In this document: positions 1-33,561 of the stretch, piece by piece
How the letters are laid out: every line of letters starts with the position of its first letter
How positions within the stretch are numbered: position 1 is the stretch's first letter
NCBI GenBank assembly: GCA_944388895.1
Contig: CALXKR010000003.1
Location: 1-33,561 of the forward strand
Origin: an uncultured Clostridia bacterium
GTDB lineage: Bacteria > Bacillota > Clostridia > TANB77 > CAG-508
Direction of reading: 5' to 3'
Length of the DNA: 33,561 nt
The notes under the pieces: model-generated
Seen by the model: only the letters and a program-made list of their open reading frames with translations
Databases searched by the model: none
What the model was told of the DNA's origin: nothing
Translations under genes and position numbers: made by a program

Positions 1-72
1 CTTTCTTTTTTAGTATTTATACCATACCACTATTTTTTTATCAAGGATTTTATTAAAAATTTTGCAGTTATA

Positions 73-621
73 TTACATATCTGTTTCGTCATATTCTATG
101 TCATAATTGTTATTCTTTTTTACCTCTGTGGTAGTTCCACTTGGAGTTGTTGTTATTTTTACCTCACTATTTCCACCATTTTTCATTGCTTCTTTTTGCA
201 ATTTATTTAATTTTATTTCATTCATTGTTTTTCCTAGCATTTCACTTAATTTGTCTGCTAAATCCGGAACTAAGTCTAATAATTTATCAATAGATGATGA
301 ATGTTCAACTGGCAATAGTTTTACTCCATTAGCTTGTACAACAATAAATGCTATAGGTGATATACTTACTCCAGCTCCTGATCCACCTCCAAATGGTAAT
401 CTTTCTTTTGGTTCAGTTAACTCTTTTTTTGAATTATCAAAAGTTTTTCCTTTAAATTCACTTCCTCCTGCTGCAAAACCAAAATTTACTTTGGAAATTG
501 GAATTATTACAACGTTATTTGATGTTTGTATAGCATCTCCTACAATGGTATTAACATCAACCATTTCTTTTATACTGTTCATGGCAGTATTCATTAAACC
601 TTCAATTGGATATTCACTCAT
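73..621 (-). CDS. gerW: GerW/YtfJ family sporulation protein
   Basis: Motifs VDVNTIVGDAI, IIPISKVNFGFAAGGSEF and FGGGSGAGVSISPIAF are typical of YtfJ/GerW; AGGAGG RBS upstream. Confidence 0.9.
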   Translation of the reverse strand: MSEYPIEGLMNTAMNSIKEMVDVNTIVGDAIQTSNNVVIIPISKVNFGFAAGGSEFKGKTFDNSKKELTEPKERLPFGGGSGAGVSISPIAFIVVQANGVKLLPVEHSSSIDKLLDLVPDLADKLSEMLGKTMNEIKLNKLQKEAMKNGGNSEVKITTTPSGTTTEVKKNNNYDIEYDETDM

Positions 622-1252
622 TTTTAACTATTTCCTCCTTTTTACATATTACTTTTATAATATGTACTATTTTACTTGTTATTATGCAACCAAATTGTAA
701 ATAAAATACATTTTTATCCAAATAAATTGGAGTTATTTTATAGTTGTAATCTTGTAAATTATTTGTGTCAGCTATATATGGAAGAAAAATTGATATTGCA
801 ATATTTAAAGTAGAAGTTGTAAGTGCTGTAAATGCTGCATCATCTGTTCCTAATTCAACATCTAAATTTGTTTTTTGTAATACTATAGTTGGAAGTAATT
901 TCTTTGTAATTTTTTTTGCTTTCTTCTTTTCTTTTTCAATATCTTTATTTTTTATAATATCTTTTTGATATTGATTTAATAAAATACTTTTTATTTTTTG
1001 TTCATCAAGTTTTAATATATTAATAGGTATTTTGTAAAAAATATTTATTCTTAATTTTGCATTTATTTTAATATAGTTAAAAAGTTCTAACTTTTTTTCA
1101 TCTTCTTTTTCTTTGATAAGTATTTTTAATATTTCAAATAGTTTATTTATATCACTAATAACAATATTATCTAATATTATTGAAATACTTGAAAATAGCA
1201 ATGTAATTATAATTAGAAAAATAAATCCAATTAAATACAAAAAAACTATCAC
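614..1252 (-). CDS. DUF2953 (YtfI-like) membrane-anchored protein
   Basis: N-terminal TM segment, 'ELGTDDAAFTAL' motif, position directly upstream of ytfJ. Start moved to GTG 1252 behind AAGGAGG (ORF track start 1285). Confidence 0.7.
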   Translation of the reverse strand: MIVFLYLIGFIFLIIITLLFSSISIILDNIVISDINKLFEILKILIKEKEDEKKLELFNYIKINAKLRINIFYKIPINILKLDEQKIKSILLNQYQKDIIKNKDIEKEKKKAKKITKKLLPTIVLQKTNLDVELGTDDAAFTALTTSTLNIAISIFLPYIADTNNLQDYNYKITPIYLDKNVFYLQFGCIITSKIVHIIKVICKKEEIVKNE

Positions 1253-1292
1253 AAATTTTTCCTCCTTTTGTAATAGTTTTTCCATTTTTTTA

Positions 1293-2057
1293 CTATTTAT
1301 GCTTATTTTTAATTTTTTTATTGACCTTTATTTCGCCAAATAATTCTTCTTGCTCAGTTTCTACCTTACTTCTTCTAGACATTTCTAATAGTCCTGAAAA
1401 AGCTGTTACTACTTCTTGTGGTTTACAGTTATTTAATGAATATAGCTTATTAAATACAAAGTGTTTATTTCTAATTAGTTCTCTAAACATATTTTTTACT
1501 GACTCGCCTACACTATAATTTTCAGTAATTGCTATTTTTTCAATATTTTTTGCATTTTTGTTTAGTTTATTTGTATTTTTGTTTAAGATATTTTTATATG
1601 TGTTTGAAATATCTTGAAGAGTATATTTTATATCTACATCTGTTCTTTTTGGAACTTCTATATTTTCTGGAAGTTTAAAAACACGCTTATTATTTAATGA
1701 GTACATTTCTCTAAATTTATTTGATATTTCTTTATATTGTTTGTATTCTATGATTCTTTGAATTAGTTCTTCTTCAGAAAGCATCTCTTCTTCTACTTCT
1801 TGTCTTGGAAGTAATTTTTTAGATTTTATATATAATAAGTTTGATGCCATAATTAGAAATTCACTTGTAACTTCTAAATTCATTTCTTCCATAGTATTAA
1901 TATAGTCTATATATTGGTCTGTAATATCATTTAAGCTAATATCATATATATCCATTTTATTTGAATCTATTAAATGACACAATAAATCAAGTGGACCTTC
2001 AAAGTTTTCTGTTTTTATTTTATATTTATTAATTTCTAGTGTAAATACATTCTGCAT
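1293..2057 (-). CDS. scpA: Segregation and condensation protein A (SMC kleisin)
   Basis: FEGPLDLLCHLI...DITDQY...EFLIMA..LLYIKSKKLLP and C-terminal VVTAFSGLLEM..Q.ELFGEI. Confidence 0.92.
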   Translation of the reverse strand: MQNVFTLEINKYKIKTENFEGPLDLLCHLIDSNKMDIYDISLNDITDQYIDYINTMEEMNLEVTSEFLIMASNLLYIKSKKLLPRQEVEEEMLSEEELIQRIIEYKQYKEISNKFREMYSLNNKRVFKLPENIEVPKRTDVDIKYTLQDISNTYKNILNKNTNKLNKNAKNIEKIAITENYSVGESVKNMFRELIRNKHFVFNKLYSLNNCKPQEVVTAFSGLLEMSRRSKVETEQEELFGEIKVNKKIKNKHK

Positions 2058-2058
2058 T

Positions 2059-2493
2059 TTATATTGCCTCTTTTATACTTTCTTCTTTATATCCTTTTTT
2101 CATTAAATAATTTTTTAAATCTTGTTTTTCTAAGCTAGATTTTTTCACTGCTATTTTTTTAGCTGAAGTTATTTCATATTCTAATAAGTTATCATAGTTT
2201 TCTAAAAAGTAGTCTTCTATGAGATTGGATTTAATTCCCTTAGATAATAATTTATATTTTATTTCTTTCATAGACATATTATTAAGTGCCATAAATTCAT
2301 TTATGGCCCTTATAATATAATTTGTATCATCTATATAACCAATTTGTTTTAATTCTTCTATGACGTCTTCTAGTAAGTTATTTTGATATATTCTTGAAAA
2401 TTTATTTCGTATTTCATACTCGGTTCGTTTTTTATAACATATATATTTTAATACTTTTGTTTTAGCTTCGTCAAATTCTTCAATAGAGTACAT
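2059..2493 (-). CDS. recX: RecX regulatory protein (short form)
   Basis: RTEYEIRNK, LKQIGYIDD, IKYKLLSKGI, YLMKKGY repeats; directly downstream of recA. Confidence 0.85.
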   Translation of the reverse strand: MYSIEEFDEAKTKVLKYICYKKRTEYEIRNKFSRIYQNNLLEDVIEELKQIGYIDDTNYIIRAINEFMALNNMSMKEIKYKLLSKGIKSNLIEDYFLENYDNLLEYEITSAKKIAVKKSSLEKQDLKNYLMKKGYKEESIKEAI

Positions 2494-2524
2494 AATTTTT
2501 CCTTTTCATTTAATTTATATAAAA

Positions 2525-3604
2525 TTAATCTTCATCATCAAAATCTTCTGGTTCTGTGTCTTGTTCTTCGTCTACTATTTCCTCGCCTAAACTTTGTTCA
2601 AAAGCTTGATTAAAGTTATTTCTAATTTTTTCTTCTACTTCTTTCATTATTTCAGGATTATCTTCTAAGAATTTTTTAGCATTTTCTCTACCTTGTCCAA
2701 TTCTATTACCATTGTATCCAAACCAAGAACCACTTTTATCTATAAGACCTAAGTTTATACCTAAATCTAATATGTTTCCAGATTTTGAAATTCCTTTTCC
2801 ATATACGATGTCAAATTCCGCTTCTCTAAAAGGTGGAGCAACTTTGTTTTTAACTAATTTTACTCTTACTCTATTACCTACAACATCTCCATCTTGTTTA
2901 ATATTTTCTATTTTTCTAATATCCATTCTTACAGAAGCATAGAATTTAAGAGCTCTTCCTCCTGGTGTTGTTTCTGGATTTCCAAACATTATTCCAACTT
3001 TTTCTCTTAATTGGTTTATAAATACAATAACACTATTAGATTTATTTATAACACCTGCTAATTTTCTTAATGCTTGTGACATAAGTCTTGCTTGTAAACC
3101 AACATGAGCGTCTCCCATATCTCCATCTATTTCTGCCTTTGGTACTAAAGCTGCAACTGAGTCAACTACAATTATATCTATTGCACCACTTCTTACTAAA
3201 GCTTCTGCTATTTCTAGTGCTTGTTCACCTGTGTCTGGTTGAGAAACTATTAAATTATCTATATCAACACCTAAATGTTTAGCATAAACTGGATCTAAAG
3301 CATGTTCTGCGTCTATAAAAGCTGCTTCTCCTCCTTGTTTTTGAGCTTCTGCTATCATATGAAGTGCTAATGTTGTTTTTCCAGATGATTCTGGTCCATA
3401 AACTTCTATAATTCTACCCTTAGGTATACCACCAATTCCTAAAGCTATATCTAAACTAAGTGCTCCAGTTGGAATTGCCTCAACATTCATTGCTTTAAAT
3501 TCACCTAGTTTCATTACTGAACCTTTTCCAAATTGTTTTTCTATTTGTCCTAATGCTGCTTCTAATGCTTTTTGTCTTTCTAAATTTGCTTTTTCTGCGC
3601 TCAT
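2525..3604 (-). CDS. recA: Recombinase A
   Basis: GPESSGKTT Walker [30 protein letters not shown]. Confidence 0.99.
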
Positions 3605-3619
3605 AATCTTCCTCCTAAA

Positions 3620-3694
3620 TAAACATTTGTTTGTACGACATTTATTATATACTAAAAATTTTATTTGTCAATACTTTTTACGAACATTTTTTCG
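3620..3694 (-). promoter_or_regulatory. recA sigma-A promoter flanked by two LexA (Cheo-box-like) sites
   Basis: Minus strand TTGACA (3666-3671), 16 bp, TATAAT (3644-3649). CGAAC-ATTT-TTTCG at 3681-3694 (1 mismatch to CGAAC-N4-GTTCG) and degenerate AAAC-ATTT-GTTT at 3621-3632. Confidence 0.7.
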
Positions 3695-3730
3695 CTTTTT
3701 TATTTTTCTTTTTATTTATTCTTAATAATG

Positions 3731-5296
3731 TTATTCTTGTCTGAACCATTCATTAAAATTATAATACAAATTATAACTGTTAGGTGTAAAAGTCCCACCA
3801 ACATTTTCATTAAGTAATAGTGTGTTTTTATTTCTGTATAATCCTATATATGGTACATCTTCATTAACAATTTTTTGAATTTCTGTATAGTTTTCTAGTG
3901 AAGATAATTTTGATTTCAAATCACTATTATTGTAATTTGCTATATTTCCATCTCCATAGAAATATGATAAATCTGGATTTACTGAATTAGTAACTCCTGT
4001 TAATATCATTTGATAATTTTTATTGTTTAAATATTCATAGTATTTTTCATTACTAACTTCTACAATATTAACTGTTATACCTATTTGTGCTAATTGCCTT
4101 TTAATTTCATTTGCTACATTTATTCTGTCTTGATTATCTTTACATACTACTAAAGATAATGTAAGTCTTCTTACATATCCATCAATACTTTTTTGCCATT
4201 TATCATTTTTATATATCCAACCAGCTTGCTCTAAAGTGCTTTTAGCTTTATCTTGATTATAGCTGATTTCCCCTTCTGCTGAATATAAATAACTTCCATA
4301 GTCTAAAGGAGAATTAGATACATAGCAATTGTTAGAAAATACATTAGAAACTAATATATTTTTATCTATTGCATAATTTATTGCTTGTCTAACTGCTTTA
4401 TCATTAAGAATTATATCATCACAATTAAAACTTATAAAGTCATAATTTCTTCCATCGTATTCTTTTTTGTTATATCCCATATTTCCTACATATTCTGAGT
4501 AATTAGTACTTGAAGTATTTACTATATCTATATTGCCTAATTTAAAACTGTTGTAAATTTCTCCCATTGTTCCAAATTGCTTAATAGTTATAGATTGAGC
4601 TTTTGGAGTTTTTTCTTTTATATGTCTCCATTTATCATTTCTAGTAAGCAAAATTGTACTGCTATCTATGCTTGCAATTTTGTACATACCTGTTCCTATT
4701 GGAATTTTATTTGTTGCAACAAAGTCTTCATTTAAGTAATACATACTTGGTAAAATTGGAAAAGTTAAATTATATTCAAAAAATGGTACTGGTTTTGTTA
4801 AATTTATAATAACAGTTTCCGTATCTGGAGTTTCTACACTTTGAATATCTTTTACATTTGCTGAATAAACAGTGTTTCTTTCTTTTAACCTATCTATTGT
4901 AAAAGCTACATCTTTTGCAATTAAACTACTACCATCTTGCCATTTTATAGATGTATCAATTTTTATTTCATATCTAGTATCATTTGTTTTTGTACAAGAT
5001 TTAGCTAGGCACATTTCAAGTTTATAATCTGATGTAATTGTAATAAGAGGCTCAAAAATTAATTTATCAATATTTATAATCTCTTTATTATTAGTAAGTA
5101 AAGGATTCATCGTATCATAATTACAAATTCCCATTGTAAGTTTGTCTAATATTTGAACTTCTCCTACCTGAGACTGTTTATCAGTTTCTTGTTGCTCAGT
5201 TTTTTGTTTTTGGTTATACAGTATATATGCAGCTCCTATTATTAAAATAATTATAAATATAATAAAAATATATTTAAATACATTGTTATTTTTCAT
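3731..5296 (-). CDS. Peptide/nickel ABC transporter substrate-binding protein (family 5), TM-anchored
   Basis: TMNPLL, LIFEPL, KWQDG..L.AKDVAFT, PIGTGMYK, VRQAINYAID, AKSTLEQAGW; N-terminal TM helix. Confidence 0.88.
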   Translation of the reverse strand: MKNNNVFKYIFIIFIIILIIGAAYILYNQKQKTEQQETDKQSQVGEVQILDKLTMGICNYDTMNPLLTNNKEIINIDKLIFEPLITITSDYKLEMCLAKSCTKTNDTRYEIKIDTSIKWQDGSSLIAKDVAFTIDRLKERNTVYSANVKDIQSVETPDTETVIINLTKPVPFFEYNLTFPILPSMYYLNEDFVATNKIPIGTGMYKIASIDSSTILLTRNDKWRHIKEKTPKAQSITIKQFGTMGEIYNSFKLGNIDIVNTSSTNYSEYVGNMGYNKKEYDGRNYDFISFNCDDIILNDKAVRQAINYAIDKNILVSNVFSNNCYVSNSPLDYGSYLYSAEGEISYNQDKAKSTLEQAGWIYKNDKWQKSIDGYVRRLTLSLVVCKDNQDRINVANEIKRQLAQIGITVNIVEVSNEKYYEYLNNKNYQMILTGVTNSVNPDLSYFYGDGNIANYNNSDLKSKLSSLENYTEIQKIVNEDVPYIGLYRNKNTLLLNENVGGTFTPNSYNLYYNFNEWFRQE

Positions 5297-5367
5297 AATT
5301 TGCTCCCTACCTTGCCTACATATAATATATTAAAAATTTATTTTTTTCAATACTTTATAAAAAAATA

Positions 5368-5393
5368 GGCATGTAAATTTTATTACACATGCC
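5368..5393 (-). terminator. Probable intrinsic terminator after spoVS
   Basis: GGCATGT...ACATGCC inverted repeat with a U-tract on the minus strand. Confidence 0.55.
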
Positions 5394-5408
5394 CCCATAT
5401 TTTATATA

Positions 5409-5669
5409 TTATCTTGACTCTACAATAAGCCTTATTCCTGTTCTATCTTCACCTTCAACCTCAACTTCTGCAAAGGCTGGTATACAAATTAAATCTACTC
5501 CTGTTGGCGCAACAAAACCTCTTGCTATTGCCACTGCCTTTACTGCTTGATTTAGCGCTCCTGCTCCAATTGCTTGCATTTCTGCCTTTCTTGTTTCTTT
5601 TACCATTCCAGCGATTGCTCCTGCTACTGAATTTGGATTTGATTTTGATGAAATTTTTAAGACTTCCAT
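5409..5669 (-). CDS. spoVS: Stage V sporulation protein S
   Basis: MEVLKISSKSNPNSVAGAIAG...QAIGAGALNQAVKAVAIARGFVAP.G.DLICIPAF. Confidence 0.97.
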   Translation of the reverse strand: MEVLKISSKSNPNSVAGAIAGMVKETRKAEMQAIGAGALNQAVKAVAIARGFVAPTGVDLICIPAFAEVEVEGEDRTGIRLIVESR

Positions 5670-5801
5670 TTTTTCCTCCCTTAATTTTTATTTGTTTGTA
5701 ATTACGAATATATTTATATACCATTTTTTGGTAGTTGTCTAGTATTTTTTTCAAAATTAAGGAAGTTTTCATCGACATTTTTTTACATATTTTGTCAGTT
5801 T

Positions 5802-6566
5802 TTATATATTTATTCTATATATTTCCTTTGTTCGACAATTATTGACATCTATATCAAATATTATTCCATTTAATATACTATTTCCTTCTGCTAATTTATA
5901 TTTTTCTGGAAGAGAAGTTATAAATCTTTTTAATGAAGCTTTTATATCCATACCTATAACAGATTTTTCAGGTCCTGTCATTCCTATATCAGTAATATAC
6001 CCTGTTCCATTTTCTAATATTTTTTCATCTGCTGTTTGTACATGTGTATGTGTTCCAAACATAGCAGAAATTCTTCCATCTACATAATATCCCATTGCAA
6101 TTTTTTCTGCAGTAGCTTCTGCATGAAAGTCTAATATTTTTATATCAGCTTCTATGTTTTTTAATAAGTTATCTATGCAAGTAAATGGATTGTCAGATAG
6201 TACTCCCATATCAGTTCTTCCTATTAAATTTATTACAGCAACTTTAATACCATTTTTTTCTATAACAGTATAGCCTTTTCCTGGAACTCCTTTTGAATAA
6301 TTTGCAGGTCTAATTATTTTAGGATTGTCAATAAAAGTAAATATATCTTTCTTACCCCATGTATGATTTCCCATAGTAATAACATCTATGTTTAACTTGT
6401 TTAATTCATTAAAGTTTTTTGTTGTCATTCCCATTCCACTGGCTACGTTTTCACCATTTACAATTGTAAAATCTATATTCTCTGCTTCTTGCAAATTTTG
6501 TAAATTCTTTTTTAATTTTTCTAGTCCACTTTCTCCAACTAGGTCTCCTATTGCCAAAATTTTCAA
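5802..6566 (-). CDS. ymdB: YmdB-family metallophosphoesterase (TIGR00282-like)
   Basis: GDLVG, NGEN, TMGNHTW, DFHAEATAEK, GTHTHVQTAD, TDIGMTG; rny-ymdB-spoVS synteny. Probable TTG start at 6566 behind GGAGG. Confidence 0.93.
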   Translation of the reverse strand: MKILAIGDLVGESGLEKLKKNLQNLQEAENIDFTIVNGENVASGMGMTTKNFNELNKLNIDVITMGNHTWGKKDIFTFIDNPKIIRPANYSKGVPGKGYTVIEKNGIKVAVINLIGRTDMGVLSDNPFTCIDNLLKNIEADIKILDFHAEATAEKIAMGYYVDGRISAMFGTHTHVQTADEKILENGTGYITDIGMTGPEKSVIGMDIKASLKRFITSLPEKYKLAEGNSILNGIIFDIDVNNCRTKEIYRINI

Positions 6567-6661
6567 AACAATTACCTCCATAGTTTTTGTATTATTTTAT
6601 CACGTAATTATATTTCGCACAATACTTAGATTGTTATTTTTTTGAAAAAGGAACGTCCCTC

Positions 6662-6696
6662 ATCAAAAAAAGCGCTCCATTGGAACGCTTTTTGAT
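6662..6696 (-). terminator. Intrinsic terminator after rny
   Basis: AAAAAAAGCGCTCC-ATT-GGAACGCTTTTT imperfect hairpin with U-tract. Confidence 0.65.
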
Positions 6697-6698
6697 AA

Positions 6699-8240
6699 TT
6701 ATTTTGCATAGTCAATTACTCTTTTTTCTCTAATCATGTTGATTTTAATTTGTCCTGGATAATCCATTTCATTTTCAACTTTTTCTGCTATATTTCTAGC
6801 CATTATTGTCATTTCATCATCTGATATTTTTTCAGGTTTTACAATAATTCTTATTTCACGACCAGCTTGTATAGCATAAGATTTTTCTACTCCTTCAAAA
6901 GAATCTGCAATAGATTCTAGTTGTTCTAGTCTCTTGATATAAGCATCTAATGTTTCTCTTCTTGCTCCTGGTCTTGAAGCTGAAATTGCATCTGCTGCTT
7001 GTACCAAATATGCTTCTGGAGTTTGAGGTTCTACATCTCCATGATGAGCTTCTACTGCATTTATAATTCTAGCATCTTCTTTGTATTTCTTTAATATTTC
7101 TACTCCTATTTCTACATGAGTTCCTTCCATGTCATGGTCTAAAGCTTTTCCTATATCATGTAGTAATCCTGCTCTTCTTGCAAGTTTAGTATCTAGTCCT
7201 AATTCGTCTGCCATAATTCTTGCTAAATTAGAAACTTCAATTGAATGATTTAATACATTTTGACCATAGCTTGTTCTGTATTTTAATTTTCCTAATAGTT
7301 TTACAATATCTGGATGAAGGTTAAGCACTCCTGTTTCCATAACTGCTCTTTCCCCTTCTTCTTTGATAGTTTTAGCAACTTCTTCTTTTGCCTTTTCTAC
7401 CATTTCTTCGATTTTAGCTGGATGAATTCTTCCGTCATCTATAAGCTTTTGTAAAGCTATTCTTGCAACTTCTCTTCTTAAAGGATCAAAACCAGAAATA
7501 ACAACTGCTTCTGGAGTATCATCTATTATAAAATCTACACCTGTTAAAGTTTCTAAAGCTTTAATATTTCTACCTTCTCTACCAATAATTCTTCCTTTCA
7601 TATCATCGCTAGGAAGTGCAACTATTGATACAGTTGATTCAGAAGTGTGATCTGCTGCACATTTTTGAATTGCATAAGTAATAACGTTTCTTGCTGTTTC
7701 TTCTGACTTTTCCTTTATTTGGTCTTCCATAGCTTTAATACGTTCAACTTTTTCAGTTGTAAGCTTTTCATCAACCTTTGCCAATAATTGATTTTTGGCT
7801 TCATCAATTGATAGTCTTGCAATTCTTTCTAGTTCATCTAATTGTGAGTCTTTTAACTTTTGAACCTCCATCTTTTCATTTTCGATTTCATCTTCTCTTT
7901 TGTCTAATTGCTTTTCTTTTTGTTCTGCAGAGTAGATTTTCTTTTCTAGATTTTCCTCTTTTTGTAATAATCTTTTTTCTTGTAATTGAATATCACTTCT
8001 TCTTTCTCTAATCTCTTCCTCTAGTTCGTTTCTACTATTAATAATTTGCTCTTTTGCCTTAACTATTTCCTCTTTTCTTGTATTTTCTGCTTCTTTTTTA
8101 GCATTTTCTAATATTCTTTGTGCTTCTCTTTCTGCACTTTGAATTTTTGCTTCAGCAGATTTTTTTCTAACCATGTATCCTATAACTGAAAATATTATTG
8201 CTGAGACTAGAAAAATAGTGATATAAATTGCTAATTGCAT
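6699..8240 (-). CDS. rny: Ribonuclease Y
   Basis: N-terminal TM, coiled coil, KH motif [14 protein letters not shown] motif [11 protein letters not shown] 8240 behind AGAGGTG (ORF track GTG 8249). Confidence 0.98.
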
Positions 8241-8312
8241 ATTATACACCTCTTTCTATTAAGTTTTCAATGTTCAAATATATATAAATTATAAATATAT
8301 TCTACCTATAAT

Positions 8313-8341
8313 ATTTTATTATTATTATTAAAATATGTCAA
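8313..8341 (-). promoter_or_regulatory. sigma-A promoter of rny
   Basis: TTGACA (8336-8341), 17 bp, TAAAAT (8313-8318) on the minus strand. Confidence 0.6.
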
Positions 8342-8353
8342 GGGGTAAAAAAT

Positions 8354-8381
8354 AAAAATAGGTAATAACTTACCTATTTTT
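8354..8381 (-). terminator. Intrinsic terminator after xerD
   Basis: AAAAATAGGTAA-TAAC-TTACCTATTTTT perfect inverted repeat. Confidence 0.7.
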
Positions 8382-8382
8382 G

Positions 8383-9264
8383 CTAAGCTCTTGGATGAGC
8401 CTTTTTATATATGTCTTTTAGTCCAGGATCTTGAAATTGAGCATATACTTGTGTTGATGAAATATCTGAATGTCCAAGCATTGCTTGAATTGATTTTAAA
8501 TCAGCACCATTTTGTAATAAATGTGTTGCAAATGAATGTCTTAAAACATGTGGTGTTATGTCCTTTTCTATATGTGCTTGTTCTTTATAATATTTAACTA
8601 TTTTCCAAAAACCTTGTCTTGTAAGTCTAGAACCATTAACATTTACAAATAGTGCTTTGTTACTTTCATCTTTTATAAGTATTGGTCTAGCTTCTTCTAC
8701 ATATTCTTTTAATGCACTTTCTGCTAATACTCCTAAAGGAATTGTTCTAGTTTTTTTACCATTTGAACAGGTTACTGTATCTTCTTCAAAATTAACATCA
8801 TCAATGTTTAAATCTATAATTTCTGTAACTTTCATTCCAGTAGCATAGGCGAATTCTAGCATTGCCTTATCTCTAGTTCCTTTTAAGTCAATGTCTTTTG
8901 GTTGTTCTAACAAAAGTTCTACTTCTTCAGAAGTTAATACACTTGGTACCTTTTTTTCTATTTTTGGTGATTGTATTGATACTGTTGGATCTGCTTTAGC
9001 CTTTTTGGTTCTTAATAAAAATTGATAGAATGATCTTATTGATGCAAGGCTTCTTGAAGCAGTTGAAGTTTTCTTTCCCTCTTTTTGTAATTCTTTTAAA
9101 TAATTTTTAATGTCTTCTTCTTTAGCTTTTGCATAATTAATGTTGTTAGCATTAACATAATTTCTAAATTGCATTATGTCTCTTTTGTATGACTGTAAAG
9201 TATTGTTTGACAATTTTTTATCGTTTTGTAAGAATTCTAAAAAAAGTTTAATCTGTTTATCCAT
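8383..9264 (-). CDS. xerD: Chromosomal tyrosine recombinase XerD-like (RipX)
   Basis: LSNNTLQSYKRD N-terminal domain, TPHVLRHSFATHLL.NGADL..IQ.MLGHSDISSTQVY, C-terminal HPRA; spoIIM-xerD synteny. Confidence 0.88.
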   Translation of the reverse strand: MDKQIKLFLEFLQNDKKLSNNTLQSYKRDIMQFRNYVNANNINYAKAKEEDIKNYLKELQKEGKKTSTASRSLASIRSFYQFLLRTKKAKADPTVSIQSPKIEKKVPSVLTSEEVELLLEQPKDIDLKGTRDKAMLEFAYATGMKVTEIIDLNIDDVNFEEDTVTCSNGKKTRTIPLGVLAESALKEYVEEARPILIKDESNKALFVNVNGSRLTRQGFWKIVKYYKEQAHIEKDITPHVLRHSFATHLLQNGADLKSIQAMLGHSDISSTQVYAQFQDPGLKDIYKKAHPRA

Positions 9265-9348
9265 TTTTGCTCCCCTATTTCTATATTTTTTATTCTTTAC
9301 TTAAACTTATTATGTTATATCAAATTATTGATAAAAAGTAAAGAGATT

Positions 9349-9972
9349 TTATAAATATTTTACAATACTTATTGATAAATTACTGCTAATATATGTTTCA
9401 ATAAGTGACGCAACTAGCAGAACAACAAGTATTATAAGTGAAAAAATTGTATGTCTAATTATTTCAATTTTTATATTTTCTTTTCTTTTATCTTTTATAA
9501 TAGATTTATATAAATTTATTCCACTAACAGATAAAAGTAAAATGCTTGGAATAAATATTATGTTATGTAAAAGCATTGAGGATGTTACAAAAAGTATTGC
9601 TTTACCAGTTCCTAGTGTTGATACTACTGAAGATATAGTATATCCTAAAGCAAAACCTTTGTAAGCAATTACACCATAAACAATTGGTATTCCTATTACT
9701 GTTGAACTCATAAACCATATAATTAAAACAGTTATAAAGTTATTTTTAAATGATGTTTTTAATAGCTCTCCATAATTAAGTTTCGTACCATTTTTTAATT
9801 CTGTAATAAAATTATTAATATAAGAATTTATTTCATTTTTATTATCAGCATTTGAATTATTAACTACTATTATTCCTATTATTATTCCAACTAAAAAAAT
9901 TATAGTTAAAATTATATATGACCTTATATTTTTAATAATATGTTCTTCAATTATTTTTTTAAAGTTCTTCAT
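9349..9972 (-). CDS. spoIIM: Stage II sporulation protein M
   Basis: Multi-TM protein with IGIPIV..YKGFALGYT, HNIIFIP and LIETYIS motifs; upstream of xerD. Confidence 0.88.
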   Translation of the reverse strand: MKNFKKIIEEHIIKNIRSYIILTIIFLVGIIIGIIVVNNSNADNKNEINSYINNFITELKNGTKLNYGELLKTSFKNNFITVLIIWFMSSTVIGIPIVYGVIAYKGFALGYTISSVVSTLGTGKAILFVTSSMLLHNIIFIPSILLLSVSGINLYKSIIKDKRKENIKIEIIRHTIFSLIILVVLLVASLIETYISSNLSISIVKYL

Positions 9973-10030
9973 CCTATTCCTCCTAATACATAATATCTAT
10001 TCAATAAAAGGAGAAATAGAACTTTCAATT

Positions 10031-11221
10031 TTATCCTAGTTGAACTTTACCATATACTCCGCCACCACCAGCGTGAATATGCATATTTCCATTTCTTGAG
10101 TTATCTATAATTTGTGCTTGTTTATTTCCAACTACTGCTTCAATATCGTCTTTTGTAGCTTTGTGTAAAATAGTCATTTCTGTTCCGAAATTTTCTAATA
10201 ATTTTTCAATTGTTTTTCCACCAACACCAGGCATAAATTGTAATGGTATTTGATAATTATATTTTGGTCTAAAATTTGGACTAGTAGAATTTTGATCTTT
10301 AATTACTTCTATTCTGTCATAAACTCCCATAGTTATGTTGTTTCCTCCACATTTGTTGCAAGTAAAAGCAGGAGGCTCTGTTTCTATAGAAGAATTGCAA
10401 TCTTCACAAAAGCTTCTATTATATTTTCCTAGTTTTGGATCTAGTCCATAATTAGCTAATATTTTTCTTCCATCTTCCATCTTAATAGCTTTTATAATTT
10501 CTGAAAAGCTAATATTTTCTACAAGAAGTTTATTATATTCTCTAGCAATTTTAGGTAAAGAATGCGCATCTGAATTTGTTATAAAACTTTTATTAGAAAG
10601 TTCGCTAATTTCATCAGCAATTTCAGTATCTGCACTTAATCCTAATTCTACTGCAAAAACTTCTTTGTATTTATCCTTAAAAATTCTTTGTAATCTTTCT
10701 GTACAATTTCCATAATAGCTTTTATATGGTGTAAATATATGTGCTGGAATCAATACCCCATTGTATTTTTGAACTATTGATAAAAGCTCATATCCAGATA
10801 AATCAGATTTTTGACTACTTAAAGTTATATTGTGTATGTGATGAGACATTTCTTTTGAAAATCCTTTAATGTCTTTTAAAGTTGGAAAATAGCATAAATT
10901 ATGAGCGCATCCCCTTTTTCCATCTTCTCTAATTTCTGTTGTCTCTATTTCACTACCCAAAATTATACATATTTTATCTTTATATATAATTCCTCCATCT
11001 TCTATTTCATATGCCTCTCCACTTTTTAAGAAGTTTTCTATATCTTCAATAACATATGGTGATGCACAATCTATAATTCCTACAACATCTATTCCTTTTC
11101 TGTCAAAACATTCTTTAGCAATATTAGCAAAATTCAAAGATTTTGCTGCTGTTATTTTTATTGGTTTTCCATTTTCACTTCTTCCAATGTGTACATGTAA
11201 ATCTGCAAATATTTCGTACAT
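10031..11221 (-). CDS. Endonuclease Q / YqxK (TIGR00375-like) PHP-domain protein
   Basis: ADLHVHIG, IPAHIFTP, ELGLSAD, NSDAHSLPKIARE, LGKY..S.CEDC...CNKC zinc finger, GGGGVYGK. Confidence 0.88.
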   Translation of the reverse strand: MYEIFADLHVHIGRSENGKPIKITAAKSLNFANIAKECFDRKGIDVVGIIDCASPYVIEDIENFLKSGEAYEIEDGGIIYKDKICIILGSEIETTEIREDGKRGCAHNLCYFPTLKDIKGFSKEMSHHIHNITLSSQKSDLSGYELLSIVQKYNGVLIPAHIFTPYKSYYGNCTERLQRIFKDKYKEVFAVELGLSADTEIADEISELSNKSFITNSDAHSLPKIAREYNKLLVENISFSEIIKAIKMEDGRKILANYGLDPKLGKYNRSFCEDCNSSIETEPPAFTCNKCGGNNITMGVYDRIEVIKDQNSTSPNFRPKYNYQIPLQFMPGVGGKTIEKLLENFGTEMTILHKATKDDIEAVVGNKQAQIIDNSRNGNMHIHAGGGGVYGKVQLG

Positions 11222-11251
11222 AAATTATTCCTTTCTACCTTTTTTATCAAG

Positions 11252-11282
11252 AAAAATAGGCATGCATAGTGCATAGCCCATT
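11252..11282 (-). terminator. Probable terminator after HD-like gene
   Basis: GGC-ATGCA-TAG-TGCAT-A-GCC imperfect hairpin with a U-tract on the minus strand. Confidence 0.45.
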
Positions 11283-11286
11283 TCCT

Positions 11287-12114
11287 CTAATTAGAGTTTA
11301 TGTTATACTGATCGTCCTTAATATATATAGTTTCACTTTGATTTGTTACATTTCCTATTGTTTCTCTGCCTTGTACAGATTTTTTTATTTCACTTAGCAT
11401 ATCATCAGTTAGATCTTTTACTACTTGTTCATCTTTATTTTTTTCTTTACTACTATAATTTAGAATTGCATTAGCTGTTCTTTCATATATGTTAGTAGAA
11501 GAATTTATAGCAATTCTTGTATCTACTCCATCATATTGCTTAGCTTCCCATGTAAGAATTTCAATTTGCTCTATATAGTTAACAAATTCAACAAACTTAT
11601 TAAGAAATTGATTGTTTTTTCCTTTTAAATTTCTAAATTGTAACAAAACTAATGCTTCGTCAGGTTTAAACCCTATTCTTTCTGGTCTATCTAAAAGCAT
11701 TCCTCCAAACTGATCAGCTAATTCAAGTATATCACTTTCTAAGCTTCTATTTTGGCTTTTTGTGTATCTATTTACGCCTTCACATATATTAGCAAAGTTT
11801 TCTGTAAATCCTAATTTTTTTAAATATTCTGCTCCATTTTTAGCATAATTCTTAATATCTTCTAAATCTGTGGAATTTTCTTTTTTCATGCAGTCGCAAA
11901 GAAGTCTAGCTGTTAATATGACATTTTCATCTAACACTATTTCTGGATATTTTTCTCTTAAATAATCTAAAAATTGTTTTGTTATTAAAGTTTTAAAAAT
12001 TACAGTATTATCATAAAAAATTCCTGTTTTTTTCTTTAAATAATATACAATTTCTAGTTTTTTTATCCAATCTCTTTCGTTTAGGATATATTCTGCAAAT
12101 GTTCCACCTTCCAT
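11287..12114 (-). CDS. Degenerate HD/HD-GYP-like domain protein
   Basis: ILTARLLCDCMK (cf. LLHDIGK), YAKNGAEYL..LGF, SDILELADQFGGM...RPER. ATG 12114 behind GAGGAGG. Confidence 0.5.
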   Translation of the reverse strand: MEGGTFAEYILNERDWIKKLEIVYYLKKKTGIFYDNTVIFKTLITKQFLDYLREKYPEIVLDENVILTARLLCDCMKKENSTDLEDIKNYAKNGAEYLKKLGFTENFANICEGVNRYTKSQNRSLESDILELADQFGGMLLDRPERIGFKPDEALVLLQFRNLKGKNNQFLNKFVEFVNYIEQIEILTWEAKQYDGVDTRIAINSSTNIYERTANAILNYSSKEKNKDEQVVKDLTDDMLSEIKKSVQGRETIGNVTNQSETIYIKDDQYNINSN

Positions 12115-12200
12115 TTTGCTTTCCTCCTCTTTAGTAGAATTATATTTCAATATTATATATTTTTCAATCAGTGTAATGAAAAATTAATATTTTTGAAATA

Positions 12201-13424
12201 TTATTGTAATATAAGACCTTTTGTGTAATCTAAATTTGCTACTGAGTTTCTTTTATAACCTAATGTATATATGTTAGTAGCTTTTTTATCTATTTCGAGC
12301 ATTCTTGCTATCTTTTTATTTTTATTTGTTTTTTCAAACTTTTTTAGTGAAGTTATAATTTTCGCTTTATTGTTAATTTGAGACAATAATATTTTTCCAT
12401 TTTCTGAACAGCCTAGTATTCTAACATATGGTACTATTTTTTTAGAATATTCCATATCTTTTTTAGTTATTCCTAATAAAGCATATAATAATATTCTTTG
12501 TATTCTTGTTTGAGTATATCTTTTTGATTTAATACCATTAATTAAATCAATCAAATTATTAGTTTTATTAGACACATCTTTTATTAAATTTTCTAGACCT
12601 TCTGATACATCTGGCAAATTTGCAATTTCTTGTATACTCATAGTTCTTAGTTTGTATAATATTTCTGCACCATATGCAGTAAGGTCAAGTACATAAGTTC
12701 CTTCTCTTATATTATTTAATAAAATGCTTAAGGTTGTTGATGGAACAACTTTTCTTATTTCTTCAAGTTGATTTCTTAAAAGCAAACTTCTTATTCCTGT
12801 AGCACTAGCATATTCGTCAATTATTTTTGTACTATTGTAATAAACCTTTTCCCTTTTTACTCCTATAGGAATTAGATTACTTCTTTGCTTTTTTAATGCT
12901 TTTAAATATTCTATTGCTAGTATATTATTTGAACCATTTAATATATTAGAATATCTTTTTATATCGTTTAAATACATCATAAGTGCTATTTCTCTAGCTT
13001 TAGGATATGAACTTCCTTTTTGAAGTTCTGCTTTTAATAAACTTGTATACTCTTGTGGTTCACTAAGTAAAACATTTGCTATATTGTTTAAGCTTGAAAT
13101 ATCGTCTGCTTCCATTCCAAAAGAAATACTGTCTACAATTCCTATTTTATTTAATATTTTAATAGCTCCACTAGAAAAATTTTCTGCACTGGATATACTA
13201 TAAATAGTTGGAAGTTCTATTACTAAATCTACTCCTCCATTTATTGCCATTTTGGCTTTTTCCCATTTATTTATTACTGAAGTATTTCCTCTTTGAGTAA
13301 AGTTACCTGTTATAACTGCTACTACAAAGTCTGCTCCTGTTTGTTCTTTTGTTTTTTGTATGTGATAAGCATGTCCATTGTGAAATGGATTATATTCTGC
13401 TATTATTCCTACAACTTTACTCAA
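12201..13424 (-). CDS. tmcAL: tRNA(Met) cytidine acetate ligase (HIGH-like nucleotidyltransferase, YlbM family)
   Basis: GIIAEYNPFHNGH, GNFTQRG, DLVIELP, NNILAIEY, ASATGIR, SKRYTQTRIQR. Confidence 0.9.
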   Translation of the reverse strand: MSKVVGIIAEYNPFHNGHAYHIQKTKEQTGADFVVAVITGNFTQRGNTSVINKWEKAKMAINGGVDLVIELPTIYSISSAENFSSGAIKILNKIGIVDSISFGMEADDISSLNNIANVLLSEPQEYTSLLKAELQKGSSYPKAREIALMMYLNDIKRYSNILNGSNNILAIEYLKALKKQRSNLIPIGVKREKVYYNSTKIIDEYASATGIRSLLLRNQLEEIRKVVPSTTLSILLNNIREGTYVLDLTAYGAEILYKLRTMSIQEIANLPDVSEGLENLIKDVSNKTNNLIDLINGIKSKRYTQTRIQRILLYALLGITKKDMEYSKKIVPYVRILGCSENGKILLSQINNKAKIITSLKKFEKTNKNKKIARMLEIDKKATNIYTLGYKRNSVANLDYTKGLILQ

Positions 13425-13510
13425 ATTGCACCTCCTCTATTGAACCTTTATCAATTTATTGATATAATATCACAAAATTAGTTTTTTATCAATGATTATG
13501 GAGGTTTTCT

Positions 13511-13945
13511 ATGGAAAAAATTACAATTTATACTGACGGAGCTTGCTCAGGAAATCCAGGCCCTGGTGGTTGGGGTTGTATATTAATGTATAATGGTAAT
13601 AAAAAAGAATTATCTGGTGGAAGTAAAGAAACAACAAATAATATTATGGAAATAACAGCTACAATAGAAGCTTTAAAAGCTTTAAAATTTCCATGTGAAG
13701 TTGATTTATATAGTGATAGTGCTTATGTAGTTAACTGTTTTAATCAAGGTTGGATTTATAATTGGATAAAAAAAGGTTGGAAAACTGCTGGTGGAGATTC
13801 TGTTAAAAATAGAGAATTATGGGAAGAATTATATAAACTCACTCAAATTCATACAGTAACTTTTCATAAAGTTAAAGGTCATGCTGATAATGAATTTAAT
13901 AACAGATGTGATGAACTTGCAAGGAATGCAATAAAGAATTTATAA
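13511..13945 (+). CDS. rnhA: Ribonuclease HI
   Basis: YTDGACSGNPGPGGW, TTNN.ME, SDS.YV, VKN.ELW, KVKGHA...N.RCDELA. Confidence 0.97.
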   Translation: MEKITIYTDGACSGNPGPGGWGCILMYNGNKKELSGGSKETTNNIMEITATIEALKALKFPCEVDLYSDSAYVVNCFNQGWIYNWIKKGWKTAGGDSVKNRELWEELYKLTQIHTVTFHKVKGHADNEFNNRCDELARNAIKNL

Positions 13946-13979
13946 AAAAATAAGTAGAATTTTATCTACTTATTTTTTT
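13944..13979. terminator. Bidirectional terminator between rnhA and tRNA-Thr
   Basis: AAAAAAATAAGTAGA-ATTTTA-TCTACTTATTTTTTT perfect inverted repeat. Confidence 0.75.
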
Positions 13980-13983
13980 GTTT

Positions 13984-14059
13984 TGGAGCCTACGACGGGG
14001 ATTGAACCCGTGACCTCAGCCTTACCAAGGCTGCACTCTACCAACTGAGCTACATAGGC
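13984..14059 (-). tRNA. tRNA-Thr (anticodon GGT)
   Basis: GCCTATG-TA-GCTCAGTTGGTAGAGT-G-CAGCC-TTGGTAA-GGCTG-AGGTC-ACGGG-TTCAATC-CCCGT-CGTAGGC-T-CCA, 76-nt cloverleaf. Confidence 0.96.
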
Positions 14060-14086
14060 ATATATAAGAGCATACATAAGTATGCT

Positions 14087-14734
14087 TTATTCATTATCAA
14101 TGTTTTTAATAGCCTTTTTCCTAATTCTTTGAATTGCATTATCTATAGATTTTACAGGAGAGTTTAAACTTTCAGCAATTTGAACATAACTTTGCCCATC
14201 TATAAATTTTGCTAAAACTTTTTTTTCAAAATCACTTAAAGATTCATCTATTGTTTTTTCAATCATTTTATAGTATTCATTTTTTGTTACTGTTTCAAGT
14301 GGATCTTCAATTGGATTTGCATCTAATACCTCAATAAGCTGTCCTTCTTCTTCTCCATCTTCATTCTCATAATTTGAGGTATTTAAAGATAAATATGAAT
14401 TAAGAGGCATATGTTTTTGTCTATTAGAGCCTTTTATTGCTGTAATAATTTGTCTTTCTATGCAAAGATTAGCAAATGTTTTAAAAGAGTTTTGTTTTTC
14501 TAAGTCAAAATCTCTAATAGCTTTAAATAGTCCTATTAAACCTTCTTGCTCAATATCTTCTTTTTCAGCACCATTTAAATAATATTTACTAATTTTCATA
14601 TTAACAATATCTTTATATTTATGAATTAAGTAGTTTAAAGCTAAATTATCTTTAGCTTTTACTTTTTTTATAATTTCTTCATCTGTCATATCATCATAAA
14701 TATTTCTTGAAAAGAAAACATTGCTGTTTGTCAT
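14087..14734 (-). CDS. sigH: RNA polymerase sporulation sigma factor SigH
   Basis: GAEKEDIEQEGLIGLFKAIRDF, SFKTFANLCIERQIITAIK..NRQKHMPLNSYLSL, KSIDNAIQRIRKK. Confidence 0.96.
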   Translation of the reverse strand: MTNSNVFFSRNIYDDMTDEEIIKKVKAKDNLALNYLIHKYKDIVNMKISKYYLNGAEKEDIEQEGLIGLFKAIRDFDLEKQNSFKTFANLCIERQIITAIKGSNRQKHMPLNSYLSLNTSNYENEDGEEEGQLIEVLDANPIEDPLETVTKNEYYKMIEKTIDESLSDFEKKVLAKFIDGQSYVQIAESLNSPVKSIDNAIQRIRKKAIKNIDNE

Positions 14735-14768
14735 TTAAAAGTATACCTCCAACTGTATTTACTACTGT

Positions 14769-14797
14769 ATTATATTTATAAAAATCTTTAATGTCAA
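14769..14797 (-). promoter_or_regulatory. Consensus sigma-A promoter of sigH
   Basis: TTGACA (14792-14797), 17 bp, TATAAT (14769-14774) on the minus strand. Confidence 0.7.
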
Positions 14798-14866
14798 TAT
14801 GTTTTAGAATAATTATTGTTTTTTAATTTATTTTATGCTATTATTTACTAGAAAATGGAGGTTATT

Positions 14867-16573
14867 ATGGCTTTTGATGGCATGGTTTTAAAATCAGTTG
14901 TAAAAGAATTAAACATATTAAAAAATGGTAAAGTAAATAGAATATATGAACCATCTAATAACAATATAATTTTTAGTATTTATGCAGAAGGTTCAACTTA
15001 TGCTTTAGACATAGATGTAAGTGCAAATAATTACAGAATAAATCTAACAACACATGAAAAAAGCAATCCTTATGTTGCTCCTAATTTTTGTATGCTACTT
15101 AGAAAATATTTAATTGGAGCTAGAATAAACAAAATATATACTAACGGATTAGAAAGAATTGTTTTTATCGAATTTGAATGTTTTAATGAAATGAATGATA
15201 AAATCACTAGAACGCTTGTAATTGAATTAATGGGTAAATATAGTAACATTATATTGTTAAATCATGAAAATGTTATTTTAGATGCTTTAAAGCGATTTGA
15301 TACTAATGTTATAAATGCAGATGAAAGAAATATAATGCCAATGAGAAAATATATACTACCTTCTTCTAACAAAAAGGATATTGAAACTTTATCTAAAGAA
15401 AATTTTATGGTTATATGTAAATCTCAAAATATTCATACACTAGATTTACTACTTTCAAGTACCTTTACTGGTATAAGTAAACTATTTATTCAAAGTGCAT
15501 TAGATTTTTTAAAAATATCTAATACTGTATCTGATAAAAATTTAGAAGAGTTGTACGATTATATTTTTAATATATTAAGTTCTAATAATGTAGTATGTAA
15601 AAAATATAAAAATAATTATTCAATTTTTATAGATAATAACGAAAAAGAATCTTTTCAAATTAATTTTTTCTTAGATGATTTTTATTACGAAAAAATGCAA
15701 GAAGATCTTTTTAAAAATTATAGAAATAATTTACTTAAAGTTATAAATAACACTTTAGATAAAATTACTAAAAAATTAGATAATATAAATAATAAAATAG
15801 AAGCTTGCAAAGATATGAATAAATATAAAATTTATGGTGAACTTCTAATTGCAAATATTTATAGAATAAACACATTGAATATTTCGGATAATTTTGTAGA
15901 ACTAGAAAATTACTATGATAATAACAATATTGTTTCTGTTCCTGTCAATACTGATATTTCTACTTCTCAAAATGCTGAAAAATATTTCAGAAAATATAAT
16001 AAATTAAAAAACACTTTAGAAGTAGTAAATATTCAAAAAAAAGATGCTGAAAAAGAACTAAATTATTTAGGAAGCTTAATTTATGAATTAGATAATGCTA
16101 CTGATATTGATGCTATTAATGAAATATATAATGAAATTTCTGAAAATATTCTTTTTAATGATAATATTAAGCAAAACAAAAATTCAAATAAAAATATCAA
16201 GTCTTCCCTTTCTAGCCAAGACAATTATATGCGTTTAAATTTGGATGGTTATACAGTTTTAGTTGGAAAAAATAATAGACAAAATGATTATTTAACAATG
16301 AAAATTGCAAATGATAATGATTACTGGTTTCACACTAAAGATATTCATGGTAGCCATGTTATTCTTAGATGTTCTGGTGATACTCCTAAAATGGAAACTA
16401 TTATAAAGTGTGCTAAATTAGCAGCATATTACAGTAAAGCTAAATTTTCTTCAAATGTACCTGTTGATTACACATTAAAAAAATATGTAAAAAAGCCAAA
16501 TGGATCTCAACCAGGATATGTAATTTATACGAATCAAAAAACGGTTAATGTTGAACCAAGTTCACTTATTTAG
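14867..16573 (+). CDS. rqcH: Ribosome quality control NFACT protein RqcH/FbpA
   Basis: MAFDG, FCMLLRKYL, ERIV, IELMGKYSNIIL, NAEKYFRKYNK, VGKNNRQNDYLT, WFHTKDIHGSHV, VPVDYT. ATG 14867 behind GGAGG. Confidence 0.93.
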   Translation: MAFDGMVLKSVVKELNILKNGKVNRIYEPSNNNIIFSIYAEGSTYALDIDVSANNYRINLTTHEKSNPYVAPNFCMLLRKYLIGARINKIYTNGLERIVFIEFECFNEMNDKITRTLVIELMGKYSNIILLNHENVILDALKRFDTNVINADERNIMPMRKYILPSSNKKDIETLSKENFMVICKSQNIHTLDLLLSSTFTGISKLFIQSALDFLKISNTVSDKNLEELYDYIFNILSSNNVVCKKYKNNYSIFIDNNEKESFQINFFLDDFYYEKMQEDLFKNYRNNLLKVINNTLDKITKKLDNINNKIEACKDMNKYKIYGELLIANIYRINTLNISDNFVELENYYDNNNIVSVPVNTDISTSQNAEKYFRKYNKLKNTLEVVNIQKKDAEKELNYLGSLIYELDNATDIDAINEIYNEISENILFNDNIKQNKNSNKNIKSSLSSQDNYMRLNLDGYTVLVGKNNRQNDYLTMKIANDNDYWFHTKDIHGSHVILRCSGDTPKMETIIKCAKLAAYYSKAKFSSNVPVDYTLKKYVKKPNGSQPGYVIYTNQKTVNVEPSSLI

Positions 16574-16616
16574 TTATTGAATACATAATTTTATAAATAT
16601 TTCAGCTTTATATAAG

Positions 16617-16655
16617 AATAACCTTAATGATATAATATTTATCATTAAGGTTATT
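16617..16655. terminator. Bidirectional terminator between convergent rqcH and the DUF4116 gene
   Basis: 16-bp perfect inverted repeat AATAACCTTAATGATA / TATCATTAAGGTTATT. Confidence 0.7.
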
Positions 16656-16672
16656 TTCATTTTAATTTATAT

Positions 16673-17080
16673 CTATTCTTGTTCAGGTGGATGTATTAAT
16701 TTATTAAATTCTTCATCGTTTCTTAATTCTTCCGCCACATACATTTCTGCCCTTTTATCTTGCTTTATTGCTGCTAAAGCTATTTCTTTATCTCCTCTTA
16801 ACCTTTTACTTGCATATTTAAAAATTAAGCCTTTGTTAGTAACTGCTGTAAGTACAATTTCTTTATCATCTCTTAATTCTTCACTTGCATAATACAATAT
16901 TTGACCATCTTGTTTTACAGCCTCTAATATAAGTTCTTTATCTTCAAGCAATTTGTCTGAGCAATAAGCTAAAACCCACGTTGCCTTATCTTTTATAGCT
17001 TGCATCATAAATTCTTTATTGTCTGAATTTAACTCTGCATCTTCTATTCTATATTCTTTATCTTCTTGCTTTTCTTCCAT
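16673..17080 (-). CDS. DUF4116 repeat protein
   Basis: Repeats of DKE.vl.Av.q.g..l.YAS.eLr. Confidence 0.8.
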   Translation of the reverse strand: MEEKQEDKEYRIEDAELNSDNKEFMMQAIKDKATWVLAYCSDKLLEDKELILEAVKQDGQILYYASEELRDDKEIVLTAVTNKGLIFKYASKRLRGDKEIALAAIKQDKRAEMYVAEELRNDEEFNKLIHPPEQE

Positions 17081-17099
17081 AATGTCCTCCTATTTTTAG

Positions 17100-17351
17100 T
17101 TAGCTATTTTCTTGTTTATATTCTACTTCTTCCATAAACGGGAACATCTGTTTAATTGCTTTTAAAGTAATCATAGATTTTTCTTGTGCAGGATTCCTAC
17201 TCATTTGTTCAACTAGTTCTTGCATATAGCAGTTATCTCTAACTTTATAAATTACATATCTATTTCTAACATAATTAAATAATATTTTATATCCATCATC
17301 CAAATCTTTTGAAAATCTTTGAAATGTATATTTTCCATCCATTAGTAGCAT
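17100..17351 (-). CDS. Hypothetical protein
   Basis: 83-aa ORF with GAAAGGA RBS, co-oriented between ligA and the DUF4116 gene. Confidence 0.7.
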   Translation of the reverse strand: MLLMDGKYTFQRFSKDLDDGYKILFNYVRNRYVIYKVRDNCYMQELVEQMSRNPAQEKSMITLKAIKQMFPFMEEVEYKQENS

Positions 17352-17372
17352 TTTCCTTTCTTAATTTAGTTA

Positions 17373-19361
17373 TTATTTTATCATTTCTTCAAATTCTTGT
17401 TCAGATATTATTGTAACTCCTAATTTTTGAGCCTTATCGAGTTTACTTCCTGCATCTTCACCAGCTAGTACATAACTGGTTTTTTTAGAAACACTGCTAG
17501 ATGTCTTACCTCCAAATTTTTCTATTATTTCACTTGCTTGATCTCTAGAATATTTACTTAAAGCTCCAGTTAAAACAAATGTTTTTCCTTCAAATCTATT
17601 GTCTTCTGACATTTCTTGTAAATGATTGGTGTTAACACCTGCTTCTTTAAGTCTTTTTATTAAATCTAAAGTTTGTTCTTCTTTAAAAAAGTTATATATA
17701 CTGTCAGCAATAATTTCTCCAATGTCATCTTTCATGCTTAAAGATTCAGCAGTAGCATCCATAATATTCTCTAAGGTTCCATATTTTTTAGCAAGTACTT
17801 TTGCTAGTTTTTTTCCAACATGTCTAATGCCAAAGGCTGAAATTAAATTTTCTAAATCTCTATTTTTGCTTTCATTTATTGCATTTATAAGATTTTCTGC
17901 GAATTTTTTTCCATTCTTTTTTAATGAAGCAATATCATCTATTGTTAGTGAATATATATCTGCTATGTCTTTAATTAATTTTTTTTCTAATAATTGCTCA
18001 ACAATTTTATATCCCAAGCCATCAATATCCATTCCATCTTTTGAAGCAAAATGTACAATATTTCTTAGTGCCTTTGCACTACATTCTATTCCGGTACATC
18101 TAATCGCAGATTCTCCTGGTTCTCTTACTGCTGGTGCTCCACAAACGGGACAAATTTTAGGCATTTCAAAATCAATTTCGCTTCCATCTCTTTTTTCCTT
18201 TAATACATCAACAACTTCTGGTATAACGTCTCCTTGTTTTTGTATTACAACATGGTCTCCTATTTTTAGTCCTTTTTCTTTTATAAAATCTTCATTGTGA
18301 AGTGTTGTTTTTGAAATGGTTGATCCTGCAACTTTAACTGGTTCTAAGATAGCCATTGGAGTTATAACACCTGTTCTTCCTACTTGGCAAGTTATATCTT
18401 TTAAAATGGTTTCTTTCTTTTCAGGTGGATATTTATATGCAATAGCCCATTTAGGTACTTTGAAAGTTGAACCCAATTCCTGTCTGAATTTTAAATTATC
18501 TACTTTTATAACTGCACCATCAATTCCAAAAGTTAGTTCTTCTCTTTTGTCTCCAATTTCATTAATAGCATCAATAGCTTCTTTTATATTATGACAAAGT
18601 TTTCTAAATGGAACTACATTAAATCCTAGGCTCTCTAAATAATTTAATTCTTCCCAATGTGAATTAAATTCTTTTCCTTCTATTTTTTGAACATTAAAAA
18701 TATAAATATCTAATGGTCTTTTAGCTGTTATTTTTGCATTTAATTGTCTAAGTGATCCTGCTGCTGCATTTCTTGCATTTGCAAAAAGTGGTTCACCTAA
18801 AATTTCTCTTTCTTCATTAAGGGCTTCAAATTCTTTTTTACCAATAAAAACTTCTCCTCTAACAGTTATATCTATTGGTTCTTTTAATTTGTGTGGGATA
18901 CTTTTTATTGTTTTAGCATTTGCAGTAATTTCTTCGCCAACTTGTCCATCACCTCTAGTTGCTGCTTCTACTAAAATTCCTTTTTCATATTTTATTGCAC
19001 ATGACAAACCATCAATTTTAGTTTCAACGCAATAATTAAATTCTTCTCCATATTCTTTTGCCTTTTCATTTATTTTTTTGTCAAAATCATAAAGTTCTTC
19101 AAAAGAAAATATGTCTTGAAGACTTTGCAAAGGTACTTCGTGTGTAACCTTTGTAAAGTCCTCTCTTACATGACCTCCAACTTTTTGAGTTGGAGAATCT
19201 TTTGTTATATATTCCGGATTATTTTTTTCTAACTCCTTTAATTCGTTCATAAGCATATCATACTCATAATCTGATATTTCTGGCTTATCTTCATCATAAT
19301 ATTTTTTTGAATGATAATTTATAATTTTACGTAATTCTTCAATTCTTTCTTTTGCTTCCAT
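17373..19361 (-). CDS. ligA: NAD-dependent DNA ligase
   Basis: KIDG adenylation motif, ATRGDG, NARNAAAGSLRQ, WAIAYKYP, CPVC zinc finger, BRCT domain. ATG 19361 behind AGAAAGG. Confidence 0.98.
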   Translation of the reverse strand: MEAKERIEELRKIINYHSKKYYDEDKPEISDYEYDMLMNELKELEKNNPEYITKDSPTQKVGGHVREDFTKVTHEVPLQSLQDIFSFEELYDFDKKINEKAKEYGEEFNYCVETKIDGLSCAIKYEKGILVEAATRGDGQVGEEITANAKTIKSIPHKLKEPIDITVRGEVFIGKKEFEALNEEREILGEPLFANARNAAAGSLRQLNAKITAKRPLDIYIFNVQKIEGKEFNSHWEELNYLESLGFNVVPFRKLCHNIKEAIDAINEIGDKREELTFGIDGAVIKVDNLKFRQELGSTFKVPKWAIAYKYPPEKKETILKDITCQVGRTGVITPMAILEPVKVAGSTISKTTLHNEDFIKEKGLKIGDHVVIQKQGDVIPEVVDVLKEKRDGSEIDFEMPKICPVCGAPAVREPGESAIRCTGIECSAKALRNIVHFASKDGMDIDGLGYKIVEQLLEKKLIKDIADIYSLTIDDIASLKKNGKKFAENLINAINESKNRDLENLISAFGIRHVGKKLAKVLAKKYGTLENIMDATAESLSMKDDIGEIIADSIYNFFKEEQTLDLIKRLKEAGVNTNHLQEMSEDNRFEGKTFVLTGALSKYSRDQASEIIEKFGGKTSSSVSKKTSYVLAGEDAGSKLDKAQKLGVTIISEQEFEEMIK

Positions 19362-19417
19362 AACAATAAAATTCCTTTCTGGACTTACTCGCAAGTTATA
19401 TATTTTTTAATACTAAA

Positions 19418-20017
19418 TTATTTAGTATCTTTTAATAAATCTTTTCCACCTTTTAAATACTCATATCCCGAAAATATAGTTGCAATAACACATACTATCA
19501 TAAGTATAGTTACTATTAAGTTTAAAATAAATGGTATAACATCCATTTGTTTAACAAATATATCTCCAAATGAGTTAACATCAATAAAGGCTAAAATTAT
19601 AGCAATCATTTGGGTTACTGTTTTTAGTTTACCCCAAATGTTAGCTGGTATTACTTTTCCGTTTTGCTCTACTGCAATTAATCTATATCCAGAAACTGCA
19701 AATTCTCTTGTTATTATAATTATTGGTATCCAGGCAGGAAGTTTACCTGCCTCTACCAATATAAGCATTGCTGATATTACTAAAATTTTATCTGCAATAG
19801 GATCTAAAAACTTACCAAAGTTTGTTATTTGATTATTTTTTCTTGCTAGATATCCGTCTAGTTTATCTGTTAATGCTCCTATTATAAATACTAAGTCCAT
19901 AATAATGAATGTAAGAGGTATTCCATATACATCTACTGGAATATTAATAAAAGAAATTATCACAATTATAGGAACTAAAATCATTCTAAAAACTGTTAAT
20001 TTATTTGGTGTATTCAT
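19418..20017 (-). CDS. pgsA: CDP-diacylglycerol--glycerol-3-phosphate 3-phosphatidyltransferase
   Basis: PNKLTVFR, TDKLDGYLARK..IT.FGKFLDPIADK, RE..VSG.R, GKLKTVTQ. Confidence 0.95.
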   Translation of the reverse strand: MNTPNKLTVFRMILVPIIVIISFINIPVDVYGIPLTFIIMDLVFIIGALTDKLDGYLARKNNQITNFGKFLDPIADKILVISAMLILVEAGKLPAWIPIIIITREFAVSGYRLIAVEQNGKVIPANIWGKLKTVTQMIAIILAFIDVNSFGDIFVKQMDVIPFILNLIVTILMIVCVIATIFSGYEYLKGGKDLLKDTK

Positions 20018-20038
20018 TATAACTCTCCTTGTAATTTA

Positions 20039-22885
20039 TTATCTTGTAGTATTTATTGTATTATTTTCTTCGCTGTTTATTACTTCATTTTCAGTTGTTA
20101 CATTTTTTTCTTTTACAACATTTTCTAATTGGTCAATTAATGTTGTTAGTGTTTGCATATCTTCTCCAAATAGTTTCCAATCTGAATTGCTACTTGAATT
20201 TTTTACATTATTGTGTGCTTTTATTATTTCATTTACTAAATCTTCTACATTATCTGGATTAGTTATATCTATATTCCCTGCTGATTTAGAAAGTAATTTA
20301 GATATTGCCTCATCTAAAGAGTTTCCTATTGCTATTTTGTTTCCAGAAGCTACAACTACTCTTTTTAGTGTAGGTTTTTGTTCAGTTGTTTCATTTAATA
20401 ATTGTTGATAAATAGGTTCTACATATAAAATTGTATTATTTATTGGAACTGCTAACAATGCTTTTGTAATTTTAGTTCCACTAACGTTTAAACTTGCAAT
20501 ATCTGTTGAAATAGTTTCATCTTGATTTATTTGAGTTTCTATTTGCATTGGTCCTAAAACATTACTGTCTGCTGGGAATTCATATATTTCTAATTTTGGT
20601 GTTCCATTTTCATATGTTCCTACCATGTATGAAATCATATTTTGTTTTCCATAAGGTGTAAAAGGAATTACTAATCCTAGTTTTTCTTTATCAGAATTTG
20701 GTACTTTTACCATTGTATAATAGCTTTCCATCTCTGAAGCTGTTTTTCCATTGCTATTTGATTTAGCTATTTGCCAAATATCATTACCTCTATATAACAC
20801 TTCTGGTTGAATATTATGATATTTTTGAACTAACTTAGATTGTATATCATATAAGTATTTAGGATATACAAAGTGTTTACTAATATCTTCTGGTATCGCT
20901 TCGTCTTTTGATACAAAAAGTTCTGGATACATGTTGTTATAAGCCATTGCAATTGGATCTGTTCTATCTGTAATATAAAATTTCATACTTCCATCAAAAG
21001 CATTAACAATTACTTTTACAGAATTTCGTATATAGTTAATTGTTTCTCCATTTTCTAACAATGTTTGTTGAGAAAATGGATAACTATTTGATGTTGTATA
21101 TGCGTCAATTACCCAATATTGGTTTCCTGAGTCATCAACTACCAAATAAGGATTTTCATCATATTTTAAATATGGCATAATTAATTTTGCGCGTTTCAAA
21201 ACATTTCTGTTAGTTATTATTTTACTTTCATCTGATACACTTCCTGAAAAAGCTAATTTTAAATCTCCTTCTTTAATTCCTAATATTAATCTATCCCAGA
21301 AGTTTAAATTCAAACCAGCATTTCCTGTATAGTGATATTCTTCTTCTTCTCCGCTTTCTATATTTAAGTAATCAAATTCTGAACTATTTTCATTATTTAT
21401 AACTATTGCATCATTTGTTTCTAAACCAAAGTATATTCTAGGTTCTTTTATAGAAATTGGTGAATTTGATGTATCTCCAAACTCTTTTTGAATATTTACT
21501 AAATTACCACTTTCATCTGTAGAACCTGCTAGTGTAATAACAGAACCATAACCATGAGTATATTCATAAGTTTTATTTGAATATGTTGTATTATTATTTG
21601 ATATTTCTCTTGGAGTAACATATACAAGTGTAGGTTTATCGTTTATATTATATTCTTCTATTTGAGTACTTCTAAAAGTATAATATCCTTTTGCTGTTTG
21701 TGAACTTTGTAAATCTTGTAAAACATTGCTGTTACTTACTATAGCTACATTTTCTATTACATTTTTGTTTTCACTTATTTCATTATTTGTAATTGTTCCA
21801 CTATATGAAATGTTTTGTTCGTCAACATTTATACCATACGCAATTTTAGTTTGTTTAATATTTTCTCTTATATAATCTTGGTTTTTGTCTAATTCATTTG
21901 ATCCAACAAAAATTAATTGATATCCAGCAAGTACTACTGCAAGAATAACCAAGTATACAGGAACTATTAAAACATTTCCTACTACTCTTCTTGTACTTTT
22001 ATCTTTCATAGCTTTATATGCTCTAAATACAGAAATAACAGTAAGAATAGCTAATATTACATATCCCCAAAGTTTAACAGTTACATCTGAAATGTTTGCA
22101 CCAAATAAAGAATAAGTTGTTGCATCATTTAGTTCAATGTTTAAGAATTTCTCGTTTCCTATATTTTGAACCATTGAGAAGAATACTATTAATCCTAAAA
22201 GAATAGCAATTAATTTAATTCTTGAACCCAATTTTCCAAGTAAGTCACATTTTTTTATAGATTCACGTTCAACTCCATCAAAGCTAATATTAAGTACAAT
22301 AAGTGAATATGCTACTGCATATACAATAGTTGCAACAACAACTACTAATAAATACATTAACACAAAATTAATTAATGGTCTTTGGAACATAAAATATGAT
22401 ATGTCTAATCCAAAAACAAAATCCGTTGTTCCAAACTTTGAATTACTAAAACATAATAAAATGTTATTAAGTAACATTTGTGTAGTTGCTAAACTTCCCA
22501 CTAAGGCAATTACAAAAGATACAGATTTATTTGGAAATTTTGGCATTTCCTTTTTTTCATCGTCAAAAAATATTTTTAAGCCTTTTCTAATTGTTCTATT
22601 TGTAAAATAGAAAGCACAATAAAGAAATGCAAAATTTATAACAAATGTAATTGCATTATATGTGATGTTTTTCCAAAAAGCTGTTAAATATACCTCTCCT
22701 ATTCCTTTTACTTCTAAGTAACTACCTTTTATATAAACATATGTTGCTATAAAAGCAAAAAGTACAACCGCTAAAACAATAATAGTTCTTTTTCTAGCTT
22801 TCTTTGTAATATTTTTTTCTTTTTCATTATTATTTGTTGTTACTTCTTTTTTGTTATTGTCTATTTTTTTATTTTCTTTACTCAA
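20039..22885 (-). CDS. UPF0182 family membrane protein
   Basis: Multi-TM N-terminus, FGLDISYFMF, YTHGYG, PRIYFG, W.IDAYTTS..YPFS, NYIRNSVK..VNAFDG, ILYVEPIY. Confidence 0.9.
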   Translation of the reverse strand: MSKENKKIDNNKKEVTTNNNEKEKNITKKARKRTIIVLAVVLFAFIATYVYIKGSYLEVKGIGEVYLTAFWKNITYNAITFVINFAFLYCAFYFTNRTIRKGLKIFFDDEKKEMPKFPNKSVSFVIALVGSLATTQMLLNNILLCFSNSKFGTTDFVFGLDISYFMFQRPLINFVLMYLLVVVVATIVYAVAYSLIVLNISFDGVERESIKKCDLLGKLGSRIKLIAILLGLIVFFSMVQNIGNEKFLNIELNDATTYSLFGANISDVTVKLWGYVILAILTVISVFRAYKAMKDKSTRRVVGNVLIVPVYLVILAVVLAGYQLIFVGSNELDKNQDYIRENIKQTKIAYGINVDEQNISYSGTITNNEISENKNVIENVAIVSNSNVLQDLQSSQTAKGYYTFRSTQIEEYNINDKPTLVYVTPREISNNNTTYSNKTYEYTHGYGSVITLAGSTDESGNLVNIQKEFGDTSNSPISIKEPRIYFGLETNDAIVINNENSSEFDYLNIESGEEEEYHYTGNAGLNLNFWDRLILGIKEGDLKLAFSGSVSDESKIITNRNVLKRAKLIMPYLKYDENPYLVVDDSGNQYWVIDAYTTSNSYPFSQQTLLENGETINYIRNSVKVIVNAFDGSMKFYITDRTDPIAMAYNNMYPELFVSKDEAIPEDISKHFVYPKYLYDIQSKLVQKYHNIQPEVLYRGNDIWQIAKSNSNGKTASEMESYYTMVKVPNSDKEKLGLVIPFTPYGKQNMISYMVGTYENGTPKLEIYEFPADSNVLGPMQIETQINQDETISTDIASLNVSGTKITKALLAVPINNTILYVEPIYQQLLNETTEQKPTLKRVVVASGNKIAIGNSLDEAISKLLSKSAGNIDITNPDNVEDLVNEIIKAHNNVKNSSSNSDWKLFGEDMQTLTTLIDQLENVVKEKNVTTENEVINSEENNTINTTR

Positions 22886-22901
22886 TTTATATCACCTTTC
22901 T

Positions 22902-23780
22902 TTATATTATTGCATCTATAAATTCTTTACTATTAAATTGTTCCATATCATCTATTTGTTCTCCTATTCCTATAAATTTAATAGGAATTTTATTCTCTTG
23001 TACTATACCAATAACAACTCCACCTTTTGCAGTACCATCTAATTTTGTTAAAACTAATCCTGTAATTCCAGTTGTTTCTTTAAATGACTTTACTTGTGAA
23101 ATTGCATTTTGTCCTGTAGATGCATCTAATACCAAAAGCGTTTCTTTTGAGCTATTAGGCAATTCTCTATCAATTACTCTTTTTATTTTTTCTAATTCAT
23201 CCATTAAGTATTTTTTATTTTGTAATCTTCCTGCTGTATCACAAATTAAAACATCTGCATTTTCATTTTTTGCAACTTTAATTGCATCAAATATTACTGA
23301 TGCTGGATCAACACCTTCTGGTCCTTTTACTATTTGTACTCCAGCTCTGTTTGCCCATACTTCAAGTTGTTCAACTGCTGCTGCTCTAAATGTGTCTCCT
23401 GCTGCTACAATTACTTTTTTTCCTTCTTTTACAAGCTTATTTGCTATTTTTCCTATTGAAGTTGTTTTTCCTGCTCCATTTACTCCTACCATTAAAATAA
23501 CAGCTGGAGTATTATCTAAGTCTAAATCTGATTTTTCTGAATCTAGTATATTTGCAATTTCATCTCTTAAAGCTTGTCTTACTTCTTCTGCTTCTTTTAA
23601 ATTATCTTTTTTAATTTTTTGTCTAAGATTTTCTATTATATTTTCTGTAGTTTCCATTCCTACATCTGCAATTATTAATTTTTCTTCTAATTCTTCTAGT
23701 AAATTTTCATCTACTTTTGTAAAGCTAAATACTTGTTTAGTTTTAGCTAGTCCTTGCTTTAATTTATCAAAAAATCCCAT
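22902..23780 (-). CDS. ftsY: Signal recognition particle receptor FtsY (NG domain only)
   Basis: GVNGAGKTT, DTFRAAA, DTAGRLQ, DASTGQNA, TKLDGTAKGG. Confidence 0.98.
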   Translation of the reverse strand: MGFFDKLKQGLAKTKQVFSFTKVDENLLEELEEKLIIADVGMETTENIIENLRQKIKKDNLKEAEEVRQALRDEIANILDSEKSDLDLDNTPAVILMVGVNGAGKTTSIGKIANKLVKEGKKVIVAAGDTFRAAAVEQLEVWANRAGVQIVKGPEGVDPASVIFDAIKVAKNENADVLICDTAGRLQNKKYLMDELEKIKRVIDRELPNSSKETLLVLDASTGQNAISQVKSFKETTGITGLVLTKLDGTAKGGVVIGIVQENKIPIKFIGIGEQIDDMEQFNSKEFIDAII

Positions 23781-23929
23781 GTTTTTTCCTTTCTTATTAA
23801 TTTAGATTTTTTCATTTAATATTGTAGCATAAATTTTGTAAAAAGTATACTAGTATAGGTAATTTTTATAAAATTGTACAGGTATAATTTAATACAATAT
23901 TTATCATATTTTTTATCGCGACATATAGT

Positions 23930-23960
23930 AATCTCCCCCGGGGCTGACCCGGGGGAGATT
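23930..23960. terminator. Strong GC-rich hairpin downstream of the tRNA fragment
   Basis: AATCTCCCCCGGG-GCTGA-CCCGGGGGAGATT, perfect 13-bp stem. Confidence 0.6.
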
Positions 23961-24018
23961 TATAATACTCCTTAAAGCAATTTTAAAATTAAAACTTAAT
24001 TTTAAACCAAAACGTGGT

Positions 24019-24065
24019 TGGAGCCACCAGCGAGAATCGAACTCGCGACCTACAGGTTACGAACC
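24019..24065 (-). pseudogene. 3' half of a tRNA-Thr(CGT); att-like site at the integrase end of the island
   Basis: Minus strand GG-TTCGTAA-CCTGT-AGGTC-GCGAG-TTCGATT-CTCGC-TGGTGGC-T-CCA; no D-arm or 5' acceptor strand upstream. Confidence 0.88.
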
Positions 24066-24175
24066 AATAGGTATTGTTTTTAGCTCGCATATAAATATTT
24101 TTTTATTTCAGTCGCTAAAGTTATTCATATTAGTGACTTTTATCATATCACATAATTAAAATTTTATCTACCTTT

Positions 24176-25489
24176 TTATGCAATTTTTCTAATAATTCTG
24201 ATTTTTCCCTTTATTTTCCCTTTATAAATAATTGGTGTTTTCTTTTCTTCTTTCAGGATATTATTCTTATAAAATTCTTCTATTTTTTTATTTTCTTCTT
24301 TTTCAAATTCAATTAATAAATGGGTATATCTATCTGTCATTCTTGAAGTTGAATGTCCTAATAATTTTTGCAAATATTTTACAGAAATTCCAGCTTCTAA
24401 ACATCTTGTAGCAAAGGTATGTCTTAATTGATGTACTCCTATATGTCTAAATCCAATCTGTTTTAAATATCTACTTAATTTTGTCCATAAAAAATCTGCT
24501 TTAATTCTATTGCCTTTGCTTGTCAAAAAAAGAGGTTTTCCCTTAAGTTCTGCTATAGACTTTATGTTATTAACTTTCATATATTCTTCTCTATATTTTT
24601 TTAATAACTCATATGCTCCAAATAGCATTGGTATTTTTCTTACACTACTCTCTGTTTTCAAATCACTTTCTTCAACTGTATTTTTTTGTCTTTTTAATTC
24701 TTCAGTGAATAGTGCAGTACAAACTAAACCATTTCTAACCATTACTATTCTATTTTTAAAATCTATATCATCCCAGTCAGAACCTGCTGCTTCACTTGCT
24801 CTTTCTCCTGTTTTTAGTAAAAACAAATAAACTGTAAATTCATATTTATGTGCAAGTAAATTTTCAAATTCTCTTTGTTCTTCTCTTGACATTATTTCTG
24901 GTTCTTTAACTCTTAATTTAGGTGGATCTACTTTTTGCACACAATTACTTTTTAATAAATTATTTTTTATTGCCGCTTCAAAAGCCATATTTAGAACACA
25001 ATATGTATCTTTTATTGTTTTAGGTGCTAACTGTTTTTTAGTAGTTTTACATTGTCCTGTTTTCATTTTAGTCAATATTTGTTGAATATGAATAGGTTGT
25101 ATCTTTTGTAATTCATATTTTCCTATTTCAGGAACAATATATTTTGTGATTGCAATAATATAGGAACTTAAAGTGTTATTATTGACTACTCCTCTTTTAT
25201 ATGTATTTATCCACTTTTTTAGCCATTCTTCTACAGTTATGTTATTACTTAAAATATAAGAATTATTTTCAGATTCATTTTTTATTTGAGCCATTTTTTG
25301 AATAACTACTCTTTTATCCTTGTCGCTGACAGATACTTGTTTTTTTATTCCATCAATTTCTATTGTAACTCTTCCTTCATATGAGTTACCTTTTTTTCTA
25401 ATTGACCCTTCGCCTTTATTTCTTCTTTTCACATCACCTAATTTCTTTTTACTCTTTTTTTCTTTTATATCATTTTTTTCTTTACTCAC
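24176..25489 (-). CDS. int: Tyrosine integrase (phage/ICE type with arm-binding and SAM-like domains)
   Basis: RRNKGEGSIRK N-terminus, TVEEWL..W, catalytic TGERASE (R), LKTESS (K), HQLRHTFATR, LGH, MTDRY. Likely GTG start 25489 behind GAGGTG (ORF track 25552). Confidence 0.93.
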   Translation of the reverse strand: MSKEKNDIKEKKSKKKLGDVKRRNKGEGSIRKKGNSYEGRVTIEIDGIKKQVSVSDKDKRVVIQKMAQIKNESENNSYILSNNITVEEWLKKWINTYKRGVVNNNTLSSYIIAITKYIVPEIGKYELQKIQPIHIQQILTKMKTGQCKTTKKQLAPKTIKDTYCVLNMAFEAAIKNNLLKSNCVQKVDPPKLRVKEPEIMSREEQREFENLLAHKYEFTVYLFLLKTGERASEAAGSDWDDIDFKNRIVMVRNGLVCTALFTEELKRQKNTVEESDLKTESSVRKIPMLFGAYELLKKYREEYMKVNNIKSIAELKGKPLFLTSKGNRIKADFLWTKLSRYLKQIGFRHIGVHQLRHTFATRCLEAGISVKYLQKLLGHSTSRMTDRYTHLLIEFEKEENKKIEEFYKNNILKEEKKTPIIYKGKIKGKIRIIRKIA

Positions 25490-25589
25490 TAAAATCACCT
25501 CGTAAATATGTTTTAGTAGAGTTAGAATATATTTGTACTTATTATTATACATCTATTCTTCTACTAAAAAAAGCTCAAAAAAAATTTTT

Positions 25590-25994
25590 TTAATATTTAA
25601 TAAAATTCCCTATATTCTTGGTCATCCAGTCATTTATTCCTAATTTATTTATTAAAATTCTTCTCTTAAATTTCACACATGGGAAATCAGGCAATTTTAC
25701 GAGTTCGGCAACTAACTGTTTACTTACTCCTAAATATTCTGCACATTCTTCTATAGTCATTCCTATTTTTTCAATCCCTGTATTTATTGTTATTTTATTT
25801 TTTCCTTCTTTTATTAATATTTCTTTCATTAGTTTCATTAACATATTCTCATCTTTATATACTTCAAACATAGTTCTTATTTCTTCAATTACATCTTCAA
25901 CTGTTCTCTCTTTATTAGCACTATGAAAAATGCTATGAAATGCCATTACTATATAGCCTATACAGCATTCTCTGTTTATATAAATTCTTTCCAT
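25590..25994 (-). CDS. Excisionase-like HTH_17 protein with a ~75-aa N-terminal extension
   Basis: C-terminal MTIEECAEYLGVSKQLVAELVKLPDFPCVKFKRRILIN...NDWM; directly upstream of int; GGAGG RBS. Confidence 0.8.
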   Translation of the reverse strand: MERIYINRECCIGYIVMAFHSIFHSANKERTVEDVIEEIRTMFEVYKDENMLMKLMKEILIKEGKNKITINTGIEKIGMTIEECAEYLGVSKQLVAELVKLPDFPCVKFKRRILINKLGINDWMTKNIGNFIKY

Positions 25995-26013
25995 ATTTTT
26001 ATTCCTCCATTAT

Positions 26014-26038
26014 AAAAAGCCAGTATATAACCTGACTT
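26014..26038 (-). terminator. Weak terminator-like hairpin in front of the excisionase
   Basis: Minus strand AAGTCAG-GTTATATA-CTGGCTT-TTT. Confidence 0.45.
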
Positions 26039-26201
26039 ATTTAGTATTTTTATATTTTTTATTTTTATAATCCCTTAAAAAATTTACCTGTTCTTGATCT
26101 TCCATCATTAGTTCCTTTTCTGATTTATTTTTGTTTCCACCAATTATCACACAAAACATACTTGTTCCAATTAATATTAGTATCAAAATTAATATAAACA
26201 T
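26037..26201 (-). CDS. 54-aa single-TM small protein (not in ORF track)
   Basis: MFILILILILIGTSMFCVIIGGNKNKSEKELMMEDQEQVNFLRDYKNKKYKNTK; GGAGGT RBS at 26206-26211. Confidence 0.7.
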   Translation of the reverse strand: MFILILILILIGTSMFCVIIGGNKNKSEKELMMEDQEQVNFLRDYKNKKYKNTK

Positions 26202-26211
26202 TATTACCTCC

Positions 26212-26563
26212 GACTTTTAGTGTTTTAATTCATTAAATGGTAATCAGCTACATTACTCCTCAGGAATCTAACCTATCTGAACTCAGACTTGTTTTCATTG
26301 CTTGGGACGGTTCTTTCTCGCTCGTGCTATGACTAAACAAGAGTATTATTATTCATCTTTATTAGTTATCGCCTTATCAGTTGCTAACTGATATTTAAGT
26401 TTTATAGTTCTGCATCTATAAATTAAACTAGCTCTTAATAAAGTGTTTATTTAACGAATGTTATTCAATTTTCAATGTGCTTTTTATTCTCAAAATAGAA
26501 ATAAGTGAAAGAGTTTTCTTACCCCTTCACTTATTTGCTCACAAAATTTGATTTTGTCCCCCC
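26212..26563 (-). ncRNA. Putative structured cis-acting RNA with a boxA-like element
   Basis: ORF-free region with a 15-bp hairpin (26499-26536), GCACATTGAAAATTGAATA (26462-26480), stems at 26375-26393, 26288-26341 and 26276-26287, and a T-loop-like AGGTTAGATTCCT. Confidence 0.55.
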
Positions 26564-27019
26564 CTATTTTTCAAAAAATTTTTTTATTTTTTTCAAACCT
26601 AGTTGAAGACTCTTTTCTATTTGCTTTTTTTGAACCATTTCTATTTTAGCTAAATCTCTTATTGTAATTTCATTTACTATGTGTAAATCTATTCTTCTAT
26701 ATTGAGCTTCTGTAAGATTTTGCATTGCTTGATTTACTTTTTTTCTCTCTATATTTTTTATAACCGTTTCTTCTACACTTTCCACTGGATCAAAAGCTCT
26801 TTTATATATTTCTTCATCAGTTAATGAAGAATGTTCTAAATATCTACTTGTTTCATTTTTTATCTTTGTATAAGCTTTTTTTGATTTCATATATGTATCA
26901 AATATTTCCTTATCAATTTCAATTCTACAGTCTTGGTTGGCACTATCTACAAATGATATGTAATATTTATCTTCATCCTCTATATATTCTAAAGTATAAC
27001 TATCTACTTCGTATTGCAC
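26564..27019 (-). CDS. Sigma-70 region-4 (ECF/Tn916 Orf7-like) transcription factor
   Basis: SVEETVIK..ERKKVNQAMQNLTEAQYRRI.L....TIRDLAKIE.VQKKQIEKSLQLGLKKIKKF; GTG start behind AGGAGG. Confidence 0.78.
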   Translation of the reverse strand: MQYEVDSYTLEYIEDEDKYYISFVDSANQDCRIEIDKEIFDTYMKSKKAYTKIKNETSRYLEHSSLTDEEIYKRAFDPVESVEETVIKNIERKKVNQAMQNLTEAQYRRIDLHIVNEITIRDLAKIEMVQKKQIEKSLQLGLKKIKKFFEK

Positions 27020-27034
27020 TGTCCTTCCTCCTAT

Positions 27035-27223
27035 TCATTTCAAATTTTTTGAAATGAATTTAGGTGGGCTACGACAGTGAAGTTCTATAGTACAAAAAAA
27101 ATCAAGTACACATGAAATAACTGCATACTTGATTCGTAAAAAAAGACATAATAATCTTTTAAGGACATATTTTAATATATTAAATTTGCTATATGTAATA
27201 TTATTAGTCAAACCTTTTAACAT
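27035..27223 (-). CDS. 62-aa leader ORF ending in RSPP (putative ribosome-arrest peptide)
   Basis: AGGAG RBS 6 nt before ATG; ...IELHCRSPPKFISKNLK; stop codon lies inside a hairpin adjoining the SD of the sigma gene. Confidence 0.6.
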   Translation of the reverse strand: MLKGLTNNITYSKFNILKYVLKRLLCLFLRIKYAVISCVLDFFCTIELHCRSPPKFISKNLK

Positions 27224-27496
27224 ATAAAACTCCTAAAAGAAAATTGACTTAACAATTTCTAAAAGGAGTTTTTATTTTTTAGGGGATATTATTAACTCAT
27301 CAAAGTCCGAAATATTTATTGTAATTTTCTTTTGTTCTTCATAATTCTTTTGATTAGCCTCCTTTTCAGACCTTGATTAAGTTGATTAGATTATATTTTC
27401 TTTTAGGTCTTTTGTGATAGTTGGGTTAAAAAGGGCTATAAAAAGGTAAAAAAAGGCTACTACTTTTTGCTTTTGGCATATATTTCCATTTTAATA

Positions 27497-27525
27497 TTGA
27501 TTTTACATAATATTTGTGATATAAT
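27497..27525 (+). promoter_or_regulatory. sigma-A promoter of the Spo0A-like gene
   Basis: TTGATT (27497-27502), 17 bp, TATAAT (27520-27525) with extended -10 TG. Confidence 0.65.
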
Positions 27526-27559
27526 ATCCTCATATTTAAAGCATTTGTGGAGGTTTGCA

Positions 27560-28276
27560 ATGTTAAAAGTTCTAGTAGCTGATGAAAATCATGCAGCAAA
27601 CTTAGATTGCTGTCAATATCTAGCAAATGATAAAAACCTCGATGTACTAAGTACAAATAGTGGAATTAATACTATAAATGCATATAATAATTTTCATCCT
27701 AATGTATTAGTAATAAATTCTGACTTTAAGGATAGGAGTTATACTGAAATACTCAATGAACTTTCTTCTACATCACTTGAAAGACAAAAAACCAATGTAA
27801 TCCTTACTGTAGAAGATAATGGGAAAAGAATTGAATTAGATTTCATGGCTAAAGTTTATAAGTTGTTTTATTCTGTTGACTATGAAAAAATTAGAGAAGG
27901 AATAGAACAATATAACTTAGATAATGTGATTTTTTATGAGCCAAACGAGAAAACTTTAAGTGCATTGTTTTATAAATTGAATTTGTATAACGAACAAACT
28001 GGAGCTAGTTATCTAAAATATGCCATTATACAATCTTATAATAACCAAACATCAACAAAGACCTTAAATGACATTTTTAGTTTAGTTTCCAAAGCATTTA
28101 ATGTTTCCTATAAATCTGTTAGACCTGCAATGAGAAATGCTCTAAAATCTGTAAATAATTATAGAAAAAAATGTGGTAATACTGGGATTTTTAAACTGTT
28201 TGAAAATGAAGACTCAATTACTCCAAAAAATTTTATAAAAATTATAACTAGATATTATATAAAACAAAAAAAATAA
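27560..28276 (+). CDS. Spo0A-like regulator: pseudo-receiver plus Spo0A C-terminal DNA-binding domain
   Basis: MLKVLVADEN...HPNVLVIN receiver fold; GASYLKYAI...DIFSLVSKAFNVSYKSVRPAMRNAL...TPKNFI aligns by eye with Spo0A_C. ATG 27560 behind GGAGG (ORF track 27467). Confidence 0.75.
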   Translation: MLKVLVADENHAANLDCCQYLANDKNLDVLSTNSGINTINAYNNFHPNVLVINSDFKDRSYTEILNELSSTSLERQKTNVILTVEDNGKRIELDFMAKVYKLFYSVDYEKIREGIEQYNLDNVIFYEPNEKTLSALFYKLNLYNEQTGASYLKYAIIQSYNNQTSTKTLNDIFSLVSKAFNVSYKSVRPAMRNALKSVNNYRKKCGNTGIFKLFENEDSITPKNFIKIITRYYIKQKK

Positions 28277-28310
28277 AAGAAATAAGTAATTATTGAAACT
28301 TATTTCTTTT
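28275..28310. terminator. Bidirectional terminator between the Spo0A-like and radical SAM genes
   Basis: AAAAGAAATAAGT-N10-ACTTATTTCTTTT. Confidence 0.7.
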
Positions 28311-28315
28311 TTATT

Positions 28316-29497
28316 TTATTGGTATTTATACTCTTTATATGCTTCTATAATATCTTTTGCTGTTCCAGCATAAGGTTCTCTTACACAAGCATTTAATTTG
28401 TTATCTGTAATATTTATAACTTCCATTAATTCATTATCAGGTATTTCTCCTATTGTACTGAAACTAGGAAATTGGTCTTGTAATTTTTCTTTTGTCTTTC
28501 TTATAAGTTCTAATCCAGACATATTTGAAAAATTATATTTAGAAAATACTAATTCTGGTTTTAATTCTACTATTTTTTTATATGTATCAATTCCATCACA
28601 AGCTATTCCCACTATATTAATATACTCTAAACTAGAGATAGAATTTACTATTGCTTCTCTTATTGTATCATCATTATGAGCAACGATAGTCCTTATTTTT
28701 CTTGTTTCTGTATCTAATTTATTAATTAAAAATTCCAAATTTTCTTGTTGTAAAGCGTTTGCGAAATACTTATCTTTTCCATTTTGAGTTTGTATAATAT
28801 CTGCATTTGGAAGAACTACCATACTTTTTTCAAATTCACTTTGTTTTTTATATTGAATTATTTTAATATTCTCAAATGTTTTTATTTCTCTTACTTTATT
28901 TTCTAATTCATCTTCAGATATTTCAAATGTTTCCTTGTTTACTAAAGCTTTCTCTCTAATAGGCATAAATTTAAGAAATTTCCACTTTTCAATCTTATAC
29001 TTATTTAAAAATTCTCCTAATTCCTCTAATTGATTTATATTCTTTTTACTAACAACTGTATTAATACCAACTTTTATCTTTTTATTCTTAGTTTTTTCTA
29101 ATAGATTTTTGATTATTTCAAAGTGGTTATCTTCTTTACCTAATGACTTATTTATTTCATTATCAATTGAATCTATTGATAGATTTATTTCATCTAAAAT
29201 ATTTAAAATATCTTCAACATACTCATTATCATTTTTTGATAGAAAAATTCCATTTGTTACTAATTTATTGTGTACTCCATTTAACTTAGAAATTCTCATA
29301 AGCTCATTTACTCTAGGATATAATACTGCTTCTCCACCAGTCCAAGTAATATGGTTTATTCCATTCTGTATTAAATTATTTAATACTTTTTCATTTTCTT
29401 CAAATGATAAATCTTCAATATTATTAAAACCAAAGCAATATTTACAATTTTGATTACATCTTGTAGTTATTTTCCAACATACTTTTTGTTTACTCAT
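28316..29497 (-). CDS. Radical SAM enzyme (viperin/MoaA-like fold) fused to a C-terminal pseudo-receiver domain
   Basis: CNQNCKYC (CxxxCxxC), TGGE, VTNG, SIDS, INTVV, KWK; C-terminal [11 protein letters not shown]...VGIACDG...KPELVFSK...MSGLELI. ATG 29497 behind AGAAAGG. Confidence 0.85.
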
Positions 29498-29741
29498 GTA
29501 TATCAACCTTTCTCTACTATTTGACATAATAATTATACATTAGTATTTGATGTATGTACAGTTGGAATTTTCTAATGGTCATTTCATTTTATCAAACCCA
29601 CTAATATAAATATATTTAACTTCTTTATATTTGAGTTTATAGTTAGTGATGAAAAATTATTTTATACCTGCCTCTTTTTTATCAATTTGTCGAGATGAAT
29701 TGTATCTCATAATTAAACATTAGGTTTGTTTTTATATATTT

Positions 29742-30305
29742 TTATTCTTCACTAATTCTTTCATATTTTATAGCATTAATTTGAGCTGGATATGTTGTCA
29801 TTATAACTCCATCATAAGTTACCTTTATTCTTTCTCCGATCTTATATTTTACATTAGTATCAATTTTTAATTTCTCTACCATTATTAAATCTGCTGATTT
29901 TTTTATTTCTTCATTTTCATCTGGTTCAACAAAAAATAAGTTTTCTTCTACTTGTGTTATTGTGCCACCAAATGAATATTCACTGTTTTTCATTTCTTTT
30001 TCAAATCTTTTCTCATATTCTTTCATTTCTTCTTCAAAGTCATTGTAATCCATAAACCAGCTACCTATTTTTATGTCATCATATCCCGCTAATGTATGGA
30101 AATCAATTACTTTATATCCTAATCCAAAATATTCTATTGTTCCTCCATCCATATATATTCCTGCAAGATTACGAATACAAAATATTGGATTCTTTCCATT
30201 TTTTACTTTGTTGTAATCAACCACAAAAAATATTAACCCTAAAATAATTACAATTCCTAGTACACAACCAATAATCTTTAATCCTTTTTTCATAAATCCC
30301 CTCAA
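29742..30305 (-). CDS. Membrane-anchored protein with C-terminal YobA/DUF3221-like domain
   Basis: N-terminal TM; DGGTIEYFGLGYKVI; C-terminal GERIKVTYDGVIMTTYPAQI. Start may be ATG 30293. Confidence 0.6.
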   Translation of the reverse strand: MRGFMKKGLKIIGCVLGIVIILGLIFFVVDYNKVKNGKNPIFCIRNLAGIYMDGGTIEYFGLGYKVIDFHTLAGYDDIKIGSWFMDYNDFEEEMKEYEKRFEKEMKNSEYSFGGTITQVEENLFFVEPDENEEIKKSADLIMVEKLKIDTNVKYKIGERIKVTYDGVIMTTYPAQINAIKYERISEE

Positions 30306-30455
30306 TTTACCTTTCTTTTAAAATTTAATAATAGCGATAACTTACTATTTTATAGCATTATATCATAAATAAAAAAATCACTCTATACTTTTTCGTATAA
30401 AGTAATTTAAAATTATATCTAATAAACAAAGAAATTGGTTCAGTTAATCTTATAA

Positions 30456-31334
30456 CTATATTTCTAAATATTTTTTAATAAAAATCTTATCTATCTTTGT
30501 TAGATATTTTTCTATATAAATCAAATTAATGTTAACTTCAGGTAATTTTATTGGTAATTTTATTTCATAAAGTTCTCTTTTATTTAATGCTTCTTCTACT
30601 GCCTCTTTCATAACATATCCTATTCCTTGCCCTTGTCTTACTTCTTCAATTCTCATTTCAGTATTATCACATTGTATATCTGCTTTTATTTCTACATTAT
30701 TTTCTCTTAATACTTCAAATAATCTTTTAGTTGAAGTAGATTCCTTGTAATTTAATATGTACTTATATTGTTCCATTTCCTTAAGGTCCTTTATTTCTAT
30801 CAATTCATTAGAAATAAAAATATTATTAATCTTTTTTAAAGTTTTTATAATAAGTTCGTTATTTATATTATCTGGAACAGTATCTATTATTACAAAATCA
30901 ATTATATGCCTTTGTAACAATTGTAATAAACCATTATAGTCTGCTACACTTACTATATCTATTTTTAAATCAGGATAATCATTTCTTACTTTCGTTATAC
31001 ATTTTGATAAATAAAATATTGATATATGAGAAGGACAACCAATTGTAATTTTTGCCTTAGAAATATCATAGTTTTGAATTATTGCATTTTCTGCAAATTC
31101 AAGATCTTTAATTTTGTTATGCATAGAATCATATAGTTCTTTTCCTGCTTCAGTTAGTACTAGACCATCTCTTTCTCTATAAAACAATATTATATCTAAT
31201 TTTTTTTCTAAATTTGTTATATGAGAACTAATCGTCGACTCTGTTAAATATAATTTGTCACTTGCTTCTTTATAATTTTTTGATTCTGCTACTACACAGA
31301 AAATCTTATATAAATTCAAATTAGTATCGCTCAT
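30456..31334 (-). CDS. LysR-family transcriptional regulator
   Basis: NLNLYKIFCVVAE...ASDKLYLTESTISSHITNLEKKL...LFYR...GLVLTEAG; ATG 31334 directly after the CYTH stop. Confidence 0.92.
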   Translation of the reverse strand: MSDTNLNLYKIFCVVAESKNYKEASDKLYLTESTISSHITNLEKKLDIILFYRERDGLVLTEAGKELYDSMHNKIKDLEFAENAIIQNYDISKAKITIGCPSHISIFYLSKCITKVRNDYPDLKIDIVSVADYNGLLQLLQRHIIDFVIIDTVPDNINNELIIKTLKKINNIFISNELIEIKDLKEMEQYKYILNYKESTSTKRLFEVLRENNVEIKADIQCDNTEMRIEEVRQGQGIGYVMKEAVEEALNKRELYEIKLPIKLPEVNINLIYIEKYLTKIDKIFIKKYLEI

Positions 31335-31335
31335 T

Positions 31336-31923
31336 CTATGCACCACCTAATAAAATATTTTTTAATACAATTTCTGCTTTTTTTACAAAATAATCATTAG
31401 TATCTATTGGAAGTTCTAATTGTTTTACTTTATATTTTATTTTTTCTATGGTATCTAATTCTTTATTATCTTCTACAGTTTCAATTTCAATTAATTTTTC
31501 GCCATTTTCTATATCTTTAATTGTAATTTTAAAATCATCTCTCTTATAAGATTTATCATATTCTTTTATATTCATTAATTCTTTATAGCCTATTGCCTCA
31601 ATAAATGCTTTGCCTGCCTCTGCATCTAAAATTTCACAATTGACTTTGCTTTGTTTTAATATATTACCTTTATCATCTATTTGCTTATTTTTGAAAGTTA
31701 ATTTTACTACTTTTCGTTCAGGTATAAATTCTGTAATATTTCTTAATAGTATAGCCTTACTTAATATGTCTCTGTAACTCATATCTTTTAAATCTAATTC
31801 CTTCGGTATAAAATATGTATCATCTAAAATAAATTTTTCTATTATTTTGAAGTTTTTATCTTCTAATATATTGCCAATTTCTTTTATGCTACATTTTAAT
31901 CTTACTGTTATTTCATTACTCAC
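31336..31923 (-). CDS. CYTH / triphosphate tunnel metalloenzyme-like protein
   Basis: NEITVRLK, DDTYF, ILLR, KLTFK.K, FIEAIGY, LIEIE motifs; GTG start with AGGAG RBS. Confidence 0.65.
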   Translation of the reverse strand: MSNEITVRLKCSIKEIGNILEDKNFKIIEKFILDDTYFIPKELDLKDMSYRDILSKAILLRNITEFIPERKVVKLTFKNKQIDDKGNILKQSKVNCEILDAEAGKAFIEAIGYKELMNIKEYDKSYKRDDFKITIKDIENGEKLIEIETVEDNKELDTIEKIKYKVKQLELPIDTNDYFVKKAEIVLKNILLGGA

Positions 31924-32260
31924 AACAATTTTCTCCTATTATATTTGGATTCTCAATACTATTATATTATACCATATTATGTAAATTTTGTAAACTTTTT
32001 GGCTATTTCTTATACTTTATAAACTGTTTCTATTTCTAAACAATATTTTAGTATTATATTTTTTAGATTTTTGTCAAATTAAAATAAAGCATATATCTCA
32101 TTATAAAAAAAAATGACCCAAGACTTCGAAAGTTTCTTGGATACCGCTCATATATATATTACAATATTCTTTGTGAAAAATCAAGGAAATTTTATAATAT
32201 TTACAATATTTGCAATATTCAAAAAATAATTTGATTATCAACATAGCATAAATCTAAAGT

Positions 32261-32333
32261 TTATCAATAATTTTTATAAAACTATTGATAATTTTATAGA
32301 AATAGCATATAATATAAGTAAGGAAAGTAAGGA
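32261..32333 (+). promoter_or_regulatory. TA operon promoter and operator
   Basis: TTGATA (32285-32290), 17 bp, TATAAT (32308-32313); tandem AAGTAAGGA x2 (32316-32333); TTATCAATA/TATTGATAA inverted repeat overlapping the -35. Confidence 0.65.
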
Positions 32334-32353
32334 AAAAGAAAGGATGTGATTTT

Positions 32354-32611
32354 ATGGAATTAGCAAAAATAACTACAAAAGGTCAGGTAACTATTCCAAA
32401 ATCAATAAGAGAATTATTAGATTTAAAAGAAGGAAGTAAAATTCTTTTTATTCAGAAAGGAAAAGATATAGTTATTCAAAATGCTGCAATGCTTGCTTTA
32501 GAAAAGATTCAAAAATCTTTTGATGGCGAAGCAGAAAGACTTGGTTTAGAAACAGAAGAAGATGTTGTAAAAATGATAAAAGAATTTAGAAAAAATAGAA
32601 AGAAGGATTAG
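32354..32611 (+). CDS. AbrB/MazE/SpoVT-family antitoxin
   Basis: AKITTKGQVTIPKSIRELLDLKEG..ILF. Confidence 0.9.
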   Translation: MELAKITTKGQVTIPKSIRELLDLKEGSKILFIQKGKDIVIQNAAMLALEKIQKSFDGEAERLGLETEEDVVKMIKEFRKNRKKD

Positions 32612-32612
32612 T

Positions 32613-33011
32613 ATGAGAGTAATGCTAGATACAAATATTCTTATTTCTGCATTCGTATTTAAGAGCAAAAAGATGAATGAACTAATCCATAAACTTTCCA
32701 AAGAGCACGAAATAATAATTTGCTCATATACAGTTCAGGAACTAAAAGAATTAATAGATACAAAATTTAAAGTAAGTCTAAAAGATTTAGATGAATTTTT
32801 AAAAGACTTCCCGTTTGATTTAGTTTATTCTCCAATGCATGTAGAGAATAAACTATTTGAAATTAGAGATAAAGATGATTATATAATTCTACATACAGCA
32901 ATAATAGAAGATGTTGATGTATTTATAACAGGTGATAAAGATTTTGATAATGTAGATGTAGACAAACCAGAAATTATGAATGCTACTGAATTTTTAGAAA
33001 AATTTTGTTAG
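32613..33011 (+). CDS. PIN-domain (VapC-like) toxin
   Basis: MRVMLDTNILISA, RDKDD..IL..A, FITGDKDF; 1 nt after the antitoxin stop. Confidence 0.9.
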   Translation: MRVMLDTNILISAFVFKSKKMNELIHKLSKEHEIIICSYTVQELKELIDTKFKVSLKDLDEFLKDFPFDLVYSPMHVENKLFEIRDKDDYIILHTAIIEDVDVFITGDKDFDNVDVDKPEIMNATEFLEKFC

Positions 33012-33021
33012 AAAATTTTAT

Positions 33022-33057
33022 AAGCTCTAAAATCTAGAATAATAGATTTTAGAGCTT
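33022..33057. terminator. Bidirectional terminator between the TA operon and tRNA-Thr(CGT)
   Basis: AAGCTCTAAAATCTA-GAATAA-TAGATTTTAGAGCTT, 15-bp perfect stem. Confidence 0.75.
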
Positions 33058-33087
33058 TTTATAAAATATACTTACTTTAAAGCTATA

Positions 33088-33163
33088 TGGAGCCACCAAG
33101 CAGAATTGAACTGCTGACCTTTGAATTACGAATTCACTGCTCTACCAACTGAGCTATGGTGGC
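33088..33163 (-). tRNA. tRNA-Thr (anticodon CGT)
   Basis: GCCACCA-TA-GCTCAGTTGGTAGAGC-A-GTGAA-TTCGTAA-TTCAA-AGGTC-AGCAG-TTCAATT-CTGCT-TGGTGGC-T-CCA; 76 nt, G27:A43 mismatch. Confidence 0.94.
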
Positions 33164-33174
33164 AAATCATTAAT

Positions 33175-33203
33175 ATTATAGTATATGACATCCAAAAAAT
33201 CAA
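33175..33203 (-). promoter_or_regulatory. sigma-A promoter of tRNA-Thr(CGT)
   Basis: TTGATT (33198-33203), 17 bp, TATAAT (33175-33180). Confidence 0.65.
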
Positions 33204-33227
33204 GCAATTCAGTTAAATATTTCTTAT

Positions 33228-33533
33228 TTAATTTTTTACCATATTAAGTATATTATTTCCAATTTCATTTGCATACTTTTTATATTTTTCTGCAAATTCT
33301 TTACAAGAAACTTCTACTATTTCATCTCCAATATTAATTTTAATTGTATCCATTTTAATTACATTTGACATACCAAATGATACTATTAATAAACAACATT
33401 TCTCAAATACTGCTTTTCCATAGTCTACTAGATTTCCTTTATTGCTTTCTTTTGATACTTCTTTAATGAATTTACAATATAAATCATCTCCTAATAATTT
33501 GTTTGCTATGTATGCATAATTAACATCTTTCAT
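33228..33533 (-). CDS. Hypothetical protein
   Basis: 101-aa ORF with GGAGGT RBS; no family recognised. Confidence 0.65.
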   Translation of the reverse strand: MKDVNYAYIANKLLGDDLYCKFIKEVSKESNKGNLVDYGKAVFEKCCLLIVSFGMSNVIKMDTIKINIGDEIVEVSCKEFAEKYKKYANEIGNNILNMVKN

Positions 33534-33561
33534 ATTCTTGTACCTCCATCTTTTCTTTTAT

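Follow-up and report, generated by a model that had tools for sequence, protein, structure and literature searches.

In Tn5397-type variants of Tn916, a serine recombinase takes the place of the xis and int genes. In Tn916, the available text of a recent preprint describes Orf7 and Orf8 as a split sigma factor that is autoactivating and required for excision (bioRxiv 10.64898/2026.10.01.756105). Antitermination has been shown for the canT element of Tn916, which is reported to be inactivated by an ATA-to-TGC change at +283 (PMC11658703). For translational arrest peptides, the accessible sections of another study report that arrest occurs most readily at RAPP and RGPP, and that proteomes are depleted of RDPP and RSPP, which are partially permissive (PMC12992588). 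Here we describe a locus in which counterparts of some of these elements appear to be combined.

An island in a threonine tRNA gene

The window analyzed is a 33,561-nt stretch of DNA (features in Table 1). Judged from its sequence, region 24176-28276 is the end of a mobile island that holds its control and excision genes; the island sits in a threonine tRNA gene of a Clostridium from the chicken gut. We consider it probable that 24064-33561 represents the integrase-proximal part of this island, with a regulatory and recombination module resembling the end of Tn916 and working by the mechanism proposed below. The ORFs and hairpins listed in the first-pass annotation were all recovered in place by ORF calls, family searches and folding.

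Table 1. Features of the island end and its surroundings, with positions in the window.
Feature	Position	Strand	Basis or detail
G+C-rich hairpin just 3' of split host tRNA, host DNA outside island	23931..23957	-	direct reading and self-match
Host tRNA-Thr(CGT) 3' part, anticodon loop to CCA	24019..24063	-	read in sequence
attR core TTCGTAACCT (minus-strand letters)	24054-24063	-	inside tRNA 3' part
Tyrosine integrase, 458 aa	24176..25552	-	Phage_integrase E 8e-27
xis-like fusion, 134 aa	25590..25994	-	HTH_17 E 1.6e-07, residues 79-127
Terminator-like hairpin T2, between 54-aa ORF and xis-like gene, downstream of canT-like RNA	26017..26038	-	terminator scan
54-aa ORF, hydrophobic N-terminus, charged tail	26037..26201	-	ORF call
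canT-like structured RNA, ~275 nt, long-range closing helix	26205..26480	-	nhmmer, covariation
Terminator-like hairpin T1 with T-run, directly 3' of sigma-like gene	26499..26536	-	16 pairs
Sig7/Orf7-like protein, 151 aa	26564..27019	-	C-terminus is sigma region 4
Helix sequestering sigma-like translation start	27010..27090	-	dG -26 kcal/mol, z -6.24
62-codon leader ORF ending ...HCRSPPKFISKNLK	27035..27223	-	Arg-Ser-Pro-Pro codons 27073-27062
Conserved hairpin, 17-bp arms, over leader's own ribosome-binding site	27226..27272	-	locus comparison
Promoter-like site ATCACA-17-TATAAT for leader and sigma-like genes	27390..27418	-	conserved across loci
3.2 phased 10-bp T-tract repeats, ahead of leader promoter-like site	27424-27456	-	sequence
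Promoter-like site, extended -10 (TGnTATAAT), for Spo0A-like gene	27497..27525	+	sequence and locus comparison
Spo0A_C-like regulator, 238 aa	27560..28276	+	Spo0A_C E 2.2e-07, 31.2 bits, cut-off 25
Viperin-like (under cut-off) radical SAM enzyme with fused receiver-like domain	28316..29527	-	NF038283 116.4 bits, cut-off 180
DUF3221 protein, LysR regulator, CYTH-like protein, AbrB/MazE-PIN pair	29742..33011	.	family searches
Complete tRNA-Thr(CGT) inside island	33088..33163	-	sole intact copy called in MAG
101-aa ORF travelling with island in relatives	33228..33533	-	locus comparison

The host tRNA-Thr(CGT) is split by the island within the anticodon loop. The left end (attL) is found on a different contig of the MAG (G000:C64:~215-305), where the tRNA 5' half and an identical 10-nt core are followed by non-tRNA DNA, and ARAGORN calls an intact tRNA-Thr(cgt) when the two host halves are joined by script. 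In a genome of the same genus (G075), ftsY adjoins an intact tRNA-Thr(CGT), and the block is absent at ftsY in three same-genus genomes. The hairpin beyond the split gene is probably the terminator of the host tRNA gene. Contigs from two runs start at 24055; contigs from other runs are unbroken across 33088-33561, including the island's own tRNA-Thr(CGT), and continue for 1,060 nt beyond. Since the island extends past the window end, its far end is not in view, and the idea of a 'minimal or decayed' element, put forward in the first-pass annotation, is not borne out: the 10-bp att core is perfect at both ends and the island runs off the contig. Family searches within the window scored no relaxase, T4SS, rep or cI-like gene, as that annotation had also stated, and the island extends further.

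The integrase additionally matches Phage_int_SAM_3 (E 3.6e-10) and phrog_1 (E 1.4e-63), and is 29% identical to Tn916 Int (Int-Tn) across 325 aa. The xis-like protein scores 29.5 bits against TIGR01764 'excise' (cut-off 28.8). Its residues 1-75 and 75-132 find different locus sets and the 75-aa domain is kept as a separate gene in related islands; by these matches, the gene joins a conserved 75-aa N-terminal domain to a C-terminal excisionase-type HTH_17 domain. Integrase and HTH_17 domain would together excise the island at the 10-bp core, restoring the host tRNA. The 54-aa ORF, which matched no family in protein-family searches, has counterparts of 32-48% identity in related loci (tblastn). 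On the other side of the module, synteny links the radical SAM/receiver gene to the Spo0A-like gene in most relatives, and the CYTH and LysR genes are likewise syntenic.

The leader and the sequestered start of the sigma-like gene

The translation start of the sigma-like gene is locked in a helix by codons of the leader. The Pro-Pro codons (27067-27062) pair with the Shine-Dalgarno (SD) sequence AGGAGG (27032-27027) and the start GTG (27019-27017) is bound by the His codon CAC (27079-27077), so that the 5' strand consists of the leader codons for His-Cys-Arg-x-Pro-Pro; none of 200 shuffles folded equally well. This design is conserved in 36 of 37 non-redundant relatives. At least four of the five SD bases are paired in 36/37 sequences, the partner being the Pro codons in 21/37, and the helix has z < -3 in 36/37; column-wise covariation of the SD helix in a MAFFT alignment gave 72.2% paired versus 70.7% in shuffles. 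Start helix and Arg-x-Pro-Pro are also combined in a Subdoligranulum replicon rich in G+C and in a contig of faecal origin.

Arg-x-Pro-Pro lies ~40 nt ahead of the sigma-like ribosome-binding site in 50 of 53 related loci (locus counts here and below take in the same genomes fetched twice, and the loci are kin), where the background of the motif (CGN or AGR)-NNN-CCN-CCN is 0.0039 per 200 nt. We infer that ribosomes on the leader are arrested at its Arg-Ser-Pro-Pro codons, a motif of the RAPP type; the stalled ribosome would occupy the 5' strand of the helix and expose the start site, allowing synthesis of the Sig7-like protein. Plain translational coupling, with read-through of the leader melting the helix and Arg-x-Pro-Pro arising as a by-product of a CCNCC anti-SD, could account for part of this pattern: the anti-SD is formed by the Pro-Pro codons themselves, Tn916 uses an SD hairpin without RxPP, and in many loci the leader stop is in or just 5' of the 3' arm (stop-to-SD distance 0-18 nt or overlapping). 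An anti-SD leaves unexplained, however, why an Arg codon stands exactly two codons upstream in those 50 loci, in five synonymous codings (CGT, CGC, CGA, AGA and AGG), and why the CCNCCN frame is invariably Pro-Pro, with all four Pro codons in use. Nor does it explain why x is restricted to S (20), G (7), D (6) and A (4) in all 37 sequences, when these residues occupy x in 7 of 51 cases genome-wide in any frame; the available text of PMC12992588 names the variants with these four residues as fully or partly competent for arrest. We therefore regard coupling as unlikely. Comparative support for an arrest leader, part of the input that had been suggested at first pass, is strong. Short leaders of 19-21 codons (L010, L014) are without the hydrophobic N-terminal part, so one sensing mode does not fit every leader.

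The sigma-like protein and the divergent Spo0A-like gene

The sigma-like ORF has no Pfam match and scores 33 bits against TIGR02937, under the cut-off of 42.9; PF08281 is present in some close homologues. Its family aligns with region 4 of Tn916 Orf7 (hhalign probability 86%, 64 columns), and the best Foldseek rows for its AF2 model (pLDDT 79.3) are all sigma region 4 (E 0.01-0.1, 57-78 columns). The N-terminus, three strands and a long helix, found no structural match in Foldseek, and region 2 was detected neither by family profiles nor by Foldseek, suggesting that the protein may be an activator rather than a sigma subunit. There was no match for a Sig8/Orf8 counterpart; the 75-aa domain compared with Orf8 gave an hhalign probability of 0.4%. 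The Sig7-like protein, perhaps with a partner, would activate promoters of the element, as Sig7-8 does in Tn916.

The Spo0A-like gene could be read as a longer ORF (27467-28276, plus strand), but the ATG at 27560 is most likely the true start because the conserved promoter-like site falls inside the longer ORF. In the receiver-like N-terminal domain, Asn occupies the aligned phospho-acceptor position, and the protein scores 16.5 bits against TIGR02875 (cut-off 200); a genuine Spo0A is encoded elsewhere in the genome (C26, 153.9 bits). A sigma-A-type promoter behind the phased T-tract repeats may produce the leader-sigma transcript, although promoter-like sites in the region are as numerous as expected (25 found, 25.0 expected). 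The activity of this promoter is most likely set by the divergent Spo0A_C-like protein.

A canT-like RNA ahead of the recombination genes

On profile and covariation evidence, the 360-nt spacer after the sigma-like gene is a homologue of canT, the antiterminator RNA of Tn916. Its nhmmer profile matches 42 other loci as well as canT of Tn916/Tn925 on pCF10 (41925-41813, E 1.3e-11), and finds no match at the distant int/xis-type loci L029, L033, L034 and L062. The pCF10 match lies 280-392 nt past the orf8 stop, within the canT region as given in the available text of PMC11658703, and the +283 change hits the opening bases of ATAATGATAC, a block that hardly varies among these loci. There is no Rfam family match. 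Across 27 sequences, 29 of 34 predicted pairs have compensatory changes and 95.8% of cells pair versus 80.7% in shuffles, the observed values being reached by 0/500 shuffles. Together with the region 4 alignment and the integrase identity, the canT match upholds the relation to the orf7-canT-xis-int end of Tn916 that the first-pass annotation had pointed to.

Terminator-like sites are more frequent than expected (3 found, 0.9 expected from shuffles), and T1 is conserved with compensatory changes. Transcripts extending past T1 would carry the canT-like RNA, enabling RNA polymerase to pass T2 and transcribe the xis-like gene and int; after excision, canT-driven transcription may continue across the joint to the island's far end, which lies out of view. 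T1 stands upstream of the RNA and cannot be overridden by it, so entry into xis/int needs read-through or an unseen promoter. That position, and a closing helix around a multi-helix domain as is typical of riboswitch-like RNAs, would also suit another role in the recombinase operon, as a 5' UTR that binds a ligand or protein or as a small RNA acting in trans, and a promoter-like TTGAAA-16-TAAATA overlaps the 5' end of the RNA. A start at that site is ruled out because compensatory changes in 7 of 9 closing-helix pairs mean that the 5' strand must be transcribed. Homology to the sole element with shown antitermination (PMC11658703, as far as its available text goes) and the terminator-like hairpin between the RNA and xis/int also speak for an antiterminator, and we find a non-antiterminating role even less likely than coupling at the leader.

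Distribution and mobility

Many gut bacteria share this layout. The sigma-like gene is present in 19 of 121 family genomes and 41 of 401 order genomes; a divergent Spo0A_C-like gene stands upstream in 28/53 loci and a recombinase follows downstream on the same strand in 45/53, so the anticipated recurrence of the gene order is confirmed. As parts of the module, xis and int are present in the window but are not fixed in the family, since a tyrosine integrase, an Xer-like pair or a serine recombinase takes this place depending on the locus; in this island, the upstream regulators would control xis/int. No conjugation or replication genes were found in the window or in the 10-kb flanks of six relatives, and Rep_trans was found in 0/5 genomes. 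The least likely of the alternatives is a fixed chromosomal cassette, in which the Spo0A-like, radical SAM/receiver and sigma-like proteins control the cargo and the recombinases are inactive passengers of old insertions: the CYTH-LysR-rSAM-Spo0A-like-leader-sigma order is kept across species, sigma-like protein identity is 64-91% in 12 of 13 genome loci (56% in the remaining one) and transfer genes were not seen in those regions, but distribution is patchy (same-genus genomes 0/3 in one set, 4/13 in another), insertion sites vary (tRNA-Thr here, beside rho in L009 and L010, within spoVT in G349, beside tRNA-Met in L061), recombinase ORFs are intact at most loci, the att core is perfect at both ends, and the CYTH protein of the window is 73-75% identical to the L010/L011 copies and only 45-50% to same-genus copies elsewhere.

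Comparison with known systems

By sequence comparison, the regulatory module is of the Tn916 type in a new variant. In both elements the regulator is divergent, a hairpin covers the ribosome-binding site for a sigma region-4 protein, homologous canT-type RNA stands between regulator and recombination genes, and there is a tyrosine integrase, with outward orientation at the element end. Where Tn916 has the HTH protein Orf9, the island has a Spo0A_C-like regulator, and it has an RxPP leader, whereas orf10 of Tn916 is without RxPP and none precedes orf7. The island also differs in that hhalign found no Sig8 homologue, in the terminator and RNA straight after the sigma-like gene, with a small membrane ORF next in line, and in an Xis (HTH_17 plus 75-aa domain) with no similarity to Xis-Tn. 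The island inserts site-specifically into the anticodon loop of a tRNA gene, with a core of 10 bp; there is no tet(M) attenuator, and no conjugation genes are in view.

According to the available text of PMC10951233 and PMC12992588, the arrest peptides ApdA and ApdP and Streptomyces lividans uORFs, some of them before ECF sigma genes, are likewise small upstream ORFs with Arg-x-Pro-Pro near the C-terminus, and RAPP/RGPP arrest peptides likewise have the downstream ribosome-binding site buried in a helix, which ribosome stalling would open. At position x the island leaders use the residues described there (PMC12992588) as arresting or partly permissive. In contrast to the RAPP/RGPP peptides, the commonest island variant is RSPP, the leader precedes a mobile-element regulator rather than protein-localisation machinery, the Pro-Pro codons double as anti-SD, some leaders have just 19-21 codons, and stalling is predicted. 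The split sigmas Sig7-8 of Tn916 and SigO-RsoA of B. subtilis similarly include a short region-4-only protein, element-encoded and placed to drive its own operon, in the available text of bioRxiv 10.64898/2026.10.01.756105. The island protein differs in that no region-2 partner was found and in its structurally unmatched N-terminal strands and helix.

As in the Tn5397-type variants, one regulatory module is joined to differing recombinase types. What sets the present family apart from these variants is that three recombinase types occur on one conserved block, in islands of uncultured Clostridia with defence-like cargo.

Gene content and boundaries of the island

The source metagenome-assembled genome (MAG) comprises 1.3 Mb at 26% G+C and is 87.7% complete, and the window is one entire contig of 33.6 kb. 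Ordinary host genes (recA, RNase Y, spoIIM, ligA, a UPF0182 gene and ftsY) occupy positions 1-23780, and every ORF named in the first-pass annotation was recovered in its place.

Features of the island module and its surroundings
Feature	Coordinates	Strand	Evidence
3' part of host tRNA-Thr(CGT)	24019-24063		Anticodon loop to CCA; no tRNA call by ARAGORN
Integrase	24176-25552		Phage_integrase, E 8e-27
134-aa ORF (xis-like)	25590-25994		HTH_17 confined to residues 79-127
Terminator-like hairpin T2	26038-26017		3' of the RNA, 5' of the xis-like gene
54-aa ORF	26037-26201		Hydrophobic N-terminus
canT-like RNA	26205-26480	-	
Terminator-like hairpin T1	26536-26499		After the sigma-like gene
151-aa sigma-like ORF	26564-27019		TIGR02937, 33 bits vs cut-off 42.9; sigma-like below curated cut-offs only
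62-aa leader ORF	27035-27223		C-terminal end HCRSPPKFISKNLK
5' UTR of the leader	27224-27385	-	~160 nt, strongly conserved
Spo0A_C-like gene		+	PF08769, 31.2 bits vs cut-off 25
Radical SAM/receiver gene	28316-29527	-	Best NCBIfam match prokaryotic viperin, 116.4 bits vs cut-off 180
AbrB/MazE-type antitoxin and PIN-domain toxin pair	32354-33011	+	Between the CYTH-like gene and the island tRNA
Island tRNA-Thr(CGT)	33088-33163	-	Anticodon and T stems unlike the host type

The partial tRNA-Thr(CGT) in the window is followed by a G+C hairpin and then by ftsY. The 5' half of this tRNA, ending in the same anticodon loop, is located on another contig of the same MAG (C64), where it is followed by non-tRNA DNA and where the suf genes lie on the opposite side. 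The two junctions have a 10-nt core in common, TTCGTAACCT, and when the two host halves are joined by script ARAGORN calls tRNA-Thr(cgt). In another genome of the same genus (G075) ftsY adjoins an intact tRNA-Thr(CGT), but in the opposite orientation, and the entire block is absent at ftsY in three same-genus genomes. The insertion is site-specific, in the anticodon loop of tRNA-Thr(CGT), with the 10-bp core at both ends.

The stretch is present in 20 public chicken-gut runs from 11 studies. Contigs from two runs start at position 24055, those of two runs traverse the tRNA-Thr inside the window unbroken, and one contig extends 1,060 nt beyond the window end. A joint of 24063 to 33138, found in one contig each of runs X19 and X9 with five other letters between the two parts and a shorter side of 19-20 nt, was considered as the right end of the island. 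It was rejected, since it shows just the island-free tRNA of a relative, which matches the conserved 5' half; the true attL is on C64. We conclude that the island begins at 24064, continues off the contig and terminates at C64, and that the complete tRNA-Thr(CGT) in the window is carried within it. Of the 30 tRNAs that were called for the MAG, it is the sole intact tRNA-Thr(CGT): the insertion breaks the host gene without rebuilding it, and the island brings a complete copy. Searches of the MAG by contig-end overlaps and with the upstream ORFs of relatives did not find the rest of the island. The antitoxin-toxin pair next to the island tRNA is missing from syntenic relatives.

Recurrence of the module in related genomes

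Database searching at E up to 0.001 gave 278 relatives of the sigma-like protein; the 120 that were listed share 67-97% identity with it, and most of them have a length of 151 aa. Its gene is patchily distributed: it turned up in 19 of 121 sampled genomes of the family, in 41 of 401 of the order, and in none of the three same-genus genomes within the family sample. No relatives were found among IMG/VR viral contigs.

We compared 53 loci carrying the sigma-like gene, all of which are kin and some of which come from genomes counted twice. The gene order, which had been suspected to recur in uncultured Clostridia, does so: a divergent upstream Spo0A_C-like gene is found in 28 of the 53 loci, and a site-specific recombinase on the same strand downstream in 45. 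The former usually add a radical-SAM/receiver fusion or receiver-only protein, a LysR gene and a CYTH-like gene. The recombinases comprise the 458-aa integrase (in the window and locus L015), other tyrosine integrases, an Xer-like pair with a 109-aa protein, and large serine recombinases, one to three per locus. In most relatives a separate conserved gene corresponds to the first 75 residues of the window's xis-like protein, and residues 75-132, with the HTH_17 domain, match separate xis genes of more distant loci, indicating that the xis-like gene of the window is a fusion. Cargo beside the module in relatives is frequently defence-like (ToxN, BREX, McrBC, AIPR). No conjugation or rolling-circle module (orf24-orf13) was found within the window, beyond which the far end of the island lies, or in the flanks of six relatives, and Rep_trans was found in none of five genomes.

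The leader, the Shine-Dalgarno (SD) hairpin, the sigma-like gene and one or more serine recombinases are also present in Subdoligranulum variabile 'plasmid 6' (L074, ~4897-7840) and in L075, a faecal contig that is recorded as Bacteriophage sp. Both leaders read RSPP or RGPP, the recombinases lie downstream in both, and in the G+C-rich Subdoligranulum replicon the leader codons are CGC TCC CCG CCA. The module therefore extends to G+C-rich Oscillospiraceae and to sequences classed in their records as plasmid or phage. In neither record is there a match to the canT profile.

Other insertion sites were observed in the family. In one related island (L052:11791-13980, G349:C6) a large serine recombinase ORF is in frame with SpoVT_C (E 1.4e-46), the sole such match in a genome that is 98% complete, while the source MAG and another genome (G386) have ordinary frames of 187-211 aa; this island appears to be seated within spoVT, resembling a sporulation-gene intervening element. 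A full tRNA-Met lies close to the recombinase end of one distant relative (L061:6844-6920) and a 65-nt partial tRNA-Met occurs in another (L031:5991-6055), which suggests that tRNA genes are targets of other family members too.

An RxPP leader upstream of the sigma-like gene

In 50 of the 53 loci the codon pattern (CGN or AGR)-NNN-CCN-CCN is found about 40 nt 5' of the GGAGG that precedes the sigma-like gene, against a background in the MAG of 51 occurrences in 2.6 Mb of both strands, or 0.0039 per 200 nt. Arginine is encoded by CGT, CGC, CGA, AGA or AGG and proline by all four codons, and the use of synonymous codons indicates that it is the peptide that is conserved, not the bases. Position x is S in 20, G in seven, D in six and A in four of the 37 non-redundant sequences, while one of these four residues occurs in seven of the 51 genome-wide matches in any frame. 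The window motif is RSPP. RAPP and RGPP are reported to arrest most readily, and RDPP and RSPP to be partially permissive and under-represented in proteomes, above all those of Bacillota (PMC12992588; PMC10951233). Leaders range in length from 19 to over 70 codons, with motif and SD at a constant distance. As in RAPP-type arrest peptides, whose motif is Arg-(Ala/Gly)-Pro-Pro, an RxPP motif lies near the C-terminus of a small upstream ORF and is conserved at the peptide level.

The SD helix was assessed by folding each sequence individually, in place of column-wise covariation on a MAFFT alignment. For the window segment that spans the His and start codons the computed free energy is -26 kcal/mol (z -6.24), and in this fold the Pro-Pro codons pair with AGGAGG and CAC with the GTG start. 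Across the group, at least four of the five SD bases are computed to be paired in 36 of 37 sequences and z is below -3 in 36 of 37; the SD pairs with the Pro codons themselves in 21 of 37, and most members have CAC with GTG starts and CAT with ATG starts. The downstream ribosome-binding site is thus predicted to be masked by structure in 36 of 37 sequences, as it is in RAPP-type arrest peptides, where the stalled ribosome opens the structure.

A reading of the conserved TGTCGT of the leader as a Spo0A '0A-box' was rejected, as relatives carry TGTAGA there. The 5' UTR ahead of the leader is predicted to form a long-range helix and a hairpin with 17-bp arms on the leader's own ribosome-binding site (dG -35.2, z -2.5), and may represent an extra control layer or a protein-binding site.

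The sigma-like protein

The family profile matches Orf7 of Tn916, as carried on pCF10, with a probability of 86% (hhalign, E 5e-06) over 64 columns belonging to region 4 only, and pairwise BLASTP of the protein itself gives E 0.011. The TIGR02937 match begins at profile position 52, and region 4 but no sigma-70 region 2 was detected. The best Foldseek matches of the AlphaFold model (pLDDT 79.3) cover the C-terminal helices and are all sigma region 4 (57-78 columns), none of them at E up to 0.001, and the N-terminal three-stranded sheet and long helix have no Foldseek match. A 2026 preprint describes Tn916 Orf7 and Orf8 as the parts of a split sigma factor; this factor activates its own promoter, excision depends on it, and its overproduction is toxic (bioRxiv 10.64898/2026.10.01.756105). 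We found no counterpart of Sig8/Orf8, and the RNA follows the sigma-like gene with no intervening gene; the conserved 75-aa domain of the xis-like protein scores an hhalign probability of 0.4% against Orf8 and has no solved relative at E < 0.29.

A canT-like RNA between the sigma-like gene and xis

The roughly 275 nt downstream of hairpin T1 are conserved also in loci whose sigma-like proteins are just 25-35% identical. An nhmmer profile of this RNA matches 42 other loci as well as Tn916/Tn925 on pCF10 (41925-41813, E 1.3e-11), where the match lies 280-392 nt past the orf8 stop, within the 452-nt region of the antiterminator RNA canT. The match also lies over the 162-bp deletion that, in the canT report, abolishes canT, and a 3-bp change, ATA to TGC at +283, is described there as well (PMC11658703). 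The position of this change corresponds to the first bases of a block, ATAATGATAC, that is near-invariant across the alignments made here. By its own account, the canT report did not pursue the structure of the RNA (PMC11658703).

RNAalifold predicts 34 pairs from 27 sequences including Tn916, 29 of them with compensatory changes. Pairing holds in 95.8% of cells, versus 80.7% after shuffling and 28-43% with slid partners, and none of 500 shuffles attains any of five measures. The frequent G-U pairs indicate that the RNA is read from the sigma-coding strand. The spacer matches no Rfam family at the gathering threshold, nor at E values as high as 5, and blastn against plasmids gave no match. The spacer is a canT-type RNA, by sequence a homolog of Tn916 canT, that would presumably act in antitermination, and T2 is positioned where an antiterminator would be needed.

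An invertible promoter in the spacer was dismissed, as flanking inverted repeats are absent. In two RNA-library runs the sigma-like gene and the canT-int part differ in depth; these differences were disregarded, as contigs cannot show RNA level.

A canT-like match (L026:10670-10784, G075:C26, E 1.5e-07) was also seen about 1 kb from a tyrosine integrase gene in a same-genus genome that is without the sigma-like gene yet has this match. canT-type RNAs may accompany integrases in the absence of the sigma-like protein.

The divergent Spo0A-like regulator

The Spo0A_C domain of the window gene scored 33.2 bits in a second search, and TIGR02875 scores 16.5 bits against a cut-off of 200. The genome encodes a genuine Spo0A on another contig (C26, 153.9 bits) and two further Spo0A_C paralogues, so the window copy is a divergent paralogue. 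It is not a Spo0A ortholog with a phosphorylatable receiver: its receiver-like domain has Asn in place of Asp at the phospho-acceptor position, the Asp being retained in L009, L014, L049 and L013. The divergent promoter region is 240 bp long and contains 3.2 phased 10-bp T-tract repeats directly upstream of the -35 element, and the motif of these repeats varies in lineages with divergent Spo0A-like proteins.

The neighboring gene encodes a radical SAM enzyme with a C-terminal receiver-like domain that lacks the acceptor Asp. It lies tail-to-tail with the Spo0A-like gene in most relatives, L014 and L028 having the receiver part alone, and the two genes may form a sensor/regulator pair or the enzyme may be antiviral cargo.

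Proposed mechanism and significance

The analysis establishes which parts are present, in what order and how well conserved, together with the RNA designs, the att sites and the homologies to canT, Orf7 region 4 and Int. From these a course of events can be proposed. The divergent promoter region of 240 bp would be where the Spo0A-like protein acts, a ribosome that stalls at Arg-Ser-Pro-Pro would release the start site of the sigma-like gene, and the sigma-like protein would turn on element promoters. The canT-like RNA would then let polymerase past T2 into xis and int and, after excision, across the joint.

As a joint reading, which we offer tentatively and rate at somewhat less than an even chance, these loci would constitute an unnamed and large family of integrative islands of gut Clostridia in which an RxPP arrest peptide triggers a Sig7-type self-activating switch with a Spo0A-like input and a canT-type output. 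Under this joint reading the Pro-Pro codons would themselves be the anti-Shine-Dalgarno and arrest would be hard-wired, the decision to excise would be coupled to the translation state (e.g. EF-P, prolyl-tRNA supply or ribosome stress), the Spo0A-like pseudo-receiver would set the transcriptional input, and the canT-type RNA would carry the signal through terminators. If it is true, the tetracycline-induced ribosome stalling that primes Tn916 would be generalised to an antibiotic-independent mechanism, and canT would gain its first family-wide structure supported by covariation.

Tn916-type elements disseminate resistance among other cargo. How they are switched on, through Sig7-8 and canT, was resolved only in 2024-2026. 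In the present analysis canT emerges as an RNA family of wide occurrence whose fold is conserved and whose most conserved block is the site of the published inactivating mutation. The analysis also suggests that an RxPP leader gates the sigma-like activator in most relatives. To our knowledge, arrest peptides of the RxPP class are known mainly before genes for protein localisation, metal handling and ECF sigma factors. The same regulatory block is found joined to recombinases of three kinds and at several insertion sites, one of them a tRNA gene broken and replaced by the island. Our literature searches found no RxPP leader on mobile-element activators, no family-wide canT structure, no Spo0A_C-like partner of such a module, and no island that splits a tRNA gene at the anticodon loop and brings a replacement copy.

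Comparison with Tn916

The module shares with the Tn916/Tn1545 family a Sig7/Orf7-like region-4 protein upstream of the recombination genes and, as far as the alignment indicates, a canT-type RNA upstream of xis whose helices are common to both and show compensatory changes. Tn916 Int is 29% identical to the window integrase over 325 aa (E 5e-18). Tn916 Xis has no similarity to the xis-like protein of the window. The Pfam matches in the window are HTH_17 for the xis-like protein and Phage_int_SAM_3 for the integrase. Tn916 has an SD hairpin ahead of orf7, but its orf10 is without RxPP. Tn916 inserts at AT-rich targets with no fixed site, according to the canT report (PMC11658703), whereas the window island is tRNA-specific. 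The description of this locus as a Tn916-like output module holds as far as a related regulatory module is concerned (canT, Orf7 region 4 and Int) and does not extend to strict family membership, because there is no Sig8 homologue, Xis is different, the target is tRNA-specific and no conjugation genes are in view.

Follow-up and report, generated by a model that had tools for sequence, protein, structure and literature searches.

Leaders of about 8–20 codons precede erm genes, where a stalled ribosome opens the structure hiding the next Shine–Dalgarno (SD) sequence. For ErmCL/ErmBL-type leaders and for the toiL uORF of topAI-yjhQ, the available parts of two reports describe a stalled ribosome that de-represses the next gene, the input being the state of the ribosome (PMC12121999, PMC5118997). 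In SecM–secA and MifM–yidC2, arrest of the leader ribosome is reported to prevent an RNA helix from blocking downstream initiation (PMC10951233). The arrest peptides ApdA, ApdP and ApcA (RAPG), encoded upstream of sec genes, have in common the core R-x-P-P, in which Arg is essential and x is small. In the mutagenesis of ApdA/ApdP excerpted from PMC12992588, Gly was fully and Ser and Asp were partly arrest-permissive at x, Pro was partly so, and Arg was irreplaceable. RAPP/RGPP uORFs outside protein export are represented there by CruR of Bordetella pertussis and by SLIV_33595 and SLIV_33605 of S. lividans, and two precede ECF sigma genes (PMC12992588). The motif does not guarantee arrest: most native RAPP-like motifs of B. 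subtilis and E. coli proteins gave no efficient arrest in PURE systems according to the available portion of PMC10987492, and stalling can be abolished by what lies on the N-terminal side of the motif (PMC10951233).

A second line of precedent comes from Tn916, in which Orf7 and Orf8 form a split, autoactivating sigma factor (Sig7-8) that is needed for excision, is toxic at high levels and constitutes the commitment step, and in which the orf12 leader acts by transcription attenuation before tet(M) (preprint 10.64898/2026.10.01.756105, in the part accessible). Excision decisions of Tn916-like elements and their relatives are for the most part still portrayed as stochastic. Here we analyse a locus that combines features of both lines. 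It lies in a 33,561-nucleotide stretch of DNA from an uncultured Clostridia bacterium, hereafter the window, and all features described below are on the minus strand. We propose, with a probability of roughly 0.65, that a leader ORF in this locus switches translation in cis by arrest of the RAPP-like (RxPP) type, which would unmask the SD of a sigma-like gene.

The leader and sigma-like gene lie on an integrated element

The window carries an element of about 9 kb inserted in tRNA-Thr(CGT), with the order leader–sigma–orf–xis–int. One end is marked by a displaced 3′ part of tRNA-Thr(CGT) (24019–24066), 91–93% identical to the 3′ part of the intact tRNA-Thr(cgt) adjoining ftsY in relatives. The other end holds the intact tRNA-Thr(CGT) (33088–33163). 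Between them are a tyrosine integrase gene (24176–25552; Phage_integrase 8e-27, Phage_int_SAM_3), an excisionase-like gene (25590–25994; HTH_17/TIGR01764 in residues 79–127) whose true start may be internal, and a 54-aa hydrophobic ORF between sigma and xis (26037–26201). This ORF had no family hit and is kept in close homologues at 43–48% identity (L005, L014–L016, L018–L022 and L026). An intrinsic-terminator-like hairpin of 16 pairs followed by a T-rich tail was found 3′ of sigma by terminator scan (26499–26536). The integrase and xis matches and the tRNA ends bear out the first-pass annotation, which had placed a sigma gene upstream of xis–int on a mobile element. We found xis-like matches 3′ of sigma in 13 homologous loci, 8 of which also have an int match; among distant loci, L037 has xis and a tyrosine integrase, and L045 a serine recombinase. 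No conjugation genes were found in the ~9-kb element.

The sigma-like gene (26564–27019) encodes 151 aa from a GTG start, and its C-terminal half resembles sigma-70 region 4. The family profile, searched against the PDB, matched region 4 of FliA, SigW and RpoE (FliA region 4 at 6.5e-5), distant family members pass Pfam thresholds, and some homologues with 75% identity to the window protein carry a precomputed PF08281 annotation; the window protein itself scores 33 bits with TIGR02937, below the curated sigma-70/ECF cut-off of 42.9, and has no Pfam hit at E ≤ 0.01. Matches to the window protein cover the C-terminal part only, and neither region 2 nor an adjacent partner subunit of the Tn916 Orf8/RsoA type was identified. 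Searches with it gave one weak hit among annotated plasmids (none on Tn916-bearing plasmids at E ≤ 1e-3), three weak hits among phages and no relative in viral_contigs.

RxPP is conserved at the peptide level upstream of sigma homologues

The leader ORF of the window (27035–27223) encodes 62 aa in its long form, beginning MLKGL and running to ELHCRSPPKFISKNLK, with LHCRSPPKFISKNLK as its C-terminal end. Its own SD, AGGAG (27234–27230), lies 6 nt 5′ of the ATG at 27223, so the ORF, its ribosome-binding site and the RSPP near its C terminus are as originally described. The proposed arrest module, Cys-Arg-Ser-Pro-Pro, spans 27062–27076, with codons TGT (C50, 27076–74), CGT (R51, 27073–71), AGC (S52, 27070–68), CCA (P53, 27067–65) and CCT (P54, 27064–62). 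The leader peptide has no family match in Pfam, NCBIfam or PHROGs, only 4 database proteins among 5.8 billion match it, and no Rfam family covers the leader or its hairpin in the window and 20 loci searched. Rfam matches in these loci were limited to pemK RNA 3′ of sigma, c-di-GMP-I far upstream and tRNAs. The Cys/His spacing to which the first reading had drawn attention fared less well: C38, C44, C50 and H49 are indeed there, yet homologues keep C50 alone (close ones have H, L or Y in place of C44). The C-x5-C-x5-C/His pattern was therefore dropped as a metal site and adds nothing.

Chance occurrence was assessed within the window's 1.3-Mb genome. Six RxPP occur in open frames of 100 aa or longer (475,615 residues), none of them with Ala, Gly, Ser or Asp at x; all six frames of the genome hold 51 RxPP, and an SD-pairing hairpin lies 3′ of the window's one only. 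We conclude that the combination of RxPP and SD hairpin in the window is not due to chance.

We compared 52 loci with a homologous sigma-like gene, comprising the window and L002–L056 minus five duplicate fetches. They were drawn from across Clostridia, with 26–90% identity of the sigma protein. An in-frame RxPP just 5′ of the sigma start, with Ser, Asp, Gly or Ala at x, was present in 44 of the 52 (43 loci within 150 nt of the sigma start, plus L046). The first-pass annotation had proposed a conserved upstream RxPP ORF among sigma homologues as its own test, and the conservation holds at the peptide level. Among 38 unique leaders, Arg is encoded by CGT (20), CGC (10), CGA (1), AGA (5) and AGG (2). 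The x residue is Ser in 27, Asp in 5, Gly in 4 and Ala in 2, and the Ser codons come from both families (AGC 7, AGT 5, TCA 2, TCT 7, TCC 6). The first Pro codon is CCA in 22, CCG in 7, CCT in 7 and CCC in 2, and the second CCT in 25, CCA in 6, CCG in 5 and CCC in 2. Cys precedes Arg in 35 of 38 (TGT 19, TGC 16). Outside the five Arg codons and two Ser families, the motif varies at third codon positions only, whereas the flanking codons vary freely and nothing 3′ of Pro-Pro is conserved.

The length of the leader before Pro-Pro ranges from 7–8 codons to about 56 across homologues. Short forms, with 7–16 codons before Pro-Pro, include MNKFYCRSPP, MLENLTMHCRGPP and MPMCRSPP. The motif lies 3–13 codons from the stop in the 19 of 38 leaders that end before the sigma start. 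The leaders thus have the R-x-P-P core, invariant Arg and small x of the RxPP class, in a small uORF directly upstream with the motif near its 3′ end. A canonical SD-preceded ATG, GTG or TTG was not found in the open frame of 15 of the 38; four of these have AGGAG or AAGGGG and then ATC 6 nt on, and it is solely the codon pattern that suggests translation of the 15.

Other loci carry the leader or a second leader type

A covariance model of the leader and hairpin (R1), run on 151 genomes, gave 20 hits in 18 of them. Fourteen of these places lay outside the training set: R[SD]PP was present in 12, and in 9 the ORF that follows directly matches the sigma profile. When 10 downstream ORFs were compared with Pfam, 8 gave a hit to Sigma70_r4 or r4_2. 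We conclude that the leader and hairpin are specifically tied to small sigma-70 region-4 genes before recombinase genes. A new subfamily of mini-leaders has AGAGGA, an ATG 6 nt on and the sequence MP[MRGK][CS]RSPP, of 8 codons. A frame starting at an NTG that overlaps the Cys codon was considered as an alternative reading and rejected; it is inconsistent across loci, the window reading CTG TCG TAG, and is also disfavoured by the ATG of the new subfamily, which lies upstream and in frame with RSPP.

At the same position, L032, L048 and L050/L051 carry a second leader type, W-x7-P-stop, whose stop falls at the foot of an SD hairpin. Since this type occupies the place of RxPP, it suggests that stalling, rather than a particular peptide, is what selection keeps.

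A covarying hairpin pairs the Pro-Pro region with the sigma SD

The SD-sequestering hairpin of the window (27027–27067) consists of the anti-SD CCACCT (27067–27062), a perfect 12-bp stem formed by ATTCATTTCAAA (27059–27048) and TTTGAAATGAAT (27044–27033) around an AAA loop, and the sigma SD AGGAGG (27032–27027), which a 7-nt spacer separates from the GTG (27019–27017). In the fold of 27000–27100, pairs between CC.CCU of the Pro-Pro codons and AGG.GG of the SD enclose the 12-bp stem, and the structure has a minimum free energy (MFE) of −27.7 kcal/mol and z = −4.8; none of 200 shuffles folds as well. Coordinates and fold agree with the earlier description of a 12-bp stem extended by pairing of the Pro-Pro codons with the SD.

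The hairpin recurs across the 38 unique leaders. At least two SD bases are paired in every MFE fold and the whole SD in 24, with a mean z of −5.9. RNAalifold returned 13 pairs, 8 with compensatory changes, and covariation was detected in 8 of 9 inner stem pairs. Of the cells, 92.9% are paired compared with 77.5% in shuffles, a value that none of 500 shuffles reached, and the covariation score was 0.448, whereas slid partners scored no higher than 0.10. No covariation signal comes from the four C-G pairs that join the Pro codons to the SD, since these never vary; the 3′ arm always ends GGAGG, while the stem sequence covaries. A covarying hairpin in homologous loci was the other half of the test set by the first reading, and its outcome was positive.

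Motif and hairpin stand in a fixed relation. In all 38 leaders the anti-SD spans nt 0–12 from the first Pro codon, so that the SD is paired with the strand under or just 3′ of the proposed stall site, and the SD begins at +30 to +51. A ribosome pausing at Pro-Pro would cover the anti-SD, a geometry that fits SD unmasking. What the computation establishes is a conserved, translated-looking motif, a covarying SD hairpin and a fixed geometry between the two.

Ribosome pausing as the proposed switch

In the proposed mechanism, the sigma SD would be locked in the hairpin whenever the leader is free of ribosomes, its partner strand being the Pro-Pro codons or lying just 3′ of them. By analogy with the RAPP toeprints reported in the available part of PMC12992588, a paused ribosome would hold P53 and P54 in its P and A sites, respectively. 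Its mRNA channel would then be occupied by the anti-SD and the 5′ arm, and with the hairpin blocked a second ribosome could initiate at the sigma GTG. The sigma-like protein presumably drives the xis–int module and, by analogy with Sig7-8, may drive its own promoter, which would amplify small changes in pause time into excision. Pause length would depend on the state of the ribosome: on EF-P/ABCF rescue capacity, Pro-tRNA supply or ribosome-targeting drugs. We infer the arrest, the ON direction, the input signal and the sigma regulon.

Where the leader stops bears on two of the alternatives. Of the 38 leaders, 19 run past the sigma start (4 of them in frame with sigma), 15 end in the 3′ arm or SD, and 2 each end in the 5′ arm and in the loop. 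Plain translational coupling, which we consider improbable, would have a passing leader ribosome melt the hairpin, with the sigma start re-initiated or newly recruited and RxPP incidental, for example a C-rich anti-SD read in frame. The 15 leaders that end in the 3′ arm or SD would suit it, among them that of the window, whose TGA (27037–27035) lies within the 3′ arm 15 nt 5′ of the GTG; so would the CC.CC of the Pro codons, which doubles as anti-SD. However, an anti-SD accounts for CCNCC alone; it leaves unexplained the Arg two codons further 5′, which is retained although five synonymous codons encode it, as well as a Ser kept through AGY and TCN and the Cys in 35 of 38. The Arg, Ser and Cys codons are unpaired in most folds, the position of the leader stop is not conserved, and many distant loci have their anti-SD 3′ of Pro-Pro yet keep RSPP.

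Stalled ribosomes stabilize erm mRNA in Firmicutes, and the motif and its position would equally suit a stalled ribosome that mainly protects or processes the message, as a roadblock to a 5′-to-3′ exonuclease or as a trigger of collision and rescue, and so sets the level of sigma mRNA rather than access to its SD. We think this quite unlikely as the main function, as it leaves unexplained why the SD is always paired, with covariation, to sequence under the stall site. Such protection could also act on top of SD unmasking.

Negative control seems to us very unlikely. Here RxPP arrest would be a brake on readthrough into or over the sigma start, perhaps targeting rescue, and a stall would lower sigma output. 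Tight repression would be useful given the toxicity of high Sig7-8 in Tn916 (preprint 10.64898/2026.10.01.756105, in part), and the 19 frames that cross the sigma start fit a brake. These frames also count against the proposed unmasking, since a ribosome that resumed would cross the sigma start in another frame or fuse to it and could interfere with sigma initiation. Yet a ribosome on Pro-Pro necessarily holds the anti-SD, 0–12 nt downstream, and a freed SD fits poorly with repression. That the leader is instead a small protein acting in trans, a metal- or redox-binding peptide with an unrelated hairpin, is scarcely credible: C26, C38, C44, C50 and H49 of the window peptide invite the idea, but only C50 is conserved, C44 being replaced even in close homologues, 8 to about 56 codons precede Pro-Pro, the tail is in no fixed frame, and no family matches exist.

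Returning to SD unmasking by a paused ribosome, a release by pulling of the SecM/MifM/ApdA/ApdP type would be impossible, because many leaders make only 7–16 residues before the stall and have no export signal. The leaders are too short for the export signals of known RAPP peptides, and a different input signal would therefore be needed. A wider claim, to which we give somewhat less than an even chance, is that many integrative elements of gut Clostridia, and Enterococcus plasmids with the same sigma, carry unrecognized minimal leaders made up of nothing but the RxPP arrest module, some of fMet plus six residues, the convergent W-x7-P-stop class taking their place in certain elements. Both classes would gate a master sigma and wire excision to the host's elongation state (EF-P/ABCF, prolyl-tRNA, ribosome-targeting drugs), not to a repressor or an export sensor. 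Recurrence in elements of gut Firmicutes suggests that ribosome pausing decides switch-on. If so, a translational gate on this class of sigma would be a concrete, testable input to the excision switch and would link element mobilization to translation stress. The leaders would also be natural RxPP peptides of Bacillota consisting of an arrest module only, a minimal system for the duration of the RxPP pause.

Relation to described leaders and elements

The first-pass annotation had likened RSPP to known RxPP arrest motifs, and the likeness holds: Ser, Asp, Gly and Ala at x are all arrest-permissive in ApdA/ApdP, RSPP and RDPP only partly so in that context, as far as the available part of PMC12992588 describes. 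Like ApdA, ApdP and ApcA, the leaders have the R-x-P-P core, the Arg essential to those peptides and a small x. Those peptides differ in their size, upwards of about 100 aa, in a signal peptide or transmembrane (TM) segment and in release by Sec/YidC pulling, whereas here 7–56 residues lack an export signal. In most of the present leaders x is Ser and a Cys stands before Arg, and they target the sigma gene of a mobile element. The short leaders, with 7–16 codons before Pro-Pro, lack the signal peptide or TM segment plus spacer of at least about 30 residues described in PMC10987492. The locus resembles SecM–secA and MifM–yidC2 in that arrest is proposed to prevent an SD-blocking helix; those systems use other arrest sequences and force-sensing monitoring substrates and have chromosomal housekeeping targets. 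IRAPP in L054/L055 is close to the IRAGP of SecM.

With SLIV_33595 and SLIV_33605 of S. lividans the leaders share an RxPP uORF before a sigma-factor gene. The Streptomyces peptides, however, are predicted to contain four TM segments each, CruR is a copper sensor with a signal sequence, and all are chromosomal, none being minimal or tied to xis–int. An annotated-proteome survey in the part of PMC12992588 available found RGPP/RAPP uORFs absent from Bacillota, unlike the present leaders, whose hosts are Bacillota; the apparent absence probably arises because such ORFs are almost never annotated. The ErmCL/ErmBL and toiL leaders match in length (about 8–20 codons) and in the proposed input of ribosome state, but they need a bound antibiotic and use other motifs, whereas an RxPP motif can stall alone.

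The gene order recalls the Tn916 module (orf12, orf9, orf7/orf8, xis, int), in which a small sigma-70 region-4 protein before xis–int is a positive regulator of excision; here, too, xis and int come after a sigma-like gene at one end of an integrated element, and in some distant loci a divergent HTH_3 gene lies upstream as in Tn916. By contrast, the window's sigma gave no match to Tn916-bearing plasmids at E ≤ 1e-3 that would relate it to Orf7, and neither an Orf8-like partner gene nor conjugation genes were seen. Tn916 itself was rejected as a carrier of an RxPP leader: in the Tn925 copy on pCF10, hairpins that pair the SD precede orf7, but RxPP is missing and the nearest likeness is an N-P-P 91 nt upstream. 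Full-text literature searches gave no published account of RxPP or CRSPP leaders ahead of the sigma gene of a mobile element, although the supplementary uORF lists of PMC12992588 and PMC10987492 may include some. The suggestion that arrest-peptide control of island activation is undescribed thus survives for the RxPP type and has to be narrowed otherwise, as leader-peptide control of conjugative elements has a precedent in Tn916 orf12 (preprint 10.64898/2026.10.01.756105, in part). New here are the RxPP type, the sigma target gene and the minimal leaders.

Candidate features upstream of the motif

A promoter-like site, ATCACA-17-TATAAT (27390–27418; 10 of 12 consensus matches in a scan), is a weak candidate for the start of the leader–sigma transcript, as the count of such sites in the region is not above that in shuffles. 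Metatranscriptome contigs from one study (X17, X18) cover int to 26630, sigma at 26612–26955 and the leader at 27068–27408 as separate pieces that carry no start, end or strand information; none bridges the hairpin at 26956–27067, and since library DNA is possible they are not evidence on expression either way. RNA runs X19 and X20 hold short parts of the locus only.

Two further hairpins might provide an alternative control point, acting through leader initiation and termination. A terminator-like hairpin with a T-run lies inside the leader ORF (27094–27135; 14 bp, stem 27135–27099). It is a candidate from RNA folding for which the consensus terminator scan made no call, and comparison of long and short leaders places it in long-leader forms only. 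Hairpin 1 (27226–27272), formed by AAAACTCCT and AGGAGTTTT in RNA folds, holds the leader's own SD in its 3′ arm, followed by TTTTAT. Among the 23 leaders in which an SD and start could be recognized, 19 have this SD base-paired.

A leader whose hairpin pairs the Shine–Dalgarno sequence of the sigma-like gene

Reading of the minus strand identified a 62-codon open reading frame (27035-27223) with its own Shine–Dalgarno (SD) sequence, AGGAG (27234-27230), 6 nt ahead of the ATG at 27223. The encoded leader ends in E47 L48 H49 C50 R51 S52 P53 P54, then KFISKNLK and the stop TGA (27037-27035). A perfect 12-bp stem (27059-27048 with 27044-27033, loop AAA) is followed by AGGAGG (27032-27027), the SD of the sigma-like gene, and, after a 7-nt spacer, by the GTG (27019-27017) that opens this 151-codon gene (26564-27019). 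This arrangement agrees with the first-pass annotation, which also had the Pro-Pro codons lengthening the stem. We observed that extension in the RNAfold structure of 27000-27100 on the minus strand, in which CC.CCU of the Pro-Pro codons pairs with AGG.GG of the SD (minimum free energy (MFE) −27.7 kcal/mol, z = −4.8), with equally good folds in none of 200 shuffles. The Arg-x-Pro-Pro (RxPP) motif is rare in the window's genome, which spans 1.3 Mb in 138 contigs. Among the 475,615 residues of open frames of 100 amino acids or longer it occurs 6 times, never with A, G, S or D at x, and across all six frames an SD-pairing hairpin follows 1 of 51 occurrences, that of the window's leader.

The RxPP motif is conserved as a peptide

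We gathered relatives of the sigma-like protein from 60 relatives' genomes and one genome per species, and further loci using a 15-sequence profile (52 of 399 scored genomes of the class matching at E ≤ 1e-8). Leaving out duplicates (L001, L013, L027, L028 and L029), 52 loci including the window were compared. An in-frame RxPP was present in 44 of them, 43 within 150 nt of the sigma start and the other at L046. Of the eight loci without the motif, the sigma match at L026 is limited to the C-terminal half, L034 is broken, L033 has only a terminator and lies downstream of another sigma-like gene, L036 has the SD hairpin, and L032, L048, L050 and L051 carry another leader class.

In 38 unique leader segments, the residue before Arg is Cys in 35 (TGT 19, TGC 16). 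The Arg codons are CGT 20, CGC 10, CGA 1, AGA 5 and AGG 2; x is Ser in 27 (AGC 7, AGT 5, TCA 2, TCT 7, TCC 6), Asp in 5, Gly in 4 and Ala in 2; the first Pro is CCA 22, CCG 7, CCT 7 or CCC 2, and the second CCT 25, CCA 6, CCG 5 or CCC 2. Codons flanking the motif vary freely, and in a distant subgroup all differences within the five motif codons fall on third positions. Since Arg is kept over CGN and AGR, and Ser over AGY and TCN, which RNA constraint cannot explain, the codon usage indicates that the motif is selected as a peptide. The residues at x coincide with the set from the reported mutagenesis of the arrest peptides ApdA and ApdP, in which Arg was irreplaceable, Gly fully permissive or better, and Ser and Asp partly permissive (PMC12992588).

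The rest of the peptide is unconstrained. It has 6 to ~52 residues before the motif, and single-base indels past Pro-Pro change the frame even among close relatives (the window versus L015). The leader stop falls in the 5′ arm (2 segments), the loop (2), the 3′ arm or SD (15) or past the sigma start (19, 4 of them in frame with the sigma gene). The Cys/His spacing that had been pointed out in the window's leader (C38, C44, C50 and H49) is in the sequence; the C38/C44/H49 pattern is not kept, near relatives having H, L or Y at C44. No canonical SD-preceded start was found in the open frame of 15 of the 38 unique leaders, mostly before sigma proteins of the MKxINLRDYYPFY type. At L040, L042, L043 and L047, AGGAG or AAGGGG is followed after 6 nt by ATC, in frame with GCRSPP and ~10 nt before the Cys codon; this ATC may be a non-canonical start that yields a 7-codon leader.

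The SD hairpin covaries

Stem sequences differ wholly from subfamily to subfamily. MFE folds running from the first Pro codon up to the start codon pair at least two SD bases in 38/38 unique segments and the whole SD in 24/38, with a mean z of −5.9. RNAalifold, run on a plain MAFFT alignment, predicted 13 pairs. The four outermost pairs, all C-G and joining the Pro codons to GGAGG, are invariant and therefore uninformative by themselves; eight of the nine inner pairs have double compensatory changes. Pairing cells amounted to 92.9% versus 77.5% in column shuffles (0/500 reached 92.9%), cells changed on both sides numbered 88 versus 33, and the covariation score was 0.448 versus at most 0.10 with partners slid by 1-3 columns. 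In all 38 segments the anti-SD lies at nt 0-12 from the first base of the first Pro codon, and the SD begins at +30 to +51.

Pausing on Pro-Pro would unmask the sigma SD

Because the channel of a stalled ribosome covers roughly the next dozen nucleotides, a ribosome paused on Pro-Pro would keep the anti-SD, together with the beginning of the 5′ arm, unavailable, and would leave the sigma SD, at least 14 nt past its leading edge, free. We consider such pause-dependent unmasking the best explanation of the comparative data, with a probability of roughly 65%. The recurrence in the sigma homologues of an upstream RxPP frame, at 44/52 loci, and of a covarying hairpin supports the arrest-leader interpretation put forward in the first-pass annotation. 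The same logic of SD freeing by a stalled ribosome has been described for SecM-secA (PMC10951233), and RAPP peptides are reported to stall when the third residue of the motif occupies the P site and the fourth the A site (PMC12992588). As to arrest strength, that of RSPP and RDPP placed in ApdA/ApdP was only intermediate (PMC12992588), and efficient arrest was reported absent for most native RAPP-like motifs examined by the Chiba group (PMC10987492). Stalling can be abolished by N-terminal context, although the Buskirk selection, as PMC10951233 summarises it, found a minimal RxPP to be enough. The leader would resemble RAPP-type arrest peptides in combining arrest with SD unmasking, but it is a variant rather than a member of that family, because one defining feature, the export signal with its spacer for force-dependent release, is missing.

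The regulatory context resembles that of Tn916, whose Orf7/Orf8 were recently shown to form a split, autoactivating sigma factor, toxic at high levels and required for excision (10.64898/2026.10.01.756105). Neither a leader nor a hairpin ahead of orf7 is mentioned in the text of that preprint. The pCF10 copy of Tn925 (L059) does have SD-pairing hairpins before its Tn916-type orf7, two in 42855-42960 on the minus strand, but without RxPP. The first comes after an in-frame N-P-P and terminates in an SD-like AAAGGAG, and the orf7 SD is paired within the second.

A 2025 EMBO J survey based on annotated proteomes reported RGPP/RAPP upstream frames to be absent from many Gram-positive groups, including Bacillota. 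The leaders described here are almost never annotated, with 4 matches among 5.8 billion proteins. We found no description of an RxPP leader with an SD hairpin ahead of a mobile-element sigma in full-text searches covering the main texts of articles, in line with the earlier impression that arrest-peptide control of island activation is undescribed.

Independent searches and a second leader class

A covariance model built from the 38 leader segments, searched in 151 genomes of the class at E ≤ 1e-3, gave 20 matches in 18 genomes: the window, 5 training-set places and 14 new places. R-S/D-P-P was present in 12 of the 14 new places, and 9 lay directly ahead of an ORF matching the sigma profile; Pfam Sigma70_r4 or r4_2 was detected in 8 of 10 downstream ORFs examined. 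The misses comprised a bare SD hairpin ahead of an ArsR-like gene (L076), a degenerate CRSLP ahead of a 169-aa ORF (L077, 325-394, plus strand), and three places with a short or truncated downstream ORF (L070, L078 and L079). The 169-aa ORF resembles the sigma-like relative L068, with Sigma70_r4 no longer detectable; L077 may be a decaying copy. The search also revealed a subfamily with unambiguous mini-leaders (AGAGGA, 6 nt, then ATG) encoding MPMCRSPPFFV, ended by a stop codon, MPRCRSPP..., MPGCRSPP..., MPKSRSPP... or MSKCRDPP..., in which a ribosome at Pro-Pro has made only seven residues.

Four loci (three unique) carry a second leader class at the same position, a short ORF encoding MKRWETYIAKYP, MFYTIWQCQIAKYP or (M)TYKWLAYIAKYP, each ending at a stop codon. 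These W-x7-P-stop leaders (...YIAKYP-stop) lie before homologous sigma genes at L032 (1957-2014, minus), L048 (1148-1218, plus) and L050 (1104-1170, plus; same as L051), and their stop codon is located at the base of a hairpin that sequesters the SD (z about −7). Pro-stop arrest peptides are known in Bacteroidota (PMC10987492), and by analogy with the RxPP leaders this class may act through termination arrest. That two unrelated peptides occupy one position argues for ribosome pausing as the property under selection in both classes.

The leader-hairpin design reaches Bacilli, since a CRSPPP leader and SD hairpin precede an annotated sigma-70 family gene on the Enterococcus plasmid NZ_CP110291.1 (L058, 3900-4003). 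This sigma (52.5% identity) was found in 33 Enterococcus plasmid records by tblastn. No canonical start was recognised for this leader. The gene adjoins a bcrR-bcrABD bacitracin-resistance operon and an IS3 transposase, and the unit looks like the remnant of an integrative element.

Further hairpins upstream in the leader

Close relatives have a short-form leader of 13-16 codons up to Pro-Pro (L020, L021, L025, L024 and L004), compared with which the long form (the window, L014-L019, L017, L011 and L005) has an additional ~120-130-nt segment. Folding and the long/short comparison place a terminator-like 14-bp hairpin followed by a T-run inside the long-form ORF (27135-27094, minus strand); a consensus terminator scan did not call it. 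Matching hairpins occur at L005, L011 and L014-L019. Amino-acid conservation in the insert (LCLF..IKYA..CVLDFF) is only apparent and tracks the RNA stem. In both forms, a hairpin (27272-27226 on the minus strand of the window) holds the leader's own SD in its 3′ arm, and of 23 leaders in which an SD and a start could be recognised, 19 have this SD paired. These upstream hairpins look like candidate gates of transcription termination or of initiation.

The sigma-like protein and its element

The first-pass annotation had assigned the gene product to sigma-70 region 4. A profile of 15 family members matches region 4 of FliA (6.5e-5), SigW and RpoE in the PDB. The window's own protein has no Pfam match at E ≤ 0.01, and scores 33 bits against TIGR02937 (sigma70-ECF; residues 40-147), under the 42.9 cut-off. 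PF08281 is found on some homologues ~75% identical to it, one source labels a homologue as a sigma-24 family protein, and in more distant members Sigma70_r4 or r4_2 scores above the Pfam thresholds. Neither a region 2 nor a partner subunit was identified, and "sigma-like region-4 protein" is the safe description.

Downstream on the minus strand lie a terminator-like hairpin (26499-26536), a 54-codon hydrophobic ORF (orf54), an excisionase-like gene (HTH_17, TIGR01764) and a tyrosine integrase gene, confirming the placement of the sigma gene ahead of xis-int on a mobile element. Just past the integrase stop is a 46-48-nt 3′ fragment of tRNA-Thr(CGT), from the anticodon loop on (24019-24066, minus strand), and a complete tRNA-Thr(CGT) is found at a distance of 9 kb (33088-33163, minus strand). 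The two have the anticodon-loop core in common, their 3′ halves being only 73% alike. The relatives' genomes G023 and G029 carry a complete tRNA-Thr(cgt) ~300 nt from ftsY, at the spot that in the window is occupied by the fragment alone; G458 likewise has one near ftsY, in inverted orientation. From the fragment, the intact copy 9 kb off and the relatives' intact tRNA by ftsY, we conclude that a ~9-kb element, inserted in tRNA-Thr(CGT), carries the sigma gene. The element's cargo includes a divergent Spo0A_C-like gene (27467-28276, plus strand, 269 aa), a radical-SAM/receiver fusion (28316-29527, minus strand), and DUF3221, LysR and PIN-domain genes; no conjugation genes were recognisable on it. 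The order radical-SAM, Spo0A_C-like, leader-sigma, orf54, xis recurs in homologous loci. In many loci the Spo0A_C-like and radical-SAM/receiver genes keep synteny with the leader-sigma unit, and they may supply the transcriptional input of the element.

RNA-library contigs, which in one study cover leader and sigma gene as separate pieces, speak neither for nor against co-transcription of the two. Those of two further studies (X19 and X20) map, within this region, to the non-coding stretch 26241-26518 alone, directly after the sigma terminator. The Rfam pemK RNA motif (RF02913), not called by Rfam in the window, lies ~230-300 nt past the sigma stop in 10 of 20 scanned loci (L008, L009, L020, L031, L032, L035, L037, L039, L040 and L045). 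Finally, two distant loci have c-di-GMP-I riboswitch aptamers on the strand of the leader-sigma unit and ~1.1-1.25 kb upstream of it, L040 (2995-3084, minus) and L045 (130-218, plus).
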